Part shown: positions 1 through 64,000 of the stretch, one piece after another
Position numbering within the stretch: position 1 is the first letter of the stretch
How the letters are laid out: each line of letters starts with the position of its first letter
NCBI RefSeq assembly: GCF_050320075.1
Contig: NZ_CP190018.1
DNA length: 64,000 bases
Strand: one strand, 5' to 3'
DNA from: Escherichia coli
GTDB taxonomy: Bacteria; Pseudomonadota; Gammaproteobacteria; Enterobacterales; Enterobacteriaceae
The notes under the pieces: generated by a model
Seen by the model: the letters and a program-made list of their open reading frames with translations, nothing else
Told to the model about the DNA's origin: nothing
Databases searched by the model: none
Program-made: the position numbers and the translations under genes

Positions 1-1497
1 ACGCTGCCGAACTTCCCGATTGAAGGGCGCGACCTTAACCCGCTGTTGCAGGATCCGGGGTTGATCTTCCATCCGCCTCTGCTCTATATGGGGTACGTCG
101 GCTTCTCGGTGGCGTTTGCTTTTGCCATTGCTTCTTTGTTGAGCGGGCGTCTGGACAGCACTTATGCGCGTTTTACTCGTCCGTGGACACTGGCAGCGTG
201 GATCTTCCTGACGCTCGGCATCGTGCTCGGTTCCGCATGGGCCTATTACGAACTCGGCTGGGGTGGCTGGTGGTTCTGGGATCCGGTAGAAAACGCCTCG
301 TTTATGCCGTGGCTGGTGGGGACTGCGCTGATGCACTCACTGGCGGTCACTGAACAACGCGCCAGCTTCAAAGCGTGGACATTACTGCTGGCAATCAGTG
401 CCTTCTCGTTGTGTCTGTTGGGGACTTTCCTCGTGCGTTCCGGCGTGCTGGTATCGGTACACGCGTTTGCCTCTGATCCGGCGCGCGGCATGTTTATCCT
501 CGCCTTTATGGTGCTGGTGATTGGCGGTTCGCTGCTGCTGTTTGCTGCGCGTGGACACAAAGTTCGCTCACGCGTAAACAATGCGCTGTGGTCGCGGGAA
601 TCTTTGCTGTTAGCGAACAACGTTTTGCTGGTCGCCGCGATGCTGGTGGTGTTGCTGGGGACGCTGTTGCCGCTGGTGCACAAGCAACTGGGACTGGGCA
701 GTATTTCGATTGGCGAACCGTTCTTCAACACCATGTTTACCTGGCTGATGGTGCCGTTTGCGCTACTGCTTGGTGTCGGTCCTCTGGTGCGCTGGGGGCG
801 CGATCGCCCACGTAAAATCCGCAATTTATTGATTATCGCCTTCATCTCTACGCTGGTGCTGTCTCTGCTGTTGCCGTGGCTGTTCGAAAGCAAAGTTGTG
901 GCGATGACGGTGCTCGGCCTGGCAATGGCCTGCTGGATTGCGGTGCTGGCAATTGCGGAAGCTGTGCTGCGTATTTCACGCGGCACGAAAACCACCTTCA
1001 GTTATTGGGGAATGGTGGCGGCTCACCTGGGGCTGGCAGTGACAATTGTTGGTATTGCCTTTAGCCAGAACTATAGCGTTGAGCGTGATGTGCGCATGAA
1101 GTCCGGTGATAGTGTCGATATTCATGAATATCGCTTCACCTTCCGTGATGTCAAAGAGGTGACTGGCCCGAACTGGCGTGGCGGTGTGGCGACTATCGGC
1201 GTAACGCGCGATGGCAAGCCGGAAACGGTGCTGTATGCGGAAAAACGTTATTACAACACTGCTGGGTCGATGATGACCGAAGCGGCAATTGACGGCGGCA
1301 TCACGCGTGACCTGTACGCCGCGCTCGGTGAAGAGCTGGAAAACGGCGCGTGGGCCGTGCGTCTTTACTACAAACCGTTTGTTCGCTGGATTTGGGCGGG
1401 CGGGCTGATGATGGCATTGGGCGGGCTGCTGTGTCTGTTTGATCCTCGCTATCGTAAGCGCGTGAATCCGCAGAAAACTGCGCCGGAGGCTGTATGA
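1..1497 (+). CDS. ccmF: Cytochrome c-type biogenesis heme lyase CcmF, 5'-partial (frame is open from base 1; gene runs off the window start)
   Basis: Long polytopic membrane protein ORF with WWFWDPVENAS motif typical of CcmF; stop overlaps start of next gene (ATGA); synteny with ccmG/ccmH. Confidence 0.9.
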   Translation, partial: TLPNFPIEGRDLNPLLQDPGLIFHPPLLYMGYVGFSVAFAFAIASLLSGRLDSTYARFTRPWTLAAWIFLTLGIVLGSAWAYYELGWGGWWFWDPVENASFMPWLVGTALMHSLAVTEQRASFKAWTLLLAISAFSLCLLGTFLVRSGVLVSVHAFASDPARGMFILAFMVLVIGGSLLLFAARGHKVRSRVNNALWSRESLLLANNVLLVAAMLVVLLGTLLPLVHKQLGLGSISIGEPFFNTMFTWLMVPFALLLGVGPLVRWGRDRPRKIRNLLIIAFISTLVLSLLLPWLFESKVVAMTVLGLAMACWIAVLAIAEAVLRISRGTKTTFSYWGMVAAHLGLAVTIVGIAFSQNYSVERDVRMKSGDSVDIHEYRFTFRDVKEVTGPNWRGGVATIGVTRDGKPETVLYAEKRYYNTAGSMMTEAAIDGGITRDLYAALGEELENGAWAVRLYYKPFVRWIWAGGLMMALGGLLCLFDPRYRKRVNPQKTAPEAV

Positions 1498-2051
1498 AGC
1501 GCAAAGTATTGTTAATTCCGTTGATTATCTTCCTGGCGATTGCCGCGGCGCTGCTGTGGCAGCTGGCGCGTAATGCCGAAGGGGATGATCCGACCAATCT
1601 GGAATCGGCGCTCATTGGCAAGCCAGTGCCGAAGTTTCGTCTCGAATCACTGGACAATCCGGGGCAGTTTTATCAGGCGGATGTGCTGACTCAGGGCAAA
1701 CCAGTGCTGCTTAACGTCTGGGCGACCTGGTGTCCGACCTGCCGTGCGGAACATCAATATCTGAATCAGCTTTCTGCGCAGGGCATCCGCGTGGTCGGCA
1801 TGAACTATAAAGACGATCGCCAGAAGGCAATCAGCTGGCTGAAAGAGCTGGGCAATCCTTACGCACTAAGCCTGTTTGATGGCGACGGCATGTTAGGACT
1901 GGATCTCGGTGTCTATGGCGCGCCAGAAACGTTCCTCATCGACGGCAACGGCATCATTCGCTATCGCCATGCGGGCGATCTCAATCCTCGCGTCTGGGAA
2001 GAAGAGATCAAGCCGCTGTGGGAGAAATACAGTAAGGAGGCCGCACAATGA
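1494..2051 (+). CDS. ccmG: Thiol:disulfide interchange protein CcmG/DsbE
   Basis: 185 aa, N-terminal membrane anchor, thioredoxin-like WCPTC active site (WATWCPTCR), translationally coupled to ccmF and ccmH. Confidence 0.9.
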   Translation: MKRKVLLIPLIIFLAIAAALLWQLARNAEGDDPTNLESALIGKPVPKFRLESLDNPGQFYQADVLTQGKPVLLNVWATWCPTCRAEHQYLNQLSAQGIRVVGMNYKDDRQKAISWLKELGNPYALSLFDGDGMLGLDLGVYGAPETFLIDGNGIIRYRHAGDLNPRVWEEEIKPLWEKYSKEAAQ

Positions 2052-3100
2052 GGTTTTTATTGGGCGTGCTGATGCTGATGATCTCCGGCTCAGCGCTGGC
2101 GACCATCGACGTGTTGCAGTTTAAGGATGAAGCGCAGGAGCAGCAGTTCCGGCAACTCACTGAAGAACTACGCTGCCCGAAATGCCAGAACAACAGCATT
2201 GCCGATTCCAACTCGATGATTGCCACCGACCTGCGCCAGAAAGTGTATGAACTGATGCAGGAAGGTAAAAGTAAGAAAGAGATTGTCGATTATATGGTGG
2301 CGCGTTACGGCAACTTCGTCACTTACGATCCGCCGTTAACGCCGCTGACCGTGCTGCTGTGGGTGCTTCCGGTAGTGGCTATTGGCATTGGCGGTTGGGT
2401 CATTTACGCCCGTTCGCGGCGTCGGGTACGCGTGGTGCCGGAAGCGTTTCCTGAACAAAGCGTGCCGGAAGGTAAGCGTGCCGGATTTGCTGTTTACCTG
2501 CCGGGTATTGTTGTGGCGTTAATTGTGGCTGGCGTCAGCTACTACCAGACTGGCAACTATCAGCAGGTGAAAATCTGGCAGCAGGCCACGGCACAGGCTC
2601 CGGCGTTACTGGACAGGGCGCTGGATCCGAAAGCCGATCCGCTCAACGAAGAAGAGATGTCGCGCCTGGCGCTGGGGATGCGTACTCAACTGCAAAAAAA
2701 TCCGGGAGATATAGAAGGCTGGATTATGTTGGGCCGCGTTGGCCTGGCGCTGGGTAACGCCAGTATCGCCACCGATGCATACGCTACTGCGTATCGCCTC
2801 GATCCGAAGAACAGCGATGCTGCACTGGGATACGCTGAAGCGTTGACACGTTCATCTGATCCCAACGACAACCGCCTCGGCGGCGAACTGCTGCGCCAGT
2901 TGGTGAGAACGGACCATAGCAATATTCGTGTGTTAAGCATGTATGCGTTTAACGCCTTTGAGCAGCAGCGATTTGGCGAAGCCGTTGCCGCGTGGGAGAT
3001 GATGTTGAAACTCTTACCTGCCAACGATACTCGCCGTGCGGTGATTGAACGTAGTATCGCGCAGGCGATGCAACATTTGTCGCCGCAGGAGAGTAAATAA
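2048..3100 (+). CDS. ccmH: Cytochrome c-type biogenesis protein CcmH (fused CcmH/CcmI type)
   Basis: 350 aa; N-terminal LRCPKCQNNSIADS motif, transmembrane segments, TPR-like C-terminal half; last gene of ccm operon. Confidence 0.85.
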   Translation: MRFLLGVLMLMISGSALATIDVLQFKDEAQEQQFRQLTEELRCPKCQNNSIADSNSMIATDLRQKVYELMQEGKSKKEIVDYMVARYGNFVTYDPPLTPLTVLLWVLPVVAIGIGGWVIYARSRRRVRVVPEAFPEQSVPEGKRAGFAVYLPGIVVALIVAGVSYYQTGNYQQVKIWQQATAQAPALLDRALDPKADPLNEEEMSRLALGMRTQLQKNPGDIEGWIMLGRVGLALGNASIATDAYATAYRLDPKNSDAALGYAEALTRSSDPNDNRLGGELLRQLVRTDHSNIRVLSMYAFNAFEQQRFGEAVAAWEMMLKLLPANDTRRAVIERSIAQAMQHLSPQESK

Positions 3101-3103
3101 AAA

Positions 3104-3136
3104 GAGGCCCGATGGTGATGCCATCGGGCTGTTTTT
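3104..3136. terminator. Bidirectional stem-loop between convergent ccmH and narP
   Basis: GCCCGATGG ... CCATCGGGC inverted repeat followed by T-run; located between two convergent stop codons. Confidence 0.5.
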
Positions 3137-3782
3137 ATTGTGCCCCGCGTTGTTGCAGGAACAGAATGGTGGCCGCCACGCGTGAGCGGACATTGAGTTT
3201 ACGCAGCAGATTGCGAATGTGTACTTTTACTGTCTGCTCGGAAATATTCAACACCGAGGCAATCTGTTTATTTGACAGCCCCTGTGCCAGCTCGTGCAGA
3301 ACATCCAGCTCGCGCTCCGTCAGCACGCTGAAGGGATCTTCTTCCGCGCCAAACATTTCACGTTCACGTAAGTACTGATTGACGCGTTCGCTAAAGACTT
3401 TGCTGCCTTTCGCTCCGGCACGAATCGCTTCCAGCAACACTTCCGGGTCGCTGTCTTTCAACAGATAACCGTCTGCGCCTGCGTCTATCAGCGCAAAGAC
3501 ATCGCTGGAGGCATCGGATACGGTCAGGATAATAATTTGCGCGGTAACGCCATCCCTGCGCAAGGCATTGAGGGTATCCAGGCCACTCATACCTTTCATA
3601 TTGAGATCCAGCAAGATCACGTCGATATCCAGTCTATTCGCCAGATCGATCGCGCTCGCGCCGTCGCCCGCTTCGGCGACCACTTCAAAGCCAGGATCAA
3701 GCTCCAGTAACTGACGAACACCGCGTCGCATAAGTGGATGATCATCCACAATCATCACCTGAAAAGGCGTTGCTTCAGGCAT
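3135..3782 (-). CDS. narP: Nitrate/nitrite response regulator NarP (LuxR/FixJ family)
   Basis: Protein begins MPEATPFQVMIVDDHPLMRRG (receiver domain) and ends with LuxR-type HTH; the six-frame ORF 3135..3812 is an upstream in-frame extension, start placed at the MPEAT methionine. Confidence 0.85.
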   Translation of the reverse strand: MPEATPFQVMIVDDHPLMRRGVRQLLELDPGFEVVAEAGDGASAIDLANRLDIDVILLDLNMKGMSGLDTLNALRRDGVTAQIIILTVSDASSDVFALIDAGADGYLLKDSDPEVLLEAIRAGAKGSKVFSERVNQYLREREMFGAEEDPFSVLTERELDVLHELAQGLSNKQIASVLNISEQTVKVHIRNLLRKLNVRSRVAATILFLQQRGAQ

Positions 3783-4101
3783 AGTAGTCTCCTGAGGTTT
3801 TATTAGAATCATTATGTTTGAGCGTAGCGTTGGTAACGCTACCAGGCGCGTGAATGTTACCCCATTTTATGTATGGACATGTAGCGAAAACTACAACCTT
3901 GTCGTTCGCTTTGGCATCACTTTCATTATAAAGACGGAATTTTGCATCAGCTTCTCATCAAGAAAAACAACTAAAAAATCAATCACAATACTTGTGCATT
4001 TCTTTAAACAGTTTTTAAAAACTGACTCCGGGTATGGAGCTATGGGTATTTTCTCTACCCAATGCTTTTAACAGCAATTAATTTCATAGGATGAAAGCTC
4101 A

Positions 4102-6693
4102 ATGCATCAATCTGGTTCTGTTTCTCTTTGTCGTTCCGCAATATCTGTTCTGGTGGCTACAGCGTTATATTCACCCATAGCATTGGCATCAACAGTTGAG
4201 TATGGTGAGACAGTTGATGGTGTTGTCCTGGAAAAAGATATCCAGCTGGTTTATGGGACCGCCAATAATACGAAAATCAATCCTGGCGGAGAACAGCATA
4301 TTAAAGAATTTGGTATAAGTAGTAATACTGAAATTAACGGCGGGTATCAGTACATTGAAATGAATGGCACCGCAGAATACTCAATATTAAATGATGGTTA
4401 TCAAATTGTTCAAATGGGTGGTGCGGCAAACCAGACTACCCTCAATAATGGTGTGTTACAGGTTTATGGCGCAGCGAATGAACCTACGATTAAAGGCGGG
4501 CGCTTAATTATTGAAAAAGATGGGATTACCGTCTTTGCCGCTATCGAAAAGGGAGGATTACTGGAGGTTAAAGAGGGGGGATTAGCATTTGCGGTAGATC
4601 AGAAAGCCGGCGGTGCGATTAAAACAACCACCCGGGCCATGGAGGTATTCGGAACAAACCGTCTCGGTCAGTTCGATATCAAGGATGGTATTGCTAATAA
4701 TATGCTGTTGGAAAACGGCGGAAGTTTGCGAGTTGAAGAAAATGACTTCGCTTATAATACCACTGTGGATAGTGGCGGCTTACTGGAGGTTATGGATGGC
4801 GGGACTGCAACTGGCGTTGATAAAAAAGCAGGCGGAAAATTAATTGTCTCAACGAATGCGCTGGAAGTGAGTGGTACAAACAGTAAAGGCCAATTTAGTA
4901 TAAAAGATGGTGTGTCAAAAAATTATGAACTGGATGATGGTTCCGGGCTCATTGTTATGGAGGACACGCAGGCCATTGATACTATCCTTGATGAGCATGC
5001 CACTATGCAATCGCTGGGAAAGGATACTGGTACGAGAGTGCAGGCAAATGCGGTATATGATCTCGGTCGATCAGATCAGAATGGAAGTATCACGTATTCC
5101 TCAAAAGCCATCTCTGAAAATATGGTTATCAACAATGGCCGCGCTAACGTCTGGGCTGGCACAATGGTTAACGTTTCAGTCAGAGGGAATGATGGCATTC
5201 TTGAGGTCATGAAGCCGCAAATAAATTATGCGCCCGCAATGTTGGTGGGTAAGGTAGTGGTTTCTGATAGCGCTTCTTTTAGAACGCATGGTGCCGTGGA
5301 TACCAGCAAAGCGGATGTTTCGCTCGAAAATAGCGCATGGACCATCATTGCCGATATCACTACGACGAACCAAAACACTCGCCTCAACTTAGCCAACCTT
5401 GCGATGTCTGGCGCAAATGTGATTATGATGGCTGAGCCAGTGACTCGTTCATCTGTGACGGCAAGTGCGGAAAATTTCATTACGTTGACCACCAATACCC
5501 TGTCGGGAAATGGCAATTTTTATATGCGTACCGATATGGCTAATCATCAGAGCGATCAGCTCAACGTCACCGGTCAGGCAACAGGTGATTTCAAAATATT
5601 CGTGACGGACACCGGTGCCAGCCCGGCAGCAGGAGATAGCCTTACACTGGTAACAACGGGCGGCGGTGATGCTGCATTTACGTTGGGCAATGCCGGAGGC
5701 GTTGTTGATATCGGTACGTATGAATATACCTTGCTGGATAATGGCAACCATAGCTGGAGCCTCGCAGAGAATCGCGCGCAAATTACCCCTTCAACCACTG
5801 ATGTGCTGAACATGGCAGCAGCACAACCGCTGGTATTTGATGCAGAACTGGACACCGTGCGTGAGCGTCTTGGTAGCGTAAAAGGCGTTAGTTACGATAC
5901 GGCGATGTGGAGTTCGGCAATTAACACCCGCAACAACGTGACCACTGATGCGGGAGCTGGCTTTGAGCAAACATTGACGGGCCTGACGCTCGGTATCGAT
6001 AGCCGTTTCTCCCGTGAAGAAAGCAGCACAATTCGCGGCTTGTTCTTTGGTTACTCTCATTCTGATATTGGTTTTGATCGCGGCGGCAAAGGTAATATCG
6101 ATAGCTACACCCTGGGGGCTTATGCCGGTTGGGAGCATCAGAACGGTGCCTATGTTGATGGAGTGGTGAAAGTTGACCGTTTTGCCAACACCATCCATGG
6201 CAAGATGAGTAATGGAGCAACAGCGTTTGGCGATTACAATAGTAACGGCGCGGGTGCTCATGTCGAGAGCGGGTTCCGTTGGGTTGACGGATTGTGGAGT
6301 GTTAGACCCTATCTGGCCTTTACCGGCTTTACCACAGATGGTCAGGACTACACGTTATCAAATGGCATGCGCGCGGATGTGGGAAATACCCGGATATTAC
6401 GCGCTGAAGCGGGAACGGCGGTAAGCTATCACATGGACCTGCAAAACGGTACGACGTTGGAACCCTGGCTGAAAGCCGCCGTGCGTCAGGAATACGCCGA
6501 TTCTAACCAGGTGAAAGTTAATGACGATGGCAAATTTAATAATGATGTGGCTGGAACCCGTGGCGTTTATCAGGCTGGGATAAGGTCATCGTTTACCCCG
6601 ACGTTAAGCGGTCATTTGTCAGTCAGTTATGGCAATGGCGCAGGGGTAGAATCGCCGTGGAATATTCAGGCGGGTGTGGTCTGGACGTTCTGA
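4102..6693 (+). CDS. yejO: Autotransporter (type Va) outer membrane protein, intact 863 aa
   Basis: N-terminal signal peptide, long Gly/Thr/Asn-rich repetitive passenger, C-terminal beta-barrel ending in WTF; SD-like AGGATGA upstream of the ATG. Confidence 0.75.
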   Translation: MHQSGSVSLCRSAISVLVATALYSPIALASTVEYGETVDGVVLEKDIQLVYGTANNTKINPGGEQHIKEFGISSNTEINGGYQYIEMNGTAEYSILNDGYQIVQMGGAANQTTLNNGVLQVYGAANEPTIKGGRLIIEKDGITVFAAIEKGGLLEVKEGGLAFAVDQKAGGAIKTTTRAMEVFGTNRLGQFDIKDGIANNMLLENGGSLRVEENDFAYNTTVDSGGLLEVMDGGTATGVDKKAGGKLIVSTNALEVSGTNSKGQFSIKDGVSKNYELDDGSGLIVMEDTQAIDTILDEHATMQSLGKDTGTRVQANAVYDLGRSDQNGSITYSSKAISENMVINNGRANVWAGTMVNVSVRGNDGILEVMKPQINYAPAMLVGKVVVSDSASFRTHGAVDTSKADVSLENSAWTIIADITTTNQNTRLNLANLAMSGANVIMMAEPVTRSSVTASAENFITLTTNTLSGNGNFYMRTDMANHQSDQLNVTGQATGDFKIFVTDTGASPAAGDSLTLVTTGGGDAAFTLGNAGGVVDIGTYEYTLLDNGNHSWSLAENRAQITPSTTDVLNMAAAQPLVFDAELDTVRERLGSVKGVSYDTAMWSSAINTRNNVTTDAGAGFEQTLTGLTLGIDSRFSREESSTIRGLFFGYSHSDIGFDRGGKGNIDSYTLGAYAGWEHQNGAYVDGVVKVDRFANTIHGKMSNGATAFGDYNSNGAGAHVESGFRWVDGLWSVRPYLAFTGFTTDGQDYTLSNGMRADVGNTRILRAEAGTAVSYHMDLQNGTTLEPWLKAAVRQEYADSNQVKVNDDGKFNNDVAGTRGVYQAGIRSSFTPTLSGHLSVSYGNGAGVESPWNIQAGVVWTF

Positions 6694-6755
6694 TAACAGA
6701 AAATAAACAGGCCGTGATGTGTCGCGGTCTGTTTATCGAATTAAATGCAGATATA

Positions 6756-6788
6756 AAAAAACCAACCGTAAAGGTTGGTTTTTTTTGG
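6756..6788. terminator. Bidirectional intrinsic terminator (ACCAACC-GTAAA-GGTTGGT flanked by A-run and T-run)
   Basis: Perfect 7-bp stem with A7 upstream and T8 downstream; directly followed by a degenerate copy of the tRNA-Pro 3' end, so it likely marks the island's right junction. Confidence 0.6.
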
Positions 6789-7162
6789 GATTTTTGGCAC
6801 GAGAGTAGTTTAATTGAGCCTGTAACTGTATGATTTTAAAGATGTAGATTAATTGAGTTTTGAAATCGTATATCCAAACGTATAACTAAAATGATTTGCT
6901 GCAAAAATGTACAGCTTTAACCGTTATCATTTTCCGGCTATTCGCTATGAAGCTGGCTGGTGGATAAGCACGGATAACCTGACATCTACAGCCGCCTTAA
7001 AAGCTGAACCCGACAAGCATATCGGCATCATGCCCACCAGCGTGACGCATTTTTTTAATTGCGCGGGCGTAAAAATTTGACGGGGCGGACAGTTCCATAA
7101 GTAATGGATTGCAGGAATTTCGCCCCCCCTCCTGAATGCAATTTTTCGTATATATATACAAA

Positions 7163-7290
7163 ACCACCCGTCCCACCTGTCCCGCCTGTCCCACTGGCAC
7201 CTAACAAATTGATTTTGTTAGAAATAAATTAGGTAAGGTAGGACAAGTCCAGGCTGTTTTGGGACAAGTTGGGGGGGAGGTGGGACAAGT
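7163..7290. repeat. Iteron block 1: three GTCCC units at ~10-bp spacing, 8-bp palindrome CTAACAAA-N5-TTTGTTAG, three GGGACAAGT units at ~21-bp spacing
   Basis: Read directly: TCCCACCTGTCCCGCCTGTCCCA at 7169-7194; palindrome at 7201-7221; G(G)GACAAGT at 7241, 7261, 7282. Confidence 0.6.
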
Positions 7291-7824
7291 CGAGCGAGTG
7301 AATCAAGCCGTGTTAGCGCGGTAAAGCGACAGTGCCGCCGCAATTTTGCGTTGTCGGGAGGCCACCGTAACAGCCACCATACGCGCACAATCTTCGGTGG
7401 TAACGCAATCCAGACGTGCGCAACATCCCCAGATAGGAAATCATTACCTAGCACAGCTAATTGCGCCAGAATCGATTACAGCGCGTTTCTGTGGCATTCA
7501 AGAACGGCTATCACTAGTGTATTGATATGTAATCCGCATATGAGTTTAAGCAACAAAATGATCCCCTTTCGAAAAAGGCACTAACCGTTTTTTCCGAAAT
7601 GATCCGTTGGTGATTTTGTAACTTATTGTTTTGTAGATGTAATTTTAAACTTGATAGGGTTATAAATAGGGGGCGTTTTTGTCAAGAATTGCAAATAATG
7701 CTCGTTTATTGTTCTTTGTTTGTTTGTTTTCTGTTCGTTGATGGGGGATCATTTTGCACTTTTTGGGGGATCATTTCGGAGGGGGGGGGCTGGCAACACG
7801 CCAGCACCCTCGATGCGTTTGTTT

Positions 7825-8034
7825 TTAGCAGTACTCCCAGTCTGTGGCTAGTAGGCTCTCAGGAGATAGCGTAACGCTATCCTCTGTGACGGGATTCAAC
7901 GCAATCAAATCGTTTCCGCGCCGTTCGAGAAAGACGATGTACGGAAGATGCCAGGCACTGCGGCGAGCTGGCACGCGTCGGCCTGGCTGCAACTTGTCGA
8001 GAATATCCACCAGCGAAACGTTCATGTGATTCAA
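7825..8034 (-). CDS. Hypothetical small protein (69 aa with TTG start; 66 aa from internal ATG)
   Basis: ORF with AGGAG about 5 nt upstream of the TTG; last gene of the ssb-finO-perC cluster; no recognisable family. Confidence 0.35.
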   Translation of the reverse strand: MNHMNVSLVDILDKLQPGRRVPARRSAWHLPYIVFLERRGNDLIALNPVTEDSVTLSPESLLATDWEYC

Positions 8035-8090
8035 AAAACTCCTGAAACGCTCTACAACTCAATAACACAAAAAATAATGCAGAACTGCCA

Positions 8091-8375
8091 CTATAAAACC
8101 TTGTCTGTCTGGTAGTTCCGCCAGACAGATTTTGCGATTTCTATCCCCATATCCGCCTGTGTGCGGTGTGCTGCCTCTCTCAAGCTCCCGAAATTATCCA
8201 GCATGACGGGCGAACGTGCTGCCTTGTGGATACATTTCGCGCGACGCTTTACTGCCTGTTCGCGCTCCTTATCGGTGTTCACCTGTTGCATGACCTCAGC
8301 CCATCGGGCCGCCGCTCTCCGGTACAGGCCTTTAGCCTCCAGATCTTCCGCTTTGCTGTCGTGAATCATACTCAT
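8091..8375 (-). CDS. PerC-family transcriptional activator-like protein (94 aa)
   Basis: Motif EDLEAKGLYRRAAARWAEV resembles the PerC family signature; start ATG overlaps stop of upstream gene (ATGA coupling). Confidence 0.5.
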   Translation of the reverse strand: MSMIHDSKAEDLEAKGLYRRAAARWAEVMQQVNTDKEREQAVKRRAKCIHKAARSPVMLDNFGSLREAAHRTQADMGIEIAKSVWRNYQTDKVL

Positions 8376-8908
8376 ACGCCAGCTTGCTCCTTGTTCGACT
8401 TACGTTTGCGCTTCTCTTTCAGTGCCATCAGTCGTGCTTCCGCGTCCTGCTGTTCCTGTTGTGTCACCTCGCCGCATGGCTGGCTATTCAGATCGTAACG
8501 CACGCCACCAGCCATTAAGGCACGGTAATAACGCGGAGAATGAGCATAAGATGCTAGCGCCGCACGTAATGCCCCTGACCCAAAAGCCAGCGCCCTGACG
8601 GCAATATCCTGTATCAGGTCTTCAAATATTCCTACCTTAAGCGGCTTCGGTGATTCCAGGCTGAATAATTCAGGCCATAGTTCAATAAGACGGTTAACGC
8701 GCCTGCGGTTTTTGCCCTGGCGTTTGGTCATATGCCGCCACGGTGTCGCCCCTGTGGGCTTCTGTTTGCGGCTCTGCTGTGCGTTCTGATTGCCGGGTAT
8801 CACTTTATGCGCTGATGTGGTTTTATCCTGCTGCTGTGTCGTCTGTGTCTTTTTCTGTGGTATGCCGTAAATGCCTTTCGGTTTTCTGCTAATAGTCAGT
8901 GTAGTCAT
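8372..8908 (-). CDS. ProQ/FinO-domain RNA-binding protein (178 aa) with basic low-complexity N-terminal extension
   Basis: C-terminal two thirds align by eye with E. coli ProQ N-terminal domain (PLKVGIFEDL..., LRAAL.SY..S.RY...GG.RYDL...PCGE). Confidence 0.6.
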   Translation of the reverse strand: MTTLTISRKPKGIYGIPQKKTQTTQQQDKTTSAHKVIPGNQNAQQSRKQKPTGATPWRHMTKRQGKNRRRVNRLIELWPELFSLESPKPLKVGIFEDLIQDIAVRALAFGSGALRAALASYAHSPRYYRALMAGGVRYDLNSQPCGEVTQQEQQDAEARLMALKEKRKRKSNKEQAGV

Positions 8909-8943
8909 TATTTGTTAACCTCTGTTAGTGAATCCACTGGCAG

Positions 8944-9369
8944 TTAAAATGGTATTTCGTCCTCATACGGGTCATCCTGCTGGCCCGTCTGCTGCTTTGT
9001 TCTGTTCAGTGCGTCAGTAGCCTGCCCTTGCTGTCCTTTCCTGCCTCCTGGTCGCACGGTTCGCGCACTGATTACGCTGCCTGCGATGACCTGCCAGCCC
9101 TGCCGCATTTCCCCGTTCTGGTCTGTCCACTGGCTTATCTGCATGTTACCCGCCACGCTCACCAGTTCGCCTTTCTGGTGTTTTGCCAGTGCATCGGCCT
9201 GTCTGCCAAACGCCAGGACGGATAACCACATCGTCGCTGTTCCGTCATATGCCTGACTGCACGGAAGGGGAACAGCCATACTCACCAGCGCCATTGGTGT
9301 TCCCTTGCTGGTGGTTTTTAACTGCGGGTCAGCCACCAACCGCCCGTAAGCTGATATTTGTGCCGTCAT
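8944..9369 (-). CDS. ssb: Single-stranded DNA-binding protein (SSB-like, 141 aa)
   Basis: OB-fold pattern similar to E. coli SSB (W..V.AFG, WTDQNG) and acidic C-terminal tail EDEIPF (cf. DDDIPF). Confidence 0.6.
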   Translation of the reverse strand: MTAQISAYGRLVADPQLKTTSKGTPMALVSMAVPLPCSQAYDGTATMWLSVLAFGRQADALAKHQKGELVSVAGNMQISQWTDQNGEMRQGWQVIAGSVISARTVRPGGRKGQQGQATDALNRTKQQTGQQDDPYEDEIPF

Positions 9370-9444
9370 ATTGTCTGCTCTCCGGTTTTAAATGTTGGTT
9401 GGATTTTTAATGTCCACCAGCCAGGCAAAAAATAACGCCTGCTG

Positions 9445-9580
9445 ACTTGTCCCAAAATGCTCCTAACTTGTCCCAAAATCACCTTAACTTGTCCCGCTCT
9501 TGTCCCACTTTTTCTGATATTACCCAATATAATTCAGTATGTTATGTGTGTTTCTCACAGGTTGGGACAGGTGGGACAAG
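9445..9580. repeat. Iteron block 2: four ACTTGTCCC units (~21-bp spacing) plus GGGACAGGTGGGACAAG; inverted copy of block 1
   Basis: ACTTGTCCC at 9445, 9466, 9487; TTGTCCC at 9500; GGGACAGGTGGGA at 9564-9576 is the exact reverse complement of TCCCACCTGTCCC in block 1. Confidence 0.6.
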
Positions 9581-9605
9581 AGTCTTTAAACCTACACGCG
9601 AGAGA

Positions 9606-11741
9606 TTAACCACCTTCATCATCATGATCCTGTGCAAGTAAAAGGCCGTACACCCTTAGTCGTGCCCCCTTCATGTGCTTAAGACGTGGTGTTCTGATTT
9701 GCCATCCTTCCCCGCTGGCTGGCTTTTTCAGCATTCCGGCTTCGTGAAGGGCTCTTGCTACGGCATCCTTGTTAAATCCCTTCGCCACATGCGATTTAAA
9801 TGGCTCCGGCAGGACGTAAAACAAAACAGGCTCACCGTAACGCCCCTCGCTTTCCCTGTAGCCGTACAGTTCTGAAATCGGCAGGCTTGCAGGGTCATAA
9901 TTGACAGGCGCAAACCTGCTCATGCCGTAGGCAGTAAGAAATGCCTCTGCCTGTTCAATAATCTGCCTGTGTTCCTTGTTACCCGTGCCGAACTCCTTCA
10001 CCCAGGCATTAAAGTTATGCTGAATGGCATCACAGCACGTCTGAACATTCCAGCCCGTAACATGACCGGACAGCACAAGCGCGGCCTCCAGTATGGCGAA
10101 TCGTTCCCCTACGCGATGAACCTGTTCGCCGTAGCTCTCCGGTATTAGGTTGCGCCACCGTTCACGGCACGCCCTTACCGTGTCCTTAGCCTCCTGCTGG
10201 TGGGCTGCCAGCCATTTAACCCATTCACGACCCGCCGCCCCGTGGTTTTCTGTCCAGGCGGCTTTTAACGCGTCTGCGTGCGCCTTTCCTGTGCTGTATT
10301 CGTGAAACTGCGTAGACTTCTCCATCGGCACGTTAAGCAACCTGACAAGCTGCCCCGCCTTGACTTTTATCCCCTCACTTTTGAGGAATGTTTCAACATC
10401 CATTTCTCCGGTACTGATCGCCACCGTGCGCCAGTGTTTTATCTCCCGGTTGCCGCCGTCCTTCGCCCCCTGTAATTTCCCGGAACCGTTAAACAGCGTA
10501 TAGGCTGACGTGGACACCTCCCGCGCGTTTCCGGCCTGGCCTATTTCATCCAGGGGTAACAGCCCGTCGTTGTGCGCCTCTGCCTCGTTAGCGATACCTA
10601 ACGCTGTGCCGTACCAGGTCAGCCGTTGCGCGTCCGGCTCTCCCCATAAACTTGATGCGATGTTCTGTGTGGTGGTTTTCCCTGCCGATGATTGTTCGAA
10701 AAGATGTACCCCGAAGCCGTCAGCGCCCACCAGCCCGATTAATGGTGCTGATAACGATACCGCCACACCCAGCATCATGGACGGATTACCACCAGCCAGT
10801 CGCGCCACTGTATCGCGCCAGCCCTCTGTCGTTCCTGCTACGGAATAACCATTAACGGCAGCCGTTTTTCCGGTAAACAGGATCGGTTTTTCAGACTCAC
10901 CAATGACTGAACCGTCCGGCATGATGTACGCGCCAAAATGCCACCCCGTTGTTGTGCTTAACTGCCATTCCTCATGGTTTCCGTTTAACTGCATCCAGTC
11001 AGCCAGGATAGCCCTGTATTTGCCGTTGGTTGTCACATTGAGTCCGTGGTCTTTCAGCAGCCGCCAGCCGTCACGGTCGCCAATGCCACCGCACGGGATC
11101 GCCATTGTGATGACTTCATGATTTGCTAATTTTTTCCAGCGCATCACGCGGTAATGCTCTTTACCGATCGTTCCCGTTCCCAGTAGTTCAAGCGGGGAAC
11201 ATAACCACGCCTCAGGCCGGATAATTTCGCCTGACTGTTTGTCAACTTTGGGCGTTACCCAGAAAACACCATCGGCGCGACTTTCAACGCGGGGTTTTAA
11301 TTCATCATCGCCCTGGCTTTCTGTGATTTTTTTCTTTAAGGGCAACACCAGACTTTCCCCGCGCTCGTATTCGTCTTTGAGGCGAGGCAACTGGTCGGAT
11401 AAATCCGCCGGGCTGGTGTCAGTTATCCCCGCATATTCGTATACGGTCTTCACGCCAGCCACAGCCAGCAATGTGACGATCTGTGTAAGGCTACGTTCAG
11501 TGATGTGCCCTGCGCGGTAAACACGCACACACTGACGGCTATCATCAATAATCTGATAACCGGTAATATCTTTCAGGTGTTCATCTGACAGAACGACAGG
11601 CGGCACATTGTCGGCGGCAATATGCTTACCTGCCCATTCCTGCCACTCTTTCGCATGGCTCCACGCATCACTACCCGCAAAAATGATAACCTCCGTCATT
11701 TTGTCGGCTGGCTGGTGCTTTAAGTTCGGTGCGCGTTTCAT
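9606..11741 (-). CDS. Replicative primase-helicase (TOPRIM-like N-terminus plus P-loop NTPase, 711 aa)
   Basis: Walker A-like SSAGKTT, large size, position downstream of int/alpA as in P4 alpha-type and PICI pri-rep genes; start overlaps upstream small ORF. Confidence 0.75.
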   Translation of the reverse strand: MKRAPNLKHQPADKMTEVIIFAGSDAWSHAKEWQEWAGKHIAADNVPPVVLSDEHLKDITGYQIIDDSRQCVRVYRAGHITERSLTQIVTLLAVAGVKTVYEYAGITDTSPADLSDQLPRLKDEYERGESLVLPLKKKITESQGDDELKPRVESRADGVFWVTPKVDKQSGEIIRPEAWLCSPLELLGTGTIGKEHYRVMRWKKLANHEVITMAIPCGGIGDRDGWRLLKDHGLNVTTNGKYRAILADWMQLNGNHEEWQLSTTTGWHFGAYIMPDGSVIGESEKPILFTGKTAAVNGYSVAGTTEGWRDTVARLAGGNPSMMLGVAVSLSAPLIGLVGADGFGVHLFEQSSAGKTTTQNIASSLWGEPDAQRLTWYGTALGIANEAEAHNDGLLPLDEIGQAGNAREVSTSAYTLFNGSGKLQGAKDGGNREIKHWRTVAISTGEMDVETFLKSEGIKVKAGQLVRLLNVPMEKSTQFHEYSTGKAHADALKAAWTENHGAAGREWVKWLAAHQQEAKDTVRACRERWRNLIPESYGEQVHRVGERFAILEAALVLSGHVTGWNVQTCCDAIQHNFNAWVKEFGTGNKEHRQIIEQAEAFLTAYGMSRFAPVNYDPASLPISELYGYRESEGRYGEPVLFYVLPEPFKSHVAKGFNKDAVARALHEAGMLKKPASGEGWQIRTPRLKHMKGARLRVYGLLLAQDHDDEGG

Positions 11742-12025
11742 TTCTTGCCCCCAGTAACCAGCATTTCGCGGATTTTGCGGATATATCTTGCTGCACGGTT
11801 CTGATTTACGGTTTCACGATGATCCACCAGCGTAAAATCACGCTGGAACTGATAAACAGGCATCACGCAGTCATATTCGTATCCTTCACGGCGGTAGGTC
11901 ATGCGTCGTTCACTCACGCCCTTAATCATTACCGTGCTGCCGTATTTATCGCGGTAAATATCGCCGTGCATGAATTCAGGACGAGTTTTACCGCTGGCAG
12001 TAAAGCCAGAATTTTTTGCTTTCAT
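11738..12025 (-). CDS. Hypothetical protein (95 aa), translationally coupled to primase-helicase
   Basis: ORF stop overlaps primase start codon; coding-like composition; no family recognised. Confidence 0.45.
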   Translation of the reverse strand: MKAKNSGFTASGKTRPEFMHGDIYRDKYGSTVMIKGVSERRMTYRREGYEYDCVMPVYQFQRDFTLVDHRETVNQNRAARYIRKIREMLVTGGKK

Positions 12026-12064
12026 TTATCGAATTACGTTTTTGTTAAAGCTGTATTAATGAGA

Positions 12065-12250
12065 TTAATGAACTGTCGCCACTTCAATTACGGCACGGAT
12101 CATCACCTGCGTGAACCCACAGCCGATTAACTCTTCTTTCAATATTGCGATAGCTGCATTAACGCTGGTGGCGTTCACGTTTTGCTGATTATCAATAACG
12201 TGGCCTTGATGATTTACAGCGCGTGCGGTTATCTGAAATCGCTTAAGCAT
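12065..12250 (-). CDS. Hypothetical small protein (61 aa)
   Basis: ORF preceded by GGGGTGAGG SD-like sequence; start overlaps stop of upstream small ORF. Confidence 0.4.
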   Translation of the reverse strand: MLKRFQITARAVNHQGHVIDNQQNVNATSVNAAIAILKEELIGCGFTQVMIRAVIEVATVH

Positions 12251-12431
12251 GCCTCACCCCCTGACGAATACGGGCAGCGAATACAGCAACACAGCCGGAC
12301 GGGCAACAGTTACGCGCTTCTCGTTCGGTTGATGCCTCGACGTGAACAATACGGGAATCAGTCGGATTAAAGATGACAAAGCGCCAGATAAATGTGTTTT
12401 GAGAATGTTCGAGGGTAGGGGTAGTAGCCAT
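12243..12431 (-). CDS. Small protein (62 aa), possibly Icd-like (host cell division inhibitor-like) as annotated in P4-like elements
   Basis: Strong SD AGGAGG 7 nt upstream of ATG; FIWRF and FAAR motifs recalled from Icd-like annotations (memory-based, uncertain). Confidence 0.45.
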   Translation of the reverse strand: MATTPTLEHSQNTFIWRFVIFNPTDSRIVHVEASTEREARNCCPSGCVAVFAARIRQGVRHA

Positions 12432-12640
12432 TTGGCAGCCTCCTGTAACGTTGGGATATACCCACCGCCGGAGGTGGTAAGCTCGATGGCGGTGGACTGT
12501 ACAGGGTTACCACAACTGGTGTTACAGGAAACCAGCCTGACCGAAGTCAGCCCCATACAGCCCACCATTGATAAGGCGTGCGCGTGCGCCGATACAAAAA
12601 AAGACGCCTGGCGCGTCTGTATCGCCTGTAACTCCAGCGG
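12432..12640 (-). ncRNA. Candidate structured regulatory RNA / leader (P4 immunity-like seqA-seqB-seqC arrangement)
   Basis: On the minus strand: GTTACAGG (12632-12625), intrinsic terminator, UUCG-tetraloop hairpin (12550-12537), complementary CCTGTAAC (12528-12521), then GTTACAGGAGG (12449-12439) overlapping the SD of the first ORF. Confidence 0.3.
12595..12618 (-). terminator. Intrinsic terminator inside the leader region (AGACGC-loop-GCGTCT followed by T7 on minus strand)
   Basis: 6-bp GC-rich stem, 5-nt loop, run of seven T on the transcribed strand. Confidence 0.5.
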
Positions 12641-13077
12641 GGTGGTAATCCCGACACCCGTTTTATGAGGTGCGCAGGGAGTATATCCCGTTTTCTTGCT
12701 CATGTGGTCGGATGTGTTGAAGGTGTGCCCACCACACAAATCACATTGCTCACCAGCCGGAAATATGGCATTGTTGGCGATGCATTCAAGTTTAATATAT
12801 GCCTTCTGGCGACCCTCTGCGGTCGCCTTTGTTTTATTCGTAAGCAACATATTTCTTTTGTCGTTTAAGCTATGCGATTGTACGTTTCCGTTTAAAACGG
12901 AAGTGCTATTAGTTCAATTAATTCGTTCGTACGGTTTGAACTGAATAATAACATCAGCCATAATTTTTTATGGTTGAACGAAAACCTGCCCCTGTTTGGG
13001 CATTTTTGCCAGTATTCATAATGTTCTCTCTTAATTGTTTTGTTGCTTGATAGTAATCAGGCCAGCGTTAATCACAC

Positions 13078-13269
13078 TTATGCTTCACGAGTTTCTCTCT
13101 CACGTTCTTTCAACCAGGCGAGTACCTCATCTTCATACCAGCCAATGCGACGCAGCCCGATACGGAATCCTTTGGGGAACCCGCCTTTGTTAACCATCTC
13201 CGTTAGGGTCGAATCAGATTTAATGCGTAGCAAGGCCTTTACCTCTGGTCGTAAAAGAATAGCCCTCAT
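13078..13269 (-). CDS. alpA: AlpA-family phage transcriptional regulator / excisionase-like (63 aa)
   Basis: Small HTH protein with LLR..EV......S.ST......G.FP....IG.R.IGW...EV..WL pattern; position between integrase and replication genes. Confidence 0.7.
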   Translation of the reverse strand: MRAILLRPEVKALLRIKSDSTLTEMVNKGGFPKGFRIGLRRIGWYEDEVLAWLKERERETREA

Positions 13270-13474
13270 CCTATTTCTCCTCTGGACAGCAAAATATCGC
13301 TTTTTGAATGAAAATAACGGTAAGTAATGTAATAAGCATACAAATCTATAAAAAAGACAGTCAAGAATTATTTAATAAGAGCTATGTGATTGGTTATTTT
13401 TTAATTTTCTAACATAAAAAGAATTTAAATGTTTCTCAAAATGAGACAGTATTGAGAAAGTAATGAGACACAAA

Positions 13475-13506
13475 TTAGCTCCTAACTGATACCAATTAGG
13501 AGCTAA
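13475..13506. promoter_or_regulatory. Perfect 11-bp inverted repeat TTAGCTCCTAA-N10-TTAGGAGCTAA in the AT-rich int-alpA intergenic region
   Basis: Read directly; lies just downstream of int stop and upstream of alpA promoter region; could be int terminator and/or operator. Confidence 0.35.
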
Positions 13507-13522
13507 TAATTTTTTAAATATT

Positions 13523-14767
13523 TTATTTTATTCCGCGTAATCCTCTGTGCCCGCTGGCGATGGTTGTTCCGGTTGCGGCTGCTTCCACAAAATCACCCCA
13601 CCAGCACATTAACACTTTACGTTTTTCCAGGTAGTTGCTTCGGTTGTATGCCCGTCTAACTTCGTTTGTGTCCACGTGGGCTAGTGCGGCTTCGATCACG
13701 TCAGGTTCAAATCCTTCTTCATTCGCCGCCGTGCTGAATATTGCGCGTAGTCCGTGAGATACCAGCACACCAGCGTAACCCATTCGTCGTAATGCTGCGT
13801 TTGCTGTCTGGCTGCTCATTGATTGCACTGGATTTTTAAGACTTGGGAAAACATGCTCCCTTCGTGCGCTAATCGGCTTCATGGCTTCAAGCACTGCCAT
13901 CGCCTGAGCGCAAAGGGGGATCACATGATCACGGCGCATCTTCATGCGTCCGGCTGGTATCGTCCAGGTTGCCGCCTCAAGGTTGATTTCTTCCCACCGT
14001 GCGGCGGAGGCTTCGGCTGGGCGGGTTGCGGTTAACAACTGCCACTCAATCAGCAATCTGGTTTGCCGTTCTATGCTGGCGATCGATAAATCGTGCATTA
14101 GCTGCGGTAGTTGTTCCGGTCGGATGGTTGGCATGTGCTTTTTGGTGGGGGAAGGGAATGCCTTGCGAACGTTCGCGGCGGTGTTGATGTCAATCAGTCC
14201 ACTGTTGGCAGCAAAATCCATCACTTCATTGATGCGCTGTAAAACGCGTTTCAGTGTTTCCAGGTTGCCACGTGCCTTGATGGGCGTGAGTATCTCAACA
14301 AAGCGGCGAGCGGTGAGAGTATCTATCGGTGTGTTTCCGATATACGGGAATACATATTTCTCTAGCGAGCGCCAGATGTCCTTGATCGTATTGTGGGCGA
14401 GATTCTGGTTTTTTTTCATTTCGTACCACAATGCGGCCACATTTTCGAACGTGTTGCCCTGTCGTCGAGCCTCTGCTTCGAGTTTTTGCCGTTCGTATTC
14501 CTGCGGGTCGGTTCCTGCCGCAATTAACGTCCTGTACTCGCTACGGCGTTTTCTGGCATCAGCCAGGGAGACTTCATCAAGCGAGCCCAAACTAATGATT
14601 GTTCGTTTTTTGTTCGATGGTCGATAGTAGTTGAATCGCCATAGTTTCGAACCAGACGGCTTAATAACGAGAAAAAGCCCGCCGCCATCCTGTAAGGTGT
14701 ATTCTTTTTCCGCTGGTTTAGCTGCTTTGATCTGTGTGGTGGTGAGTGGGGTCGCCTTTCTTGCCAT
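13523..14767 (-). CDS. int: Tyrosine site-specific integrase, P4-type (414 aa)
   Basis: N-terminal arm-binding-like domain (LTTTQIKAAKP...GGGLFLVIKPSGSKLWRF), C-terminal catalytic region with HGLRA and terminal tyrosine region; adjacent to tRNA gene. Confidence 0.85.
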   Translation of the reverse strand: MARKATPLTTTQIKAAKPAEKEYTLQDGGGLFLVIKPSGSKLWRFNYYRPSNKKRTIISLGSLDEVSLADARKRRSEYRTLIAAGTDPQEYERQKLEAEARRQGNTFENVAALWYEMKKNQNLAHNTIKDIWRSLEKYVFPYIGNTPIDTLTARRFVEILTPIKARGNLETLKRVLQRINEVMDFAANSGLIDINTAANVRKAFPSPTKKHMPTIRPEQLPQLMHDLSIASIERQTRLLIEWQLLTATRPAEASAARWEEINLEAATWTIPAGRMKMRRDHVIPLCAQAMAVLEAMKPISARREHVFPSLKNPVQSMSSQTANAALRRMGYAGVLVSHGLRAIFSTAANEEGFEPDVIEAALAHVDTNEVRRAYNRSNYLEKRKVLMCWWGDFVEAAATGTTIASGHRGLRGIK

Positions 14768-14973
14768 ACGTTTATGAATCCACGGGAAAAAACAGGTTCT
14801 AGTTATACGGATTTAGCTATGCGCCAGCCCGTATAACTAAACATATAACTAAAAAAAACGGCTGAAAACCACTGTTACCGTCGAATAACGATGACTAAAA
14901 ACAATAAAAAAACCCGCTATTCAATGAATTAGCGGGCTTATTTCATAAAAACGATAATTAATAATGGGCGATT

Positions 14974-15050
14974 TGGTCGGCACGAGAGGATTTGAACCTC
15001 CGACCCCCGACACCCCATGACGGTGCGCTACCAGGCTGCGCTACGTGCCG
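14974..15050 (-). tRNA. proL: tRNA-Pro (anticodon GGG), 77 nt with encoded CCA
   Basis: Reverse complement reads CGGCACGTAGCGCAGCCTGGTAGCGCACCGTCATGGGGTGTCGGGGGTCGGAGGTTCAAATCCTCTCGTGCCGACCA; cloverleaf with GGG in anticodon loop. Confidence 0.9.
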
Positions 15051-15124
15051 ACTCGTGGCTGTTAATACTACCGTTTTCCACACCGATTGCAAGTAAGATA
15101 TTTTGCTAACTGATTTATAATTAA

Positions 15125-16885
15125 TCAGTTAGCGATAAAACGCTTCTCGTCTGTCAGTACTTGCAATAACAAACTTAACTGTGGTTTTTCATCTTTCACT
15201 CTTTCACCACGTAAGTTGTAAGTACGGTATTTACCGTTATTGTTCAGCACCAGCGTCTTTTTCGGGGTGGTAATTGCCAGCGTATCGTTATCCGCGGCGG
15301 TAACCCAGTAATGACGGCGTTGAGAGTTGAACAAATCCTGACCTTGCGAATATTCGCTGGCAGGTGTGCTGACATGTAGCAGGCGTTGCATCAGCGTCGT
15401 CATCAGATCGGTATGATCAGTCAGAGCATTAATACGCTGCGCCGGCGTACCTGGCCAGTGAATCACTAATGGCACCTGCAGATGACCGTGGGACCAGTCA
15501 AAGGTTTCTTCCTCTTCGCTCAGCGGAATACCCCGACCGGCAGTGATAATCACCACCGTATTGTCCAGTTTGCCAGAATCACGTAGTGCATTGAGCACGC
15601 GGTTGATCTGGTCATCGACATTGCTTGCCGCCCGGCTATATTTCCGTGCAAATGCCTGCTGATTGCTGTCGTCAATGTTAGTGCCATTGAAAGAAACCCA
15701 CGAGAACCAGCGGTTATCTTCTTGTGCGTAGCGGCCCAGCCAGTTGATCCACTGCGTGGCGGTCTGCTCGTCGGATTGGGTGCGTACGCTCGGCATCGAG
15801 AAATCTGACAACAATGCCTGGCGATACAGCGGGCTGGTAAAGCCATCTGACGAGAATAACCCCAGCTGATAGCCTTGCTGATTAAGCGCAGTAATTAACG
15901 CCGCAGGCGTACGGGTCGACAGAATGCCGTCCATATAGCTCGGCGAGATGCCATAGAACAGGCCAAAGATGCCGTTGTCTGTAGTGTTGCCGGAGCTCAT
16001 ATGGCGCGTGAACGAAATATTTTGCTCAGCAAAACCTGCCAGCGCAGGCATCTGCTTCTCGAAGCGTGAGTAGTTCAGGCCATCGACAGTAATCAACAAG
16101 ACATTCTGCCCGGTGCCCATATCGCGATAGCGCAGTTCGCTTAACGGATACTGAACGGAAACGGCGTCTGGATTACCTTGCTCAATGAGACGGCGTTGAT
16201 ACTCCTGCGCATCAAGCAGACCATGCTTCTCAAGAAAACGTCGCGCCGTCATCGGGTACGAAAGCGGTAGGTTAGCGCGCTGCATGGTGATCGGGCGATA
16301 GAAGTTGGCATCGGCCCAGATATACACCACATGCGAGGCGATAAAGGCGATAAATAAGAATGCGGCCAGCGGGCGCGCGAAGCGCCGACGACGCGTCAGG
16401 CTGCGTAGCTTTTGCCAGCTCCACGTCGCAAACACCAGTTCAAGCAATAAAATAACCGGCACGCTGATGAACATCAGCTGCCAGTCGCGCGCCATCTCAT
16501 TTTCGTCTGGGTTGATAACCAGTTGCCAGACGATGGGATTAAGATGGAGATGGAAACGAGTAAAGACTTCGCTATCGATCAGTAATAGCGTCATTCCCGC
16601 CGTTGCCAGAATGACGGACAAAAACCTCATCAGCCTCTGGGAGCCGACGATAAAGGTCAGCGGGAAGAGGATCAGCAAGTAGGTGGCGAACACCAGGAAG
16701 CTGAAATGGCCGATAATGCTTACGTAGGAATAAATGCGACCAGCAAGCGTTGTCGGCCAGTCGGCGATAAACAGGTAACGGCTGCCAATGACGAGCGAAA
16801 GCAGAATATTGAACAGTGCAAACCAGTGCCCCCAACTGACCATCTGGGAGACTTTTTCACGGTAGCGCTGACGATGAGTTACCAT
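15125..16885 (-). CDS. yejM: Inner membrane protein YejM/PbgA (sulfatase-like periplasmic domain, 586 aa)
   Basis: N-terminal five TM helices plus large C-terminal domain; position next to proL. Confidence 0.8.
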   Translation of the reverse strand: MVTHRQRYREKVSQMVSWGHWFALFNILLSLVIGSRYLFIADWPTTLAGRIYSYVSIIGHFSFLVFATYLLILFPLTFIVGSQRLMRFLSVILATAGMTLLLIDSEVFTRFHLHLNPIVWQLVINPDENEMARDWQLMFISVPVILLLELVFATWSWQKLRSLTRRRRFARPLAAFLFIAFIASHVVYIWADANFYRPITMQRANLPLSYPMTARRFLEKHGLLDAQEYQRRLIEQGNPDAVSVQYPLSELRYRDMGTGQNVLLITVDGLNYSRFEKQMPALAGFAEQNISFTRHMSSGNTTDNGIFGLFYGISPSYMDGILSTRTPAALITALNQQGYQLGLFSSDGFTSPLYRQALLSDFSMPSVRTQSDEQTATQWINWLGRYAQEDNRWFSWVSFNGTNIDDSNQQAFARKYSRAASNVDDQINRVLNALRDSGKLDNTVVIITAGRGIPLSEEEETFDWSHGHLQVPLVIHWPGTPAQRINALTDHTDLMTTLMQRLLHVSTPASEYSQGQDLFNSQRRHYWVTAADNDTLAITTPKKTLVLNNNGKYRTYNLRGERVKDEKPQLSLLLQVLTDEKRFIAN

Positions 16886-16904
16886 AACCTGTTATCTGTT
16901 TCCC

Positions 16905-17132
16905 TTAGTGCGCTTTGTCTTCGTTGATAGAGGACTGTAAGGCGCGGGCAAAAGAGTTGGCAATTGCCTGGCGTTGGGCCGGGGCAATGCTGGTGTTGAT
17001 AAGGTTAGTGACCATGTTGCCTAACACCATCAGGGAAAGGTCGGTCGGAGCCTTATGTTTTTCCAGTACGTTGAGCAGCTCTGCGAGCAATTGTTCAACC
17101 TGTTCATCACTGTAGCGGGAAATTTGTGGCAT
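16905..17132 (-). CDS. yejL: UPF0352 small protein YejL (75 aa)
   Basis: Conserved small ORF in synteny between yejM and yejK. Confidence 0.7.
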
Positions 17133-17313
17133 AAATCGAAATCAGTTAGTTGATGAAAGGGCAACATATTACCGTAGCAACGGTTTTTTTTCTGCTTTTT
17201 TATGCGTTAAATCATTCTCGTTACGCCGCCTTCTGTAAAATGACCGCCATCTTTTATTGCGTCGCTTAACCGGCGGTGGTTGAATACCGCCCGGTCTTAA
17301 AGGAGAGTTTATC

Positions 17314-18321
17314 ATGAGTCTGGATATCAACCAGATTGCTCTGCACCAGCTTATCAAGCGTGATGAGCAGAACCTTGAGCTGGTGTTGCGCGATTCATTG
17401 CTGGAACCGACAGAAACCGTCGTTGAGATGGTGGCAGAACTGCATCGGGTCTATAGCGCCAAAAATAAAGCTTACGGCTTGTTTAGCGAAGAGAGTGAAC
17501 TGGCGCAGACACTGCGCTTACAGCGTCAGGGCGAAGAGGACTTTCTGGCATTTAGCCGCGCGGCAACCGGTCGCCTGCGTGACGAATTAGCGAAATATCC
17601 TTTTGCTGACGGTGGATTCGTGCTGTTTTGCCACTATCGCTATCTGGCGGTGGAGTATCTGCTGGTGGCAGTTCTGAGCAACCTGAGCAGTATGCGTGTT
17701 AACGAAAATCTCGACATCAACCCAACCCATTATCTTGATATCAATCATGCGGATATTGTTGCGCGTATCGATTTAACCGAGTGGGAAACCAATCCAGAGT
17801 CGACCCGCTATCTCACTTTCCTGAAAGGGCGAGTAGGGCGCAAAGTGGCGGATTTCTTTATGGATTTCCTCGGGGCCAGCGAAGGGTTAAACGCGAAAGC
17901 GCAAAACCGTGGGCTGTTGCAAGCGGTTGATGATTTCACTGCCGAAGCACAACTGGATAAAGCAGAGCGACAGAACGTGCGCCAGCAGGTTTATAGCTAC
18001 TGTAATGAGCAGCTGCAGGCAGGCGAAGAGATTGAACTGGAATCGCTGTCGAAAGAGCTGGCAGGCGTCAGCGAAGTGAGCTTCACGGAGTTTGCGGCTG
18101 AAAAAGGCTACGAACTGGAAGAGAGCTTCCCGGCAGACCGTAGCACACTGCGTCAGTTGACGAAGTTTGCCGGTAGCGGCGGTGGCTTGACTATTAACTT
18201 TGATGCGATGCTGTTAGGTGAACGCATCTTCTGGGATCCAGCAACCGATACCCTGACCATTAAAGGCACGCCGCCGAATTTGCGCGATCAATTGCAGCGC
18301 CGGACGTCTGGCGGCAATTAA
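17314..18321 (+). CDS. yejK: Nucleoid-associated protein YejK (NdpA), 335 aa
   Basis: Begins [19 protein letters not shown]; synteny. Confidence 0.8.
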
Positions 18322-18415
18322 TCGGTTTTGTGTTCTGAATGCCAGATGCGGCGTGAACGCCTTATCTGGCCTGCAAAAAATAGCAATACCGTAATCAGGC
18401 ATATTCTGCAGATAC

Positions 18416-18443
18416 AAAAAACCCCGCCGGAGCGGGGTTTTTT
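18416..18443. terminator. Bidirectional intrinsic terminator between yejK and rplY (CCCCGC-CGGA-GCGGGG with flanking A/T runs)
   Basis: Read directly at AAAAAACCCCGCCGGAGCGGGGTTTTTT; a REP-like palindrome lies just upstream (about 18336-18372). Confidence 0.6.
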
Positions 18444-18459
18444 ACAACTTATTCAGCAA

Positions 18460-18852
<393 letters not shown>

Positions 18853-18868
18853 TCAATCAAAACTACCA

Positions 18869-20629
18869 TTAACCGCGTAATTCGTGCGCCCGACGAAAAC
18901 GACCTTCGTAATCGAACACTTTTTCACGCACTTGCCAGTACTGACCTTTCATGCGGGCGACGACAAAATCCGGGTGTCGCAGTAATGCTTGCTGGGCGAG
19001 GATATCAGCGGCGGTGATCCAGCGCAGAGGGATGCCCGGTGTGCGCGTATGCGGGCGGATAAAAAGCTGCTCGAAGGCGGTACGCTGAGCGGGCGTTTGC
19101 AGACGGAAACGCTCACTCACATCCGCGCCGTCTTCATCGTAATAGGTGATTTTCAACCATTCGCCTTTCTCGTCGTGCCCATGCTGCAAAGACATGCCGC
19201 TACAGCGTAATACCAGCGCGTCTTTCAGTCGTAGCGCCGCTTTTAACATATCATCCGGATCAACCAGTACGGTGTCACATTCGCGGCAGCGGCGGGCGGC
19301 AATATCGTTTTCCGCGTTACATTGCGGGCAATTTTTAAAACGGAAACGGAAATCACACTGTTCTCGATGACCGTCGTCATCTTCAAACCATCCCTGACAG
19401 CGGCGACCAAAGTGTTCAATCAATGTCCCGTCGGCGGTCGTTTTCCCCCAAAAGGTGTTGGCAAAACCGCAGGCAGGGCAGAAAACCTGTACCGGAACGT
19501 TGTCACTTTTGCCTTTCGGTGTACCAACTTCCGGCGCGTAGAGATCGTGAGGGTTACCCGCATAATCAAGAATTAAGCAATCAGTCTTGCCTGGAGCGAG
19601 ACGCAGACCGCGCCCGACAATTTGTTGGTAAAGACTCACCGATTCGGTAGGGCGCAGAATAGCAATAAGATCGACGTGCGGGGCGTCAAATCCAGTGGTC
19701 AGTACCGCGACGTTGACCAGATAGCGAAAACGCTGGGCTTTAAAATCTTCAATTAACACATCGCGCTCAGCGCCGGGTGTGTCGCCAGTAATCAGTGCTG
19801 CATCTTCGGCAGGCAGCAGTCCCACTATCTCCTTGGCGTGTTCAACGGTGGCGGCGAAAATCATCACTCCTTTACGCTTTTCGGCGAACTCCATAATCTG
19901 GCTGATGATGTGCGGGGTAATACGTTGCTGTTTTTTCAGCTCGCGGTTGAGATCGGCTTCGCTGAAAAGCCCGTTACTCTGTGCCTGCAAGCGGCTGAAA
20001 TCGTATTGCACTACTGGCATATCCAGTCGTTCTGGCGGCGTCAGATAGCCGTGTTTAATCATATAACGCAGCGGCAGCTCATAAATGCAGTCACGGAAAA
20101 GGGCTTTCTCATCGCCGCGTACCATGCCGTGATAATGGAACTGGTAGATCCAGCCTTTGCCCAATCGAAAAGGCGTGGCAGTCAGCCCCAGCAGGCGTAA
20201 GTGGGGATTCACTTTTGTCAGGTGAGTGAGGATTTGCTGATACTGGCTCTCTTCATCGTCACCAATACGGTGACATTCATCGACAATCAACAGCGAAAAT
20301 TCACCCTGAAAGGCATCAAGATTACGGGCGACCGACTGCACGCTGCCAAATACCACTTTACCGTGGCTCTCTTTGCGCTTTAGCCCGGCGGCAAAAATAT
20401 CGGCTTCCAGCCCCAGCGCCTGATATTTTGCATGGTTTTGCGCCACCAGTTCTTTAACGTGTGCCAGCACCAGCACGCGACCACGCGCCAGCCGCGCCAG
20501 TTCCGCTATCACCAGGCTTTTACCTGCACCGGTGGGCAGCACGATAACGGCAGGGGTTTTATGACGACGAAAATGGTTGAGCGTGGCATCCACGGCTTCT
20601 TGCTGATATGGGCGGAGTGTAAAAATCAT
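18869..20629 (-). CDS. radD: ATP-dependent DNA helicase RadD (YejH), superfamily 2, 586 aa
   Basis: Walker A PTGAGKS, DECH box, C-terminal zinc-finger-like Cys cluster. Confidence 0.8.
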
Positions 20630-20778
20630 GGTCTCGCGTAGGTAGATTATTCTGCTAATAGTATGCCACGGATCTTTTTCCCTTGAGGGAAGTTATTAGA
20701 CCGCTATACTGGGCAGACAACAGTTCAGATTTTCGGGTCATTACCCGACCTCCGTTTTTTACAGGCAAAATCACACAC

Positions 20779-21474
20779 ATGCGACTTGATAAATTTATCG
20801 CACAGCAACTCGGCGTTAGCCGTGCTATTGCCGGGCGTGAAATCCGCGGCAATCGTGTCACCGTCGATGGCGAAATCGTCCGTAATGCAGCGTTCAAACT
20901 GCTCCCTGAACATGATGTCGCTTACGATGGCAACCCGCTGGCGCAGCAACACGGTCCACGTTACTTCATGCTCAATAAACCTCAGGGCTATGTTTGCTCC
21001 ACGGACGACCCGGATCACCCAACGGTGCTCTATTTTCTTGATGAACCGGTAGCGTGGAAACTGCACGCTGCAGGGCGTCTGGATATCGATACCACCGGTC
21101 TGGTACTAATGACAGATGATGGTCAGTGGTCGCACCGCATTACTTCTCCGCGCCATCATTGCGAGAAGACCTATCTGGTGACGCTGGAATCACCCGTAGC
21201 TGACGATACGGCAGAGCAATTTGCTAAAGGCGTGCAGCTGCATAACGAAAAAGATCTCACTAAGCCGGCGGTGCTGGAAGTGATTACCCCAACGCAGGTT
21301 CGTTTGACCATCAGCGAAGGGCGTTATCATCAGGTGAAACGTATGTTCGCCGCCGTGGGTAACCATGTGGTTGAGCTGCATCGTGAACGTATTGGCGGCA
21401 TTACGCTGGATGCTGATTTAGCTCCCGGTGAATATCGTCCGTTAACTGAAGAAGAAATTGCCAGCGTCGTCTAA
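20779..21474 (+). CDS. rsuA: 16S rRNA pseudouridine(516) synthase RsuA (231 aa)
   Basis: Begins [15 protein letters not shown] (S4 domain) followed by pseudouridine synthase catalytic region; longer six-frame ORF is an alternative-start extension. Confidence 0.8.
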
Positions 21475-21501
21475 CTTTTCAATGACTTTCAGGAGCCCGT
21501 T

Positions 21502-22692
21502 GTGACCACCCGACAGCATTCGTCGTTTGCTATTGTTTTTATCCTTGGCCTGCTGGCCATGTTGATGCCGCTGTCGATTGATATGTATCTGCCCGCGCTA
21601 CCGGTAATTTCAGCGCAGTTTGGCGTACCGGCAGGCAGTACGCAGATGACCCTCAGTACTTATATTCTGGGCTTTGCGTTGGGGCAGTTAATCTACGGGC
21701 CGATGGCAGACAGCTTCGGGCGTAAGCCGGTGGTTCTTGGCGGTACGCTGGTGTTTGCCGCCGCCGCGGTGGCGTGTGCGTTGGCAAACACCATCGATCA
21801 GCTGATTGTGATGCGTTTCTTCCACGGGCTGGCTGCGGCTGCGGCCAGCGTGGTCATTAATGCCCTGATGCGCGATATTTACCCGAAAGAAGAGTTCTCG
21901 CGGATGATGTCGTTTGTCATGCTGGTGACCACTATTGCACCGTTGATGGCACCGATTGTCGGCGGTTGGGTGCTGGTGTGGCTGAGCTGGCATTACATCT
22001 TCTGGATCCTGGCATTAGCGGCGATTCTGGCTTCGGCAATGATTTTCTTCCTGATTAAAGAAACGTTGCCGCCAGAGCGTCGTCAGCCATTTCACATTCG
22101 TACCACTATTGGTAACTTTGCGGCGCTGTTCCGTCATAAGCGTGTCCTGAGTTATATGCTTGCCAGTGGTTTCAGCTTTGCCGGGATGTTCTCGTTCTTA
22201 AGCGCCGGACCGTTTGTCTACATTGAAATTAACCACGTCGCGCCGGAAAACTTTGGTTATTACTTTGCGCTAAACATTGTTTTCCTGTTCGTGATGACTA
22301 TCTTTAACAGCCGCTTCGTCCGCCGAATTGGCGCGTTAAATATGTTCCGCTCGGGGTTGTGGATACAGTTTATTATGGCGGCGTGGATGGTCATCAGTGC
22401 GCTGCTGGGGCTGGGATTCTGGTCGCTGGTGGTTGGCGTTGCGGCGTTTGTGGGCTGCGTGTCGATGGTGTCATCTAATGCGATGGCGGTCATTCTTGAT
22501 GAGTTTCCCCATATGGCGGGAACGGCATCTTCGCTGGCAGGAACCTTCCGTTTCGGCATAGGGGCAATTGTTGGCGCATTACTTTCTCTTGCGACCTTTA
22601 ACTCTGCATGGCCGATGATTTGGTCAATTGCATTCTGCGCAACCAGCTCCATTCTCTTCTGTCTGTACGCCAGTCGGCCGAAAAAACGGTGA
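21502..22692 (+). CDS. bcr: MFS efflux transporter Bcr (bicyclomycin/multidrug), 396 aa, GTG start
   Basis: 12-TM MFS protein beginning [20 protein letters not shown]; GTG start 9 bp after AGGAG. Confidence 0.8.
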
Positions 22693-23024
22693 TCTATTGC
22701 ACAACGAGGAAGCTAAAAGGCTTCCTTTGTTGATGCATGTCAACCACAAATCCATCATTCCCCCGATATATGTTTATTTTATGTAAAATCAATTTATGTA
22801 AAAAGTCACATCATTGTAGTTAAAAAGGTTGAGTTAGATCGCAGAAACGGGTACATATAGCCCCGCAAACGTGACCACGCCCGCAGATATTATTTAAATC
22901 AGAGCCATAGAGGCCACGCTGGCGAGGCATCAATCTTTACGATCTGTATAAAGACGGATTGTTGATGATGTGTTAAAATTGATGTAAACAAATTGTGAAG
23001 TAAATGTGCTTCCGGGGAAAATAA

Positions 23025-23369
23025 GTGACTTCATTACAACTCTCAATCGTCCATCGACTGCCGCAGAACTATCGCTGGTCTGCTGGTTTCGCAGGTTCGA
23101 AGGTTGAACCGATTCCGCAAAATGGACCGTGCGGTGACAACAGCCTGGTGGCGCTTAAATTGCTTAGCCCGGATGGTGATAATGCATGGTCGGTGATGTA
23201 CAAACTCAGCCAGGCGTTAAGCGACATCGAAGTTCCATGTTCGGTACTGGAGTGTGAAGGTGAGCCGTGCCTGTTTGTAAATCGCCAGGACGAGTTTGCT
23301 GCAACATGCCGATTGAAAAATTTTGGTGTGGCAATTGCCGAACCCTTCTCAAACTACAATCCTTTTTAA
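23025..23369 (+). CDS. yejG: Uncharacterised protein YejG (114 aa)
   Basis: Conserved ORF in synteny between bcr and yejF. Confidence 0.7.
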
Positions 23370-23372
23370 GCG

Positions 23373-24962
23373 TCAGCTCAACGCCAGTAGCTGACGCGTA
23401 TACTCCTGCTGCGGTGCGGCAAACACGCGCGCGCACGGTCCTTGTTCCACTACTTCCCCTTGTCGCAGTACGATAACCTGATGACATAACGCGCGGACAA
23501 CGTGCAAATCGTGACTGATAAACAAATAGGCCAGTTGATGCTTTTGTTGCAATGATTTCAATAGCGTCAATATTTGCGCCTGTACCGTTTTGTCGAGCGA
23601 TGATGTTGGTTCATCAAGAATGATCAGCGAGGGCTTAAGAATTAACGCCCTGGCAATCGCAATACGTTGCCGCTGACCACCAGAGAACTCCGCCGGATAA
23701 CGGTGGCGTGTTTCAGGATCTAATCCCACTTCATGCATCACGGCTATCACTTGTTGTTCGCGTTGTGCGGCAGAAAGCGTCGGCTGGTGAACCCGTAAGC
23801 CTTCCTCAATAATCTGCAAAACGTTGAGTCGTGGGTTGAGCGAGGAGTTTGGATCCTGAAATACCACCTGAATGCGATGACGAATAGGTAACAGCTGGCG
23901 ACGATTTAAATTTTGCAGTGGCTGACCGTCAAAGATAATGCTGCCCTGAGAGTTAATCAGTCGCAGCAGCGCCAGTCCCGTCGTGCTTTTCCCGGAACCT
24001 GACTCGCCTACTAAACCCAGTGTTTCACCCGCTCGTAGCGTAAAACTGATGTTTTTCACCACCACATTATGATCCACAATGCGCTTCAAAATCCCTTTGC
24101 GAATGGGGAAGGCAACCTGAAGCTGTTCAACATCCAGCAACGTTGAGGCAGGTTCTGGCAATGGTACCGGGTCGCCTGACGGTTCACTGTTGAGTAGCTT
24201 TTGTGTGTAAGGATGAGTGGGTGAGGCAAATAGCGTAGCGGCGTTATTTTGCTCGACACAGCGACCGTTTTGCATTACCGCCACGCGATGGGCCAGTTTT
24301 CTGACAATGCTGAGGTTATGAGTAATAAACAGCATACCCATATTCAGCTCGCCTTGCAGTTCGCGCAACAGCTGTAAAATTTGCGCCTGAACAGAGACGT
24401 CCAGTGCGGTGGTTGGTTCATCGGCAATTAATAATTCAGGTCGCGTTAACAGCGCCATCGCAATCATCACCCGCTGGCGTTCGCCGCCGGAGAGCTGATG
24501 CGGATAATCTGTCAGCCGTTTTGCCGCCTGGCGGATACCGACGCGATCAAGGCAGTTAAGAATTTCGCCACGAGCCGCTTCCCGACGCATCCCGCGGTGG
24601 AGTGAAAGCACTTCATAAAGCTGTTTTTCCAGGGTATGCAATGGATTTAATGACACCATCGGCTCCTGAAAAATCATGGCGATCTTATTACCGCGTACAC
24701 CGCGCAACGTTTGATCGCTGGCATGAAGCAGCGATTCGCCATGAAAACGAATATCGCCGGAGAGATATTCAACCGGCGGGGAAGGGAGCAGGCGTAAAAT
24801 TGACAGCGCGGTAACGCTTTTGCCTGAACCTGACTCACCCACCAGCGCCAGCGTTTCGCCAGCCTCAATCTGAAGTGAAACATCATTGACTACTGTACGT
24901 ACGGTTTGCTGATGGCGAAAACCCACCGACAAATTTTCAATCGCTAACAGAGTTTGCGTCAT
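23373..24962 (-). CDS. yejF: ABC transporter ATP-binding protein YejF (two ABC domains)
   Basis: Duplicated Walker A GESGSGKS and LSGG signature motifs; start placed at [11 protein letters not shown]. Confidence 0.8.
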
Positions 24963-24963
24963 G

Positions 24964-25989
24964 CTACACCGCCTTATTAGGATCAAATGCGTCGCGGACG
25001 GCTTCACCAATAAAGATCAGCAAAGACAACAATATCGCCACCGACAAGAAGGCGGTGATCCCAAGCCACGGGGCCTGAAGGTTATTTTTCCCTTGTAACA
25101 GCAGTTCGCCGAGTGACGGTGAACCGAGCGGCAGACCGAAGCCGAGGAAATCGAGTGAGGTCAGGGTGGTGATCGAACTACATAAAATAAACGGTAAAAA
25201 GGTGAGGGTAGCGACCATGGCATTTGGCAACATATGACGCAGGATGATACTGCGATCGCTGACGCCAAGCGCCTGCGCCGCGCGGATGTAGTCGAAATTA
25301 CGGGTACGTAAAAACTCCGCCCGCACCACGCCGACCAGACTCATCCAGCCAAACAAGACGGTAATTGCCAACAGCCACCAGAAGTTAGGCTGTACGACGC
25401 TGGAAAGTAAAATAATCAAAAACAGCGTCGGCATCCCCGACCATACTTCAATAAAACGTTGCCCCCAGAGATCGACTTTACCGCCGTAATAGCCTTGTAG
25501 CGCCCCCGCCAGCACGCCCATCACGCTGGAGCAGAGGGTCAGCATCAGGCCAAACAGAACTGAGATCCGCGTGCCATAGAGAATACGTGCCAGCACATCG
25601 CCGCCATTGGCATCCGTTCCCAGCCAGTTTTGCCGGGAGGGTGGGGAGGGGAAGGGCTTGTCGGTAGAAAAGTTGATACTGGTAGCGCCAAAGCGAATCG
25701 GTGCCCATAGTACCCAGCCTTTATCTTCCAACCGCTGTTTCAGCCACGGGTCCTGATAATCAGCCTGGCTTGCCAGCGGGCCGCCAAAATCGCTTTCGCT
25801 GTAGTTTTTCAACAACGGGAAATACCAACTGCCGTCATAACGTACCAGCAACGGTTTATCGTTGGCGATCAGTTCAGAACACAAACTCAAACCAAACAAA
25901 ACGAGGAAAATCCATAACGACCAGTAGCCGCGACGGTTATGACGAAAACGCGCCCAACGGGCCTGATTGACGGGGCTGAGTCGCGACAT
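24964..25989 (-). CDS. yejE: ABC transporter permease YejE
   Basis: Polytopic permease, synteny in yejABEF operon. Confidence 0.8.
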   Translation of the reverse strand: MSRLSPVNQARWARFRHNRRGYWSLWIFLVLFGLSLCSELIANDKPLLVRYDGSWYFPLLKNYSESDFGGPLASQADYQDPWLKQRLEDKGWVLWAPIRFGATSINFSTDKPFPSPPSRQNWLGTDANGGDVLARILYGTRISVLFGLMLTLCSSVMGVLAGALQGYYGGKVDLWGQRFIEVWSGMPTLFLIILLSSVVQPNFWWLLAITVLFGWMSLVGVVRAEFLRTRNFDYIRAAQALGVSDRSIILRHMLPNAMVATLTFLPFILCSSITTLTSLDFLGFGLPLGSPSLGELLLQGKNNLQAPWLGITAFLSVAILLSLLIFIGEAVRDAFDPNKAV

Positions 25990-27083
25990 TAACGTCCCTC
26001 AAAATCTATACGCGGATCGACCAGCGTATAGCTGATATCACTGACAATATTCAGCAGCAGGCCAATCAGGGTGAAAATATACAAGGTACCAAACATTACA
26101 GGATAATCGCGCGAGACGGTCGCTTCGTAGCCCAGTAAGCCAAGACCATTGAGTGAAAACATCACCTCAATCAGCAGCGAGCCGGTAAAAAACATGCTGA
26201 TAAACGTCGCCGGAAAACCGGCAATCACCAGCAGCATGGCGTTGCGGAACACATGTTTCCAGAGAATATTTTTTTCACTTACCCCTTTCGCACGGGCGGT
26301 CACCACGTATTGCTTGCGCACTTCATCAAGGAATGAGTTTTTTGTCAGCATGGTCAGCGCCGCAAAGCCGCCAATCACTGTCGCCAGCACCGGCAGCGTG
26401 ATATGCCACAGATAATCGGTGATTTTCTGATACCACGGCAGCGAATCAAAGTTAGCGGAAACCAGGCCGCGTAGAGGGAACAGGTCGAAATAGCTGCCGC
26501 CTGCGAAGAAGACAATCAGCAGGATGGCAAACAAAAAGGCCGGAATGGCGTAGCCGATGATGATAAATGCACTACTCCAGACGTCAAAGCGACTACCATT
26601 ATAAACAGCTTTGCGAATGCCTAACGGAATCGACACCAGATAGATAATCAGCGTGCTCCATAATCCGAGGGTGATGGAAACCGGCAGACTATCTTTAATC
26701 AGCGTCAGTACCGAGGCGCTGCGAAAAAGGCTGTCGCCAAAATCAAAGCGGATGTAGTCCCAGAGCATTTTGAAGTAACGTTCGTGGATCGGCTTATCGA
26801 AACCGTAGCGATGAGTGATCTCGGCGATCACTTCTGGATCTAATCCGCGTCCGCCACGGTAATTACTGTCGCTGATATTGCCGACGCCCGTTTGCGCATG
26901 GCTGGCGCGAACACCTTCACCGCCTGCGCCGGGTAATACTCCGGCATTACCAAACTCAATGGCGGCGATGGCCTGGTCGACCGGACCGCCAGGCGCAATT
27001 TGCACGATGAAAAAGTTGATAGTGATAATCGCCCATAACGTTGGGATCACCAGCAACAGACGGCGAATCAGATAAGCGCCCAT
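25989..27083 (-). CDS. yejB: ABC transporter permease YejB
   Basis: Polytopic permease, translationally coupled in yejABEF operon. Confidence 0.8.
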
Positions 27084-28898
27084 CTACTCTCCCTGTTGTC
27101 TGGCTGACGGCAGTTTGGCCGCTTTATTAACGTCATACCACCAGGTATCGATACCCAGGCTGTAAACAGGGCGTACAGCGGGTTGGGAGAATTTATCCCA
27201 CCAGGCGAGACGGTCTTCCGCCATGTACCACATTGGCAGCATGTAATAATTCCACGTTAATACGCGATCCAGTGCTCGCCCCAACGGCAGTAATTTTTCT
27301 TTATTTCCCTGCGCGGCAATAATTTGGTTGATCAGCGAGTCGATAACCGGGCTTTGCACGCCGGGGGCATTATAAGTGGAATTGATATATTCCGATGACC
27401 AGGAAATCTGTAAATCGGAACTGGGCCACGGCATCGCCCGCCATACGCGCGGCATCATGTCATAGTCGCGACTGCGCATGCGGTTGGTGATTTGCGAGTT
27501 ATCCACTTTGCGAATGTCCATGTTGATACCCAGCCGTTGCAGGCTGTGCTGGAACGGCAATACCCACTGACTATTGCTGCTCGAAGGTAGCAATAACTCA
27601 AAGCTGAGCGGCTGACCCGTTGTGGCATTTACGCGTTGCTGACCCTTCAGCACCCAGCCCGCTTCGTTGAGAAGTTTGTCGGCTTTTAACAGGTTGTCAC
27701 GATCGTAGCCATCGCCTTTGGATACCGGCGGCTGGTAGATTTGCGTGAAGACTTCTGGCGGTAGATCTTTTTTCATTGGTGCCAGAAGCACCAGCTCCGC
27801 GGCGTCGGGGTAATTTCTGGCCGCGTATTCGGTATTCTGAAAATAACTGTTCGTGCGACTCCAGGCATTGTAAAACAACGCTTTGTTCATCCATTCAAAG
27901 TCAAAGGCGAGAGTGATCGCTTCCCGCACCCGGCGATCGCTGAATACCGGACGTTGGATATTAAACGCCAGCCAGCGCGTATCCTGGGCTGATTCGTTCT
28001 TTTGCTCATCTTTGATGATGTATTTCTTATCGAAATTTTTACCGGTATAGCGCGTGGCCCAGTTTTTGGCGTCGTTTTCCATACGCAAATCAAAGGCACC
28101 GGCTTTAAACGCTTCAAAGGCGACATTATCATCGAGGTAATAATCGTAGCGAATGGTGTCGAAATTCCAGCGTCCACGGTTTACCGGTAAGTTTGCTGCC
28201 CAGTAATCTTTCACGCGGGAATAGACAATATTTTGCCCCATTTTCCAGGACGTAATTCGGTACGGACCACTGGCAAGCGGAGGCGTGGCGAGCGGGTCGC
28301 TAAGTTTGTGATTCTTCCAGTACTTTTCTGGAAACACCGGCAGCGAAAACAGACTCAGCATATCTTCTTTGCCGGGTTTAGCTAACTCAATGCGCACGGT
28401 TAACGGCGCAATGGCTTTGACGGTGGTGCCTTTGTAGACCAGACGAAATTGCGGCACGCCTTCGGTCATAAATTTTTGAAAAGTAAACTCTACATCGCGG
28501 GCAGTAATGGGCGAACCATCATGAAAACGGGCGAGCGGATTAATAGCGACCTCCACCCAGGAATAATCGTCAGCATAGCGTGCACTTTCAGCAATCAGCG
28601 GGTAATAACTGCCTGGTTCGTCATCGGAAGTTGTAAATAGCGTGTCGTACAGCTGCTCGGTGCGTGCGCCCGGGTTGCCGCGCAGTGCATAGCGGTTGAA
28701 ATTATCGAAGGTGCCGAGGGCTGACAACGTTATCTGCCCCCCTTTTGGCGCGGCGGGGTTCACATAATCAAAATGGTTGAAATTAAACGCGTACCGGGGT
28801 TCGCCCAGCACGGCAAAGGCATAGCTTTCCTTGATAGCCTGCGCCTGCGCACCAAAGGTGAACAGAGCGATAAACAGCAGCAGTATGCGCACAATCAT
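27084..28898 (-). CDS. yejA: Periplasmic oligopeptide-type substrate-binding protein YejA
   Basis: Signal peptide [19 protein letters not shown] followed by family 5 SBP domain. Confidence 0.8.
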
Positions 28899-28979
28899 CT
28901 GCAACGGATTTCCTTTTACTCATCATTAGCCGCAATCCGGCATGCTTTCACTATGAATAATAAGGGACGTAAGCACACC

Positions 28980-30536
28980 TTACCACTGCGGCGTATACGG
29001 TTTCTTCAGCCAGCGGACAAAATCGTCCAGCGGTAACGGGCGACTAATCCAGTAGCCTTGCATGAAATTAACGCCGCGTTCGCTTAGCCATCGCGCCTGT
29101 TCCGGCGTTTCGACCCCTTCAGCAACCGTCAGCATATTGAGACGTTTCGCCAGCGTCAGCACCGCGTCAAGTACGGGTGAAGTGATCGTTTCCGTACCGA
29201 TGGCGTTGATAAATCCACGGTCAATTTTCAGATAATCGAGCGTAAAACGCTCAAGGTAGATAAGCGCGCTGTGCCCGGTACCGAAGTCATCAATAGCAAT
29301 TTCTACGCCGACCGAGTGTAGCCAGGCAAAGAGTTGCGTGGCTTCTTGCTCTTTCAGCATATCGCGCTCGGTAATTTCCAGCACAATCTGGAAATGGTGT
29401 GCGGGCAGGGAAGTGAGCAGTTTCTGGATATCTGCTTTAAAGCTTTCGCTGTGCAGATGGTCCGGCGCAATGTTAATGCCAAATTTGACGCCTACCGGCA
29501 GTACTTTTTCTAATTCTGCGGCATCGCGGGCAATCAACTCAAACAGGTGCTGAGTCAGTGGCACAATCATCTTTTGCGATTCGGCAAAGATAATGAAGGC
29601 ATCCGGGGGTATTTCTCCCGCGACAGGATGCCGCCAGCGTAGCAGTACTTCCAGGCCCGTTACTCGCAAAGATTGTGTATCCACCACCGGTTGATACGCC
29701 ACGTAAAATTGTTCGCGCTTGATGGCGGTCATGATTTCTCTGCCGGGGCGCATACGTACGCTCATCAGGTAATAGCAGAGCAGGCCAACGACAGTTCCAC
29801 TCATGCCGCCCAGTAAAAATGCGTACCACACATCGTTCCATGTCCAGTCATCTGCATAAAGCCGAACGGTCAGAGGAATGCCCGCAATTTTAGTTTCACG
29901 GACCGGCATGTCGGTTAATTCATTAACGTTCATCAAACGTGAAGCAAAGGTAGATAGCGCAGTATTGCCAATAATGAGGGCGACGCCATCGTAATCTTCC
30001 TGCCGTGAACTATAAAAGAGAGAAGGCGTCAGATTGAGATTCAGAGCGGCAAACACGCCGCTATTTTTCAGCAAAGGGTTGCGATACCAGATGACGATTG
30101 CGGGTTTGTTCGGCACCATCGGCGTGCCGGGTAAGATCGCCATATCGACGTTTTTATTAATGTCGAGCGCCGGAATCAATTCATTGAGTGGAATGTCCAT
30201 CTCACCAGTCGCAGATGAACAGAATGTTTTTTTATCTTTTACCAGCACAAACGTACGGACATTCATGCTAAATGCCGCGCGGGCAGTCAGTTCGGGGTTA
30301 GCCTGCTGGCAGGTATCTAAGGTCAGCGGCTGGAGCCGGTCAGTAGTGGATTTCAGGTCGGCAAAATAGGTATCGAGATATTTTTGTACGTCGGTAATCA
30401 GTGTGTCGTATTTGACTTCGTGCTTATGCCAGGCCACTAAAAACTGAAGGCAGCTCACCAGTATCGCAATCATCACGCCTGCAACAATGCAGGTAAGCAG
30501 GAGCTTACGTCCAGAATTGGGAGCGCGTATGAACAT
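28980..30536 (-). CDS. rtn: Membrane-anchored EAL-domain protein Rtn (c-di-GMP phosphodiesterase-like), 518 aa
   Basis: N-terminal TM segments with periplasmic region and C-terminal EAL domain (EVLLRW, DDFGTG motifs). Confidence 0.7.
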   Translation of the reverse strand: MFIRAPNSGRKLLLTCIVAGVMIAILVSCLQFLVAWHKHEVKYDTLITDVQKYLDTYFADLKSTTDRLQPLTLDTCQQANPELTARAAFSMNVRTFVLVKDKKTFCSSATGEMDIPLNELIPALDINKNVDMAILPGTPMVPNKPAIVIWYRNPLLKNSGVFAALNLNLTPSLFYSSRQEDYDGVALIIGNTALSTFASRLMNVNELTDMPVRETKIAGIPLTVRLYADDWTWNDVWYAFLLGGMSGTVVGLLCYYLMSVRMRPGREIMTAIKREQFYVAYQPVVDTQSLRVTGLEVLLRWRHPVAGEIPPDAFIIFAESQKMIVPLTQHLFELIARDAAELEKVLPVGVKFGINIAPDHLHSESFKADIQKLLTSLPAHHFQIVLEITERDMLKEQEATQLFAWLHSVGVEIAIDDFGTGHSALIYLERFTLDYLKIDRGFINAIGTETITSPVLDAVLTLAKRLNMLTVAEGVETPEQARWLSERGVNFMQGYWISRPLPLDDFVRWLKKPYTPQW

Positions 30537-30716
30537 GATTCCGTTAATTTCCTGAAATTACGACAACATTTAAAAGATAACAATGACCGGACTATAGCCT
30601 GGATCAAGACGCGGAAACATCATTTTCTCTGATGAATGAAAACAAAAAAGCACTGCCTAAGCAGTGCTTTCAGTTAACTCGTCAGGATAGCCAAGGGATT
30701 GCATCCAAACGGTTTA

Positions 30717-31283
30717 TTAGCTGCGGCTGAGAACCCGGCGTGCTTCGTTGTAACGCTTCTTCCAGTACGGTTCATTCATGCTGGAAATAATAACACCACT
30801 GCTGGTGGAAGCATGGACAAACTGATTGTTGCCGATATAAATACCGACATGGCGTCCCGTTGAACCGGCACGGAACAGAACTAAATCACCCGTACGCAAA
30901 TTACTGCGGGAAACAGATTTACCCATTTCCTGCTGTTCGTAAGTCGAACGCGGAAGTTCTAAGCCAAATTGCTCACGGAATGTACGCTGTACGAAACCAG
31001 AACAATCGATACCTTTTTTAGTGCTGCCGCCCAGGCGATAACGTACGCCTTTCCAGTCAGCATACTGATCCATAATTCGCGATTTTACGTCGACATTACG
31101 AACCAGGTTTTCAAATTCATCCTGAGAAGCTTGCAGTGATGATGTTTCACTACCCACTGCACGTGTCTCAGGATGCATATTCTTTGCGGTGTTATTTGCA
31201 CTACATGCAGAAAGCAGAACCGCTACTGCAATCGCGGGAATCCCGCGCAAGATATATCTCAAAATCGGTTGAGATTTGACCAT
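30717..31283 (-). CDS. mepS: Peptidoglycan DD-endopeptidase MepS (Spr), NlpC/P60 lipoprotein, 188 aa
   Basis: Lipobox LLSAC, NlpC/P60 catalytic motifs (DCSGFV, H..GIYIG). Confidence 0.8.
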
Positions 31284-31694
31284 GTTGTTTGTTTTCCCTT
31301 GAAGTCCTTAACGACAAATATCGTTATAAAAAAATGCCAAGCGACACGAGACTAATTACCTGGGCATGTTGAAACAATTCCTTAAGGCCAAATCTGTGGA
31401 CTAACGCACAAAATTATATGCTGTGAGGATAATCTACCGCCGAGGCAAAACGAGTTCGAGATTACCCGATTGGTGCGGTCTTGGCGAGCGGTTTTACATG
31501 ATTTTTTATAAGAAAAAGTGATACAGAAAGTTAATAAGCGGGATTGGTCAATTAAAGTACGATTGAGTGAAGCGCATGCAATCCATTCATTTACTTAGAG
31601 AATGATTTTTGCGTTCGATAGATGAAAGCACGGTGCGCATCATCAGGATTATCCTCACTATAAAAATAACCCTGATGATGTTAATTACTGTGAG

Positions 31695-32408
31695 TTATTT
31701 GTTTTGGAAATGTTTGTTTTTTCCCGGTAGTGATTTGTCAAAAAAGGTGATTAATCGATCACTTAATGGCGTCAGCAACACCCAGGGCAAACCGATCAAT
31801 ATCACGGTCATCGAACCTACAATGATGTCAGTAAACCAGTGTGCGCCAATCATTACTCTGGGAAATGCAAAAACCACAAAAATAATAAGGGCGATAAGGC
31901 CTGCAACTTTGCCGAAATAACGCCACATGAATGCCGAAAAAATAAGCAGCATCATACCGTGATCACCGGGAAAGCTATCTCGTGAGGCATCTTTCGTGGG
32001 GACAGAGAGCAGTTCGCTGACGCGGTTAATATTGGTAAAAGTCAATGTTGGGCTGGCCCGTTTTACAGGAATTAATGCCTGACCCAGCTGGTTTAATACC
32101 ACTGCAGTTAATAGCATGACCAGACCAATAATCACGATACGTCGTCTGCCAGGGGCGTTTTCTTTCAGCCAGAAACTCAGCATCAACATTCCCATCGCCA
32201 GCAGAGAACAACCGTCGAAAGCGCGATTGTTGGTCAATGCAACCAGCCACAAAAAGGCCTTACTTTCGACCAGTTTCTGATTAAAGAAATAAAAAATATC
32301 CGCATCAATCGGCAACCAGAATCCATGATTAACGGGAATATACCAGGAAAGAAACAGCGCGAGGCCGACAATATTCAACAACACTATTTGCGGCAAATTT
32401 TTAATCAT
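31695..32408 (-). CDS. lpxT: Lipid A 1-diphosphate synthase LpxT (PAP2 family), 237 aa
   Basis: Begins MIKNLPQIVLLNIVGLALF; PAP2-type membrane phosphatase pattern; six-frame ORF has 12-codon upstream extension. Confidence 0.7.
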   Translation of the reverse strand: MIKNLPQIVLLNIVGLALFLSWYIPVNHGFWLPIDADIFYFFNQKLVESKAFLWLVALTNNRAFDGCSLLAMGMLMLSFWLKENAPGRRRIVIIGLVMLLTAVVLNQLGQALIPVKRASPTLTFTNINRVSELLSVPTKDASRDSFPGDHGMMLLIFSAFMWRYFGKVAGLIALIIFVVFAFPRVMIGAHWFTDIIVGSMTVILIGLPWVLLTPLSDRLITFFDKSLPGKNKHFQNK

Positions 32409-32446
32409 ATTTTCTCTAATTATCTTACTGAAAAACGCAGGCAACC

Positions 32447-33433
32447 TTACGCGGTAGTCGCTAAACGAAGCTTCAACAGCGCGCTCTGCAAGGCATTCCA
32501 GTCAGCTTCGCTGCTGGAAATCAGCTCAATACGACTGTCCGGTGGCGCAACGTTTTGCGTTTCAATGTGCAGGTCATCGCCCTGACGGTTGATTCGCACC
32601 AGCCCTTCGGGAATACGCATCACGCCTTTGACGCGTTCCACCGGTGCAAGTCGCGCCCATTCCAGAATGCCAATGGTGTCGAATACCGTATCAGCGTCGA
32701 ATATCCAGCCACAAGCCTGATGCCCTTGTCCGCTGTTCAGACTGCGACGCCAGCGTTGATGCTCTGGCAGGCTTAACGCTGCTAACCCTTTTTTCACGCT
32801 ATGATGATGAGAATGTGCGGCGCTGGCGGGCAACTCGGCTAAATTGCGACGCGGCAAATCCAGAAGATGACCGTCAATTTTCCCATGCTCGCTGTGAATT
32901 AATTGCCGATCGCCACCATTTTGCTGCCACCAGCGCTGTAGCGCTTGCTCACTTTCGGGCGTCGCACGGTCGGATTTATTGGCGACAATAATGTCTGCGG
33001 CAGCCAGCTGGTCACGGAAGTTTTCATTGCTGGCGCTTTTTTCGTCCAGCAGCAGGCGTGGATCGAGAATGCACAACGTGGCGCGCAGATCTATCCACGG
33101 TTCATAGACTGGTGCGGTTAAGAGATCGAGGATTTGTTTCGGATGGCCCAGCCCGGTCGGCTCTATCAACAAGCGGTCTGGTTTTCCCTGACGCAGTAAG
33201 GTATTCAATCCTACCTGCATGGGTAAACCATTAACGCAGCACATGCAGCCGCCGGGGATCTCTTTCAGCAATGCGCCGCTATCGGCGAGCAAAGCACCAT
33301 CAATTCCGACTTCCCCAAATTCATTAACCAGTACCGCCCATCTTTCGTTGGGATCTTTATGGGCTAACAGATGAAGAATCGACGTAGTTTTCCCGCTGCC
33401 GAGAAAACCGGTGATGAGGTTGGTCCTGGTCAC
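32447..33433 (-). CDS. yeiR: CobW/G3E-family GTPase YeiR (zinc-associated)
   Basis: N-terminal GFLGSGKTT P-loop, CxCC motif (GGCMCCV), His-rich stretch. Confidence 0.7.
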   Translation of the reverse strand: MTRTNLITGFLGSGKTTSILHLLAHKDPNERWAVLVNEFGEVGIDGALLADSGALLKEIPGGCMCCVNGLPMQVGLNTLLRQGKPDRLLIEPTGLGHPKQILDLLTAPVYEPWIDLRATLCILDPRLLLDEKSASNENFRDQLAAADIIVANKSDRATPESEQALQRWWQQNGGDRQLIHSEHGKIDGHLLDLPRRNLAELPASAAHSHHHSVKKGLAALSLPEHQRWRRSLNSGQGHQACGWIFDADTVFDTIGILEWARLAPVERVKGVMRIPEGLVRINRQGDDLHIETQNVAPPDSRIELISSSEADWNALQSALLKLRLATTA

Positions 33434-33550
33434 AACGGCTCCGCAATACTCTTAAAAGTTAACTGAGCGTTAATCCTGGCTAAAAAAGGCAGAAAAGAGA
33501 AGGGGGGAGCGGACGAAGGCGAGCTTCATCCGCTTTAACCGCAGAAATCG

Positions 33551-35017
33551 TTAAATTTTGAGGGTGTTTAATAGCGCCTGATGCGCGCCGAATTGTGCGA
33601 TTTGTTGCCAGGCTTGTTCGATAGCCTGCACAAAATGCGGGTTATCTGGCAGATCATCACCGAAAACTTCACGCAGGGAAAGCAGGGCGGTGACGCGTTG
33701 TTCACTGCTACTGCCCGCAACAAGTTCGCGAATTTTATCGCTAAGCGGATCGCGAACATCAATGGCATTTCCGGCATCATCAACGCCGCTGACGTAACGC
33801 ATCCAGCCTGCAACGCCTAATGCCAGCAACGACCAGTCCGTTTCGCGCGCCAGATGTATGCGAATACCTGCCAGCATACGTTGCGGTAATTTCTGGCTAC
33901 CATCCATTGCGATTTGCCAGGTCTTATGTTTCAGCGCCGGGTTAGCAAAACGTGCAATTAACTTATCCGCATATTGTGTTAAATCGACATCTTTAATTCG
34001 CAGTGTTGGCGCTTGCTCATCCAGCATTAATGTTCTGGCGGCATGGCGAAATGCGCGATCCTGCATGCAATCACTGATATGGGCGAATCCTGAGAGGTAA
34101 CCCAGATAAGCGAGAAAAGAGTGGCTGCCATTAAGCATACGCAGTTTCATCTCTTCCCATGGCAGGACATCATTCACCATTTGTACACCTGCGACTTCCC
34201 AGGCAGGACGCCCAGCGACGAAGTTATCTTCCACCACCCACTGGATAAACGGTTCGCAGCTAATCGCGCAGGGATCATTCACCCCCAGATGCTGGCTGAT
34301 TTCCGCTAGTGATTCGTCGGTTGCAGCCGGAACAATGCGGTCGACCATGGTTCCCGGAAAACTGACGTGTTCTTTTATCCACCCGGCGAGTTCTGGTGAA
34401 CGTTTTTCCGCCATCCCCAGCACCGCGTTTTTCACCACATGGCCATTGTCGGGAATATTGTCGCAGGAGAGTACGGTAAACGGTGCAAGGCCGCGTTCAC
34501 GGCGTCGTTTCAGTGCTTCGACGAGAATACCCGGCGCGGAGTGAGGTTCTTCAGGGTTTTGTAGATCGTGAATAATCCGCGGATTGCTGGTGTCGAGTGC
34601 ACCGGTGGCCGGGTCAATACAATAGCCTTTTTCGGTAATCGTCAGGGAAACAATTGCCACCTGTGGCTCGCAAAACTTCTCAATAATTGCCGCTAAGGAA
34701 TCCAGTTTTGCATTCAGGCATTCGTGAACGGCACCGACAATTATCGCCTGATTGCCGTCCGCCCCTTTCTCCAGCACGGTATATAAATGGTTCTGTGCGC
34801 GGAGCTGGCTCATCAGTTGATCGCCGCTGAACAAGCTGATTTCACAGATCCCCCAGTCGCCGCCCTGGGCATTCAGCACACGATCGGTCAGTAATGCCTG
34901 ATGTGCGCGGTGAAAGGCACCAAAGCCAAAATGAACGATACGTGATTGCAACTGCTGGCGATCGTAGCGTGGAGCGTGTACATGATGCGGGAGCGTAACG
35001 GAGGCGATTGTATTCAT
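33551..35017 (-). CDS. yeiQ: Mannitol dehydrogenase-family oxidoreductase YeiQ
   Basis: Rossmann GFGAFHRAHQ motif near N-terminus; synteny. Confidence 0.7.
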   Translation of the reverse strand: MNTIASVTLPHHVHAPRYDRQQLQSRIVHFGFGAFHRAHQALLTDRVLNAQGGDWGICEISLFSGDQLMSQLRAQNHLYTVLEKGADGNQAIIVGAVHECLNAKLDSLAAIIEKFCEPQVAIVSLTITEKGYCIDPATGALDTSNPRIIHDLQNPEEPHSAPGILVEALKRRRERGLAPFTVLSCDNIPDNGHVVKNAVLGMAEKRSPELAGWIKEHVSFPGTMVDRIVPAATDESLAEISQHLGVNDPCAISCEPFIQWVVEDNFVAGRPAWEVAGVQMVNDVLPWEEMKLRMLNGSHSFLAYLGYLSGFAHISDCMQDRAFRHAARTLMLDEQAPTLRIKDVDLTQYADKLIARFANPALKHKTWQIAMDGSQKLPQRMLAGIRIHLARETDWSLLALGVAGWMRYVSGVDDAGNAIDVRDPLSDKIRELVAGSSSEQRVTALLSLREVFGDDLPDNPHFVQAIEQAWQQIAQFGAHQALLNTLKI

Positions 35018-35239
35018 AGGAGTCACGTCTTAGTAACGATTAATTAACAATGACAGTGTAAAGTTATATGACAGCAATTGAAATTGGTCTGGATTGTTAA
35101 TGCGATGAAGTGTGAGGGCGATCAATCAACGAGTGAATATTGCGGGCGTAAGGTGTTCAGGAAGCGCAAAATAGAAGATTGGTATAATAAATTAAAAAAG
35201 GGACAGCCTGAGCTATCCCTTTTCTGCATGCGGCTGAAG

Positions 35240-35812
35240 TTAGTCAGCACGCCCCATATAACGGCGTTCTTCGATATGGATACGAATTTTTTCGCCCGGG
35301 CTTAAGTATTCTGGTACCTGAATCACCAGACCAGTGCTCAATGTCGCCGGTTTGTTACGGGCGCTGGCAGATGCCCCTTTGATGCCAGGTGCGGTTTCAA
35401 CGATTTCCAGATCAACGGTCTGCGGCAGCTCAAGCGCCAGCAGTTGACCGTCCCAGGTCAGCACCTGCATGTCCGGCATGCCGCCCTCTGGCATAAACAG
35501 CAACTCTTCTTCAATCTGATCTTTGGTGAAGGTATACGGGGTATAGTCTTCTTTATCCATAAAGACATATTCGTTACCATCGACATAGGAGAAGTCAACG
35601 TAACGGCGGGTCAGAGTCACGGTGTCAACGATATCATCTCCTTTGAAACGCTCTTCTACTTTCAGCCCGGTACGGACATCAGAAAAACGCATTTTGTACA
35701 GCGTAGCGGCACCGCGGGCAGTGGGCGACTGAATATCAATGTCCTTAACCAGCAGCAGTTTGCCGTTGTAATTCAGTACCATACCTTTTTTAATTTCGTT
35801 CGCTCTTGGCAT
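35240..35812 (-). CDS. yeiP: Elongation factor P-like protein YeiP (190 aa)
   Basis: Begins [30 protein letters not shown]; six-frame ORF 35240..36067 is an 85-codon upstream extension. Confidence 0.8.
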
Positions 35813-35966
35813 CGAAAAATTCCTGTAGTCGAAAATGTCAAAAATATCGCGACAAAGTACTCGCGACGGGCCTTTCGGGCAAGTGGTATTCGCACTTTTG
35901 CTGGTGCAAAAAAGGTGGTACTGTGCGCGCTCATCAATCCGGTGGTTAACCTTAAGAGAACAACGT

Positions 35967-36221
35967 ATGGAATGCCGTCCGGGTTGCGGGGCGTGTTGCA
36001 CTGCCCCTTCAATTTCCAGCCCTATTCCCGGTATGCCAGATGGCAAGCCCGCCAATACGCCCTGCATTCAGCTTGATGAACAGCAACGCTGTAAAATTTT
36101 CACCTCGCCACTGCGACCGAAAGTTTGTGCGGGCTTACAAGCCAGCGCTGAAATGTGCGGTAACTCGCGTCAGCAGGCAATGACCTGGCTTATCGATCTG
36201 GAAATGCTGACCGCGCCTTAA
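35967..36221 (+). CDS. yeiW: Cys-cluster small protein YeiW (84 aa)
   Basis: Begins [15 protein letters not shown]; internal start within longer six-frame ORF. Confidence 0.6.
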
Positions 36222-37399
36222 ACATCTTTAATCCGCAGTAAGCAAAACAGAGTGGCGATAATCATCACCATCGCAAACCAGAACACAGCGTGATAATTCC
36301 AGATCTCGGCGACGATGCCCGCCACTGATCCTGCGATGATCCAGCCCACGCGCGAAGTGTTGGTATAGAGCGTGGTGGCTGAACCTGCCTGACCGGGCAT
36401 CAAATCCTGAAAATAGAGCATCCCGATGCCGCCCAGAATGCCAATAAAAATAGCATTAAGCAGCTGCAAGCCCAACAGAATGACAGGTGAATGCGCCATC
36501 AGCATTCCTGCGTAAAAACAGACGCCACCCACGGCAGCAACGCGCATTAAGAAACGCTTACCCAAACGTTTGGCGAAATATCCGGCAATCAACATGGTCG
36601 GGATTTCCAGCCCGGCGGCGGTCCCCATCATCACACCGGCCAGTTTCTCGGGAAGATGCAGTTCGTTGATAATAAATAGCGGCATGTTGATGATGTACAG
36701 GCTGTTCGAGCCCCACATCAATGTACAAATGACAAACAGCAGCAGCGTATCGCGACGGTTACGGCGCGGCGCTTCAACCGTGCCGGTCGCCAGTGGAAGT
36801 TCTTTTTGCATCGACGGTAAAAACAGCCACACCATCACACCGCAAACAATAAACGCTACCGCTGCGCTCAGATACATTACCGTAAAGCTGAAACCCATCG
36901 CTAAGGCATAAGCCAGCGGCGGGCCAATGACCCATGCCAGTGAAACCTGAGCGCGTAAAAAAGAGCTGAACATCACCGCTTCACGTCCGGTTTTGTCAGC
37001 ATGTTCACGGGCGAGGGCAAACATTTGCGGGTTAGCAGTCGAGCCAAAGCTGCTAAGAAAGACGCCAACGAATAGCAAAACAAAGTAGTTGCGATTCCAG
37101 GCAAAAAGAGTGCAGGCCAGCACGCCTAACAGGCAGCAAAAGACAATCAGCGATTTGCGATCGCCGCGCTTATCAGAGCGCCCGGCGAGAAACTGACTTA
37201 CCAGAATCCCAATGACAGCGCTGCCGGTAAAGAAGAATCCCACCATCGCCGGGCGGGCATGTACTTCATCAGTAAGAAAAATACTGAGTGTCGGGGTTTG
37301 TAGAGCGCCCGCAATACCGGTGAGAAAGGCAACGATTAAAAACGCCATCGAGGTCAGGTCAAACGATTTCGCGCTGGAGACTGCGGGGGAGTTATGCAT
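36218..37399 (-). CDS. setB: Sugar efflux transporter SetB (MFS), 393 aa
   Basis: 12-TM MFS protein; synteny next to fruB. Confidence 0.75.
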
Positions 37400-37663
37400 G
37401 CTGGTCGATCACTGGAAGAGGAAGACGCGGAGTTTACGCTGCTTGTCAGAAAATAAACAGACAGCGAAATCAAAAGCGCCACGAATAATCAAAATGCCAT
37501 TTCACTGTTGCTGATTGGCTGCTGACGCTGCTGAAATGAAATTGCTGATAACGGATTTTCCCATCAGCAATTAGGAAAAATGACAAAAAATTGTGCAGCA
37601 CATCAAACTTTTGCTCATAACTTTACGGCTTTCCTTGCGTGCTGAAACAGAAGTATTATGCTT

Positions 37664-37745
37664 TCTTGAAACGTTTCAGCGCGATCTTGTCTTTAACCCT
37701 AAGCCAGGTTGGCGCTTTTTTTCTCATAGAAGCTGAATCGTTTCA
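37664..37745 (+). promoter_or_regulatory. fruBKA promoter region with two Cra (FruR) operators
   Basis: CTTGAAACGTTTCAGC at 37664-37679 and GCTGAATCGTTTCAAT at 37730-37745 match the Cra half-site palindrome TGAA(A/T)CGTTTCA. Confidence 0.6.
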
Positions 37746-37766
37746 ATTCAGCAAGAGAGGAGAACT

Positions 37767-38897
37767 ATGTTCCAGTTATCCGTACAGGACATCCATCCGG
37801 GCGAAAAGGCCGGAGACAAAGAAGAGGCGATTCGCCAGGTCGCTGCGGCGCTGGTGCAGGCCGGTAATGTAGCTGAAGGCTACGTCAATGGCATGCTGGC
37901 GCGCGAACAGCAAACCTCTACGTTCCTCGGCAATGGTATTGCTATTCCACACGGCACTACCGACACCCGCGATCAGGTGCTGAAAACCGGCGTTCAGGTA
38001 TTTCAGTTCCCGGAAGGCGTCACCTGGGGTGACGGCCAGGTAGCGTACGTGGCGATCGGTATTGCTGCCAGCTCGGATGAACATTTGGGCCTGCTACGCC
38101 AGCTGACCCACGTACTGAGCGATGATTCCGTTGCTGAACAACTGAAGTCAGCAACAACAGCAGAAGAACTTCGCGCATTGCTGATGGGCGAAAAGCAGAG
38201 TGAGCAGCTGAAGCTCGACAACGAAATGCTGACGCTGGATATCGTCGCCAGCGATCTGCTGACTCTTCAGGCGCTGAACGCTGCTCGTCTGAAAGAGGCG
38301 GGGGCAGTTGACGCCACTTTCGTCACCAAAGCCATCAATGAACAACCGCTGAACCTCGGACAGGGTATCTGGCTGAGCGATAGCGCCGAAGGCAATCTGC
38401 GTAGCGCGATTGCGGTAAGCCGTGCGGCAAATGCTTTTGATGTGGACGGCGAAACGGCAGCCATGCTGGTGAGTGTGGCGATGAATGACGATCAGCCCAT
38501 TGCGGTTCTAAAGCGTCTCGCTGATTTGTTACTCGACAATAAAGCTGACCGCTTGCTGAAAGCGGATGCGGCAACGTTGCTGGCGCTGCTGACCAGCGAT
38601 GATGCGCCGACCGACGACGTGTTAAGCGCGGAGTTTGTGGTGCGCAATGAACACGGCCTGCATGCTCGTCCAGGTACCATGCTGGTCAATACCATTAAAC
38701 AATTTAACAGTGATATTACCGTGACAAACCTTGATGGCACCGGCAAACCGGCAAACGGACGTAGTCTGATGAAAGTTGTGGCACTTGGCGTTAAGAAAGG
38801 TCATCGCCTACGCTTTACCGCCCAGGGTGCAGATGCTGAACAGGCGCTGAAAGCCATTGGCGACGCTATCGCTGCTGGTCTTGGGGAGGGCGCATAA
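37767..38897 (+). CDS. fruB: Fructose PTS multiphosphoryl transfer protein FruB (IIA-FPr), 376 aa
   Basis: N-terminal EIIA domain and C-terminal HPr-like domain (GLHARPG); SD GAGAGGAG upstream. Confidence 0.9.
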
Positions 38898-39835
38898 TGA
38901 GCAGACGTGTTGCTACTATCACCCTTAATCCGGCTTATGACCTTGTTGGTTTCTGCCCGGAAATTGAACGCGGCGAAGTGAACCTGGTGAAAACCACCGG
39001 TCTGCATGCGGCGGGTAAAGGCATCAACGTGGCCAAAGTGTTAAAAGACCTGGGAATTGATGTCACTGTTGGCGGCTTCCTCGGTAAAGACAATCAGGAT
39101 GGTTTTCAGCAACTGTTCAGCGAGCTGGGCATTGCCAACCGTTTCCAGGTTGTACAGGGGCGCACCCGAATTAACGTTAAGCTGACGGAAAAAGACGGCG
39201 AAGTGACCGACTTCAACTTCTCGGGTTTTGAAGTCACTCCCGCCGACTGGGAACGCTTTGTGACTGATTCTCTGAGCTGTCTCGGTCAGTTCGATATGGT
39301 CTGTGTCAGCGGAAGCTTACCGTCAGGCGTCAGCCCGGAAGCGTTCACCGACTGGATGACTCGCCTGCGTAGTCAGTGTCCTTGCATTATCTTTGATAGT
39401 AGCCGTGAAGCGTTAGTAGCAGGTTTGAAAGCGGCACCGTGGCTGGTGAAACCTAACCGCCGCGAGCTGGAAATCTGGGCAGGCCGTAAACTGCCTGAAA
39501 TGAAAGATGTGATTGAAGCTGCACATGCGCTACGTGAACAAGGTATCGCGCATGTCGTTATTTCACTGGGTGCCGAAGGCGCGCTTTGGGTTAATGCCTC
39601 CGGCGAATGGATCGCCAAACCACCGTCAGTCGATGTCGTAAGCACCGTTGGCGCAGGGGATTCTATGGTTGGTGGCCTGATTTATGGCTTGCTGATGCGT
39701 GAATCCAGTGAACACACACTGCGTCTGGCGACAGCTGTTGCAGCCCTGGCGGTAAGTCAAAGCAATGTGGGTATTACCGATCGTCCGCAGTTGGCCGCAA
39801 TGATGGCGCGCGTCGACTTACAACCTTTTAACTGA
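38897..39835 (+). CDS. fruK: 1-phosphofructokinase FruK (PfkB family), 312 aa
   Basis: PfkB ribokinase-like motifs (GKGINVA, GAGDSMVGG); ATGA coupling with fruB. Confidence 0.9.
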   Translation: MSRRVATITLNPAYDLVGFCPEIERGEVNLVKTTGLHAAGKGINVAKVLKDLGIDVTVGGFLGKDNQDGFQQLFSELGIANRFQVVQGRTRINVKLTEKDGEVTDFNFSGFEVTPADWERFVTDSLSCLGQFDMVCVSGSLPSGVSPEAFTDWMTRLRSQCPCIIFDSSREALVAGLKAAPWLVKPNRRELEIWAGRKLPEMKDVIEAAHALREQGIAHVVISLGAEGALWVNASGEWIAKPPSVDVVSTVGAGDSMVGGLIYGLLMRESSEHTLRLATAVAALAVSQSNVGITDRPQLAAMMARVDLQPFN

Positions 39836-39851
39836 CAGCAGGAGAGGCATA

Positions 39852-41543
39852 ATGAAAACGCTGCTGATTATTGACGCTAATCTCGGTCAGGCACGCGCCT
39901 ATATGGCGAAGACCCTGCTGGGCGCGGCGGCGCGAAAAGCAAAACTGGAAATCATCGACAATCCGAACGACGCTGAAATGGCGATTGTTCTCGGTGATTC
40001 CATCCCGAACGACAGCGCGCTGAACGGTAAAAATGTCTGGCTGGGCGATATTTCCCGGGCAGTTGCGCACCCTGAGCTGTTCCTGAGTGAAGCCAAAGGC
40101 CATGCGAAACCTTACACTGCGCCGGTCGCTGCGACAGCACCGGTTGCCGCCAGCGGTCCGAAACGCGTAGTTGCGGTGACTGCTTGCCCGACTGGCGTAG
40201 CACACACCTTTATGGCGGCTGAAGCCATTGAAACCGAAGCGAAAAAACGTGGCTGGTGGGTGAAAGTTGAAACCCGTGGTTCGGTTGGCGCGGGTAATGC
40301 AATCACCCCTGAAGAAGTAGCCGCAGCAGATCTGGTGATTGTGGCGGCAGATATTGAAGTGGATCTGGCGAAATTTGCTGGTAAACCGATGTATCGCACC
40401 TCTACCGGTCTGGCGCTGAAGAAAACCGCGCAGGAACTGGATAAAGCGGTTGCTGAAGCAACGCCGTATGAACCGGCGGGCAAAACTCAAACAGCGACCA
40501 CTGAAGGTAAGAAAGAGAGTGCAGGCGCTTACCGTCACTTGCTGACGGGCGTCTCTTACATGCTGCCGATGGTCGTTGCAGGTGGTCTGTGTATCGCGCT
40601 TTCTTTTGCTTTTGGTATCGAAGCGTTTAAAGAGCCGGGTACGTTGGCTGCGGCGCTGATGCAGATTGGTGGTGGTTCAGCCTTTGCGTTGATGGTGCCG
40701 GTACTGGCAGGTTATATTGCCTTTTCCATTGCCGATCGTCCGGGTCTCACGCCGGGTCTGATTGGCGGTATGCTGGCGGTCAGCACCGGTTCTGGCTTCA
40801 TTGGCGGTATTATTGCGGGCTTCCTGGCTGGTTACATTGCGAAGTTAATCAGTACGCAATTGAAACTGCCACAGAGTATGGAGGCGCTGAAACCGATTCT
40901 GATCATTCCGCTAATTTCCAGTCTGGTGGTCGGTCTGGCGATGATCTACCTGATCGGTAAACCGGTTGCTGGCATTCTCGAAGGGTTGACTCACTGGCTG
41001 CAGACCATGGGGACTGCGAATGCGGTTCTGCTGGGGGCGATCCTCGGTGGCATGATGTGTACTGACATGGGCGGTCCGGTAAACAAAGCAGCGTACGCGT
41101 TCGGTGTGGGTCTGCTGAGTACTCAAACCTATGGCCCGATGGCGGCGATTATGGCGGCAGGTATGGTGCCACCGCTGGCAATGGGCCTGGCAACAATGGT
41201 GGCGCGTCGTAAATTCGACAAAGCGCAGCAGGAAGGTGGCAAAGCCGCTCTGGTATTGGGACTGTGCTTCATTTCGGAAGGTGCAATTCCGTTTGCTGCC
41301 CGTGATCCGATGCGAGTGCTGCCGTGCTGTATCGTGGGTGGGGCGCTGACTGGCGCAATCTCAATGGCGATTGGTGCGAAACTGATGGCACCGCACGGTG
41401 GTCTGTTTGTTCTGCTGATCCCTGGCGCGATTACGCCGGTATTGGGTTACCTGGTAGCCATTATTGCCGGTACGCTGGTGGCGGGTCTGGCCTATGCCTT
41501 CCTGAAACGTCCGGAAGTGGACGCAGTAGCGAAAGCAGCGTAA
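39852..41543 (+). CDS. fruA: Fructose PTS EIIB'BC component FruA, 563 aa
   Basis: Duplicated IIB domains with CPTGVAHT cysteine motif and C-terminal IIC membrane domain. Confidence 0.9.
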   Translation: MKTLLIIDANLGQARAYMAKTLLGAAARKAKLEIIDNPNDAEMAIVLGDSIPNDSALNGKNVWLGDISRAVAHPELFLSEAKGHAKPYTAPVAATAPVAASGPKRVVAVTACPTGVAHTFMAAEAIETEAKKRGWWVKVETRGSVGAGNAITPEEVAAADLVIVAADIEVDLAKFAGKPMYRTSTGLALKKTAQELDKAVAEATPYEPAGKTQTATTEGKKESAGAYRHLLTGVSYMLPMVVAGGLCIALSFAFGIEAFKEPGTLAAALMQIGGGSAFALMVPVLAGYIAFSIADRPGLTPGLIGGMLAVSTGSGFIGGIIAGFLAGYIAKLISTQLKLPQSMEALKPILIIPLISSLVVGLAMIYLIGKPVAGILEGLTHWLQTMGTANAVLLGAILGGMMCTDMGGPVNKAAYAFGVGLLSTQTYGPMAAIMAAGMVPPLAMGLATMVARRKFDKAQQEGGKAALVLGLCFISEGAIPFAARDPMRVLPCCIVGGALTGAISMAIGAKLMAPHGGLFVLLIPGAITPVLGYLVAIIAGTLVAGLAYAFLKRPEVDAVAKAA

Positions 41544-41554
41544 TAAAAGGTGTG

Positions 41555-41584
41555 TTACAGGGCAGAAATTTCCTGCCCTGTAAC
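41555..41584 (+). terminator. Stem-loop downstream of fruA (12-bp perfect stem GTTACAGGGCAG...CTGCCCTGTAAC)
   Basis: Read directly; a second hairpin GGGCAGA..TCTGCCC plus T6 follows at about 41701-41727. Confidence 0.6.
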
Positions 41585-41810
41585 ATTTGATGCGCGCAAA
41601 GAGAATGACCGGTTTGTGAATGTAATTTTATGAATTTAAATGGTTTTATCTTTTAGTGGAAACCTGAAACTTTCATCAAACACTAAGGTTATTTCCTCAA
41701 GGGCAGATTAATTTCTGCCCTTTTTTAGTGTTCCTGTTCTGTGCATCCCGTCACAGGTGATGCTGCCAACTTACTGATTTAGTGTATGATGGTGTTTTTG
41801 AGGTGCTCCA

Positions 41811-42086
41811 GTGGCTTCTGTTTCTATCAGCTGTCCCTCCTGTTCAGCTACTGACGGGGTGGTGCGTAACGGCAAAAGCACCGCCGGACATCAGCGCTAT
41901 CTCTGCTCTCACTGCCGTAAAACATGGCAACTGCAGTTCACTTACACCGCTTCTCAACCCGGTACGCACCAGAAAATCATTGATATGGCCATGAATGGCG
42001 TTGGATGCCGGGCAACTGCCCGCATTATGGGCGTTGGCCTCAACACGATTTTCCGCCATTTAAAAAACTCAGGCCGCAGTCGGTAA
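41811..42086 (+). CDS. insA: IS1 InsA (91 aa)
   Basis: [43 protein letters not shown]... zinc-finger/HTH protein of IS1. Confidence 0.9.
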
Positions 42087-42508
42087 CCTCGCGCATACAG
42101 CCGGGCAGTGACGTCATCGTCTGCGCGGAAATGGACGAACAGTGGGGATACGTCGGGGCTAAATCGCGCCAGCGCTGGCTGTTTTACGCGTATGACAGGC
42201 TCCGGAAGACGGTTGTTGCGCACGTATTCGGTGAACGCACTATGGCGACGCTGGGGCGTCTTATGAGCCTGCTGTCACCCTTTGACGTGGTGATATGGAT
42301 GACGGATGGCTGGCCGCTGTATGAATCCCGCCTGAAGGGAAAGCTGCACGTAATCAGCAAGCGATATACGCAGCGAATTGAGCGGCATAACCTGAATCTG
42401 AGGCAGCACCTGGCACGGCTGGGACGGAAGTCGCTGTCGTTCTCAAAATCGGTGGAGCTGCATGACAAAGTCATCGGGCATTATCTGAACATAAAACACT
42501 ATCAATAA
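42005..42508 (+). CDS. insB: IS1 InsB reading frame (expressed as InsAB' transposase by -1 frameshift)
   Basis: Frame contains [22 protein letters not shown]...[13 protein letters not shown] typical of IS1 InsB; listed start is the open-frame boundary, not a true initiation codon. Confidence 0.8.
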
Positions 42509-42523
42509 GTTGGAGTCATTACC

Positions 42524-43391
42524 ACATCCGGCAATAGATTTATTAGGCATCACCATTGTGGCGGGTAATCAGACGCTTGATAAAACATTAATTAATGGCC
42601 TGAATGTTTGCCAGAAACTGGAGATTAATGTTCCGGTTTATGCGGGGATGCCACAGCCCATTATGCGTCAACAAATCGTTGCCGATAATATTCACGGTGA
42701 AACCGGACTGGATGGCCCGGTATTCGAGCCGCTGACCCGCCAGGCAGAAAGCACTCATGCGGTGAAATATATCATCGATACCCTGATGGCAAGCGATGGC
42801 GATATCACTCTGGTGCCGGTTGGTCCGCTTTCAAATATCGCGGTGGCAATGCGCATGCAGCCCGCAATCCTGCCGAAAATCCGTGAAATTGTGCTGATGG
42901 GCGGCGCTTACGGTACTGGCAACTTTACGCCATCCGCCGAGTTCAACATCTTTGCTGACCCGGAAGCCGCACGCGTGGTGTTCACCTCCGGCGTTCCGTT
43001 GGTGATGATGGGCCTCGATCTCACCAACCAGACCGTTTGCACCCCGGACGTGATTGCCCGGATGGAAAGGGCAGGCGGCCCTGCCGGAGAGCTGTTCAGC
43101 GACATCATGAACTTCACTCTCAAAACCCAGTTCGAAAACTATGGCCTGGCTGGCGGCCCGGTGCACGACGCCACCTGCATCGGTTATCTGATCAACCCTG
43201 ATGGCATTAAAACCCAGGATATGTACGTCGAAGTGGATGTTAACAGTGGCCCTTGCTATGGGCGTACCGTCTGCGACGAGCTGGGCGTTCTTGGCAAGCC
43301 AGCCAATACCAAAGTCGGCATCACTATTGATACCGACTGGTTCTGGGGCTTAGTCGAAGAGTGCGTGCGCGGCTACATCAAAACCCATTAA
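42524..43391 (+). pseudogene. rihB: rihB (pyrimidine-specific ribonucleoside hydrolase), 5'-truncated by IS1; lacks the N-terminal DxDxxxDD region
   Basis: Translation matches RihB from about residue 21 onward ([19 protein letters not shown]...); apparent TTG start of the six-frame ORF lies inside the IS1 end. Confidence 0.75.
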
Positions 43392-43490
43392 GTGTTGATA
43401 ACAAGCCGGGCCGGTATCGCAAGATGCAGGCCCGGCTATTTCTGATGGGCAGAAAGCCGTCGCCCAAAATGACATGAAGAGATAATAACT

Positions 43491-44741
43491 ATGGATGTCA
43501 TGAGAAGTGTTCTGGGAATGGTTGTATTGCTGGCAATTACGTTTTTGCTGTCAGTAAACAAGAAGAAGATCAGCCTGCGTACCGTTGGCGCGGCGTTAGT
43601 GTTACAGGTCGTGATTGGCGGCATTATGCTTTGGTTACCACCAGGGCGTTGGGTCGCAGAAAAAGTCGCTTTTGGCGTGCATAAAGTGATGGCGTACAGC
43701 GATGCAGGTAGCGCATTTATCTTTGGTTCTCTGGTCGGACCGAAAATGGATACCTTATTTGATGGCGCAGGATTTATCTTTGGTTTCAGGGTATTACCGG
43801 CAATTATCTTCGTTACAGCACTGGTGAGTATTCTCTACTACATCGGTGTGATGGGGATCTTAATTCGCATTCTCGGCGGTATCTTCCAGAAAGCATTAAA
43901 TATCAGCAAGATCGAGTCATTCGTCGCGGTCACTACCATTTTCCTCGGGCAAAACGAAATTCCGGCAATCGTCAAACCCTTTATCGATCGGCTGAATCGC
44001 AATGAATTATTTACAGCGATTTGTAGTGGCATGGCCTCGATTGCTGGTTCGACAATGATTGGTTACGCTGCACTGGGCGTGCCTGTGGAATATCTGCTGG
44101 CGGCATCGTTAATGGCGATCCCCGGCGGGATCTTGTTTGCCCGCCTGTTAAGCCCGGCTACCGAATCTTCGCAGGTTTCCTTTAATAACCTCTCTTTCAC
44201 CGAAACTCCGCCAAAAAGCTTTATCGAAGCAGCGGCGAGCGGTGCGATGACCGGACTGAAAATCGCCGCAGGTGTGGCGACAGTGGTGATGGCATTTGTT
44301 GCAATAATTGCGTTGATTAACGGTATTATCGGCGGCGTTGGCGGCTGGTTTGGTTTTGAACATGCCTCGCTGGAGTCCATTTTAGGTTACCTGTTGGCTC
44401 CACTGGCGTGGGTGATGGGGGTTGACTGGAGTGATGCGAATCTTGCCGGGAGTTTGATTGGACAGAAACTGGCGATTAATGAATTTGTCGCTTACCTCAA
44501 TTTCTCACCTTATCTGCAAACAGCTGGCACTCTGGATGCTAAAACCGTGGCGATTATTTCCTTCGCGTTGTGCGGTTTCGCTAACTTTGGTTCTATCGGG
44601 GTGGTGGTGGGGGCGTTTTCTGCGGTTGCGCCACACCGTGCGCCGGAAATCGCCCAGCTTGGTTTACGCGCGCTGGCGGCGGCGACACTTTCTAACCTGA
44701 TGAGTGCCACCATTGCAGGATTCTTTATTGGCTTAGCGTAG
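43491..44741 (+). CDS. nupX: Concentrative nucleoside transporter NupX (CNT family), 416 aa
   Basis: Polytopic membrane protein with CNT-family motifs; synteny with rihB. Confidence 0.8.
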   Translation: MDVMRSVLGMVVLLAITFLLSVNKKKISLRTVGAALVLQVVIGGIMLWLPPGRWVAEKVAFGVHKVMAYSDAGSAFIFGSLVGPKMDTLFDGAGFIFGFRVLPAIIFVTALVSILYYIGVMGILIRILGGIFQKALNISKIESFVAVTTIFLGQNEIPAIVKPFIDRLNRNELFTAICSGMASIAGSTMIGYAALGVPVEYLLAASLMAIPGGILFARLLSPATESSQVSFNNLSFTETPPKSFIEAAASGAMTGLKIAAGVATVVMAFVAIIALINGIIGGVGGWFGFEHASLESILGYLLAPLAWVMGVDWSDANLAGSLIGQKLAINEFVAYLNFSPYLQTAGTLDAKTVAIISFALCGFANFGSIGVVVGAFSAVAPHRAPEIAQLGLRALAAATLSNLMSATIAGFFIGLA

Positions 44742-44796
44742 TGCGCGATTTATGAGCCGGATAAGACGCGGTCAAGCGTCGAATCCGGCAAGATTG

Positions 44797-45885
44797 TTAC
44801 ACCATCGGCACTAATGAAAGCGCGTTATCGGCAGACAGGGTAGGGTTGTTTAAGCTGCCGCTGGCGCGTGAAATTGCCGCGCAGGCCATCGCAAAACGGG
44901 CGCTGTCACGGAAATTGTTTCCTTCCAGAAAGCTATATACCAGGCCCGCCATAAAACCATCGTCAGCACCAAAACTGTCTACTGTCGTATGCGCTGGTGC
45001 GGTCAGCAAAAATTGTTCTCCATCCTTTTCGCTGCAATAAACTGACTCATCGGGCAAATAAACAAACAGTTGCTGAACGTCTTGCTGATGCAACGCATTC
45101 ACTGCGGTATTACGGTCAGCATCGCTGGTGATCGCCTGTCCCCATAAAATTTCCAGCTCCGGTAAAGTGGGTTTCAGGGTGTGAATATGCGCCAGCCAGT
45201 GTTTGATTTTGCCCGCTTTGAATTCTGAAACGGTATCGACAAACACCGGGATTTCATCAGCGAGGGTAAAGACCCACTCCAGCGCCTCGGCTGTCAGGTT
45301 GCAATCAGCCAGTACCACGCCCGCATGACGAAGTAAATCGCGCGACCCGTTCAGTAGTTGCGGTGTCAACTGTTCCAGCAGATGGGTATCGTTAATCGCC
45401 AGCACGGTTTGATCGTCTCGATTGGCAATTGCCAGATACGTCGATGTGCTTTGACCATGTAAACGAACGCAGCCGGAGACATTCACGCCGGCGCGGCGCG
45501 TTTCTTCCAGGAGCATTTCGCCATAAAAGTCATCGCCAATCACTGAAAGCAAATGGACGTCGCGGCCTAACAGCGCCAGATTGTGGGCGATATTGCGTCC
45601 AACGCCGCCTGCCGAGCAATGAATTGTACCGGGATGAGAAGCCGCTTGCGGGTAACGGATATCCGCCATCCCGCGAATATCCATATTGATTGTCCCCACC
45701 ACTACGCAGTATTCCTGCTCGGTGAGAATGTAACCTTTGCCTTTAATCCGACCTTTGCGCATTAAATCCATAATATGCGCCGCAACGCGCGAACGGCTGA
45801 TTTGCAGCATATCAGCAATTTCGTTCTGCTGAATCAGCGGGTTACGCCGTAAAATTGCAAGGATCTCCTTCTCCCGGTTGTTCAT
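44797..45885 (-). CDS. yeiI: PfkB-family sugar/nucleoside kinase with N-terminal HTH, YeiI
   Basis: N-terminal winged-helix (MNNREKEILAILRRNPLIQQNEIADMLQISRSRV) fused to ribokinase-like domain. Confidence 0.7.
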   Translation of the reverse strand: MNNREKEILAILRRNPLIQQNEIADMLQISRSRVAAHIMDLMRKGRIKGKGYILTEQEYCVVVGTINMDIRGMADIRYPQAASHPGTIHCSAGGVGRNIAHNLALLGRDVHLLSVIGDDFYGEMLLEETRRAGVNVSGCVRLHGQSTSTYLAIANRDDQTVLAINDTHLLEQLTPQLLNGSRDLLRHAGVVLADCNLTAEALEWVFTLADEIPVFVDTVSEFKAGKIKHWLAHIHTLKPTLPELEILWGQAITSDADRNTAVNALHQQDVQQLFVYLPDESVYCSEKDGEQFLLTAPAHTTVDSFGADDGFMAGLVYSFLEGNNFRDSARFAMACAAISRASGSLNNPTLSADNALSLVPMV

Positions 45886-45887
45886 CT

Positions 45888-46745
45888 TCAGGCTACCGCT
45901 TTTTCAGTTTGTTGCGCTTTCAGCCAGGCGATCTCTTCTGCCCAGATATCCGGGTTGATGGTTTCAAGGATCAGCGGAATGCCGTCGAAACGGTCGTCCT
46001 GCATGATCCAGCGGAACGCATCATGACCGATATTGCCTTCACCGAGGCTATGATGGCGGTCAACGCGGCTGCCAAAGGTGCTTTTCGCATCGTTAAGGTG
46101 CATCCCGCGCAGATACTTAAAGCCGACAATACGGGCAAAATCCGCGAACGTTTTCTCGCATTCGGCTGGAGTACGCAAATCATACCCGGCAGCAAAAGCA
46201 TGGCAGGTATCAATGCAGACGCCGACGCGGGATTTATCTTCCACGCCGTCGATAATCGCCGCGAGATGTTCGAATTTAAACCCTAAGTTACTGCCCTGAC
46301 CGGCGGTGTTTTCAATCACCGCTGTCACACCTTGAGTTTTATCCAGCGCAATGTTGATGGATTCGGCAATACGCGCAAGGCAATCCTCTTCTGAAATCTG
46401 CATCAGATGGCTGCCAGGGTGGAAGTTGAGCAAAGAAAGCCCCAGCTGTTCGCAACGCTGCATTTCATCTATAAACGCATCGCGCGATTTTTCCAGAGCT
46501 TCAGCGACCGGATGTCCGAGGTTAATCAGATAACTGTCGTGGGGAAGAATTTGCGCCGATGTGTAGTGATATTTTTCACAGGCGGCTTTGAATTCATCGA
46601 TGGTTTGCGTCGTGAGCGGTGCGGCACGCCACTGACGTTGGTTTTTGGTGAACAAGGCAAACGCGGTTGCGTCGATTTCGGCGGCGCGAATTGCGGCATT
46701 TGCCAGACCGCCAGCAGCACTAACGTGCGCTCCAATGTATTTCAT
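45888..46745 (-). CDS. nfo: Endonuclease IV (AP endonuclease), 285 aa
   Basis: [39 protein letters not shown]... TIM-barrel AP endonuclease. Confidence 0.9.
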
Positions 46746-46818
46746 GCGAGGACTCCTGTTAAACCCGCTGGAGGAAAACGGTAATGATAGCGGGTTAACA
46801 GGAGCAAGATGTAGTGGT

Positions 46819-47868
46819 TTATGCGATGACGCTTTGAATCACATAGTTAATCGCACCACCACCAACAATCAGCCAGGCAAACAGTACCAGTGCCATCAGC
46901 AGAGGTTTCGCCCCGGCTTTTTTCAGCGCGCTGACGTGAGTGGTCAGACCCAGCGCCGCCATCGCCATTGCCAGCAGGAAGGTATCCAGCGTTACCAGCA
47001 TGTTCACCACGCTCTGCGGTAACAGGTGGAACGAGTTAAAGATGGCAACTACGATGAACAAGATGGCAAACCACGGAATAGTGATTTTGCTTTTCTCGCC
47101 GCTGTTCGCCCCAGACAGCTGTTTAACACGCGCCGCCAGCAGGATGAGGAACGGAGCCAGCATCATCACGCGCAGCATTTTGGAAATAACTGCTGCGTTT
47201 TCTGCATCCGGGCTGATGGCATGACCTGCCGCCACCACCTGCGCCACTTCGTGCACAGTAGAACCAATGTAGATACCGAAAGTTTCCGGACTAAACCATT
47301 GAGACATCAGCGGATATATCGCCGGGTAGAGGAAAATCGCGACGGTCCCGAAGATAACAACGGTCGCAACAGCCACGGTTACTTTACTGGCTTCCGCTTT
47401 CACTACCGGCTCAGTCGCCAGTACCGCGGCAGCACCACAAATACTGCTACCGGCACCGATCAACCAGCTGGTGTGCTTATCCAGACCAAACACTTTCTGC
47501 CCCAGGAAGCAAGCCAGCAGGAAGGTACTGGACAGCGTCAGCACGTCAATGATGATCCCACTGATACCGACATCGGCAATTTGCGAGAACGTCAGACGGA
47601 AGCCATAAAGAATGATACCCAGACGTAATAAATATTGCTTGGCAAACAGCACACCACCGTCACAGCTTTTCCAGATGTGCGGATAGATGGTGTTGCCTAA
47701 AACCATCCCCAACAAAATTGCGAGGGTGAGGGCACTAAACCCGGCACCCGCAACCGCGGGAATGGAACCACCCCACAGGGCGACCCCGGTGATAACTGCA
47801 CTCAGGGCTAACCCCGGAATAAAATGCCACAGTGTACGATGTTGTTTCTGTAAGGTGATATTCGTCAT
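46819..47868 (-). CDS. yeiH: UPF0324 inner membrane protein YeiH
   Basis: Polytopic membrane protein; divergent from LysR regulator yeiE. Confidence 0.7.
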
Positions 47869-47966
47869 AACCCTCTCCTTTAACCGGGCATAAGGTTACG
47901 ACTAACTGGTTTAAAAATAAAATTGATTATATATTTATAATTAATCTTTATAAGTGGTAAGCGACT

Positions 47967-48848
47967 ATGCACATCACCCTCCGGCAGTTGGAAGTTTTTG
48001 CAGAAGTATTGAAAAGTGGATCAACCACCCAGGCGTCGGTGATGCTGGCGTTGTCGCAATCAGCAGTGAGCGCAGCCTTGACCGACCTGGAAGGGCAGCT
48101 TGGCGTTCAACTGTTTGATCGCGTGGGGAAAAGACTGGTAGTTAATGAACACGGGCGACTGCTCTATCCGCGCGCGTTGGCACTGCTTGAACAGGCGATC
48201 GAAATCGAACAACTGTTTCGCGAAGACAACGGTGCGATTCGTATCTATGCCAGTAGTACCATCGGTAACTACATTCTGCCTGCAGTTATCGCCCGTTATC
48301 GCCATGATTATCCGCAGTTGCCGATTGAACTTAGCGTTGGGAACAGCCAGGACGTGATGCAAGCGGTGCTGGATTTCCGCGTTGATATTGGCTTTATTGA
48401 AGGACCGTGCCACAGCACTGAAATCATCTCAGAACCGTGGCTGGAAGACGAGCTGGTGGTTTTCGCCGCGCCGACTTCACCATTGGCTCGTGGACCTGTC
48501 ACCTTAGAACAGCTGGCCGCTGCGCCGTGGATCCTGCGTGAACGCGGCTCCGGCACGCGGGAGATTGTCGATTATCTGTTGCTGTCACATTTACCGAAGT
48601 TTGAGATGGCGATGGAATTAGGTAACTCCGAGGCAATCAAACATGCGGTGCGTCATGGGTTGGGAATTAGTTGCCTGTCGCGGCGGGTGATTGAAGATCA
48701 ATTGCAGGCAGGCACATTAAGTGAAGTTGCGGTCCCTCTGCCGCGCCTGATGCGTACGTTGTGGCGTATACATCATCGGCAAAAACACCTTTCCAACGCG
48801 CTACGGCGCTTTCTGGACTATTGCGATCCCGCGAATGTACCGCGTTAA
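47967..48848 (+). CDS. yeiE: LysR-type transcriptional regulator YeiE
   Basis: N-terminal HTH ([40 protein letters not shown]) and LysR substrate-binding domain. Confidence 0.7.
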
Positions 48849-49052
48849 GTTGCTGTACAAGAACATGCTGGTGCTGTGTCGATTTCGTGACGCAGCGCCC
48901 TCAGCATGCATTCGCCAGAAAAGAGATTGGCTGCTTTACTTATAATCCCTGGGCGATCATGAAGGTGTCTTATAACCGTGTATTTCTGCCGGAAGGATTG
49001 CCAATCGTCTGCTACAATCGCGCCTCATTTTTAAGATGGATAGCATTTTTGT

Positions 49053-50522
49053 ATGGGTTCCGAAACTAAAACTACAGAAGCGCCGGGCTTACGCCGTGAA
49101 TTAAAGGCGCGTCACCTGACGATGATTGCCATTGGCGGTTCCATCGGTACAGGTCTTTTTGTTGCCTCTGGCGCAACGATTTCTCAGGCAGGTCCGGGCG
49201 GGGCATTGCTCTCGTATATGTTGATTGGCCTGATGGTTTACTTCCTGATGACCAGTCTCGGTGAACTGGCTGCATATATGCCGGTTTCCGGTTCGTTTGC
49301 CACTTATGGTCAGAACTATGTTGAAGAAGGCTTTGGCTTCGCGCTGGGCTGGAACTACTGGTACAACTGGGCGGTGACTATCGCCGTTGACCTGGTTGCA
49401 GCTCAGCTGGTCATGAGCTGGTGGTTCCCGGATACACCGGGCTGGATCTGGAGTGCGCTGTTCCTCGGCGTTATCTTCCTGCTGAACTACATCTCAGTTC
49501 GCGGCTTTGGTGAAGCGGAATACTGGTTCTCACTGATCAAAGTCACGACAGTTATTGTCTTTATCATCGTTGGCGTGCTGATGATTATCGGTATCTTCAA
49601 AGGCGCGCAACCTGCGGGCTGGAGCAACTGGACAATCGGCGAAGCGCCGTTTGCTGGTGGTTTTGCGGCGATGATCGGCGTAGCTATGATTGTCGGCTTC
49701 TCTTTCCAGGGAACCGAGCTGATCGGTATTGCTGCAGGCGAGTCCGAAGATCCGGCGAAAAACATTCCACGCGCGGTACGTCAGGTGTTCTGGCGAATCC
49801 TGTTGTTCTATGTGTTCGCGATCCTGATTATCAGCCTGATTATTCCGTACACCGATCCGAGCCTGCTGCGTAACGATGTTAAAGACATCAGCGTCAGTCC
49901 GTTCACCCTGGTATTCCAGCACGCGGGTCTGCTCTCTGCGGCGGCGGTGATGAACGCAGTTATTCTGACGGCGGTGCTGTCAGCGGGTAACTCCGGTATG
50001 TATGCGTCTACTCGTATGCTGTACACCTTGGCGTGTGACGGTAAAGCGCCGCGCATTTTCGCTAAACTGTCGCGTGGTGGCGTGCCGCGTAATGCGCTGT
50101 ATGCGACGACGGTGATTGCCGGTCTGTGCTTCCTGACCTCCATGTTTGGCAACCAGACGGTATACCTGTGGCTGCTGAACACCTCCGGGATGACCGGTTT
50201 TATCGCCTGGCTGGGGATTGCCATTAGCCACTATCGCTTCCGTCGCGGTTACGTATTGCAGGGACACGACATTAACGATCTGCCGTACCGTTCAGGTTTC
50301 TTCCCATTGGGGCCGATCTTCGCATTCATTCTGTGTCTGATTATCACTTTGGGCCAGAACTACGAAGCGTTCCTTAAAGATACCATTGACTGGGGCGGCG
50401 TAGCGGCAACGTATATTGGTATCCCGCTGTTCCTGATTATTTGGTTCGGCTACAAGCTGATTAAAGGAACTCACTTCGTACGTTACAGCGAAATGAAGTT
50501 CCCGCAGAACGATAAGAAATAA
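49053..50522 (+). CDS. lysP: Lysine-specific permease LysP (APC family), 489 aa
   Basis: 12-TM amino acid permease beginning MGSETKTTEAPGLRRELKARHLTMIAIGGSIGTGLF. Confidence 0.9.
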   Translation: MGSETKTTEAPGLRRELKARHLTMIAIGGSIGTGLFVASGATISQAGPGGALLSYMLIGLMVYFLMTSLGELAAYMPVSGSFATYGQNYVEEGFGFALGWNYWYNWAVTIAVDLVAAQLVMSWWFPDTPGWIWSALFLGVIFLLNYISVRGFGEAEYWFSLIKVTTVIVFIIVGVLMIIGIFKGAQPAGWSNWTIGEAPFAGGFAAMIGVAMIVGFSFQGTELIGIAAGESEDPAKNIPRAVRQVFWRILLFYVFAILIISLIIPYTDPSLLRNDVKDISVSPFTLVFQHAGLLSAAAVMNAVILTAVLSAGNSGMYASTRMLYTLACDGKAPRIFAKLSRGGVPRNALYATTVIAGLCFLTSMFGNQTVYLWLLNTSGMTGFIAWLGIAISHYRFRRGYVLQGHDINDLPYRSGFFPLGPIFAFILCLIITLGQNYEAFLKDTIDWGGVAATYIGIPLFLIIWFGYKLIKGTHFVRYSEMKFPQNDKK

Positions 50523-50542
50523 GTTTCCTCCCTTCCTTGCTA

Positions 50543-50570
50543 AGCCCTCTCAACCGAGAGGGCTTTTTCA
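50543..50570 (+). terminator. lysP intrinsic terminator (AGCCCTCTC-AACC-GAGAGGGCT plus T5)
   Basis: Read directly downstream of lysP stop. Confidence 0.6.
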
Positions 50571-50611
50571 ATTCCATTTCCCTGACAAATCATGCGGATA
50601 TAAAATTTAAC

Positions 50612-50648
50612 ATTTGGATTGATAATTGTTATCGTTTGCATTATCGTT
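50612..50648 (+). promoter_or_regulatory. Putative Fur box(es) upstream of cirA
   Basis: TGGATTGATAATTGTTATCGTTTGCATTATCGTT resembles GATAAT-type Fur consensus; cirA is a known Fur-regulated gene. Confidence 0.45.
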
Positions 50649-50814
50649 ACGCCGCAATCAAAAAAGGCTGACAAATCAGAGGCTGTTCCGGCTTTCTGGG
50701 ATGATCACCTGCATACAAATAAGTCCACCGCGATGCTGCCGTACGCAAGGGGACATGAAGAAGATGTGAGCGATAACCCATTTTATTTTCGTAGTTACCT
50801 CATGGAGATATGGA

Positions 50815-52167
50815 ATGTTTAGGTTGAACCCTTTCGTACGGGTCGGGCTGTGTTTGTCCGCTATTTCTTGTGCATGGCCTGTGTTAGCGGTCGATGATGA
50901 TGGCGAAACGATGGTTGTCACTGCATCTTCCGTTGAGCAAAACCTTAAAGATGCACCCGCCAGTATCAGCGTCATTACCCAGGAAGACCTGCAGCGAAAA
51001 CCGGTACAGAATCTGAAGGATGTCCTCAAAGAAGTGCCTGGCGTACAACTGACGAACGAAGGGGATAACCGTAAGGGCGTTAGTATTCGTGGTCTGGGCA
51101 GCAGCTACACCCTGATTCTCGTCGACGGTAAACGCGTTAACTCCCGCAATGCCGTCTTCCGCCACAATGATTTCGATCTGAACTGGATCCCGGTCGATTC
51201 CATCGAACGTATTGAAGTGGTCCGTGGCCCGATGTCGTCGCTGTACGGTTCCGATGCGCTCGGCGGTGTAGTGAATATCATCACCAAAAAAATCGGTCAG
51301 AAATGGTCGGGTACCGTTACCGTCGATACCACCATTCAGGAACATCGCGATCGCGGTGATACCTATAACGGTCAGTTCTTTACCAGCGGACCATTAATTG
51401 ACGGCGTGCTGGGAATGAAAGCTTACGGCAGCCTGGCAAAACGTGAAAAGGATGACCCGCAAAACTCAACGACCACCGATACCGGAGAAACGCCGCGTAT
51501 TGAAGGATTCTCCAGCCGCGACGGCAATGTGGAATTTGCCTGGACACCGAATCAAAATCACGATTTTACTGCCGGATACGGTTTCGACCGTCAGGATCGT
51601 GATTCCGACTCGCTGGACAAAAACCGCCTGGAACGCCAGAACTACTCCGTCAGCCATAATGGGCGTTGGGATTACGGCACCAGCGAACTGAAATACTACG
51701 GTGAGAAAGTCGAGAACAAAAACCCTGGCAACAGCAGCCCGATAACTTCCGAAAGCAATACGGTCGACGGCAAATACACGTTGCCGCTGACGGCGATTAA
51801 TCAGTTTCTCACGGTTGGCGGTGAATGGCGTCACGACAAACTTAGCGATGCGGTGAACCTGACCGGGGGAACCAGTTCCAAAACGTCTGCCAGCCAGTAC
51901 GCGCTGTTTGTGGAAGATGAATGGCGGATCTTCGAGCCGCTGGCGCTGACGACCGGCGTACGTATGGACGATCATGAAACCTACGGTGAACACTGGAGTC
52001 CGCGTGCCTACCTGGTTTATAACGCCACCGACACCGTAACGGTGAAAGGGGGCTGGGCGACGGCATTTAAAGCACCTTCTCTGTTGCAACTTAGCCCTGA
52101 CTGGACGAGCAATTCCTGCCGTGGCGCATGTAAGATTGTGGGTAGCCCGGATCTGAAACCAGAAACC
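50815..52167 (+). pseudogene. cirA: cirA 5' segment (catecholate siderophore / colicin I receptor), interrupted by IS150
   Basis: TonB-dependent receptor with signal peptide and plug domain; frame continues across the IS with 3-bp duplication. Confidence 0.85.
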
Positions 52168-52193
52168 TGTACTGACCCCAAAAAGTTGGACAG

Positions 52194-53045
52194 TTAAACA
52201 CGAGGCATATAGGTCTGATTCCGATATTCAATTGGAGTCAGACCTTTTAATTTCAGGCTAATTCTTCTGCTGTTGTAGTATTCAATATATTCCGTAACAG
52301 CATCCTTCAGTTCGCTTATATTACTGAACTCATCAAGATAAAAACACTCCGACTTTAAGGTTCCAAAGAAACACTCCACCACAGCATTATCCAGACAATT
52401 GCCTTTTCTGGACATGCTTTGTTTAATACCATGTTCTTTAAGGATATTTTGATATCTTCTCATACGATACTGCCATCCCTGGTCAGAGTGCAGAACAGGA
52501 TGCTCGTGAGGATTAAGCTTTTTGAATGCCTGATCGAGCATATTCTCAACCATGTTCATCACTGGTCTTTCCGAAAGGCTGTAAGAAATAACTTCGTTGT
52601 TGAAGAGATCTATTACTGGAGACAAATACAGCTTGCGCCCATTGACTACAAATTCAGTAACATCGGTAACCCACTTCTCGTTTGGCCGCGTAGCCTTGAA
52701 ATCTCTTTGGAGAACATTAGGGGCGGTTTGCCCTACCTCTCCTCTGTAAGAGCGGTATCGCTTGACCTTAATCGCTGCTTTAAGTGAGAGGGTTCCCATC
52801 AGGCGCTGAACAGCTTTATGGTTAATCTGTTTCCCTTCTCGATGAAGAGACAGCGTTACCCTACGGTATCCGTATCGGCCTCTATTCTCGTGATAAATCT
52901 CACCAATACGCTTTTTAACGTCCGCATACTTGTCAGGCTTGCTGAGAGCCTTTAGATGGTAATAAAACGTACTGCGCGGTATCTCCGCAGCCCTGAGAAG
53001 CTCATCAAGAGGATAAAACTGCCTTAGCTCGTTGAGTACTTTTAC
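52194..53045 (-). CDS. insK: IS150 orfB (InsK, DDE transposase domain; fused to orfA by -1 frameshift)
   Basis: Integrase-core motifs (HSDQGWQY...); upstream boundary approximated at the orfA/orfB overlap. Confidence 0.75.
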
Positions 53046-53563
53046 TTTTTCGTGGGATGAGCTAAGGCTTTCAGCTTTTTTAGATACATAAGCCGCGTTT
53101 CAAGAAATCGAACTTGCCTTTCAAGATCCTCAATGCGTCGGTCTTTTGACAGCTCCAATGCTGATGCCGCTTTTTCTGGATCAACTGATATTGCAATGTT
53201 TCTTTTGGTGCCAATCTTGAGCGCGCGTAAACCAGCTTCTCCGCGCTCTTCATAGACCTTCAGCCACCTGGCTACAGAACCACTACCAGCAAGCATAAAG
53301 TGAGCAGCAGCCTGATTAAGGGACATGTGCTGCTCGATCACAGCTTTCACGACCTTAATACGCAACTCTGGATCAGCACTAACGCCTTTAGGTTTGGGAA
53401 TTAAACCTTTTTCTCCATGTTTTTCATAGAGGGCAACCCATGTCCTGACCTGGGTTCGGGGGACACCAAAACGTGCCGAGATGATCCTGTAACCATCATC
53501 AGTTGTGAAGTAGTGATTCACGACTTCAAGGCGCTTTTCAAAAGGGTATTTTGGCTTTGACAT
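53042..53563 (-). CDS. insJ: IS150 orfA (InsJ, HTH protein), 173 aa
   Basis: MSKPKYPFEKRLEVVNHYFTTDDGYRIISARFGVPRTQVRTWVALYEKHG... matches IS150 InsJ as recalled. Confidence 0.9.
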   Translation of the reverse strand: MSKPKYPFEKRLEVVNHYFTTDDGYRIISARFGVPRTQVRTWVALYEKHGEKGLIPKPKGVSADPELRIKVVKAVIEQHMSLNQAAAHFMLAGSGSVARWLKVYEERGEAGLRALKIGTKRNIAISVDPEKAASALELSKDRRIEDLERQVRFLETRLMYLKKLKALAHPTKK

Positions 53564-53610
53564 ATTAGGGGCTATTCCATTTCATCGTCCAACAAAATGG
53601 GTGCAGTACA

Positions 53611-54240
53611 ACCAGCGAAAGTTGGGAACTGGGGCTTTACTACATGGGCGAAGACGGCTGGCTGGAAGGGGTAGAGTCCAGCGTTACCGTTTTCCGTAAC
53701 GATGTGAAAGATCGCATCAGCATCAGCCGTACGTCTGACGTCAATGCTGCACCGGGCTACCAAAACTTTGTTGGTTTTACAGCGAACGGTGTGCCGGTAT
53801 TTAGCTACTACAACGTTAACAAAGCTCGTATTCAGGGCGTGGAAACCGAACTGAAAATTCCGTTCAACGATGAATGGAAACTGTCGATCAACTACACCTA
53901 CAACGATGGTCGTGATGTCAGCAACGGCGAAAACAAACCGCTATCCGATCTGCCGTTCCATACTGCTAACGGTACGCTGGACTGGAAACCGCTGGCGCTG
54001 GAAGACTGGTCATTCTATGTTTCTGGTCACTATACCGGGCAGAAACGAGCCGACAGCGCGACGGCTAAAACACCGGGCGGTTATACCATCTGGAATACCG
54101 GCGCGGCCTGGCAGGTGACTAAAGACGTCAAACTGCGCGCAGGCGTGCTGAACCTTGGCGACAAGGATCTCAGTCGTGACGACTACAGCTATAACGAAGA
54201 CGGACGTCGTTACTTTATGGCAGTGGATTATCGCTTCTGA
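53611..54240 (+). pseudogene. cirA: cirA 3' segment (C-terminal beta-barrel, ends ...AVDYRF)
   Basis: In-frame continuation of the 5' segment after removal of IS150 plus one ACC copy; terminal aromatic residue typical of outer membrane barrels. Confidence 0.85.
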
Positions 54241-54271
54241 TGAGAAGATGCCCGGCGAACCGGGCGGACTT

Positions 54272-55141
<870 letters not shown>

Positions 55142-55365
55142 TCATCATACCGTTTATTCAATGTGCTGTGAGTAACTTTCACTTCCGTATTTGCATAACG
55201 ATGTTTTAACATCTGCTGATGAAAGGCAGCGGCAATTACAATAATTATCGCTGTGAATACTGGATTATGTGCGCCGCCTCACGCACAATAATCAGGCTGT
55301 AAATCAGCTTAATAACTTTGCCCCCACGCAGGGCGGAGGCGTCACACCTGCAGGAGAAATCATAA

Positions 55366-56034
55366 ATGCCATCACTCAGTAAAGAAGCGGCCCTGGTTCA
55401 TGAAGCGTTAGTTGCGCGAGGACTGGAAACACCGCTGCGCCCGCCCGTGCATGAAATGGATAACGAAACGCGCAAAAGCCTTATTGCTGGTCATATGACC
55501 GAAATCATGCAGCTGCTGAATCTCGACCTGGCTGATGACAGTTTGATGGAAACGCCGCATCGCATCGCTAAAATGTATGTCGATGAAATTTTCTCCGGTC
55601 TGGATTACGCCAATTTCCCGAAAATCACCCTCATTGAAAACAAAATGAAGGTCGATGAAATGGTCACCGTGCGCGATATCACCCTGACCAGCACCTGTGA
55701 ACACCATTTTGTTACCATTGATGGCAAAGCGACGGTGGCTTATATCCCGAAAGATTCGGTGATCGGTCTGTCAAAAATTAACCGTATTGTGCAGTTCTTT
55801 GCCCAGCGTCCGCAGGTGCAGGAACGTCTGACCCAGCAAATTCTCATTGCGCTACAAACGCTGCTGGGCACCAATAACGTGGCTGTCTCTATCGACGCGG
55901 TGCATTACTGCGTGAAAGCGCGTGGCATCCGCGACGCAACCAGTGCCACAACAACGACCTCTCTTGGTGGATTGTTCAAATCCAGTCAGAATACGCGCCA
56001 CGAATTTCTGCGCGCTGTGCGTCATCACAACTGA
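55366..56034 (+). CDS. folE: GTP cyclohydrolase I FolE, 222 aa
   Basis: Conserved CEHH motif region ([21 protein letters not shown]). Confidence 0.9.
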
Positions 56035-56050
56035 TTAAAAGGCAGGAACC

Positions 56051-57208
56051 ATGGAGCGCAACGTCACGCTCGATTTTGTTCGCGGCGTCGCCATTCTGGG
56101 GATCCTGCTATTAAACATCAGCGCCTTTGGGCTACCAAAGGCGGCTTATCTCAATCCCGCCTGGTACGGCGCTATTATGCCGCAGGATGCATGGACCTGG
56201 GCATTTCTCGATCTCATCGGCCAGGTGAAATTCCTCACGCTTTTTGCGCTGCTGTTTGGTGCTGGCCTGCAAATGTTGCTGCCCCGTGGCAGACGCTGGA
56301 TCCAGTCGCGGTTAACGCTGTTAGTCTTGCTGGGCTTTATTCACGGTTTATTGTTCTGGGACGGCGATATTCTGCTGGCTTACGGGCTGGTGGGCTTAAT
56401 CTGCTGGCGGCTGGTGCGCGATGCGCCATCAGTAAAAAGCCTGTTTAATACAGGCGTCATGCTTTATCTGGTGGGGCTTGGCGTTTTGATGTTATTGGGG
56501 CTGATTTCCGACAGCCAGACCAGCCGCGCCTGGACGCCGGATGCATCGGCTATTTTGTATGAAAAATACTGGAAGCTTCACGGCGGCGTTGAAGCGATCA
56601 GTAATCGTGCCGACGGTGTTGGCAACAGTTTACTGGCACTGGGCGCACAGTATGGCTGGCAACTGGCAGGGATGATGCTCATTGGTGCGGCGCTGATGCG
56701 CAGCGGCTGGCTGAAAGGGCAGTTCAGCTTACGTCACTATCGTCGTACTGGTTTTGTGCTGGTGGCGATTGGGGTGACCATTAACCTTCCTGCCATCGCC
56801 CTGCAATGGCAGCTGGACTGGGCGTATCGCTGGTGTGCCTTCTTACTTCAAATGCCGCGGGAACTGAGTGCGCCGTTTCAGGCGATTGGCTATGCGTCGC
56901 TGTTTTATGGTTTCTGGCCGCAATTAAGCCGCTTTAAGCTGGTGCTTGCGATCGCCTGCGTCGGACGGATGGCGCTGACCAACTATCTATTGCAAACGCT
57001 GATTTGTACCACGCTTTTTTACCACCTCGGTTTGTTTATGCATTTTGACCGCCTGGAGCTGCTGGCGTTTGTTATTCCGGTATGGCTGGCGAATATCCTC
57101 TTCTCTGTTATCTGGCTGCGTTACTTCCGCCAGGGGCCGGTGGAATGGCTCTGGCGTCAGTTAACTTTGCGTGCTGCCGGACCGGCAATATCTAAAACAT
57201 CAAGATAA
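56051..57208 (+). CDS. yeiB: DUF418-family inner membrane protein YeiB
   Basis: Polytopic membrane protein; synteny after folE. Confidence 0.7.
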   Translation: MERNVTLDFVRGVAILGILLLNISAFGLPKAAYLNPAWYGAIMPQDAWTWAFLDLIGQVKFLTLFALLFGAGLQMLLPRGRRWIQSRLTLLVLLGFIHGLLFWDGDILLAYGLVGLICWRLVRDAPSVKSLFNTGVMLYLVGLGVLMLLGLISDSQTSRAWTPDASAILYEKYWKLHGGVEAISNRADGVGNSLLALGAQYGWQLAGMMLIGAALMRSGWLKGQFSLRHYRRTGFVLVAIGVTINLPAIALQWQLDWAYRWCAFLLQMPRELSAPFQAIGYASLFYGFWPQLSRFKLVLAIACVGRMALTNYLLQTLICTTLFYHLGLFMHFDRLELLAFVIPVWLANILFSVIWLRYFRQGPVEWLWRQLTLRAAGPAISKTSR

Positions 57209-57349
57209 CGATCTGGATCACATTCGTTAACAAAACGGCTGTAACCGTTTCCATTGCTGTGACTCGATTCACGAAGTCCTGTATTCAGTGCTGACAAAAT
57301 AGCCGCCAGCAAGCAGTCATTTACTGCAATCTCATAACAGGTAGTGAAT

Positions 57350-58390
57350 ATGATCACCATTCGTGATGTAGCGCGTCAGGCTGGCGTCTCTGTGGCAACG
57401 GTTTCCCGAGTGCTCAATAACAGTACGCTGGTCAGTGCCGACACGCGTGAAGCAGTAATGAAAGCCGTTAGTGAGCTGGATTATCGACCAAATGCCAATG
57501 CCCAGGCGCTGGCAACTCAGGTTAGCGACACCATTGGCGTGGTGGTGATGGACGTTTCTGATGCGTTTTTCGGCGCGCTGGTAAAAGCGGTGGATCTGGT
57601 CGCCCAGCAGCATCAGAAATACGTGCTAATCGGCAATAGCTATCATGAAGCGGAAAAAGAGCGTCACGCCATTGAGGTGTTAATTCGCCAGCGTTGTAAT
57701 GCATTGATTGTTCACTCAAAAGCATTGAGTGACGATGAACTGGCACAATTTATGGATAACATTCCCGGTATGGTGTTAATCAACCGCGTTGTGCCGGGGT
57801 ACGCCCATCGTTGCGTTTGCCTGGATAATCTCAGCGGTGCCCGAATGGCGACGCGCATGTTGCTGAATAACGGTCATCAACGTATTGGTTATCTTTCTTC
57901 CAGTCACGGCATTGAAGATGACGCCATGCGTAAAGCAGGCTGGATGAGTGCGTTGAAAGAGCAGGATATTATTCCGCCGGAAAGCTGGATTGGCACTGGC
58001 ACGCCGGACATGCCGGGCGGTGAGGCGGCGATGGTTGAACTGCTGGGGCGCAATCTACAACTTACCGCTGTATTTGCTTATAACGACAATATGGCCGCTG
58101 GCGCACTGACAGCATTAAAAGATAATGGCATTGCGATTCCGTTACATCTCTCAATCATCGGTTTCGATGATATTCCCATCGCCCGTTACACCGACCCGCA
58201 ATTAACGACTGTGCGTTATCCCATTGCTTCAATGGCGAAATTAGCCACCGAACTGGCCTTGCAGGGGGCAGCAGGCAATATTGATCCGCGTGCCAGCCAC
58301 TGTTTTATGCCGACGTTAGTGCGTCGCCATTCTGTCGCAACGCGCCAGAATGCGGCGGCGATCACTAACTCAACAAATCAGGCGATGTAA
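57350..58390 (+). CDS. galS: LacI/GalR-family repressor GalS (mgl/gal isorepressor), 346 aa
   Basis: [28 protein letters not shown] plus periplasmic-binding-like domain; six-frame ORF starts two codons earlier at GTG. Confidence 0.85.
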
Positions 58391-58669
58391 CCGCTTTCAA
58401 TCTGTGAGTGATTTCACAGTATCTTAACAATGTGATAGCTATGATTGCACCGTTTTAACGTTGTAACCCGTATGTAACAGTGAATAATCACTTTCACCGA
58501 GGTAATAGCGTCATAACAACAATTAAAGCCGTTTTCTGGAGCGTTACCGGGCATGGAAGAACGAATTTTAAAAAGTGAGCTTCGGCGTTCAGTAACACTT
58601 CATTAACTCTACTGCCCCGCCGAGCATTTATCTCAAGCACTACCCTGCATAAGAAAAACCGGAGATACC

Positions 58670-59668
58670 ATGAATAAGAAGGTGTTAACCCTGTCTGCTG
58701 TGATGGCCAGCATGTTATTCGGTGCCGCTGCACACGCTGCTGATACTCGCATTGGTGTAACAATCTATAAGTACGACGATAACTTTATGTCTGTAGTGCG
58801 CAAGGCTATTGAGCAAGATGCGAAAGCCGCGCCAGATGTTCAGCTGCTGATGAATGATTCTCAGAATGACCAGTCCAAGCAGAACGATCAGATCGACGTA
58901 TTGCTGGCGAAAGGGGTGAAGGCACTGGCAATCAACCTGGTTGACCCGGCAGCTGCGGGTACGGTGATTGAGAAAGCGCGTGGGCAAAACGTGCCGGTGG
59001 TTTTCTTCAACAAAGAACCGTCTCGTAAGGCGCTGGATAGCTACGACAAAGCCTACTACGTTGGCACTGACTCCAAAGAGTCCGGCATTATTCAGGGCGA
59101 TTTGATTGCTAAACACTGGGCGGCGAATCAGGGTTGGGATCTGAACAAAGACGGTCAGATTCAGTTCGTACTGCTGAAAGGTGAGCCGGGCCATCCGGAT
59201 GCAGAAGCACGTACCACTTACGTGATTAAAGAATTGAACGACAAAGGCATCAAAACTGAACAGTTACAGTTAGATACCGCTATGTGGGATACCGCTCAGG
59301 CGAAAGATAAGATGGACGCCTGGCTGTCTGGCCCGAACGCCAACAAAATCGAAGTGGTTATCGCCAACAACGATGCGATGGCAATGGGCGCGGTAGAAGC
59401 TCTGAAAGCACACAACAAGTCCAGCATTCCGGTGTTTGGCGTCGATGCGCTGCCAGAAGCGCTGGCGCTGGTGAAATCCGGTGCACTGGCGGGCACCGTA
59501 CTGAACGATGCTAACAACCAGGCTAAAGCGACCTTTGATTTGGCGAAAAACCTGGCCGATGGCAAAGGTGCGGCTGATGGCACCAACTGGAAAATCGACA
59601 ACAAAGTGGTCCGCGTACCTTATGTTGGCGTAGATAAAGACAACCTGGCTGAATTCAGCAAGAAATAA
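58670..59668 (+). CDS. mglB: Galactose/glucose-binding periplasmic protein MglB, 332 aa
   Basis: Signal peptide [23 protein letters not shown] followed by type I SBP. Confidence 0.9.
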
Positions 59669-59728
59669 GACTGATTGGGCGCAGTCGTTTACTGCGCCCT
59701 TATTGTATGGCCAACAAGGTAAAATTAT

Positions 59729-61249
59729 ATGGTCAGCTCAACGACTCCGTCTTCCGGGGAATACTTGTTGGAAATGAGCGGTATCAACAAGTCTTTTCCT
59801 GGTGTTAAGGCACTTGATAACGTTAATTTAAAAGTCCGGCCACATTCTATCCATGCATTAATGGGGGAAAACGGCGCAGGAAAATCAACATTATTAAAAT
59901 GCCTGTTTGGTATTTATCAAAAAGACTCCGGCACCATTTTATTCCAGGGTAAAGAGATCGATTTCCATTCTGCCAAAGAAGCGCTGGAAAATGGTATTTC
60001 GATGGTACACCAGGAGTTAAACCTGGTATTACAACGTTCGGTGATGGATAACATGTGGCTGGGGCGATATCCCACCAAAGGCATGTTTGTCGATCAGGAC
60101 AAAATGTACCGCGAAACCAAAGCGATTTTTGATGAACTGGATATTGATATCGATCCGCGTGCGCGCGTCGGCACATTATCCGTTTCGCAAATGCAGATGA
60201 TCGAAATCGCCAAAGCGTTTTCCTATAACGCGAAAATTGTGATTATGGATGAACCGACTTCTTCGTTAACCGAAAAAGAGGTCAATCATCTGTTCACTAT
60301 TATTCGTAAATTAAAAGAGCGCGGCTGCGGTATTGTTTATATCTCACATAAAATGGAAGAAATCTTCCAGTTATGTGATGAAGTTACCGTATTGCGCGAC
60401 GGTCAGTGGATCGCCACTGAACCGCTGGCAGGACTGACGATGGACAAGATCATCGCCATGATGGTTGGGCGTTCTCTTAACCAGCGTTTCCCTGACAAAG
60501 AAAACAAGCCGGGCGAAGTGATTCTTGAAGTGCGTAACCTGACGTCGCTGCGCCAGCCGTCGATTCGCGATGTCTCGTTTGATCTGCATAAAGGGGAGAT
60601 CCTCGGTATTGCCGGTCTGGTGGGGGCGAAACGTACCGATATTGTTGAGACGTTATTTGGTATTCGCGAGAAATCGGCTGGCACCATTACGTTGCACGGC
60701 AAAAAGATCAATAACCATAATGCCAACGAAGCCATAAACCACGGATTTGCACTGGTAACTGAAGAGCGCCGCTCAACGGGAATTTATGCCTATCTGGATA
60801 TCGGTTTTAACTCGTTAATTTCCAATATTCGCAACTACAAAAATAAAGTTGGTTTACTGGATAACTCGCGGATGAAAAGTGATACCCAGTGGGTGATTGA
60901 TTCGATGCGGGTAAAAACACCGGGGCATCGGACGCAAATTGGTTCGCTCTCCGGTGGTAATCAGCAAAAGGTGATTATTGGTCGCTGGCTGTTAACGCAA
61001 CCAGAAATATTAATGCTCGATGAACCGACGCGCGGTATTGATGTCGGGGCGAAGTTTGAGATCTATCAGTTAATTGCCGAGCTGGCGAAGAAAGGCAAGG
61101 GGATTATTATTATCTCCTCCGAAATGCCAGAGTTGTTAGGGATAACAGACCGTATTCTGGTCATGAGTAATGGTCTCGTTTCCGGAATTGTCGATACAAA
61201 AACAACAACGCAAAACGAAATTCTGCGTCTTGCGTCTTTGCACCTTTAA
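59729..61249 (+). CDS. mglA: Galactose/methyl galactoside ABC transporter ATPase MglA (two ABC domains), 506 aa
   Basis: GENGAGKST Walker A and duplicated LSGG signature. Confidence 0.9.
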
Positions 61250-61264
61250 GATTAGGGGCTTCCC

Positions 61265-62275
61265 ATGAGTGCGTTAAATAAGAAAAGTTTTCTTACTTAC
61301 CTGAAAGAGGGCGGTATTTACGTCGTTCTTTTAGTTTTGCTGGCAATTATTATTTTCCAGGATCCTACATTTTTAAGTCTGTTGAACTTAAGTAATATTC
61401 TCACCCAGTCATCGGTGCGTATTATTATCGCGCTTGGTGTGGCAGGGTTAATTGTCACCCAGGGGACCGACCTTTCTGCGGGGCGTCAAGTAGGGCTGGC
61501 GGCAGTGGTGGCAGCGACATTATTGCAGTCCATGGATAACGCCAACAAAGTGTTCCCGGAAATGGCGACGATGCCGATTGCGCTGGTTATTCTGATTGTC
61601 TGTGCCATTGGTGCGGTGATCGGTTTGATCAACGGTCTGATTATCGCCTATCTCAACGTGACGCCGTTCATTACCACGCTCGGCACGATGATCATCGTCT
61701 ATGGCATCAACTCGCTCTATTACGACTTTGTCGGGGCGTCGCCGATTTCTGGTTTCGACAGTGGCTTCTCTACCTTTGCTCAGGGCTTTGTCGCGCTGGG
61801 GAGTTTCCGTCTCTCTTACATCACCTTCTACGCGCTGATTGCGGTGGCGTTCGTCTGGGTGTTGTGGAACAAAACCCGCTTCGGCAAGAACATTTTTGCT
61901 ATCGGCGGTAACCCGGAAGCGGCAAAAGTTTCTGGTGTCAACGTCGGCCTGAACCTGCTGATGATCTACGCGTTGTCTGGTGTGTTCTATGCCTTCGGCG
62001 GGATGTTAGAAGCCGGACGTATCGGCTCTGCCACCAACAACCTCGGCTTTATGTATGAACTGGATGCTATCGCGGCGTGCGTGGTGGGCGGCGTATCGTT
62101 CAGCGGCGGTGTGGGGACGGTGATTGGCGTGGTGACCGGGGTAATTATTTTTACCGTCATCAACTATGGCCTGACGTACATCGGTGTAAACCCGTACTGG
62201 CAGTACATCATCAAAGGGGCGATTATTATCTTCGCCGTGGCGCTGGATTCACTGAAATACGCGCGTAAGAAGTGA
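61265..62275 (+). CDS. mglC: Galactose ABC transporter permease MglC, 336 aa
   Basis: Polytopic permease; last gene of mglBAC. Confidence 0.9.
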   Translation: MSALNKKSFLTYLKEGGIYVVLLVLLAIIIFQDPTFLSLLNLSNILTQSSVRIIIALGVAGLIVTQGTDLSAGRQVGLAAVVAATLLQSMDNANKVFPEMATMPIALVILIVCAIGAVIGLINGLIIAYLNVTPFITTLGTMIIVYGINSLYYDFVGASPISGFDSGFSTFAQGFVALGSFRLSYITFYALIAVAFVWVLWNKTRFGKNIFAIGGNPEAAKVSGVNVGLNLLMIYALSGVFYAFGGMLEAGRIGSATNNLGFMYELDAIAACVVGGVSFSGGVGTVIGVVTGVIIFTVINYGLTYIGVNPYWQYIIKGAIIIFAVALDSLKYARKK

Positions 62276-62289
62276 TGTGATTGTGGGTA

Positions 62290-62342
62290 TTGCCGGATGC
62301 GTCGCATCCGGCAATCGGTGCCAAATGCCGGATGCGTCGCTG
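62290..62342. repeat. REP-type palindromic units (GCCGGATGCGTCGCATCCGGC and a second partial copy)
   Basis: Read directly between convergent mglC and preA. Confidence 0.5.
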
Positions 62343-62345
62343 GTT

Positions 62346-63581
62346 TTACAATGTTACAGAGTGTTCTTTCTCTCCCTTCTTAAACTTCACTTCCCCAAGC
62401 TCAATACAACCCACCGGGCAGACGTGACCACAAAGCAGACAACCCACGCATTTCTCGGTATTACAATGCGGCGTGCGTGTTTTCTCGCTCCATTCCATCG
62501 CCTGGTGACCGCCGTCGTAACAGGAAATATAACAGCGTCCACAGCCAACACATTTATCGAGATTGATACGGGGATAGACAATATAACTGCGGTCTAAATC
62601 TTCCGCCGGAACAATATTGTTATTCGCCAGACCTACCATCTCCTGCAACGAATCAAATCCCTGATCGGCGAGATAATGCGACAACCCGCTCGCCATATCT
62701 TCCACTATCCGATACCCGTACTGCATAATGCCGGTGGTCACCTGTAACGTTGCTGCGCCGAGCAATAAAAACTCCGCCGCATCCTCCCAGGTTTCAATGC
62801 CGCCGATACCGCTGATCGGGAAATCGCGCAGCTCTGGATGGGTACGTATTTGCTGAATGAAGCGCAGGGCGATCGGTTTTACCGCTTTACCGGAATATCC
62901 GGAAATACTCGATTTACCGTTAACGATCGGCATACCGATTTTCTGATTAAGATCGATATTGGTGATGGATTTAACGGTGTTAATCGCCGCAATGCCATCT
63001 GCGCCGCCGCGCTTCGCCGCCAGCGCCACTTCGCACATATCACCGATATTCGGCGTCATCTTCGCCAGCATTGGCAGCGTGGAACCACGTTTTACTGCCC
63101 GACAATATTTTTCTACCAGCTCCGGGCTTTGCCCGACATCGCTACCCATCGCATGAGAAGTCATTTGCGGACAGGAGAAGTTACACTCGATCATATCCGC
63201 GCCAGCTTCTTGCACCAGACGCGCCAGCTCTTCCCATTGCTGCTCATTTTCGCCCATGATTGAAGCGATCAATACTTTGTCCGGGTAATCTTCTTTCAGC
63301 CGACGCAGGGCGGCCAGATTATCTTCCAACGGATGTTCAGCAATCTGCTCCATATTTTTGAAGCCGATAAAACCGGTATCTTCTTTCACCAGATGATCAA
63401 AACGCGGCGAGACTTCGTTGGCGATAAAAAAGCCGATCGTTTTAAACACCACGCCGCCCCAGCCAGTGTCGTAGGCTTTGGCACACATCTCATAGCAGTT
63501 GCCTACCGGCGAAGAAGAGAGGCAGAACGGGTTGGGAAACTTCACGCCGCAAAAAGTAATCGAAAGATCTTTCGTTAACAT
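62346..63581 (-). CDS. preA: NAD-dependent dihydropyrimidine dehydrogenase subunit PreA (YeiA), with C-terminal 4Fe-4S ferredoxin motifs
   Basis: Dihydroorotate dehydrogenase-like TIM barrel plus CxxCxxC..CP motifs ([23 protein letters not shown]); start placed at MLTKDL. Confidence 0.8.
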
Positions 63582-64000
63582 GAGCAAGCTCCCTCTAAAT
63601 AGTGATGAATCGCCTCGGCGGCTTCTTTCCCGGTTTTCACGGCATAGACCACGGTTTTGTCCCCCTCAACAATATCGCCAGCAGCAAAGACTTGCGGATC
63701 GCGGGTCTGGTAATTTTGTGTATTGATGGTGTTACGCTGCGGCTCTAACTCCGCAAAGGCATCCAGTCTGGCATGCTGACCGACGGCGAGAATAATTTTA
63801 TCTGCCGCCATCGTCAGTTCGCCCGGTAACCGTACATGCTTAAACGTGACTTTATTGCCTTCCACGGCTACTGGCGTGAATCCATCGATGATCGAAACGC
63901 CCAGCTCCCGAGCGCTGGCAAACTCTTTTTCGCTTGCCGGAAACTCATCTAACTCTTCACGCGCTACGCAAGTTACCGCCTGACAGCCGAGAACTTTCAG
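63575..64000 (-). CDS. preT: Dihydropyrimidine dehydrogenase subunit PreT (YeiT), C-terminal part; gene continues past window end
   Basis: C-terminal FAD/NAD-binding-like sequence (VFAAGDIV...); frame is open to the window edge. Confidence 0.75.

Follow-up and report, generated by a model that had tools for sequence, protein, structure and literature searches.

The window analysed here, a stretch of 64,000 nucleotides of Escherichia coli DNA, carries a single open reading frame at positions 4102..6693 of the plus strand, which starts with ATG, comprises 863 codons plus a stop codon, and ends in the residues QAGVVWTF. An open frame of 2.6 kb in DNA of 48% GC far exceeds what would arise by chance. 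The gene is 100% identical to yejO of NZ_CP123240.1, whose product (WP_049067937.1) is annotated as 'autotransporter YejO', and the open reading frame listing, domain matches and homologue alignments all indicate an intact coding sequence. A preliminary description of this DNA had reported a frame that is uninterrupted from a signal peptide to a barrel ending in WTF, and both its coordinates and its length of 863 aa were reproduced exactly. We have little doubt that this is the intact chromosomal yejO gene in its normal place between narP and proL, and that its product is a classical monomeric (type Va, AIDA-I-type) autotransporter. The window closely matches the genome of E. coli YZLc1-3, an isolate from chicken faeces (Yangzhou, China), with 0 mismatches over positions 1-21900 and 1 mismatch over positions 15017-64000.

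Surroundings of yejO and the island at proL

The order of genes, ccmH-narP-yejO-proL-yejM, is that of K-12, O157:H7 and REL606, with an island interposed in the window between yejO and proL. yejO lies between narP and proL and is convergent with the latter, which in island-free genomes is found ~100 bp from the yejO stop codon. Between the two convergent genes, at positions 6755..6795 of the plus strand, is an intrinsic terminator consisting of a hairpin and a T-run. It has a 13-bp stem, AAAAAAACCAACC-GTAAA-GGTTGGTTTTTTT, followed by a T-rich tail. The terminator is also present in O157:H7, and in the window the island junction falls beyond it, so that it stays with yejO.

The left junction of the island, read against island-free O157:H7, is located at positions 6796..6805. 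Its sequence, GGCACGAGAG, is a 10-nt partial copy of the 3' end of proL (a short att core), and homology to island-free genomes stops at window position 6797. A direct-repeat search with a 12-nt seed revealed no long att repeats flanking the island, the 10-nt core at the junction being the only such sequence. The island itself, of ~8.2 kb, occupies positions 6806..14973 of the minus strand. In the RefSeq annotation of an identical genome it contains genes for an integrase, an HTH protein, an Icd-like protein, a DUF927 primase, SSB, ProQ/FinO and PerC, and Rfam detects a C4 antisense RNA and isrK within it. Because of this gene content, including the integrase and the primase, together with the C4 antisense and isrK RNAs, we assign the island to the P4-like integrative elements. 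The island is rare: 52 of 5426 genomes have 80% or more of it.

The integration target, proL, which encodes tRNA-Pro(GGG), was located by ARAGORN and Rfam at positions 14974..15050 of the minus strand, and it is displaced by 8.2 kb relative to its position in most genomes. The preliminary description had placed yejO directly beside an island insertion site, and this was borne out, since the integrase-bearing island at proL starts ~104 bp past the yejO stop codon. The insertion leaves yejO and its terminator untouched.

Architecture and relatives of the predicted protein

Pfam detects AIDA (9.6e-52, in two stretches), Pertactin (5.3e-45, residues 431-555) and Autotransporter PF03797 (6.2e-46, residues 602-841) in YejO, the last of these with a score of 157.6 bits against a cut-off of 26. 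The NCBIfam model TIGR01414 matches residues 456-863 (1.7e-111) with 373 bits against a cut-off of 16, and all 13 of the 13 invariant family columns are present. To obtain a structural model, we used AlphaFold2 with an alignment of 70 sequences, composed of YejO alleles and distant relatives. The model has a mean pLDDT of 86.1, falling below 50 for residues 1-27, where the signal peptide is disordered. It consists of a beta-solenoid with periodic short strands at residues ~31-561, one long helix at 563-592, and twelve long strands at 600-862.

A predicted Sec signal peptide (aa 1-29, positions 4102..4188 of the plus strand) was assigned by hand from sequence features and hydropathy. The N-terminus, MHQSGSVSLCR-SAISVLVATALYSPIALA followed by STV, contains a charged n-region (R11), a hydrophobic core at residues 12-26 with a Kyte-Doolittle peak of 2.1 at residues 13-23, and an A-x-A cleavage motif, A-L-A, at residues 27-29. 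Cleavage after this motif would remove the full signal peptide MHQSGSVSLCRSAISVLVATALYSPIALA and leave STV at the start of the mature protein. The passenger (aa 30-561, positions 4189..5784 of the plus strand) is predicted from the Pfam and PDB matches and the model to form a right-handed beta-solenoid that carries AIDA repeats and is pertactin-like towards its C-terminus. Within it lies a tandem duplication of a 74-aa (222-nt) unit, spanning positions 4576..5019 of the plus strand (~aa 159-232 and 233-306; local alignment score 154).

The passenger is followed by an alpha-helical linker (aa 563-592, positions 5788..5877 of the plus strand), the sole long helix in the model, which is predicted to run through the barrel pore and corresponds to the pore helix of the matched BrkA, EspP and NalP beta-domains. 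The translocator at aa 600-863 (positions 5899..6690 of the plus strand) is a 12-stranded beta-barrel, as judged from PF03797, the twelve long strands of the model, and structural matches to BrkA and EspP. The outer-membrane protein beta-signal through which the BAM complex recognizes its substrates has the consensus polar-x-G-x-x-aromatic-x-aromatic, and the C-terminal eight residues of YejO, Q-A-G-V-V-W-T-F, fit it. YejO thus combines the structural features of a type Va protein: a Sec signal peptide (assigned by hand), a 12-strand barrel, a pore linker with a beta-helix, and a beta-signal. The preliminary description had suggested that the strain may express a functional adhesin-like autotransporter, for which the structural prerequisites are thus in place. 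Signal peptide and barrel prediction had been proposed as a check in the preliminary description, and the Sec-type features and the AlphaFold barrel agree with its reading of the gene.

Comparison with proteins of known structure placed YejO close to self-associating autotransporters. A Foldseek search of the PDB with the passenger gave Ag43 (7KOH and 7KO9, E = 1e-24) as the top matches, and a PDB sequence search matched YejO to Ag43 (9.4e-37), TibA, Vag8, BrkA and pertactin. With the barrel, Foldseek recovered the BrkA beta-domain (3QQ2) with a TM-score of 0.90 and an rmsd of 2.8 A, and EspP with TM-scores of 0.82-0.86. Ag43 (Flu/Cah), AIDA-I and TibA share with YejO the type Va architecture and AIDA-type beta-helix repeats, and Ag43 is the best match for the passenger in both sequence and structure. 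However, identity in the structural alignments is only 21-27%, and the YejO passenger is shorter. The likeness to the Bordetella proteins BrkA, Vag8 and pertactin comprises the pertactin-like junction domain and the 12-strand barrel; it is limited to the secretion unit, and the N-terminal functional passenger is unrelated.

Membership of YejO in the Ag43 or AIDA-I equivalog families was considered and rejected, as it scores 132.1 bits with auto_Ag43 and 70.8 bits with auto_AIDA-I, each against a cut-off of 1200. The nearest representative outside the YejO cluster has only 46% identity. Judged by its sequence, then, YejO is an AIDA-I-type relative that lies outside the specific Ag43 and AIDA-I families. 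Two stretches of the protein match the heptosylation-target repeat TIGR04415. The neighbours of yejO are narP and the P4-like island; no Aah/TibC-type heptosyltransferase gene is found beside it, and no such glycosyltransferase is annotated within the 64 kb.

The K-12 insertion and allele states in E. coli

In NC_000913.3, yejO (b2190) is annotated as a pseudogene in two fragments of 67 nt and 2525 nt with IS5K (insH8) between them, and inactivation of the K-12 gene by IS5K has been reported (PMC11005336). The statement in the preliminary description that the K-12 copy is an IS-disrupted pseudogene agrees with both sources. BW25113 has an IS5 copy in yejO among its eleven copies of this element (PMC11677980). 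In MG1655, IS5K follows nt 67 of the coding sequence, in codon 23, and thus falls within the signal peptide. The equivalent site in the window, positions 4165..4168 of the plus strand, which corresponds to the TTAT target duplication, is uninterrupted.

To reconstruct the K-12 gene, we took out the IS together with one of the two TTAT sequences that make up the 4-bp duplication. The resulting IS-less yejO has 2592 nt and 863 codons and contains no other lesion. Alignment to K-12 yejO, another check proposed in the preliminary description, revealed no indel between the two genes, with identities of 97.5% for the DNA and 97.0% for the protein (837/863). The K-12 gene occupies the same locus, narP-yejO-proL, and has the same length, so that it differs from the window copy only by IS5K with its 4-bp duplication and by 26 substitutions, 23 of which are in the passenger. 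Synonymous and non-synonymous changes relative to K-12 number 21:23 in the passenger and 14:3 in the barrel region, and the latter ratio is consistent with purifying selection on the translocator.

Direct translation also yielded 863-aa genes in O157:H7 strain 1130, the B strain REL606 and YZLc1-3. The window frame is gap-free and collinear with the genes of strain 1130 and REL606, as it is with the IS-less K-12 reconstruction, and its product differs from the O157:H7 allele at 18 positions and from the REL606 allele at 26. According to the preliminary description, a frameshift or an early stop codon seen on comparison with full-length homologues would speak against an intact gene, and the alignments to O157:H7, REL606 and K-12 contain neither.

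We then asked how common this state is. By megablast, the yejO locus is present in 5421 of 5426 complete E. coli genomes, with at least 80% of the ORF covered in 4281. To read allele states, 60 of the 5421 matches were drawn at even spacing; the resulting fractions are rough, and K-12 derivatives are over-represented among complete genomes. The sample contained 41 full-length genes in one piece, 3 genes split by IS5 in the K-12 manner, 3 lacking 222 nt, and 13 remnants that retain 9-36% of the ORF. Five of the 41 full-length genes align only from nt 4 and two have indels and are annotated as frameshifted, leaving 34 of 60 (57%, with the roughness of this sample) apparently intact, i.e., gap-free with an ATG start. 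In the public collection, a protein identical to that of the window occurs under the name "autotransporter YejO" on at least 1000 contigs, and the YejO cluster at 90% identity has 16,859 member sequences.

The K-12 insertion is less frequent. A 200-bp probe over the insertion point matched without interruption in 5,015 genomes and in two separate places in 368 records, and the IS5 split accounts for about 7% of the genome collection, which is rich in laboratory strains. Other lesions were found among the sampled alleles. In strain 2012EL-2448, the one inspected of the five that align from nt 4, the start codon is changed from ATG to ATT and a stop replaces W789. The 789-aa allele of strain K71-77 lacks exactly 74 residues, which alignment places at aa 168-241 of the window protein. 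In the two remnants inspected, from urine and CSF isolates, two deletions have removed most of the barrel and the frame stops after codon 67. O111:NM 2010C-3053 (8 gap positions) and SMN013SH2 (15 gap positions) were also considered, and they were not accepted as firm independent inactivations because they may be long-read assembly errors.

Commensal and diarrhoeagenic genomes have been reported to carry YejO, which is truncated in UPEC (Wells et al. 2010, as cited in PMC3426408), and it is reported as missing from ST131 (PMC5654935). The sampled remnants, which are of B2/ExPEC type and include that of LF82, fit this published distribution. The K-12 IS5 insertion is one of several independent, lineage-specific inactivations, and the intact gene is the common and presumably the ancestral state. 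Recurrent pseudogenization suggests that yejO is dispensable in many niches. The gene, its disruption by IS5 in K-12, and the pattern of presence and truncation across pathotypes are known, having been annotated and published already. Because intactness is the commonest state in E. coli, K-12 is the exception, and this is in the literature, the finding of an intact frame is correct yet not noteworthy. Since K-12 is an atypical reference for this gene, finding yejO intact is no ground for calling it a gain of the strain in question. Intact alleles like that of the window are the right starting material for testing the function of a widespread autotransporter.

Expression, function and selection

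From the intact frame and the architecture described above, we infer export and surface display of YejO along the canonical type Va route that is established for the autotransporter family. The 29-residue signal peptide would direct Sec transit into the periplasm, and BAM would insert the C-terminal 12-strand barrel, with its beta-signal QAGVVWTF, into the outer membrane. Translocation would then bring the passenger (aa 30-561) to the cell surface, while the linker helix (aa 563-592) stays in the pore. On the surface, the passenger would form an Ag43-like beta-helix, most likely serving as an adhesin or aggregation factor. A search of the accessible literature revealed no functional study of YejO; the mentions found concern only the K-12 pseudogene, the distribution of YejO, and an antigen panel in which it was included.

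The matches to Bordetella proteins raise the question of whether the passenger could instead act at the surface in a different way, for example by conferring resistance to complement or serum as BrkA and Vag8 do. Vag8 (7AKV) matches YejO residues 459-860 (3.9e-36), BrkA matches residues 582-863 (4.7e-19), and no structure matches the C-terminal domain better than the BrkA barrel. However, these matches span the pertactin-like junction and the barrel, which are common secretion machinery and do not determine function, whereas the N-terminal functional passenger matches the self-associating adhesins Ag43, TibA and AIDA-I. We therefore consider a non-adhesive function very improbable. Still harder to sustain is the notion that the intact frame is artefactual or that it hides an inactivating missense change, such that the product would be non-functional despite the open frame. 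The 26 substitutions relative to K-12, with their concentration in the passenger, leave some room for such a change, and there is no positive evidence for a hidden inactivation. The identical nucleotide sequence is found in YZLc1-3 and Ecol_545, which are independent complete genomes, the 1000 or more contigs noted above encode the same protein, the invariant columns are complete, and the model is confident. This reading is already largely refuted.

With respect to expression, the narP-yejO intergenic region (positions 3813..4101 of the plus strand) holds the yejO promoter region. It is 289 bp long with 37% GC and includes a Shine-Dalgarno sequence, AGGA, at positions 4088-4091. The region is highly conserved, with identities of 286/289 to K-12, 286/289 to O157:H7 and 285/289 to REL606. 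A search of these 289 bp for sigma-70 matches of at least 9/12 yielded none, and a looser scan gave one weak match of 8/12. The Rfam scan detected no RNA element in, or antisense to, yejO. PyejO has been called 'uncharacterized' (PMC11677980). In an RNA-seq compendium of 3,376 data sets, the K-12 yejO fragment downstream of IS5 has rank 4501 with a count of 106 (PMC10392735). This places it among the least-detected genes, an imperfect comparison given that the allele is split by the IS, and the low signal may perhaps be a consequence of the split allele and of polarity.

These observations allow a reading, possible but in our view doubtful, in which the yejO frame is intact but cryptic, silent under most conditions through, for example, H-NS-type repression of the AT-rich upstream region, and drifting towards decay, as other lineages have done; the strain would then in practice make no YejO. 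Such repression is known for several other E. coli autotransporter genes. The GC content of the upstream region, the lack in it of a sigma-70 match of at least 9/12, and its 99% identity to the region in K-12, whose fragment ranks so low, are in keeping with silence. The several independent inactivations (IS5, the ATG to ATT change plus W789*, the double deletion, and possibly the frameshifts) are in keeping with decay. However, the 14:3 ratio of synonymous to non-synonymous changes in the barrel region speaks for purifying selection that is still at work, at least 1000 contigs have kept an identical 863-aa protein, and the K-12 expression data derive from the IS5-split allele. A cryptic gene is compatible with the best explanation of the data, an intact adhesin-like autotransporter that may be expressed conditionally, and the two readings do not exclude each other.

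The inactivations might also be read in terms of selection. YejO could be a gut-colonization adhesin that is selectively maintained in non-B2 E. coli, with its repeated independent loss being adaptive and not neutral; we regard this as unlikely. If it were true, loss could pay through immune evasion or, in extraintestinal lineages, as a pathoadaptive change, and the intact allele in the chicken isolate would be a functional, niche-relevant surface protein. The losses observed are the K-12 IS5 insertion, the ATG to ATT change plus W789* in another lineage, the barrel-less B2/ExPEC remnant with two deletions, and, in a further set, the loss of one 74-aa passenger repeat. The independent inactivations, taken as a catalogue, are a modest pointer to lineage-specific selection.

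Repeat variation and decay of yejO in other strains

The passenger of YejO, the predicted surface domain of the autotransporter, contains a tandem duplication of 74 aa (aa 159-306, window 4576-5019). The blood isolate K71-77 carries a 789-aa YejO allele (WP_000554212.1) that lacks exactly one of these 74-aa units and is annotated as an intact gene. The same 222-nt deletion was found in 3 of the 60 sampled genomes. This surface protein varies in the copy number of its repeat.

Other strains have lost the gene. In 2012EL-2448 (NZ_CP027586.1, locus 298-2889), yejO begins with ATT instead of the ATG start codon and also carries a nonsense codon (W789*), representing a further route of yejO inactivation. 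Because the yejO alignment begins only at nucleotide 4 in 5/60 sampled genomes, a change of the ATG is suggested to be common to them. Decay was also seen in the yejO remnants of a urine and a CSF isolate. In both remnants, codon 67 is followed by a stop, and two segments are deleted. The first deletion removes ORF nt 473-1476 or 403-1556, and the second, nt 1931-2564, removes most of the barrel. The corresponding pattern of 30-36% yejO coverage is also present in LF82 and other sampled genomes.

A P4-like island at tRNA-Pro proL

tRNA-Pro proL is the site of an 8.2 kb P4-like integrative island (window 6806-14973), at least 80% of which is found in only 52 of the 5426 complete E. coli genomes. 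Every listed island gene lies on the minus strand: the integrase (13523-14767), an HTH gene (13078-13269), an 'ash family' pseudogene, an Icd-like gene (12243-12431), a DUF4222 gene, the DUF927 primase (9606-11741), SSB (8944-9369), ProQ/FinO (8372-8908), and a PerC-family regulator (8091-8369). The stretch 6806-8090 contains neither an annotated gene nor a convincing ORF.

Rfam matches to C4 antisense RNA (12485-12572, minus strand, 78.7 bits) and to the Hfq-binding RNA isrK (12597-12673, minus strand, 61.6 bits) lie inside the island, and both overlap the 'ash family' pseudogene stretch. This segment appears to be an RNA immunity region of the P4/P1 type. The island also has repeats at 7231-7289, 9439-9480, and 9564-9580. 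Iteron-like repeats with GGGACAAG as their core are present at 7231, 7273, and 9564 (reference copy GGGGGAGGTGGGACAAG), and a complementary sequence, CTTGTCCCAAAATG, occurs as two tandem copies directly 3' to the DUF927 primase gene. This layout of repeats and complementary tandem copies recalls the P4 ori/crr pair, to which it may be analogous.

IS-disrupted genes and a leader RNA elsewhere in the window

An IS150 element (52194-53563, minus strand) splits cirA (50815-54240), the gene for the catecholate siderophore/colicin Ia-Ib receptor, into an N-terminal part (50815-52167) and a C-terminal part (53611-54240). Thus, this strain, in which yejO is intact, has its own IS-disrupted outer-membrane protein gene. 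In addition, an IS1B element at 41811-42508 truncates the N-terminus of the ribosylpyrimidine nucleosidase gene rihB (affected region 41811-43391; remainder 42525-43391).

Upstream of rplY, Rfam identified an L25 ribosomal-protein leader (18766-18791, minus strand), an expected housekeeping element.

Follow-up and report, generated by a model that had tools for sequence, protein, structure and literature searches.

The far junction of a P4-type island in the 3' end of Escherichia coli proL and the recurrent one-sided erosion of its tRNA-derived repeat

The window, by which we mean the whole stretch of 64,000 nucleotides of E. coli DNA that was analysed, contains a single tRNA gene, proL, and an island of 8,166 bp that lies between the 3' end of this gene and the terminator hairpin which directly follows it in E. 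coli K-12. The annotation of the island was taken from the identical strain YZLc1-3. The features of the locus, in the order of their coordinates, are the following.

6755-6785, both strands: bidirectional terminator hairpin, native to proL (minus) and to yejO (plus); terminator scan and folds
6787-6795, plus: native flank immediately beyond the 3' end of proL, GGGATTTTT, the same as in the empty site of K-12
6793-6805, plus: core remnant of the far junction (very probably attR), TTTGG^CACGAGAG; alignment with K-12 and with the intact far junctions of L004 and L028
6806-6817, plus: left terminus of the island, TAGTTTAATTGA; invariant across the island family, intact in 43 of 43 far junctions and in one circle junction
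6806-14971, annotated genes all on the minus strand: P4-type integrative island, 8,166 bp; no copy in K-12 or in about 91% of complete E. coli genomes
6868-6890, plus: two putative arm-type repeats, GTATATCCAAA and GTATAACTAAA, at +63 and +75 from the first base of the island
8091-8375, minus: PerC-family regulator, cargo; Pfam PF06069, E 2.7e-32
8372-8908, minus: ProQ/FinO-family RNA-binding protein, cargo; Pfam PF04352, E 9.6e-25
8944-9369, minus: single-strand DNA-binding protein (SSB); Pfam PF00436
9606-11741, minus: primase-helicase (DUF927) of 711 aa, analogue of P4 alpha; Pfam PF06048, E 6.5e-46, and phrog_1139 'DNA primase', E 1.8e-165
12485-12673, minus: C4 antisense RNA (12485-12572; Rfam RF01695, 78.7 bits) and isrK RNA (12597-12673; Rfam RF01394, 61.6 bits)
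13078-13269, minus: AlpA-family helix-turn-helix protein; Pfam PF05930, 26.8 bits (cut-off 21)
13523-14767, minus: tyrosine integrase of 414 aa with arm-binding, central and catalytic domains; Pfam PF13356, PF22022 and PF00589
14798-14853, two minus and two plus: four putative arm-type repeats matching GTATAACTAAA in the integrase-proximal arm; repeat search
14904-14946, minus: island-borne hairpin followed by T7, now 3' of proL; fold -17.3 kcal/mol, z -2.85
14972-14988, plus: core of the tRNA-side junction (attL), TTTGGTCGGCACGAGAG, intact over 17 bp; the same sequence in 10 of the 10 family loci that extend across it
14974-15050, minus: proL, tRNA-Pro(GGG), intact; ARAGORN and Rfam tRNA

Read from the tRNA gene, the island successively encodes the integrase, the AlpA-family protein, the isrK and C4 RNAs, an Ash-domain pseudogene, an Icd-like gene and a DUF4222 gene, the primase-helicase, the SSB, the ProQ/FinO-family protein and the PerC-family regulator, and it ends with a stretch of 1.3 kb. 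The integrase gene lies 206 bp from proL and is co-oriented with it; its three Pfam matches (Arm-DNA-bind_3, Phage_int_M and Phage_integrase) all have E values below 1e-24, and the R...HxxR...Y motifs can be recognized by eye in the translation (ATRPAE, HGLR, RRAYNR). Among the full-length integrases of the family, dN/dS is about 0.1 at dS values of up to 1.2, which argues that the enzyme is kept functional. The AlpA-family protein is a candidate excision and directionality factor. The scores of C4 and isrK both exceed the Rfam gathering scores, and the two RNAs mark an immunity region of the P4/P1 type. They are overlapped by a 198-aa Ash-domain open reading frame (12254-12850), which is probably not a real gene over its full length; the NCBI annotation has only an ash pseudogene there. 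The 1.3-kb stretch (6806-8090) has no convincing gene and none is annotated in YZLc1-3: all its open reading frames are of 82 aa or less and, when four of them were compared with PHROGs, three had no match and one fell into a family of undefined function. In some genomes a 57-aa hypothetical protein is annotated at the position of 6907-7080.

Repeats resembling GTATAACTAAA are present at both ends of the island and are putative arm-binding repeats of the integrase. The left pair stands at the fixed positions +63 and +75 in 40 of 40 family loci, including islands whose integrase is only 82% identical; over the whole window the motif with two mismatches is not enriched (12 occurrences for 10.7 expected). 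Another set of repeats, iterons of the GGGACAAGT type, forms clusters at 7231-7291, 9438-9495 and 9564-9580, in inverted orientation and about 2.2 kb apart, which flank the SSB, ProQ and PerC genes just downstream of the primase-helicase gene.

In K-12 the empty site is contiguous: the yejO stop codon is followed by the hairpin, by GGGATTTTT and by the 3' end of proL, the junction reading ...GGTTGGTTTTTTCTTGGGATTTTTGGTCGGCACGAGAGGATTTGAACC... The hairpin lies there 12 nt past proL, in agreement with the first-pass annotation, which had taken the bidirectional terminator at the right edge of the element for the native proL terminator; in the window it folds at -15.6 and -17.7 kcal/mol on the two strands (z -4.7 and -4.1). 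Within 6762-6779 of the window, the loop of this hairpin reads GTAAA in most strains, whereas several, among them E. coli 042 and E. albertii (L005, L020, L025, L036), have the reverse complement TTTAC; GTAAG, GTAAT and GCAATA are further variants. The loop appears to have been inverted inside a conserved stem. The neighbouring yejO gene (4102-6693) is an intact open reading frame of 863 aa in the window, is split by IS5 in K-12, and is annotated as frameshifted or with an internal stop in many of the sampled genomes.

Since the window matches K-12 up to 6805, where it departs into TAGTTTAATTGAG..., and resumes the match at 14972-14988, the two repeats are the junctions of the island. The comparison with an island-free proL-yejO junction that the first-pass annotation had suggested thus places the break at 6805/14972, and the attR-like reading of the right junction is supported, the K-12 site breaking at both repeats. 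The element itself had been given as 6790-14988: its ends were correctly sought in the repeats, but the island-specific DNA is 6806-14971. The letters of both repeat strings were likewise correct and their coordinates were off by one to three bases: GATTTTTGGCACGAGAG stands at 6789-6805 (the span 6786-6805 adds TGG) and GATTTGGTCGGCACGAGAG at 14970-14988 (the start at 14971 was off by one). The empty arrangement was found in about 4,944 of 5,426 complete E. coli genomes with a 151-nt query at a coverage of at least 80%; a far junction like that of the window was found in 282 complete E. coli genomes, while 52 have 80% or more of the island.

The 10-bp core that the two repeats had been said to share, GGCACGAGAG, does occur exactly twice in the window, both strands counted, at 6796-6805 and 14979-14988. 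That ten bases are short enough to match by chance, with the island ending elsewhere, has a negligible probability and can be ruled out, the expectation being 0.08 with no case of two or more matches in 100 dinucleotide-preserving shuffles, the empty site of K-12 and of about 4,944 genomes breaking exactly at the repeats, a perfect 17-bp repeat standing in relatives, and conserved putative arm repeats lying inside both ends. A better or longer boundary repeat was sought across 6500-15300 and none was found. The next-best direct repeat, which pairs 6867-6905 with 14830-14868, consists of the internal arm-type repeats and marks no boundary.

As ARAGORN sets the tRNA-Pro gene at 14974-15050 on the minus strand, 14974-14988, which reads TGGTCGGCACGAGAG on the plus strand, is the 3'-terminal 15 nt of proL, and the intact core TTTGGTCGGCACGAGAG of the tRNA-side junction spans tRNA positions 62-76 plus 2 nt. 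Integration at this site is shown for the window, and the related island family uses the same one. Two relatives (L004 and L028) keep the perfect 17-bp direct repeat of TTTGGTCGGCACGAGAG at both junctions. In the window the far copy had been described as degenerate; it is indeed imperfect, but through a single deletion of 4 nt and not through a scatter of mismatches. The 13-nt remnant at 6793-6805 is the native 3' end of proL minus TCGG (equivalently GGTC), with the gap between 6797 and 6798 (TTTGG----CACGAGAG), so that tRNA residues C70-A73 are gone and, on the tRNA strand, CTCTCGTG (positions 62-69) is fused straight to CCA. As these 4 nt are lost, a precise restoration of proL from this copy would no longer be possible, and the loss of the island would leave a 4-nt scar in the tRNA gene.

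The remnant at 6793-6805 is therefore very probably the attR of an 8.2-kb island of the P4 type, integrated into the 3' end of proL by its own tyrosine integrase. This reading is supported by the empty site, the boundaries, the 17-bp repeat of the relatives, the putative arm repeats, the constrained integrase and the circle junction of a relative. In the integration reaction, the integrase would catalyse site-specific recombination into the 3' end of proL, to which the circular element would bring its own copy of the last 15 nucleotides of the tRNA plus 2 nt. Recombination inside TTTGGTCGGCACGAGAG would have coupled the island copy to the body of the tRNA. proL is thereby left whole, with a putative new terminator borne by the island, and the original chromosomal 3' end, together with the native terminator, has been displaced by 8.2 kb, to 6793-6805. 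The flank now found at the tRNA-side junction, GGGCGATTT, differs from the native flank GGGATTTTT, and we infer that the hairpin at 14904-14946 is the replacement terminator.

The circle junction comes from a scan of public collections for the 20-mer CACGAGAGTAGTTTAATTGA, a pattern that requires an intact CACGAGAG. In a metagenome contig of 2,136 bp (L024), the integrase end is joined to the left end of the island via an intact core (...GGTAGATTTGGTCGGCACGAGAGTAGTTTAATTGAGCC...), and the contig is colinear with the circle junction predicted from the window, at 96.2% identity over 2,083 bp. It would come from a close relative, present as a circle or in a tandem array, and bears on that relative and not on the copy of the window. 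By eye, the conserved core of the circle junction is the 31-bp GATTTGGTCGGCACGAGAGTAGTTTAATTGA, centred on ACGAGAG.

The far junction was then compared across the family in 43 copies, of which complete E. coli genomes contributed 24, and contigs of metagenomes, viromes and reference genomes the other 19. In 41 of them between 1 and 13 chromosomal bases are missing, always abutting CACGAGAG, with the following distribution.

0 bases missing: 2 junctions
1 base missing: 4 junctions
2 bases missing: 12 junctions
3 bases missing: 2 junctions
4 bases missing: 12 junctions
5 bases missing: 7 junctions
6 bases missing: 2 junctions
10 bases missing: 1 junction
13 bases missing: 1 junction

These form nine deletion alleles (1, 2, 3, 4, 5, 6, 10 and 13 nt, and a complex one of 3), which all share one end, the phosphodiester between tRNA G69 and C70, and extend outward from it into the chromosome. 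The 19 contigs are a biased sample, because the scan pattern required CACGAGAG; the 24 complete genomes, out of the 282 carriers, were obtained with a 200-bp query across the junction, free of this requirement, but as they were drawn from the 60 matches most similar to the window some bias remains. In all of these 24 genomes, chosen without the core, the island side CACGAGAG|TAGTTTAATTGA is intact, TAGTTTAATTGA being also outside the search criterion in the 24 junctions concerned; the left terminus TAGTTTAATTGA is probably a core-type site of the integrase. The tRNA-side junction is likewise intact in the 10 of 10 loci that include it.

Microhomology is absent from the deletions of 2, 6 and 10 nt, and amounts to 2 nt at the 4-nt allele and to 1 nt at the 1-nt allele. 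The same deletion lengths recur on at least six flank haplotypes and in many combinations of flank and island type. Within each of the pairs L037/L035 and L034/L031, 90 bp of chromosomal and 190 bp of island sequence agree throughout save for a deletion of 2 nt in one and of 4 nt in the other, and the near-identical L004 has no deletion. Identical haplotypes that differ only in the deletion indicate a repeated change in place.

Both intact far junctions lie beside rearranged islands, L004 having a truncated integrase and L028 an IS1 composite. A link between an intact far junction and a dead integrase was considered and set aside, since two cases are too few and the rearranged L026 and L027 have eroded junctions. 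L004 (NZ_CP032237, 20097-21507) is a remnant of 1.4 kb in which both junctions, some 700 bp from the left end and integrase codons 1-159 are left; several other matches to the 200-bp query (H62-H67) have the same length and identity and may be the same remnant. Other relatives (L027, NZ_CM184352; L028, NZ_CP082349; L026, NZ_CP182371; L047, NZ_CP063487) contain diverse insertions: a type I restriction-modification system accompanied by genes of DprA and of the RecQ family, a BCCT transporter flanked by IS1 and placed between alpA and int, a group II intron and IS3 or IS110 elements, and part of a restriction enzyme that depends on phosphorothioation. The island site seems to accumulate defence and mobile DNA.

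Outside E. coli, when the far junction was sought in one genome per species, E. albertii alone matched, which gives no view of other genera, save for one virome contig (L007, IMGVR_UViG_2931335292_000001). This contig, whose host is apparently other than E. coli, has an island of the family beside a different flank, a hairpin CCAGCCGTAAAAGGCTGG followed by GGGGAATTTTGG|CACGAGAG, with the same 4-nt type of erosion.

When a synthetic empty site bearing the 4-nt deletion was used as a query, it outscored the normal empty site in three island-free genomes: STEC384, O111:H11 8D and NADC1036 (L041, L042 and L043; NZ_CP091029, NZ_CP076264 and NZ_CP077469). Their sequence, GGGATTTTTGG----CACGAGAGGATTTGAACC..., is that of a proL without C70-A73 joined to the native flank. 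The three sites are 1-2 SNPs apart over 452 bp, and may represent a single event. Such a scar is the product expected on loss of the island from a 4-nt-eroded junction, which could occur by an integrase crossover inside CACGAGAG or by a deletion between the residual 10-bp repeats. The first-pass annotation had predicted an excised circle and a repaired chromosome: a circle-type junction is indeed seen, in the 96%-identical relative, but the chromosomal junction left by loss from an eroded site is not repaired and proL remains 4 nt short. The scarred proL does not encode a CCA in register; its tRNA is 74 nt long in the NCBI annotation and 76 nt long according to ARAGORN.

For the missing 4 nt, we incline on balance to regard them as one allele of a recurrent erosion that starts at G69|C70, the point where the integrase would cleave, and that results from abortive cleavage followed by faulty repair and not from random decay. 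An abortive event at the far junction would expose its chromosomal side to nibbling by faulty repair, whereas the island side, bound by the integrase, would be preserved. This proposal, built from the comparison of sequences, requires that a single-strand cut be turned into a two-strand deletion in E. coli. A stronger version, in which the far junction would be a mutational hotspot directed by the integrase, repeatedly cut between tRNA positions 69 and 70, where the chromosomal side is progressively lost and the target tRNA is held hostage, can only be put forward tentatively.

The place of strand exchange bears on what an eroded island could still do. Exchange at TGGTCGG, the 7 bp that are eaten, fits the data and would make the eroded copies dead for excision; exchange at CACGAGAG, in the centre of the 31-bp core, fits them also, and would leave the eroded copies mobile, accounting for the scar as well as for the intact core of the circle junction. 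The dyad symmetry of the core, inspected by eye, was too weak to place the region. It is possible, although we think it rather unlikely, that the eroded junctions do still recombine via CACGAGAG, the mobile island leaving a scarred proL behind and the damaged tRNA in turn stabilising the island (a 'tRNA hostage'). The retention of CACGAGAG at both junctions, the centring of the 31-bp core on ACGAGAG, the exact identity of the scar in three empty sites with the product of a crossover to the right of the deletion, the strong purifying selection on the integrase despite 95% of eroded junctions, and the intact core in the circle junction of the relative all point in this direction. However, a deletion between the 10-bp repeats independent of the integrase could equally give the scar, and the three scarred genomes, so close to each other, may count for a single event.

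The main rival to abortive cleavage, to which we would give a somewhat lower probability again, is that a 15-nt fragment without function decays neutrally or by replication slippage, independently of the integrase, the common end point being due to a GG/GG microhomology and to sampling. The 1-nt allele is equally well described as a homopolymer slippage, and the 4-nt allele as a deletion between two GG dinucleotides, so that slippage at replication adequately explains these two; no function is known for the fragment; and imperfect far junctions are commonplace in tRNA islands, as in the GI-pheV islands (PMC11537424). Neutral decay does not account for the common end point of the nine alleles, nor for the deletions of 2, 6 and 10 nt in which microhomology is absent, and it sits poorly with the identity of the neighbouring sequence, 90 bp on the chromosomal side and 190 bp on that of the island, in strains that differ only by the deletion, with the return of the same lengths on six or more flank haplotypes, and with the untouched island side in the 24 junctions sampled without the core.

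It is more improbable still that the ragged junction was made at integration, or that the island entered a proL already scarred, each length recording a separate integration event. Scarred empty sites do exist and could serve as targets, and near-identical islands are found in different chromosomal backgrounds with different deletions. Yet tyrosine recombinases exchange strands conservatively, the scar is present in only 3 of about 4,944 empty sites when 41 of 43 occupied sites are eroded, and the pairs whose local haplotypes are identical except for the deletion are better explained by a change in place.

If the erosion depends on the integrase, it would offer a sequence-only way to locate the cleavage position of a P4-type integrase, and the same comparative signature could, if true, map the cleavage sites of other tRNA-island integrases from genome data. 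It would also explain why the distal repeats of tRNA islands are frequently 'imperfect', and would suggest that islands can reach fixation owing to the damage that losing them does to the target tRNA gene. Should the junction be the hotspot tentatively proposed above, the chromosome could not regain a whole proL, and the cells that lose the island would inherit a truncated tRNA gene, as in the three scarred genomes.

How does the island stand among known elements? P4 and the elements of the CP4-57 type have tyrosine integrases of the P4 family that target the 3' ends of tRNA or tmRNA genes. The island has much of their anatomy: a tRNA-adjacent and co-oriented integrase with an arm-binding N-terminal domain and an AlpA-family partner, an immunity RNA of the C4 type, an Icd-like gene, an Ash domain, an alpha-like primase-helicase, two inverted iteron clusters, whose arrangement recalls the two-part ori/crr replication origin of P4, and a core re-supplied by the element that is the 3' end of the tRNA. 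The target is proL here, in contrast to leuX or ssrA in the P4 and CP4-57 elements of the comparison. The identity of the integrase to entries of the phage collection does not exceed 56%, and is 46% for one phage gene that bears the annotation CP4-57 integrase; against 50,697 phage records the longest nucleotide match of the island is 262 bp, and with nothing beyond that match it has no named phage or satellite relative in the collection.

The core set of P4-like phage satellites comprises int, alpA, alpha, epsilon, sid, delta and psu. The island has the integrase, AlpA and alpha-type primase-helicase of this set, and it also has the marks of a P4-type tRNA island: a tRNA-adjacent integrase, repeats of the tRNA 3' end at both boundaries and a matching empty site. 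For sid, delta and psu, nothing was found in the YZLc1-3 annotation or in the Pfam and PHROGs scans, and the short open reading frames of 6806-8090, of at most 82 aa, leave no room for them. The island thus behaves as a P4-type integrative island and yet falls short of complete membership among the P4-like satellites.

Degenerate distal repeats are a textbook feature of tRNA islands. In the literature searched for the proL island and for eroded far junctions, we found no nested series of deletions with a single anchor, no recurrence on identical haplotypes and no scarred tRNA genes in island-free strains. A close case is that of the GI-pheV islands of E. coli, where a P4-type integrase at a tRNA 3' end is likewise accompanied by imperfect far junctions (PMC11537424). 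In many strains, Table 1 of that paper records a far-junction deletion of 1 nt in the 3' strand of the acceptor stem (TTCGATTCCGAGTCCGG-CACCA, G69-G71), near the position that is eroded in the proL island, and its authors tie imperfect or missing repeats to the stabilisation of the island. The table gives this one deletion allele and some substitutions; a nested series, scarred empty sites and a mechanistic reading are absent from it.

The island of the window is ROD34, a prophage-like element already catalogued in enteroaggregative E. coli 042, for which Table 2 of Chaudhuri et al. 2010 (PMC2808357) lists a length of 8,169 bp, a tRNA-Pro and a cargo of proQ-like and PerC-like genes. In the copy of 042 (L005) the genes stand in the same order and the integrase shows 97% identity; its far junction carries a different and complex 3-nt lesion, GGC|CACGAGAG. 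The entry for ROD34 in that paper gives the site as 'tRNA-Pro' only, with no att sequences (PMC2808357), and the present result fixes the boundaries of ROD34 at 6806-14971 of the window and its target at positions 62-76 of proL, which is useful for annotation and for the design of excision PCR. As first noted, the finding is then ordinary, a catalogued island that is now precisely delimited, and it is the recurrent one-sided erosion of its far junction that is worth following up.

Follow-up and report, generated by a model that had tools for sequence, protein, structure and literature searches.

The prototype of the Gram-negative PICIs, EcCICFT073, has the gene order int, alpA, icd-like gene, small ORFs, DUF4222 gene, replication protein gene, SSB gene and PerC gene, iteron origins, and a lambda-type cos site used with an Rpp-TerS complex and the helper terminase; it also encodes a capsid homologue, a head-decoration protein and RppA (Fillol-Salom 2018/2019; PMC6092414, PMC6739421). 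Another site of integration, yejM-proL, is given as a reference PICI att site in Table S1 of PMC6092414; the reference PICIs found there, including the 8.5-kb EcCI11368.1, do have a capsid gene as well as terS. SatelliteFinder assigns islands that possess just int, alpA and primase to the "Type C" PICIs, and the authors of the program warn that such elements may be defective (PMC10085698). However, a Type C PICI, EcCIMP1, was shown experimentally to be functional, being induced and transduced by its helper (PMC11773190). PICMIs of Vibrionaceae have few genes and no capsid-remodelling genes, depend on virulent helper phages, and reportedly have their DNA packaged as a concatemer (PMC10803314).

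Satellite P4 possesses Vis/AlpA, an immunity system based on CI/C4 antisense RNA and located in the leader of its replication operon, iteron clusters at two separate places (ori and crr), and a cos site of its P2-type helper. The cos SaPIs of the SaPIbov5 type, reportedly described by Quiles-Puchalt in 2014 (work cited in PMC6092414 and bioRxiv 10.1101/2022.09.08.507074), are said to lack terS, to carry the helper's cos and to be packaged by an HNH-dependent phage terminase. They are Gram-positive elements said to use the Stl repressor, and SaPIbov5 reportedly encodes a capsid-remodelling protein, Ccm.

The island at proL and its relatives

Positions 6796-14988 of the window (the whole 64-kb stretch of Escherichia coli DNA analysed) are occupied by an 8.2-kb island with every gene on the minus strand, bounded by a 10-bp direct repeat GGCACGAGAG (6796-6805 and 14979-14988); the unit length is 8,183 bp. 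The tRNA-Pro(GGG) gene proL (14974-15050, minus strand, found by ARAGORN) contains the attL core (14979-14988), and its 3' end is rebuilt by the integrated island. G+C content dips to 0.37-0.42 at either end, and the ORF list coincides with the RefSeq annotation of the identical sequence NZ_CP123240. At least 80% of the island is carried by only 52 of 5,426 complete E. coli genomes, and in other genomes empty sites were seen with the flanks fused as yejO-proL-yejM; the island is thus accessory and strain-variable, not core. The compact satellite-like integrative element proposed in the preliminary description is therefore real, as boundaries, ORFs, tRNA-Pro and empty sites agree.

The same description had placed the element outside both the P4-like and the PICI definitions. 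The second exclusion is contradicted by a Gram-negative PICI backbone, a listed att site, a PICI-type origin and PICI-specific attR damage, and the island is a member of a known E. coli PICI family and not a new kind of element. The gene order of EcCICFT073 is shared, the Icd, DUF4222, Rep N-terminus, SSB and PerC homologs being 40-67% identical, whereas identity between the integrases is only 25% and a different att site is used; the capsid homologue, head-decoration gene and RppA are absent from the island. EcCI11368.1 has the same att site, an integrase gene with 79% nucleotide identity, arm repeats, the 4-bp attR damage and a homologous C4/icd/DUF4222 region. Unlike the island, it combines terS and a major capsid gene with a RepA-type helicase, but has no phiP27-like cos, FinO-like gene or PerC, all three of which are found in the island. 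EcCIMP1, likened here by gene content, shares int, AlpA, the Ash/RNA region, primase, PerC and the lack of identifiable capsid and terminase genes; it differs in size (20 kb), site (tRNA-Thr) and its temperate helper, vB_EcoP_Kapi1. We consider, with moderate confidence, that the island is a Gram-negative PICI-type phage satellite in which, of the genes typical of the family, just the early half is preserved.

Integration and excision

The P4-type tyrosine integrase (13523-14767, minus strand) matches NCBIfam PRK09692 over its full length (552 bits), is 34% identical to P4 Int, and shows the motifs ATRPAE, HGLR and RRAYNRSNY, so its initial assignment as a recombinase stands. The AlpA/Vis-type regulator and excisionase (13078-13269, minus strand; Pfam Phage_AlpA, 6.6e-6; PHROG 66) is 39% identical to P4 ORF88/Vis.

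The attR core (6796-6805) was located as a direct repeat and by alignment with the empty site, compared to which the displaced 3' fragment of tRNA-Pro lacks 4 bp (GGTC). The same loss is repeated in L011 and L014, and strain 042 has a 3-bp variant; variable damage of this fragment has been described as PICI-specific (PMC10111431). Two tandem CGTATAACTAAA-type repeats (P' arm, 6867-6890, plus strand) and four more, two inverted and two direct (P arm, 14798-14853), lie on either side of the 8-10-bp crossover region and are presumed arm-binding sites of the integrase. Six of the eight matches to this motif in the window fall in the two island ends, and it is listed as the "att site core" of yejM-site PICIs (Table S1 of PMC6092414).

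In a metagenome contig (L020), the int end is joined to the cos end via an intact 17-bp core, and the junction matches the predicted attP at 213 of 223 positions. Hence, a relative of the island excises or forms tandems, although the source of this junction could be a tandem integrated array instead of a circle or concatemer.

Replication, regulation and accessory genes

The large ORF (9606-11741, minus strand) encodes the replication initiator-helicase Rep (Pfam DUF927; PHROG "DNA primase", 1.8e-165) with Walker A (SSAGKTT) and Walker B (LLPLDE) motifs; in the PDB its relatives include 8TCH, a SaPI "pathogenicity island protein" (1e-14), and 5DGK, the helicase Cch of SCCmec. It had been described as a TOPRIM/P-loop primase-helicase; the latter part holds, while no Toprim domain was detected by Pfam even at E<=10. 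Over the N-terminal 160 aa, identity to the primases of L005 and EcCICFT073 is 38-40%, and the single-sequence AlphaFold model of this region is of low confidence (pLDDT 38); the helicase part, of the DUF927 family, is replaced by another family in EcCICFT073. Judging from sequence, the N-terminal domain is common to PICI primases, and Rep is related to SaPI Rep and SCCmec Cch; with the SaPIbov5-type SaPIs, the sequence relationship is limited to the Rep helicase fold family.

Directly 3' of rep lies a candidate origin, ori1 (9440-9585), with two GTCCCA repeats, an AT-rich spacer and four GGGACAAG repeats, in agreement with the layout described for PICI origins, in which an AT-rich region lying 3' of the initiator gene is flanked by iterons in two sets (PMC6092414). 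Repeat search revealed a second, ori2 (7169-7291), with three GTCCC(A/G)C repeats, an AT-rich spacer containing a palindrome, and three GGGACAAGT repeats spaced 21 bp. The same architecture adjoins cos in L005 and L006, but with another iteron, GCGGGTTA. The SSB protein (8944-9369, minus strand; TIGR00621, 61 bits against a cut-off of 53.95) is 66% identical to that of EcCICFT073.

Upstream of the replication genes, an IsrK-like leader RNA with a terminator (12597-12673, minus strand; Rfam RF01394, 61.6 bits, gathering score 50) and a C4/CI-type antisense RNA (12485-12572, minus strand; RF01695, 78.7 bits, gathering score 45) were identified, the latter region being 69% identical in nucleotides to that of P4 cI. 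By complementarity search, both single-stranded segments of C4 are complementary to two upstream targets in the IsrK-like RNA (12648-12642 and 12632-12625) and with two downstream ones over the icd ribosome-binding site (12441-12480, minus strand): TTACCAC (12480-12474) and GTTACAGGA (12449-12441), which overlaps the icd Shine-Dalgarno sequence. IsrK/C4-type RNAs have been noted previously in Gram-negative PICIs. Next come genes for an Icd-like protein (12243-12431, minus strand; NF033153, 59.6 bits, cut-off 25; 53% identical to the EcCICFT073 homolog), the conserved small orf61 (12065-12250, minus strand; phrog_3672) and a DUF4222 protein (11738-12025, minus strand; phrog_285, 5.8e-27; 67% identical to that of EcCICFT073). 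Several stop and start codons overlap, by 4 nt between the DUF4222 gene and rep. One leftward operon after alpA comprises the leader, icd, orf61, the DUF4222 gene and rep and probably extends into ssb, the finO-like gene, perC and orf69.

The FinO/ProQ-domain RNA-binding protein (8372-8908, minus strand; NCBIfam FinO and ProQ models) has ProQ (5NB9, 1e-13), FinO (1DVO) and RocC as PDB relatives. The PerC-family regulator (8091-8375, minus strand; PF06069, 3.2e-32), 60% identical to PerC of EcCICFT073, belongs to a type common in Gram-negative PICIs (PMC11773190). Profile and PDB matches thus bear out the names given earlier to AlpA, SSB, FinO/ProQ and PerC. The conserved 69-aa orf69 (7825-8034, minus strand; phrog_7206, 1.2e-6) had no match in Pfam, PDB or PADLOC; a one-residue variant occurs in 474 indexed blocks of the assembly collection. 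The suggestion that the small ORFs are likely defence cargo was not upheld: no island protein matches PADLOC, alpA, icd and the phrog_3672, DUF4222 and phrog_7206 genes belong to the conserved backbone, and the "ash" ORF sits on top of the two RNA genes. Between perC/orf69 and cos is a slot that holds cargo in relatives but is empty here. As an interference function was not found in the island, the element may merely hitch-hike.

The cos site, missing late genes and proposed life cycle

A cos-like site (7032-7165; core GACGGGGCGGACAGTTCC at 7079-7096) was recognized by homology to the annotated cos site of phiP27 (80.7% identity over 81 nt, E 2e-9 in 2.3 Gb of phage DNA). Its 10-mer CGGGGCGGAC is the counterpart of phiP27 CGGGGCGGGC, from which it departs by a single nucleotide, and flank identity is about 80%; the site is therefore a putative target for any particular helper. 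In the phage, cos lies between the HNH and P27-family terS genes (HNH-terminase type), as it does in prophages of Br_190 and UTI89, and the cohesive end of the related phage SfI, TGCCCGCCCC, was determined experimentally (PMC3636060). The core is unique within the window, and the element is present in 268 genomes. Sequences similar to the phiP27 HNH-cos-terS segment occur in 2,339 of 5,426 E. coli genomes, most at 60-90% identity, with at least 80% coverage in only 18.

Six-frame tblastn detected no capsid, terminase, HNH, Rpp, DUF1441, Sid, Delta, Psu, epsilon or alpha homologs in the island. The preliminary description had seen no helper-hijacking features, which is correct for genes but not for DNA, as the phiP27-type cos was missed; the two iteron origins, the IsrK/C4 switch and the integrase arm repeats were likewise overlooked. 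Its other points, an own replication module without structural or packaging genes (confirmed by tblastn and profile matches) and continued mobilisability (probable), agree with our data. As the whole late module is missing, the island is a Type C PICI.

Were the island a P4-like satellite dependent on P2-type helpers, with sid, delta and psu lost, this could account for the similarities in Int, Vis/AlpA and the CI RNA region, as well as the "ash family" annotation. We give this reading hardly any credence, since the island contains no homologs of alpha, epsilon, sid, delta, psu, gop, beta or cII, the P2/P4 cos 19-mer was not found even with 3 mismatches allowed, the cos is of the phiP27 type, and the genes are arranged as in PICIs and not as in P4.

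P4 is able to persist as a plasmid, and the island might similarly be a helper-independent, plasmid-like or integrative mobilisable replicon, which excises and replicates autonomously and spreads by conjugative mobilisation or transformation. An initiator and origins of its own fit this reading, and the SSB and FinO-domain genes recall plasmid leading-region and fertility-control genes; nevertheless, it is highly improbable given the phage cos homologue, a backbone matching PICIs proven to be phage-mobilised, and the lack of any relaxase, oriT-like feature or coupling protein in PHROG, NCBIfam and Pfam scans.

It is also conceivable, though rather unlikely, that the island is an immobile, vertically inherited PICI fossil which has lost the late module (capsid, terS/rpp), its cos and origins being relics. 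Late genes are absent here and present in the same-site reference PICIs, only three of the five SatelliteFinder core components were found, Type C elements carry the caution mentioned above, the attR tRNA fragment is damaged, and plainly decayed copies exist, many at proL being IS-ridden remnants (e.g., in Shigella-like genomes and PK8277). However, every ORF is intact, purifying selection acts on int and rep across copies 3-5% apart (dN/dS of 0.11 and 0.17, respectively, between the window and strain 042 copies), and tblastn, even at E<=10, shows no late genes surviving as pseudogenes. Moreover, the cos block is conserved and sharp-edged across islands differing in iterons, replication proteins and cargo, an attP junction exists in a metagenome, the damage at attR is a general PICI trait and does not signal decay, and EcCIMP1 is functional.

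For the favoured reading, a mobile PICI-type satellite, we infer helper dependence, induction, cos cleavage and transfer. In the resting state, processed C4 RNA would keep the replication operon from being translated and read through, by analogy with P1/P7 immI and P4 immunity. As in EcCICFT073 and EcCIMP1, a helper phage on starting its lytic cycle would turn on AlpA, leading to excision and operon expression. The SaPI-Rep/Cch-like initiator-helicase could then fire from ori1 and from ori2 beside cos, with SSB assisting replication into concatemers. The anatomy suggests that the helper's HNH, P27-family TerS and TerL would cut the phiP27/SfV-type cos, and about five 8,183-bp units (40.9 kb) would fill a helper head of normal size (~37-43 kb). 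The satellite would need no packaging or capsid-remodelling protein of its own, a strategy like that of SaPIbov5 and, for concatemer packaging, of PICMIs. PerC, the FinO-domain protein and orf69 may be regulatory or accessory passengers. The island is an instructive minimal PICI, in which packaging and capsid genes are absent and a copy of a helper-phage cos is retained.

Boundaries and attachment sites

The 8.2-kb island lies at the tRNA-Pro(GGG) gene proL (window 14974-15050, minus strand, ARAGORN), and its ORFs (int, alpA, icd, orf61, a DUF4222 gene, rep, ssb, a finO-like gene, perC and orf69) follow the tRNA gene on the same strand, at the places listed in the preliminary description. A sequence 100% identical to the island is present in E. 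coli YZLc1-3 (NZ_CP123240), where RefSeq labels the products as integrase, HTH regulator, a partial "ash family" pseudogene, Icd-like protein and a hypothetical protein, followed by DUF4222, DUF927, SSB, ProQ/FinO and PerC proteins. The suggested accessory status was borne out, as other genomes have an empty yejO-proL-yejM site with the flanks joined; at least 80% of the island is present in only 52 of 5,426 complete E. coli genomes.

Alignment with the empty site placed the island ends at a 10-bp direct repeat, GGCACGAGAG (6796-6805 and 14979-14988), and the island unit is 8,183 bp long. The attP site rebuilt from the right and left ends has 17 bp (TTTGGTCGGCACGAGAG) in common with attB; despite this identity, 4 bp of the acceptor stem are missing from the displaced tRNA copy at attR. 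This gap recurs in strain PK8277 (L011) and in the unrelated EcCI11368.1 (L014), a reference member of the phage-parasitic island family known as PICIs, and a 3-bp variant was found in strain 042 (L010), the displaced tRNA-Pro fragment (window 6790-6806) being 3-4 bp short in every carrier examined. Variable deletions from a fixed acceptor-stem position have been described for attR fragments of Pro, Thr and Sec tRNA genes; in that data set they accompany PICIs only, never prophages, and the suggested consequence is a tRNA gene crippled by excision, akin to an addiction mechanism (Mageeney et al., PMC10111431). As the gap matches this PICI-only pattern, its reading as decay was dropped. Were the island to excise through the shared core of 8-10 bp, a truncated proL would result. 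In addition, six of the eight CGTATAACTAAA-like sites in the 64-kb window fall in the two island ends; a motif of this type is the "att core" of yejM-site PICIs in the list of Fillol-Salom et al. (PMC6092414), and the repeats are most likely integrase arm sites.

Proteins, RNA switch and replication origins

The integrase matched NCBIfam PRK09692 over its full length (552 bits) and is 34% identical to P4 Int; AlpA matched Pfam Phage_AlpA (6.6e-6) and is 39% identical to P4 Vis. The large ORF, rep, had been described as a TOPRIM/P-loop primase-helicase. The primase and P-loop parts of this description agree with the PHROG family "DNA primase" (1.8e-165) and with the Walker A and Walker B motifs present in the sequence; the TOPRIM part was not recovered, Pfam giving DUF927 only. 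Its solved relatives are the SaPI "pathogenicity island protein" 8TCH (1e-14) and the SCCmec helicase Cch (5DGK). Residues 1-160 share 38-40% identity with the primase N-termini of the related island L005 and of EcCICFT073, the prototype Gram-negative PICI, whereas the helicase parts are unlike; a single-sequence AlphaFold model of residues 1-180 had a pLDDT of 38. The synonymous divergence (dS) of rep (window 9606-11741) from the strain 042 copy (L010 12571-14709) is 0.39, compared with at most 0.12 in the neighboring genes, which indicates mosaic exchange of the replication module. The identifications of SSB, the FinO/ProQ-domain protein and PerC are all solid, and orf61 and orf69 belong to PHROGs without assigned function. 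The proposal that the small ORFs are defense cargo found no support, as none of the ten island proteins matched a known defense system in PADLOC-DB 2.0.0.

Two RNA genes were identified by Rfam profiles above the gathering thresholds, both on the minus strand: an IsrK-like RNA (12597-12673, 61.6 bits) and a C4 antisense RNA (12485-12572, 78.7 bits). Both lie within a 198-aa ORF (12254-12850), which corresponds to a PGAP pseudogene (12482-12850). The PHROG matches of this ORF are restricted to residues overlying the two RNAs, and the historical P4 "cI" ORF matches the same place in tblastn; the "ash family" pseudogene annotation thus probably stems from the conservation of RNA genes, not from a protein, and the island would be a clean example of such mis-annotation. 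The C4 RNA has unpaired segments at nt 44-52 (UCCUGUAAC) and nt 60-66 (GUGGUAA). Perfect complements of both are found in IsrK (12632-12625 and 12648-12642) and again just 5' of icd (12449-12441 and 12480-12474), the target at 12449-12441 overlapping the icd Shine-Dalgarno sequence. The P1/P7 immI operon has the order a1/b1 - c4 - a2/b2 - icd, and P4 immunity follows the logic seqA - CI - seqC. The island region has the former layout and also follows the latter logic: judging from the sequence, a leader C4/CI RNA would act on target pairs upstream of and over the icd ribosome-binding site. That C4 and isrK profiles match Gram-negative PICIs has already been stated (PMC10111431), and the RNA switch is therefore a confirmation, not a discovery.

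All six GGACAAGT octamers of the window fall within the island, against 1.28 expected by chance, and form two triplets with an exact 21-bp spacing. In each cluster, GTCCC-type repeats are followed by an AT-rich spacer and then by an inverted GGGACAAG repeat set. One cluster, ori1 (9440-9585), is located directly 3' of rep and has the layout common to all PICIs, two iteron sets around an AT-rich region 3' of the initiator gene (Fillol-Salom et al., PMC6092414); the other, ori2 (7169-7291), adjoins a conserved cos-like block. In a relative with a 78% identical Rep (L006, NZ_CP051738), both clusters are built on GCGGGTTA instead, hence ori1 and ori2 co-vary with the initiator. The pair may be likened to ori and crr of P4.

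Lack of late genes and a phiP27-type cos-like site

No late genes were detected by tblastn in all frames of the island with the following queries: RppA, capsid and decoration proteins of EcCICFT073; the capsid-protease fusion and DUF1441 protein of L005; TerS and capsid of EcCI11368.1; and HNH, TerS and TerL of phiP27. Pseudogene traces of late genes were likewise absent, in agreement with the earlier statement that structural and packaging genes are lacking. Rpp (RppA is a 144-aa winged-helix protein) was also rejected as an island product, given the empty tblastn searches with CFT073 RppA and the L005 DUF1441 protein and the lack of a relevant match in PDB searches with orf69 and PerC. No candidate gene for interference with the helper was found, Rpp and capsid homologs being absent by tblastn.

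The claim that the island fits no PICI definition was not sustained. By the PICI features of PMC6092414, its proL/yejM site is listed for six reference PICIs (that is, PICIs at this site were already listed in 2018), and the junctions of EcCI11368.1 are the same as those of the island; int, alpA and pri/rep are co-directional; the origin lies at ori1; and the element is small (8,183 bp), with no match to phage structural or lysis genes in any frame. SatelliteFinder considers five components (int, regulator, primase-replicase, a capsid-morphogenesis gene and a terS homolog) and assigns PICI Type A/B at four or more (PMC10085698); the island has three, without capsid and terS/Rpp, and would be "Type C" by component count. 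EcCIMP1, a Type C PICI, is induced and transduced by its helper (PMC11773190). The genes of EcCICFT073 follow the same order as in the island (int, alpA, icd, small ORFs, DUF4222, primase, SSB, PerC) with 40-67% protein identity, but continue with late genes after PerC. EcCI11368.1 has an integrase of the same lineage, and its RNA/icd/DUF4222 region and attR arm correspond to those of the island; in place of cos, finO and perC, however, it has terS and a capsid gene. The set of capsid-forming PICIs (capsid, portal, protease, head-tail connectors, HNH, terS, terL) is missing, the absence of portal, protease and connectors being based on PHROG scans of the island ORFs only.

The island might also be a degraded P4-like element, having a P4-like integrase, an AlpA-type regulator and an Ash/CI RNA region; in tblastn with all P4 proteins, only Int, Vis and the cI region matched. 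Of the seven core components of the P4-like scheme, psu, delta and sid are absent (tblastn, E<=0.1; PMC10085698), the alpha primase-helicase and epsilon gave no match, the island replication protein belongs to another family, and no P2- or P4-type cos is present in the island. A degraded P4-like element is thus unlikely.

The interval of about 1 kb between orf69 and attR contains no convincing gene. Within it, window 7032-7165 is conserved at 75-100% in islands of 268 genomes, and islands with this block (L005, L006, L012) differ in iterons, replication proteins and cargo. Among 50,697 phage records the block matched phiP27 only, at the annotated cos-site (80.7% over 81 nt, E 2e-9). In phiP27 and in the Br_190 and UTI89 prophages, the homologous segment is located between the HNH endonuclease gene and P27-family terS, with TerL, portal, HK97 protease and capsid genes further on. 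The annotated phiP27 cos 10-mer CGGGGCGGGC corresponds to CGGGGCGGAC in the island, and a 10-nt cohesive end, GTCCGCCCCG, is predicted; for the related phage SfI, experimental work established TGCCCGCCCC as the cohesive end (PMC3636060). The preliminary description had seen no recognizable helper-hijacking genes; hijacking may instead involve this DNA site, homologous to the phiP27 cos. Sequences like the phiP27 HNH-cos-terS segment occur in 2,339 of 5,426 E. coli genomes, mostly at 60-90% identity, with at least 80% coverage in 18 only, and the NZ_CP123240 genome has a second cos-like place. An initiator and two origins would also be expected of a helper-independent replicon; for an element that combines them with a conserved phage-type cos-like block, such a replicon appears unlikely.

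Other assignments for this interval were considered. A lambda-type cos, suggested by ACGGGGCGG, was rejected, as BLAST with lambda cosQ-N-B and the rebuilt EcCICFT073 cos1/cos2 gave no match in the island. The 7032-7165 block has no Rfam match at E<=1 and no consensus promoter. The plus-strand ORF 6907-7080 and other ORFs in 6806-7825 have no family match, and their frame is not kept between islands while the DNA is; therefore, they were treated as non-coding. At window 6913-6960 (plus strand), FNRYHFPAIRYEAG is common with island L005, with mostly third-position changes and the frame lost downstream; a short peptide, a gene remnant and a DNA site are candidates. The ~530 bp between ori2 and orf69 (7292-7824) contain no ORF with a family match, Rfam match, consensus promoter or terminator, and coincide with the cargo position in relatives.

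Several relatives carry additional genes. The closely related L006 (strain SCU-105) has three large hypothetical genes (843, 686 and 918 aa) and small ORFs in the slot that separates perC from cos (14222-21883); PADLOC found no match in the three-gene cargo, which may be an undescribed cargo or defense system. On the same backbone, L024 (GCA_038017215, 2036-7829) encodes an MmeI-like restriction-modification enzyme, a DEAD/ResIII helicase and a T5orf172 protein, and L013 (NZ_CP073589, 7454-12623) a DUF4747 protein and several hypothetical proteins. L012 (NZ_CP049201, 6600-14096) is a PICI that shares the cos-like block and has genes for a RepA helicase as well as capsid, decoration and terS genes; it directly abuts P2-like baseplate and tail genes and may be a helper-embedded satellite. 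At this locus, many genomes found via orf69 (L021, L022, L025, L028) retain no more of the island than finO-perC-orf69-attR, the lost parts being replaced by IS elements, a group II intron and a gtrA/glycosyltransferase cluster; these are decayed derivatives of the island family. Elsewhere in the window (41811-43391), IS1B adjoins a 5'-truncated rihB pseudogene (RefSeq annotation of the identical record).

Activity and significance of the island

Reduced "Type C" PICI-like islands have been reported in thousands and are usually set aside as possibly defective (PMC10085698). A non-transferable remnant is the main alternative here as well, and we consider it rather improbable. All genes are intact in comparison with the strain 042 copy (95-97% nucleotide identity), with dN/dS of 0.11 for int and 0.17 for rep. 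A metagenome scan for the predicted attP-specific junction revealed one contig, ERZ1034969 NODE_11656 (2,136 bp), in which the 5' end of int and the P arm are connected, via an intact core, with the island left end, cos, ori2 and orf69; 213 of 223 positions agree with the predicted attP. From this contig, a close relative of the island occurs in nature in a circular, concatemeric or tandem form; packaging does not follow from it. The junction had no match in IMG/VR viral contigs, and two cos-bearing IMG/VR contigs were rejected as packaging evidence, both being related islands.

On balance, we favor the view that the island is a working PICI-type satellite, with a C4-held operon, an AlpA switch, iteron replication and helper packaging at cos. 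For helper-dependent induction, specific packaging and frequent transfer, the evidence is indirect and consists of the cos homolog and the attP contig. The replication operon would be kept off by the C4 RNA; upon lytic growth of a helper, AlpA would turn the island on, and the island would replicate from its iteron origins. The borrowed cos could then serve the HNH-TerS-TerL terminase of the helper as packaging site, with five units (40.9 kb) filling a head presumably sized for genomes of 37-43 kb (phiP27 has 42.6 kb).

A more specific scheme can be drawn, though we regard it as less likely than not. The island would hijack HNH-terminase phages of the phiP27/SfV/HK97 type in E. coli without any protein of its own, its sole needs being a helper-like cos fused to a second origin, and roughly pentameric concatemers would be carried in full-size heads. 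The FinO-domain protein would serve the island's own IsrK/C4 antisense switch as a dedicated chaperone, and transcription of the helper or host would be the target of PerC. The island would then be an enterobacterial counterpart of SaPIbov5 and PICMIs. To our knowledge, the satellites so far described as exploiting HNH-terminase phages in Proteobacteria are capsid-forming PICIs.

The island family is known, and most features of the island have already been described for it. Modestly new are the putative phiP27-type cos, its fixed pairing with the second origin, and the fact that a lineage which is apparently maintained lacks late genes altogether. The island illustrates how a Type C element could be complete without late genes, and suggests that a hijacking function can reside in a non-coding site of ~130 bp, invisible to gene-based classifiers. 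The cos-plus-ori2 block is common to islands in hundreds of E. coli genomes and forms the downstream edge of a cargo slot; in relatives, this slot is occupied by large sets of unknown genes. Should the block prove functional, helper-satellite pairs could be found by matching cos sites to prophages with HNH and P27-terS genes, and the island, with 8.2 kb and an empty cargo slot, would be a very small chassis for phage-mediated DNA delivery.

Follow-up and report, generated by a model that had tools for sequence, protein, structure and literature searches.

The origins of PICIs and SaPIs have hitherto been described as one compact region after the rep gene, in which iterons flank AT-rich DNA. 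SaPI origins have 6-12 iterons downstream of rep, opposed across an AT-rich centre (PMC9371898). For the island EcCICFT073 a rep-ori segment drives plasmid replication, and the position of its iterons after rep is that of an experimentally functional origin (PMC6092414). P4 is organised differently: it requires two sites, ori and crr, which are 4.7 kb apart, with crr directly 3' of the alpha gene.

The locus described here lies in a stretch of 64,000 nucleotides of Escherichia coli DNA, called the window below. Its iterons come in two blocks, B1 (7149-7291) and B2 (9412-9580). Judged by their layout and conservation, these are probably the two lobes of a PICI replication origin, one of known kind but in split form. 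B2 is the lobe proximal to rep, and B1 the distal one.

The island and its cargo

The 8.2-kb island in the window is a Gram-negative PICI, an EcCI-type phage satellite, inserted at tRNA-Pro (Table 1). It has a P4-type integrase and a dedicated att site, with att cores at 6797 and 14979, at the tRNA-Pro by yejM. All island genes, alpA among them, are on the minus strand and are transcribed in one direction, away from int. The rep gene is followed by iterons that flank AT-rich DNA. B2 is directly 3' of rep, as the sequence-only reading had it: 28 bp separate its end from the stop codon of rep (DUF927) at 9606.

The gene order is int, alpA (HTH), icd-like, DUF4222, DUF927 Rep, iterons, ssb, ProQ/FinO and PerC, and it is the same in EcCICFT073. 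A C4-type RNA is present together with the icd-like gene. EcCIs at the yejM site appear in Table S1 of PMC6092414, and EcCI11128 sits at the same tRNA-Pro/yejM site.

The island is 100% identical to that of E. coli YZLc1-3. It is a common island in E. coli: this exact form occurs in some 53 of 5426 complete E. coli genomes, and a TOPRIM-DUF927 relative is present in hundreds of E. coli genomes. The RefSeq annotations of the island include no terS or capsid genes. A lambda-type cosN (GGGCGGCGACCT) was not found in the island with up to 2 mismatches allowed; the sole match is at chance level and lies inside int.

The cargo between the blocks includes a non-coding stretch of 530 bp with four GGGATCATTT repeats. 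Positions 7292-8090 are found in 74 E. coli genomes, all with an island of this family, and nowhere else. A phage origin for this part was considered and dropped, with no match among 50,697 phage records. Rfam gave no match in or between the blocks.

Table 1 Features of the island, with positions in the window.
Feature	Position	Strand	Remarks
PICI	~6797-14988		at tRNA-Pro, yejO on one side, yejM on the other
attR core GGCACGAGAG	6797..6806	.	direct repeat of tRNA-Pro 3' end; island end adjoining yejO
Integrase arm-type repeats	6867-6905 and 14830-14868		
TATATATATA box	7149..7158	.	just outside B1 9-bp array; part of the conserved architecture
B1 (distal lobe) outer array	7170..7192	-	three abutting 9-bp iterons, GTCCC cores at 7170, 7179, 7188
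B1 AT-rich core	7194..7240	.	70% AT; holds inverted repeat TAACAAA-5-TTTGTTA
B1 inner array	7240..7290	+	AGGACAAGT, GGGACAAGT, GGGACAAGT, 21-bp spacing
Cargo	7292..9405	-	2.1 kb: 530-bp non-coding stretch, orf69, perC, ProQ/FinO, ssb
orf69	7825-8034	-	
perC	8091-8375	-	
ProQ/FinO	8372-8908	-	
ssb	8944-9369	-	
B2 (proximal lobe) inner array	9412..9506	-	degenerate TGTCCA at 9412; ACTTGTCCC at 9445, 9466, 9487; CTTGTCCC at 9499
B2 AT-rich core	9508..9562	.	69% AT
B2 outer array	9564..9580	+	two abutting 9-bp iterons, GGGACAGGT and GGGACAAG (9564, 9573)
rep	9606..11741	-	711-aa DUF927 initiator-helicase; C-terminal winged-helix at ~residues 600-711
AlpA-like helix-turn-helix regulator, 63 aa	13078..13269	-	phrog_66/2790 (excisionase and transcriptional regulator); RefSeq: HTH regulator
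P4-type tyrosine integrase	13523..14767	-	NF007246, E 6e-166
attL core	14979..14988	.	within 3' end of tRNA-Pro(ggg), 14974-15050

Two mirror-image iteron blocks

The sequence-only reading had described two mutually inverted iteron blocks around a gene module, and B1 and B2 do bracket orf69, perC, finO and ssb in this way. The repeats are real and far above chance. All seven exact copies of CTTGTCCC in the 64-kb window are inside the blocks, against 1.5 expected, and none of 100 shuffles reaches seven. The pentamers GTCCC/GGGAC occur 47 times in the window, with 11 of these in the 317 bp of the blocks; the remainder of the window predicts 0.18 (Poisson P ~1e-16).

Both blocks consist of two opposed iteron arrays around a ~50-bp core of 69-70% AT, against 51% AT for the island as a whole. 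Inverted iteron arrays that flank an AT-rich core are the design of SaPI/PICI origins. The lobes are mirror images of each other, such that the 21-bp arrays face one another. The 9-bp iteron unit has the consensus GGGACARGY, in abutting tandem copies. Similarity between B1 and B2 is limited to these units, and the arms are only 76% complementary over 51 nt.

An exact reverse complement shared by the blocks had been pointed out before and is indeed there, as GGGACAGGTGGGAC (9564-9577) and GTCCCACCTGTCCC (7170-7183). Other details turn out differently. The three GTCCC units of B1 had been given a spacing of 10 bp. They start at 7170, 7179 and 7188, which is 9 bp, so the units directly abut and the supposed helical-turn spacing of the tandem units disappears, in B2 as well as in B1. 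There is no 8-bp palindrome in B1 either; instead the AT-rich core has a 7-bp inverted repeat, TAACAAA/TTTGTTA, with a 5-bp spacer.

For the three B1 units said to be 21 bp apart the spacing is right, but the first unit is AGGACAAGT in the window strain and GGGACAAGT in other E. coli. Similarly, four B2 units were said to follow this spacing. Three do, the ACTTGTCCC copies at 9445, 9466 and 9487, but the fourth, CTTGTCCC at 9499, comes 11 bp after the third (core to core, 9488 to 9499). A degenerate fifth unit, TGTCCA, is found at 9412.

Iteron copy number differs between E. coli strains, and the cores are conserved. Strain AL.H8 for example has two 9-bp units in the B1 outer array versus three in the window, and strain MB51 has one additional 11-bp unit in the B2 inner array. 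A TATATA-like box lies some 9-12 bp from the last iteron of the distal lobe, a distance that is constant from E. coli to Actinobacillus; the length of its TA repeat differs among strains.

Adjacent and split lobes in related islands

The sequence-only reading had proposed a motif search across related islands. The iterons follow rep in almost all of 72 related loci, beginning 20-50 bp past its stop codon. At least 12 different iteron words occur among these loci. The word depends on the lineage, and is the same in both lobes.

About 30 of some 70 related loci have both lobes together (~300 bp), right 3' of rep. These loci have 10-14 iterons within at most 420 bp, in the same strand pattern. 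STEC367 (locus L002) is one example, with the homologues of B1 and B2 contiguous at 7510-7830 of that locus, and the ssb-finO-perC module placed beyond both. Homology between STEC367 and the window stops exactly at the inner edges of both blocks.

Split lobes, with 1-9 kb of cargo between them, occur in the window and also, with other iteron words, in at least 12 further loci. Among these are L054 (GGGATAAGT) and, sharing TGAACCAAC, L020, L022, L026, L027, L036, L059, L064 and L074. The 584-aa ORFs between the lobes of L020 and L036 were considered as a second rep and rejected, since they are tail, tape-measure or lysin-like cargo. In the Pasteurellaceae loci L058 and L061 it is rep itself that lies between the lobes. 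For the split loci examined, the relative orientation of the lobes is constant, and the iteron is identical in both.

Some 12 loci have a proximal lobe only, within the DNA fetched (8-kb flanks). This means that one lobe may suffice. One of these cases was examined further: in E. coli UPEC132 the second lobe is 8.6 kb off, outside the flank, and ~2 kb from the island end. A search by shared 13-mers for an att repeat at the island ends of the other loci gave one only for L048, att cores being too short for this method.

The bipartite arrangement proposed earlier is thus both supported and recurrent, with the lobes adjacent in many relatives and separated in others. On these comparisons the origin of the DUF927 Rep family, from E. 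coli to Actinobacillus, appears to be a pair of mirror-image lobes that are each a complete unit. The lobes appear to have been repeatedly pulled 1-9 kb apart in evolution, with neither lost.

The iteron word also goes with the C-terminal winged-helix domain of Rep. Over residues 610-711, identity between Rep proteins can be predicted from iteron class: same-class identity exceeds different-class identity by 0.13-0.27; elsewhere in Rep this difference is 0.09 or less. The basic 'wing' segment of Rep varies by iteron class. Because the Rep C-terminus is encoded next to the proximal iterons, their covariation could be due in part to physical linkage. The matching iterons of the distal lobes argue against linkage as the full explanation.

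Rep has an MCM-like AAA+ core, homologous to the helicase core of SaPI Rep and SCCmec Cch, and a C-terminal winged-helix domain of the same fold as theirs, the putative iteron binder (PMC9371898; PDB 8tch, 5dgk). The TOPRIM domain of longer relatives is absent from the window Rep, and because of this 'primase' is not an established name for it. A full-length AF2 model of Rep was set aside, given a pLDDT below 50 across the ATPase core.

Function of the lobes and comparison with known systems

That these are replication iterons is well supported by their position after rep, which is that of the functional origin of EcCICFT073, by the same word in both lobes, and by its tracking of the Rep C-terminal domain. 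The split-origin reading further draws on the architecture, its conservation, and the fold of that domain. Most likely the proximal lobe is the main origin, and the distal lobe would give Rep a second place to load or have an auxiliary role. In the proposed sequence of events, AlpA-driven induction would come first. Rep, as a presumed self-loading MCM/Cch-like helicase-initiator, would then bind the iterons of both lobes as hexamers, via its C-terminal winged-helix domains. The bound hexamers would melt the AT-rich cores and load themselves, with firing at both lobes.

A more tentative idea, which may well be wrong, is that the origin of this widespread Rep family is a separable two-lobe machine, in which Rep hexamers at the two mirror-image lobes would act together over distances of up to ~9 kb, either by looping as for P4 ori/crr, or as two coordinated origins. 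The ssb-finO-perC cargo would then be embedded inside the origin, and the TATATA box would couple Rep occupancy to the next gene. If true, an MCM-like helicase that loads itself could do without an adjacent double-hexamer site.

A stricter version makes both sites obligatory, as ori and crr are in P4: neither lobe would fire alone, and Rep bound at both would have to interact by looping out the 2.1-kb cargo before melting. This is unlikely. P4 does set the precedent, and its crr consists of two 120-bp units, each with a pair of iterons spaced 9 bp, then a spacer of ~35 bp and inverted iterons, which closely resembles one lobe of the window. In addition, the distal lobe persists in all split loci examined, its iterons matching and its relative orientation unchanged. 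But simple insertion of cargo at the origin centre would equally preserve orientation, and with two iteron arrays and an AT-rich core either lobe already makes up a full SaPI-type origin (PMC9371898). Rep is moreover unrelated to P4 alpha by BLAST.

A gene start is often found 15-30 bp after the TATATA box of the distal lobe. For UPEC132 this gene is perC, preceded by TATAAT. With gene starts this near, the distal lobe could be mainly a Rep-controlled promoter. The rep-proximal block would then be the sole origin, and the distal block a Rep-responsive operator or promoter, or a copy-control (titration/handcuffing) site, that couples Rep occupancy to the gene after the box. This is quite improbable. 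It would account for the fixed distance of the box outside the 9-bp array, for genes that often begin 24-42 bp after the last array iteron (L008, L013, L020, L047, L055, L056, L074), for the TATAAT ~30 bp upstream of perC in UPEC132, and for the box preceding a hyp80-ssb-finO-perC operon in STEC367. The distance of the box is however constant to the iterons and not to the next gene, which follows at 24 to more than 200 bp; some loci have no ORF in the 260 bp searched. In the window no intact gene comes after the TATATATATA box, and the promoter scan did not call it. The distal lobe also retains every part of the mirror-image design of an origin, and an operator would have no need of the AT-rich core.

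Finally, the blocks are mutually inverted and bracket a gene module, which would fit recombination or inversion sites, or operators for another island regulator (AlpA, PerC, or a product of the Ash/Icd region), but this is highly improbable. Block similarity is restricted to the 9-bp units. Among 5426 genomes the segment was never seen inverted, and it is colinear with the window in all 53 E. coli genomes that have it complete. The iterons keep their place after rep next to any set of genes, and vary together with the C-terminal domain of Rep. In EcCICFT073, ssb and perC are similar to those of the window, but Rep type and iterons differ.

Split and adjacent loci form a natural test set for the placement of self-loading Rep/Cch/MCM-like helicases in bidirectional replication. 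Is one lobe enough, do the lobes communicate, and does orientation matter? For annotation of satellite origins there is also a simple rule, which is to seek a second lobe with the same iteron and a TATATA box.

In P4 (NC_001609), as in the window, iterons of a single type form two clusters some distance apart, and one of these adjoins the 3' end of the replication gene, near attP. Also shared are the P4-type int, an AlpA/Vis-like regulator, and the C4-type RNA with its icd-like gene. The iteron is GGGACAAGT in the window versus P4 type I TGTTCACC. P4 has its two crr units as direct repeats, whereas the lobes of the window are mirror images, and P4 ori is upstream of the alpha operon. Membership of the P4 family, and with it the earlier P4-like reading, is rejected on the different iteron word and on the BLASTP comparison of Rep with P4 alpha (best E 1.5). 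None of sid, delta, psu and epsilon is among the island's RefSeq-annotated genes or PHROG/NCBIfam matches. The window origin resembles P4 ori/crr in arrangement; the island is not a P4 family member.

SaPI and SCCmec elements have in Rep and Cch a homologous helicase core and the same winged-helix fold, but their hosts are Gram-positive and their DNA-level sequences are unrelated. A SaPI origin is a single iteron/AT-rich/iteron unit, where the window has two such units, which are mirror images and separable.

The Gram-negative PICIs (EcCICFT073 and other EcCIs; Fillol-Salom et al. 2018, PMC6092414) are the same island type, with the same gene order, an origin directly 3' of rep, and iteron sets flanking AT-rich DNA. 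EcCICFT073 Rep is of another allelic type, a 584-aa 'DNA primase family' protein versus the DUF927 Rep of the window, and the iteron words differ. No description of the split origin form was found in the searchable literature. The published EcCI origin is contiguous, while the lobes of the window are 2.1 kb apart around ssb-finO-perC. Even so, the 290-bp origin of EcCICFT073 has a two-lobe iteron pattern, as in the window.

Two iteron blocks in a PICI

The sequence-only reading of this DNA had proposed two mutually inverted iteron blocks as a bipartite origin. Repeat blocks are indeed present at 7140-7300 and 9400-9610, with some details corrected: the tandem units are spaced by 9 bp and not by 10. 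The inversion also stands, in that a repeat finder reports the blocks as inverted relative to each other, but the similarity is limited to the iteron units (arms 76% complementary over 51 nt). The blocks are here called B1 (distal, 7149-7291) and B2 (proximal to rep, 9412-9580). A single 9-bp iteron, GGGACARGY, serves both, either head-to-tail or at two-turn spacing.

Coordinates of the lobes and of other island features (window positions)
Feature	Position	Remark
GGCACGAGAG repeats	6797, 14979	island ends; second copy inside 3' end of tRNA-Pro(ggg)
57-aa ORF	6907-7080 (+)	between attR and B1
TATATA-type box, TATATATATA	7149-7158	B1, + strand reading; box also in L020, L022, L026, L036, L059, L063, L064, L074, L084
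Three abutting 9-bp units, GTCCC cores	7170, 7179, 7188	B1
AT stretch, 47 bp, 70% AT	7194-7240	B1; contains TAACAAA-5-TTTGTTA
21-bp-spaced units AGGACAAGT, GGGACAAGT, GGGACAAGT	7240-7290	B1
GGGATCATTT repeats	7556, 7597 (-); 7745, 7767 (+)	cargo; GATC-containing
AT stretch, 138 bp, 70% AT	7607-7744	cargo, flanked by GGGATCATTT repeats
G9 run	7780-7788	cargo
orf69	7825-8034 (-)	cargo
Degenerate unit TGTCCA	9412	B2
ACTTGTCCC units	9445, 9466, 9487	B2
CTTGTCCC unit	9499	B2
AT stretch, 55 bp, 69% AT	9508-9562	B2
GGGACAGGT and GGGACAAG	9564-9580	B2
rep, 711 aa	9606-11741 (-)	28 bp between B2 end and stop codon
icd-like gene	12243-12431	
C4 antisense RNA	12485-12572 (-)	Rfam, 78.7 bits
isrK	12597-12673 (-)	Rfam, 61.6 bits

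All seven copies of CTTGTCCC in the 64-kb window fall within the blocks (1.5 expected), as do 11 of the 47 GTCCC/GGGAC pentamers, inside 317 bp (0.18 expected; P about 1e-16). This clustering is not due to chance. Iteron copy number changes among strains: in strain alignments B1 of AL.H8 is without one 9-bp unit, and B2 of MB51 has an additional one.

The blocks lie in an 8.2 kb island in the E. coli chromosome (strain YZLc1-3 is 100% identical), flanked by yejO and yejM, with integrase arm-type repeats near each end. Its genes, all on the minus strand, are a P4-type integrase, an AlpA-like HTH, a region called an ash pseudogene, an icd-like gene, a 61-aa ORF, DUF4222, the DUF927 Rep, ssb, ProQ/FinO and PerC. 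The model Gram-negative PICI, EcCICFT073, shares this order: int, alpA, icd-like, DUF4222, pri-rep, a 290-bp intergenic origin, a hypothetical gene, ssb, perC and capsid genes. Its pri-rep-ori segment confers plasmid replication, and the yejM site is among the EcCI sites in Table S1 of the same work (Fillol-Salom et al., PMC6092414). EcCI11128 occupies the identical tRNA-Pro site with a different Rep. By this comparison the island belongs to a known kind of Gram-negative PICI, with B2 in the canonical origin position. The proximal block is ordinary.

The C4 and isrK RNAs lie inside the RefSeq 'ash family' pseudogene ORF, directly upstream of the icd-like gene; together these form a P1/P4-type c4-icd immunity cassette within a PICI. 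Two small ORFs are conserved along with the island: the 57-aa one, which is 100% conserved in E. albertii, and orf69, with a weak phrog_7206 match (E 1e-6). In EcCICFT073 the lambda cosN sequence occurs in reverse complement as AGGTCGCCGCCC (L078, E. coli CFT073, 16297-16310), some 65 bp upstream of the last small gene. There is no such lambda cosN-type site in the window island, so its packaging route, if any, must differ.

The cargo holds a second structure of inverted repeats around an AT-rich core (7556-7776), followed by the G9 run; its word is unlike the iterons. No phage match was found for the surrounding 800 bp, and the sequence is limited to this island family. Possible roles are as a site for packaging or as a region bound by another protein.

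Adjacent and separated lobes

E. coli STEC367 has a larger island at the identical site, with a Rep 84% identical to that of the window. There the B1 and B2 homologues lie side by side (locus L002, 7510-7830), in the order rep, B2, B1, hyp80, ssb, finO, perC. Homology between the two islands ends exactly at the inner edges of both blocks. This means that the window differs by 2.1 kb of cargo at the centre of the origin (ssb, finO, perC, orf69 and 530 bp of non-coding DNA); elsewhere B2 and B1 form one roughly palindromic origin of about 330 bp.

The survey covers 72 loci with Rep relatives, fetched from species-representative genomes. Iterons begin 20-50 bp past the rep stop codon in almost all of them, and the word varies by lineage: GGGACAAGT, GGGACRACA, GGGATAAGT, GGGCTAA, TAACCCAC, TAACCCGT, TGAACCAAC, TGAACCGA, GAGACAACA, CCGACAA, GCGGGACA, GGACTA and GTAACCA. 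About 30 loci have 10-14 iterons in at most 420 bp, arranged as outer 9-bp array, AT core, two inner 21-bp arrays, AT core, outer 9-bp array and TATATA box. What the loci show is a pair of mirror-image lobes, each with the complete layout of a SaPI-type origin unit, adjacent in some relatives and recurrently separated in others.

A single lobe follows rep in 26 loci (4-6 iterons, about 100-130 bp). Ten of these have a second, mirror-image lobe with a matching word 1.1-7.8 kb downstream (L004, L020, L022, L026, L027, L036, L054, L059, L064, L074); L004 is the same island in E. albertii. The Pasteurellaceae loci L058 and L061 have it upstream, which places rep itself between the lobes. L018 appears to have one lobe, but its E. 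coli twin UPEC132 has a second 8.6 kb away, past the fetched flank, so 'single-lobe' loci may be an artefact of flank length. Cargo between lobes varies: among its genes are ssb, finO and perC, and others that are tape-measure-like, lysin-like or code for ejection proteins.

The split form of the window is found, colinear, in 53 of 5426 complete E. coli genomes. The contiguous form is found in 24, all with the STEC367 allele (65-68% identity). None of the 5426 showed the bracketed segment in inverted orientation. Separation of the lobes by cargo, or even by rep, is common and stable.

Several E. coli genomes (H20/L003, H31, H90-H95, H118-H120) hold only B1 and part of the adjoining non-coding DNA, beside yejO, and are island remnants. 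The one in MRE162 has an IS3 element at the would-be perC start; in others a truncated integrase arm-binding fragment abuts. In several TGAACCAAC-type islands (L020, L022, L036, L074) two copies of GTAAGACAG form a conserved direct repeat just within the distal lobe, at about 40-60 bp. The window lacks this repeat, to which another DNA-binding protein probably binds.

From E. coli to Actinobacillus, the distal lobe has a TATATA-type box beyond its outer 9-bp array, at a constant distance of about 9-12 bp. The length of its TA repeat differs among E. coli strains. The box could be a promoter -10 element: a gene often starts 15-30 bp past it, the ssb operon in STEC367 and, in UPEC132, perC, which is preceded by TATAAT. 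Some loci have no gene within 100-200 bp after the box, the window has no intact one, and a promoter scan of the window did not call it. It could also be an intrinsic element of the origin.

Rep and its iterons

SaPI Rep and the SCCmec helicase Cch are self-loading, MCM-like initiator-helicases. The window Rep belongs to this family: its profile matches 8tch, a structure of SaPI Rep, with E 4e-19, and also Cch (5dgk). The sequence-only reading had called it a primase-helicase, a label that needs correcting. Its alignment to PHROG 1139 starts at profile position 284, and it is without the TOPRIM domain of longer relatives such as the 918-aa 'TOPRIM and DUF927' protein of UPEC132 (L084, 14240-16996), so primase activity is not to be assumed. 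The N-terminal domain it does have (130 residues) is confidently folded (pLDDT about 90).

Covariation was assessed on pairs of Reps of similar core identity, using the same or different iteron classes. Pairs of the same class are more alike in the last 100 or so residues, by 0.13-0.27 (windows in 610-709); elsewhere the difference is at most 0.09. For example, the TAACCCAC users L005 and L008 have 78-81% core identity to the window Rep and 38% at the C-terminus. Users of the related word GGGATAAGT (L007, L048, L052, L054) have 73-77% and 61-66%. Iterons thus covary with the C-terminal domain. Its winged-helix fold is also established, and SaPI Reps read their own iterons through this very domain (PMC9371898). 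Iteron identity is concerted across both lobes: distal lobes, kilobases from rep, match the proximal word whatever the lineage. Linkage of the rep 3' end with adjoining DNA therefore does not account for the whole match.

Proposed mechanism and known systems

Rep hexamers would attach to both lobes, open up the 70% AT cores and load themselves, and the mirror symmetry would set the helicases in opposite orientations. The lobes may fire independently, they may have to contact each other in the fashion of P4 ori and crr, or the distal lobe may serve mainly for regulation.

The PICI origin as a kind of element is already known. In the searchable literature, which covers few subscription papers, no description was found of two separable mirror-image lobes as the origin of this Rep family, nor of split forms with cargo or rep between them.

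The sequence-only reading had likened the arrangement to P4. In P4, crr lies directly 3' of alpha and comprises two units of 120 bp, in each of which a pair of iterons spaced by 9 bp is followed by a spacer of about 35 bp and by inverted iterons; ori is separate, at a distance of 4.7 kb. In its logic this does resemble the split lobes. However, the window Rep has no detectable relation to alpha, the island uses another iteron, and none of the P4 capsid and transactivation genes is among its annotated genes or its PHROG and NCBIfam matches. The system works like P4, but is not a member of it.

Follow-up and report, generated by a model that had tools for sequence, protein, structure and literature searches.

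A conserved array of four GATC elements in a PICI-like Escherichia coli island resembles the pacA elements of D6-type phage-plasmids

The DNA analyzed here is a 64-kb stretch of an Escherichia coli genome (hereafter, the window). Between yejO and tRNA-Pro(GGG), from 6796 to about 14990, it holds an 8.2-kb island whose genes all lie on the minus strand: int, an AlpA-like HTH gene, an icd-like gene, DUF4222, DUF927 pri-rep, ssb, proQ/finO, and perC. As in PICI-type satellites, we found int, alpA, pri-rep, an origin, att repeats and a helper-type packaging site, together with a small size and no structural genes. The island encodes no terminase subunit. Its family is present in about 1% of complete E. 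coli genomes. The features needed here are listed below; the bit scores of the four sites were computed with a matrix trained on elements of D6-type phages, described further on.

6796..6805, unstranded: attR core (GGCACGAGAG), direct repeat of the 3' end of tRNA-Pro(GGG), 14974-15050
7052..7132, unstranded: phiP27/HK97-type cos region, core about 7081-7090 (CGGGGCGGAC)
7170..7291, unstranded: second Pri-Rep iteron set (GTCCCAC / GGGACAAGT), beside cos; AT-rich core with a perfect IHF consensus at 7202-7214
7554..7566, plus: site L1, CAAAATGATCCCC; GATC at 7560; 15.2 bits, rank 4 in the window
7593..7605, plus: site L2, TCCGAAATGATCC; GATC at 7601; 15.4 bits, rank 3
7606..7741, unstranded: AT-rich spacer, 136 bp, 70% A+T; plus-strand G/C 3.1 and T/A 2.3, strongly strand-asymmetric
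7742..7756, minus: site R1, CAAAATGATCCCCCA in the minus-strand reading; GATC at 7747; 15.6 bits, rank 2; first of the repeats noted initially
7764..7780, minus: site R2, TCCGAAATGATCCCCCA in the minus-strand reading; GATC at 7769; 15.9 bits, rank 1; second of the repeats noted initially
7781..7789, plus: G9 run, derived state of GGGGTGGGG; 5' side of the hairpin stem
7784..7826, plus: hairpin GGGGGGCUGGC AACAC GCCAGCACCCUC, followed after 5-6 nt by TTTGTTTTT; just past the ORF69 stop codon
7825..8034, minus: ORF69, small beta-rich protein of 69 aa; phrog_7206, E=1e-6; homologues outside the island in D6-type phage-plasmids
9444..9582, unstranded: cognate origin, directly 3' of DUF927 pri-rep; two GGGACAAG iteron sets around an AT-rich core

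The cos region is 81% identical to the annotated cos of the Stx2e phage phiP27, which is of the HNH-terS-terL type with cos between HNH and terS. The 7052-7132 segment also stands in 354 E. coli genomes and in another island family (L007-L009). Each island has its iterons in two places, 3' of rep and beside cos, an arrangement reminiscent of P4 ori plus crr. In a sister island family (L007/L054), whose Rep is 79% identical, AACCCGC iterons stand at both corresponding places (L054 8340-8475, L007 9665-9820), and the switch from GGGACAAG to AACCCGC accompanies changes in the variable N- and C-terminal regions of Rep. Because the iterons change with the Rep variant at each of the two locations, the GGGACAAG iterons were taken to be the cognate origin of the island. 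The layout at 9444-9582 matches the architecture of Gram-negative PICI origins, in which two iteron sets flank an AT-rich core (PMC6092414). The GATC array described below was considered as the cognate origin and rejected, since it is the Rep-specific GGGACAAG iterons at 9444-9582 and 7170-7291 that co-vary with Rep.

The sister islands have no GATC array. The same slot holds 8.7 kb of cargo in them, which starts immediately beyond a 59-bp segment (7438-7496) that they have in common with the present island; thus, the array and ORF69 make up the whole accessory block of the present island variant. The 59-bp segment contains an imperfect palindrome (GCGCCAGAATCGATTACAGCGC), is 85% conserved across otherwise different island families, and forms the left edge of the variable cargo slot. 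In L007 (10700-18400), L008 and L009, three large hypothetical genes of ~2.0-2.8 kb each, which may be a defence system, sit in the slot of ORF69 and the array, and a strong plus-strand terminator (AAGCCCGCGCTGCGGGCTTTTTT) faces them. Sister islands integrate elsewhere, beside yqeG or dinD, and L007/L054 has a tRNA-Gly at the int end. Decayed copies of the island were seen in L002, L025, L053 and L004, with internal deletions that fuse int either to ssb or to position 7512, or that bring icd next to position 7435; among them, one carries IS3 and a restriction-modification-like insertion. The small "plasmid" pZ1323HEC0475-3 (10,790 bp) is a circular element resembling capsid-forming PICIs, with int, alpA, icd, primase, a protease-capsid fusion and a related cos segment. 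Its origin is built of TGTTCACC iterons, which we take to be the P4 type I repeat.

On the minus strand, Rfam placed two RNAs upstream of the icd-like gene, a C4 antisense RNA at 12485-12572 (78.7 bits) and isrK at 12597-12673 (61.6 bits), where the RefSeq annotation has an "ash family" pseudogene. Neither the C4 loop of the island nor its target (12436-12449, covering the icd ribosome-binding site) is like that of the P1-like phage D6, so the island and D6 are heteroimmune. The array was also considered as a target of the C4 or isrK RNA of the island, and this was rejected since there is no complementarity between them.

The initial annotation had reported two direct repeats with a 22-bp period and a GATC in each, in a ~520-bp non-coding stretch next to a last small ORF. 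The repeats are exact: TGGGGGATCATTT occurs at 7742-7754 and 7764-7776, identical at 13/13 positions, 22 bp from start to start with a 9-nt gap, and the locus reads ...GATGGGGGATCATTTTGCACTTTTTGGGGGATCATTTCGGAGGGGGGGGGCTGGCAACACGCCAGCACCCTCGATGCGTTTGTTTTT. Overlooked were two inverted copies, CAAAATGATCCCC at 7554-7566 and TCCGAAATGATCC at 7593-7605, complementary at 13/13 positions to 7744-7756 and 7768-7780. In a common orientation, the four sites read AAAATGATCCCCT, GAAATGATCCGTT, AAAATGATCCCCC and GAAATGATCCCCC, with the consensus RAAATGATCC, extended to a ~12-bp form RAAATGATCC(C/G)C. Each site carries one Dam GATC, and these four are all the GATCs within 7100-8100. The array consists of two sites, the 136-bp AT-rich spacer, and two inverted sites, the inward-facing pairs standing 145 bp apart (-> -> <- <-), for a total of 227 bp. 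The 11-mer GGGGATCATTT has three exact copies in the window, all inside 230 bp, where the calculated expectation for 64 kb is ~0.03; the repeat is therefore far above chance. The non-coding stretch is larger than first described, since about 1 kb (6806-7824) has neither an annotated gene nor one supported by homology.

Conservation of the array was assessed in an alignment of 15 island copies (E. coli, 14; E. albertii, 1). The array positions are fixed in all 15, and variability in the spacer is 2-3 times that in the arms. Within the sites, three substitutions were found, all one-sided and uncompensated, and the GATC of R1 has become GAGC in 2/15 copies. The most variable part of the block is a (TTTG)n stretch at 7700-7725, in which 14/25 columns vary and relatives differ by 4-nt indels. 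The array block occurs at 120 places in 116 genomes, with one or two per genome (median 1); a dispersed repeat or MITE was rejected on this count.

The small ORF beside the repeats is real. Some RefSeq records list ORF69 as hypothetical protein WP_156629376, and it is left unannotated in NZ_CP123240 (E. coli YZLc1-3), which is identical to the window; the start of ORF69 could be TTG (69 aa) or ATG (66 aa). The sole phage homologue of ORF69 is orf11 of D6, located between pmgM and pmgR. When ORF69 was compared with 72,556 plasmids, 114 of 116 matches were ~90-kb non-mobilizable plasmids of Escherichia, Salmonella or Shigella (best E 9e-5). These are the same population as the carriers of D6-type PacA, with accessions in common. 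The AF2 model of ORF69 (pLDDT 81) shows a small beta fold that matched nothing significantly in the PDB, and on this ground ORF69 was rejected as the DNA binder of the array. A likeness to DUF2829/Tad2 was dropped as well, being unsupported by Pfam and PDB sequence searches. Upstream of ORF69, the final codons of perC include a hairpin (CTGTCTGG-N8-CCAGACAG, 8105-8135), with ACAAGGTTTTATAG after it on the minus strand. Between perC and ORF69, this hairpin may serve as a weak terminator or as a processing site.

D6 also contains elements like those of the array. The 5' part of its pacA has five GATC elements in 135 bp (CATGATCCG, AATGATCTC, AAAATGATCCCC, AAGATCCC, AATGATCCC; orientation <- <- -> <- ->), the densest GATC cluster of the 91-kb genome. 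Five elements stand at identical positions in D6, in a 92%-identical relative, and in a plasmid whose PacA N-terminus is 57% identical (D6 vs L074); the consensus across D6, L075 and L074 is AATGATCC(C). Around the elements, neighbouring codons and amino acids differ between L074 and D6 while the DNA element stays. This persistence despite codon change argues for selection acting on the DNA. Because of its position, GATC density and conservation, the cluster is presumed to be the D6 pac site.

The likeness between the island and D6 was spotted before any matrix was built. A matrix was then trained on only the 15 D6-group elements and applied to both strands of the window (128,000 positions). 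The four island sites took ranks 1-4, and the next position scored 13.9 bits. Conversely, with a matrix made from the four island sites, a D6 pacA element came first among 182,000 D6 positions, at 18.0 bits. The 9-mer AATGATCCC occurs twice in D6, both times in the pacA cluster, and the window has four copies, of which the array accounts for three; an exact 12-mer, AAAATGATCCCC, is common to the array and the D6 pacA cluster. The hexamers of P1 scored just 5-7.5 bits with the D6-trained matrix, and the island element is therefore D6-type, not P1-type: the match to a helper phage's own pac-region elements holds for the D6 group and not for P1. The initial annotation had likened the repeats to methylation-sensitive regulatory or origin elements. 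The array does look like a Dam-site-bearing array recognized by a protein, but its closest match is a presumed phage pac site, and the island origin uses other iterons.

In P1, pac lies in the 5' part of pacA and consists of seven GATC hexamers (TGATCA/G), arranged 4 + 3; the two clusters flank about 90 bp that hold an IHF site and the cut sites, and cleavage is Dam-regulated (PMC10028697; NC_005856 annotation). Cloned P1 pac functions on phagemids (PMC10028697), and the pacA coding context is thus not a known requirement. The island array shares with P1 pac short GATC elements, often after A or AA (AATGATCA, AATGATCG), in two clusters around a central region: its 2 + 2 sites flank 136 bp. It differs in the element itself (TGATCC vs TGATCA/G) and in its dimensions (2 + 2 sites in 227 bp vs 4 + 3 in 161 bp). 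P1 pac is inside a coding gene with mapped IHF and cut sites, whereas the island array is in non-coding DNA in which tblastn detected no PacA remnant. With the D6 pacA cluster, the array shares the consensus AATGATCC(C), mutual top matrix matches, and the relation of ORF69 to D6 orf11. The D6 cluster, in contrast, has five sites of mixed orientation inside pacA, while the island has four in two inward-facing pairs outside genes.

On these grounds, the reading that we favor, with confidence evenly balanced between belief and doubt, is that the array may be a D6-type pac-like packaging signal or, alternatively, a decoy for the pacase. During phage growth, a D6-type pacase (PacA/PacB) would bind both site clusters and would cut, in a Dam-dependent manner, in or near the AT-rich spacer, which would be bendable. 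Headful filling would then proceed either from island concatemers made by the island Pri-Rep or from the integrated island and flanking chromosome. The array would thereby offer a second transfer route besides the phiP27-type cos, and the two routes would serve unrelated helper types. In a weaker version, the array would divert or titrate the pacase and so interfere with the phage, for which the same recognition would be needed. That the D6 cluster acts as pac, that PacA would bind the island sites, and that cleavage, Dam dependence and transfer would follow, we infer from the sequences.

Several observations carry this reading. The array is fixed in 15 copies, its elements match those of D6 pacA in both directions, and the logic of P1 pac is alike; ORF69 independently links the island to D6-type plasmids; and a satellite must be packaged, this one already having a helper-type cos. 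D6-type phage-plasmids, counted in its support, were found in 81/5426 complete E. coli genomes. Other observations speak against a pac mimic. Site number, orientation and spacing are unlike those of D6 and P1, there are just four sites, and the IHF match has one mismatch. R1 has lost its GATC in two copies, and the C4 antisense loop is not that of D6. No extended nucleotide or PacA-coding homology between the island and D6 was found by blastn or tblastn, so that the likeness amounts to ~9-12 bp per site. A P1-size head, moreover, would take about 12 island copies. Among the matches listed, no strain had both the island and a D6-type plasmid; since by our own estimate ~1 was expected by chance, this is uninformative.

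The spacer raises the possibility that the four sites are operators, bound by an island- or phage-encoded regulator, possibly with looping, and controlling promoters between them. In favor of this, the sites are exact, they are conserved, and the DNA between them has a promoter-like sequence on either strand: TTGTAA-18-TAATTT on the plus strand (7616-7645, 9.2 bits) and TTGACA-15-TATAAC on the minus strand (7685-7659, 9.8 bits), with TGTCAA kept in relatives. These scores are mediocre, however, as the best promoter sites of the window reach 12-13 bits, and a consensus promoter scan called none in the spacer. A consensus scan of the array for DnaA, Fis and IHF sites likewise found nothing besides a single IHF match with one mismatch, inside the spacer at 7619-7631. 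There is no gene downstream on either side and no candidate binder, ORF69 having a small beta fold without a PDB match. The operator model also leaves the match to the D6 pacA elements unexplained, and we regard it as unlikely.

The array could instead be a non-functional relic of past recombination with a D6-like phage, conserved only since the block is young. The block 7300-8075 is far less diverged than the neighbouring perC, which suggests recent spread, and one GATC has been lost in two copies. Yet no residual PacA coding or nucleotide homology was detected, the spacer varies more than the sites on either side of it, and each of the four sites retains the whole consensus and scores above all remaining positions of the window. 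A relic is, in our judgment, decidedly unlikely. A pacA pseudogene remnant had been considered separately and was rejected: tblastn and blastn gave no support, and the significance of a Smith-Waterman alignment came mostly from the motif itself.

Alternatively, as the initial annotation had suggested in noting a hairpin followed by poly-C, the stretch could act at the RNA level, a role that could coexist with one in DNA. As the 3' UTR of the alpA-to-ORF69 operon, it would present a hairpin and a rut-like segment, rich in C and poor in G, onto which Rho would load to block read-through into the second iterons and cos. The minus-strand RNA of 7606-7790 (185 nt) lies directly after the ORF69 stop; with C/G 3.3, its composition fits that of a C-rich, G-poor rut RNA of at least 70 nt. 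No U-tract follows the hairpin on that strand, so the feature of an intrinsic terminator is missing there. A rut site, however, requires neither exact 12-mers nor inverted copies, and L1 and L2 are G-rich on this RNA. Conserved pairing of the arms, as RNA or as a cruciform, was rejected: the three substitutions are uncompensated, and the fold z of ~ -3 follows from the inverted repeats themselves. An Rfam scan of 6000-10000 at E<=1 matched no RNA family. Overall, we consider the RNA-level explanation improbable. The hairpin at 7784..7826 is a separate matter. It is stable in both MFE and centroid folds (z -2.5), is invariant in 15/15 copies except for a T that interrupts its G run in most of them, and is followed on the plus strand, after a gap of 5-6 nt, by UUUGUUUUU. 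The consensus terminator scan made no call here; together with TTTGTTTTT, the hairpin is probably a plus-strand terminator (facing ORF69) or an insulator.

The array might also be an orphan replication origin of the PICI type, one that would depend on a non-cognate initiator supplied by some other satellite or by a phage. Its layout equals that of Gram-negative PICI origins (PMC6092414), with two site sets flanking an AT-rich region, the 22-bp period is iteron-like, and comparable GGGGATCATTT arrays lie beside HTH_36 initiator genes in unrelated viral contigs. Against this, the Rep of the island uses GGGACAAG iterons that co-vary with it, while the GATC array does not co-vary and is absent in the sister family; the array has no DnaA boxes; and phiP27 has no such sites. 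The recurrence across phyla is background: a "universal iteron" was rejected because GGGGATCATTT pairs occur at 11 viral and 17 genome loci, but scrambled 11-mers give 8 viral loci each. We hold this origin to be very improbable. A likeness to the phiP27 origin was likewise dropped, as phiP27 has no GGGATCATTT sites and its origin has other iterons. At 10813-10856, just after the intragenic origin iterons of its HTH_36 initiator gene, phiP27 carries AAAACATGATCCGCAAG twice, 24 bp apart, with a GATC in each (11.7 bits with the D6-element matrix).

The poly-G tract next to R2 had been proposed to vary in length by strand slippage. The 9-bp tract is present at 7781-7789 and is the sole G9/C9 run in the window, but 15/100 shuffled windows have at least one such run, so that by itself it is not significant. 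Among the 15 island copies, two have G9 (the window and strain GS04), four have G4TG4 (GGGGTGGGG), seven have G5TG4 (GGGGGTGGGG), and two have TG4TG4 (TGGGGTGGGG). A T thus interrupts 13/15 copies, there is no length series, and both G9 copies are of equal length; the proposed comparison across relatives yielded one substitution and one 1-nt indel, with no phase-variable length in the 15 copies. Since the run is uninterrupted in just 2/15 islands and the others carry a T, it is a recent, incidental T-to-G substitution in one sub-lineage and not a phase-variable contingency tract. The tract lies outside any conserved ORF and outside any predicted promoter spacer. A small hydrophobic plus-strand ORF through it (MLVYCSLFVCFLFV...) was rejected, its frame being broken in several copies by 4-nt and 1-nt indels. 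The window resembles homopolymeric contingency tracts in having a run of nine G, and it differs from them in that the tract shows no length polymorphism among relatives, has no ORF or promoter context, and is interrupted in 13/15 copies. Although nine G are long enough to slip and four Dam sites are at hand, a G9 contingency tract or a Dam epigenetic switch of the pap/agn43 type is extremely improbable here, with a T in 13/15 relatives, equal G9 lengths, no ORF and no promoter spacer.

Returning to the pac-like signal, we compared the island with known satellites. Quiles-Puchalt et al. are said to have found in 2014 that SaPIbov5 is mobilised by both pac and cos helpers. Like the island as proposed here, it would be one satellite with two kinds of packaging signal for two helper types; unlike the island, which is without a terminase subunit, it is Gram-positive and its pac route runs through its own TerS. 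Its cos transfer is mentioned in PMC6092414. The Gram-negative PICI EcCICFT073 shares with the island int-alpA-pri/rep, an origin with two iteron sets around an AT-rich core, a helper-type cos without terminase, perC alleles, and tRNA integration. It differs in having two lambda/phi80-type cos sites, where the island has one phiP27/HK97-type cos and a putative pac-like array; a P1/P4-type C4-icd immunity region of the island is a further difference. More tentatively, and with doubt somewhat outweighing belief, we propose that the island family may be a satellite or hitch-hiker of D6-type phage-plasmids of the P1 family, combining a terminase-less, Dam-regulated pac mimic and a homologue of a gene from the D6 head-morphogenesis cluster with an HK97/phiP27-type cos, and thus using two helpers by two mechanisms.

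P1 pac, the capture of cos by PICIs, and dual-signal satellites are already known. What would be new is a D6-type pac mimic that comes without a terminase, sits on a Gram-negative PICI-like island, and is accompanied by a D6-gene homologue and a cos. A literature search found no paper on the array motif in a relevant context; the literature searched for it yielded no account of a naturally occurring P1-family satellite, and the accessible part of PMC11389934 makes no mention of one. Pairs of helper and satellite are mostly unknown since packaging signals are short and hard to recognise. Shared cos/pac motifs are named as the way to pair the two in PMC11389934. For the poly-G tract the practical message is negative, as it is not a contingency locus. 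Through the 9-12-bp element, on the other hand, a chromosomal island present in ~1% of complete E. coli genomes is linked to D6-type phage-plasmids, and these phage-plasmids often carry resistance genes. Should the array work as a pac, satellite biology would reach the P1 family, and a single 8-kb island would exploit two unrelated packaging machines.
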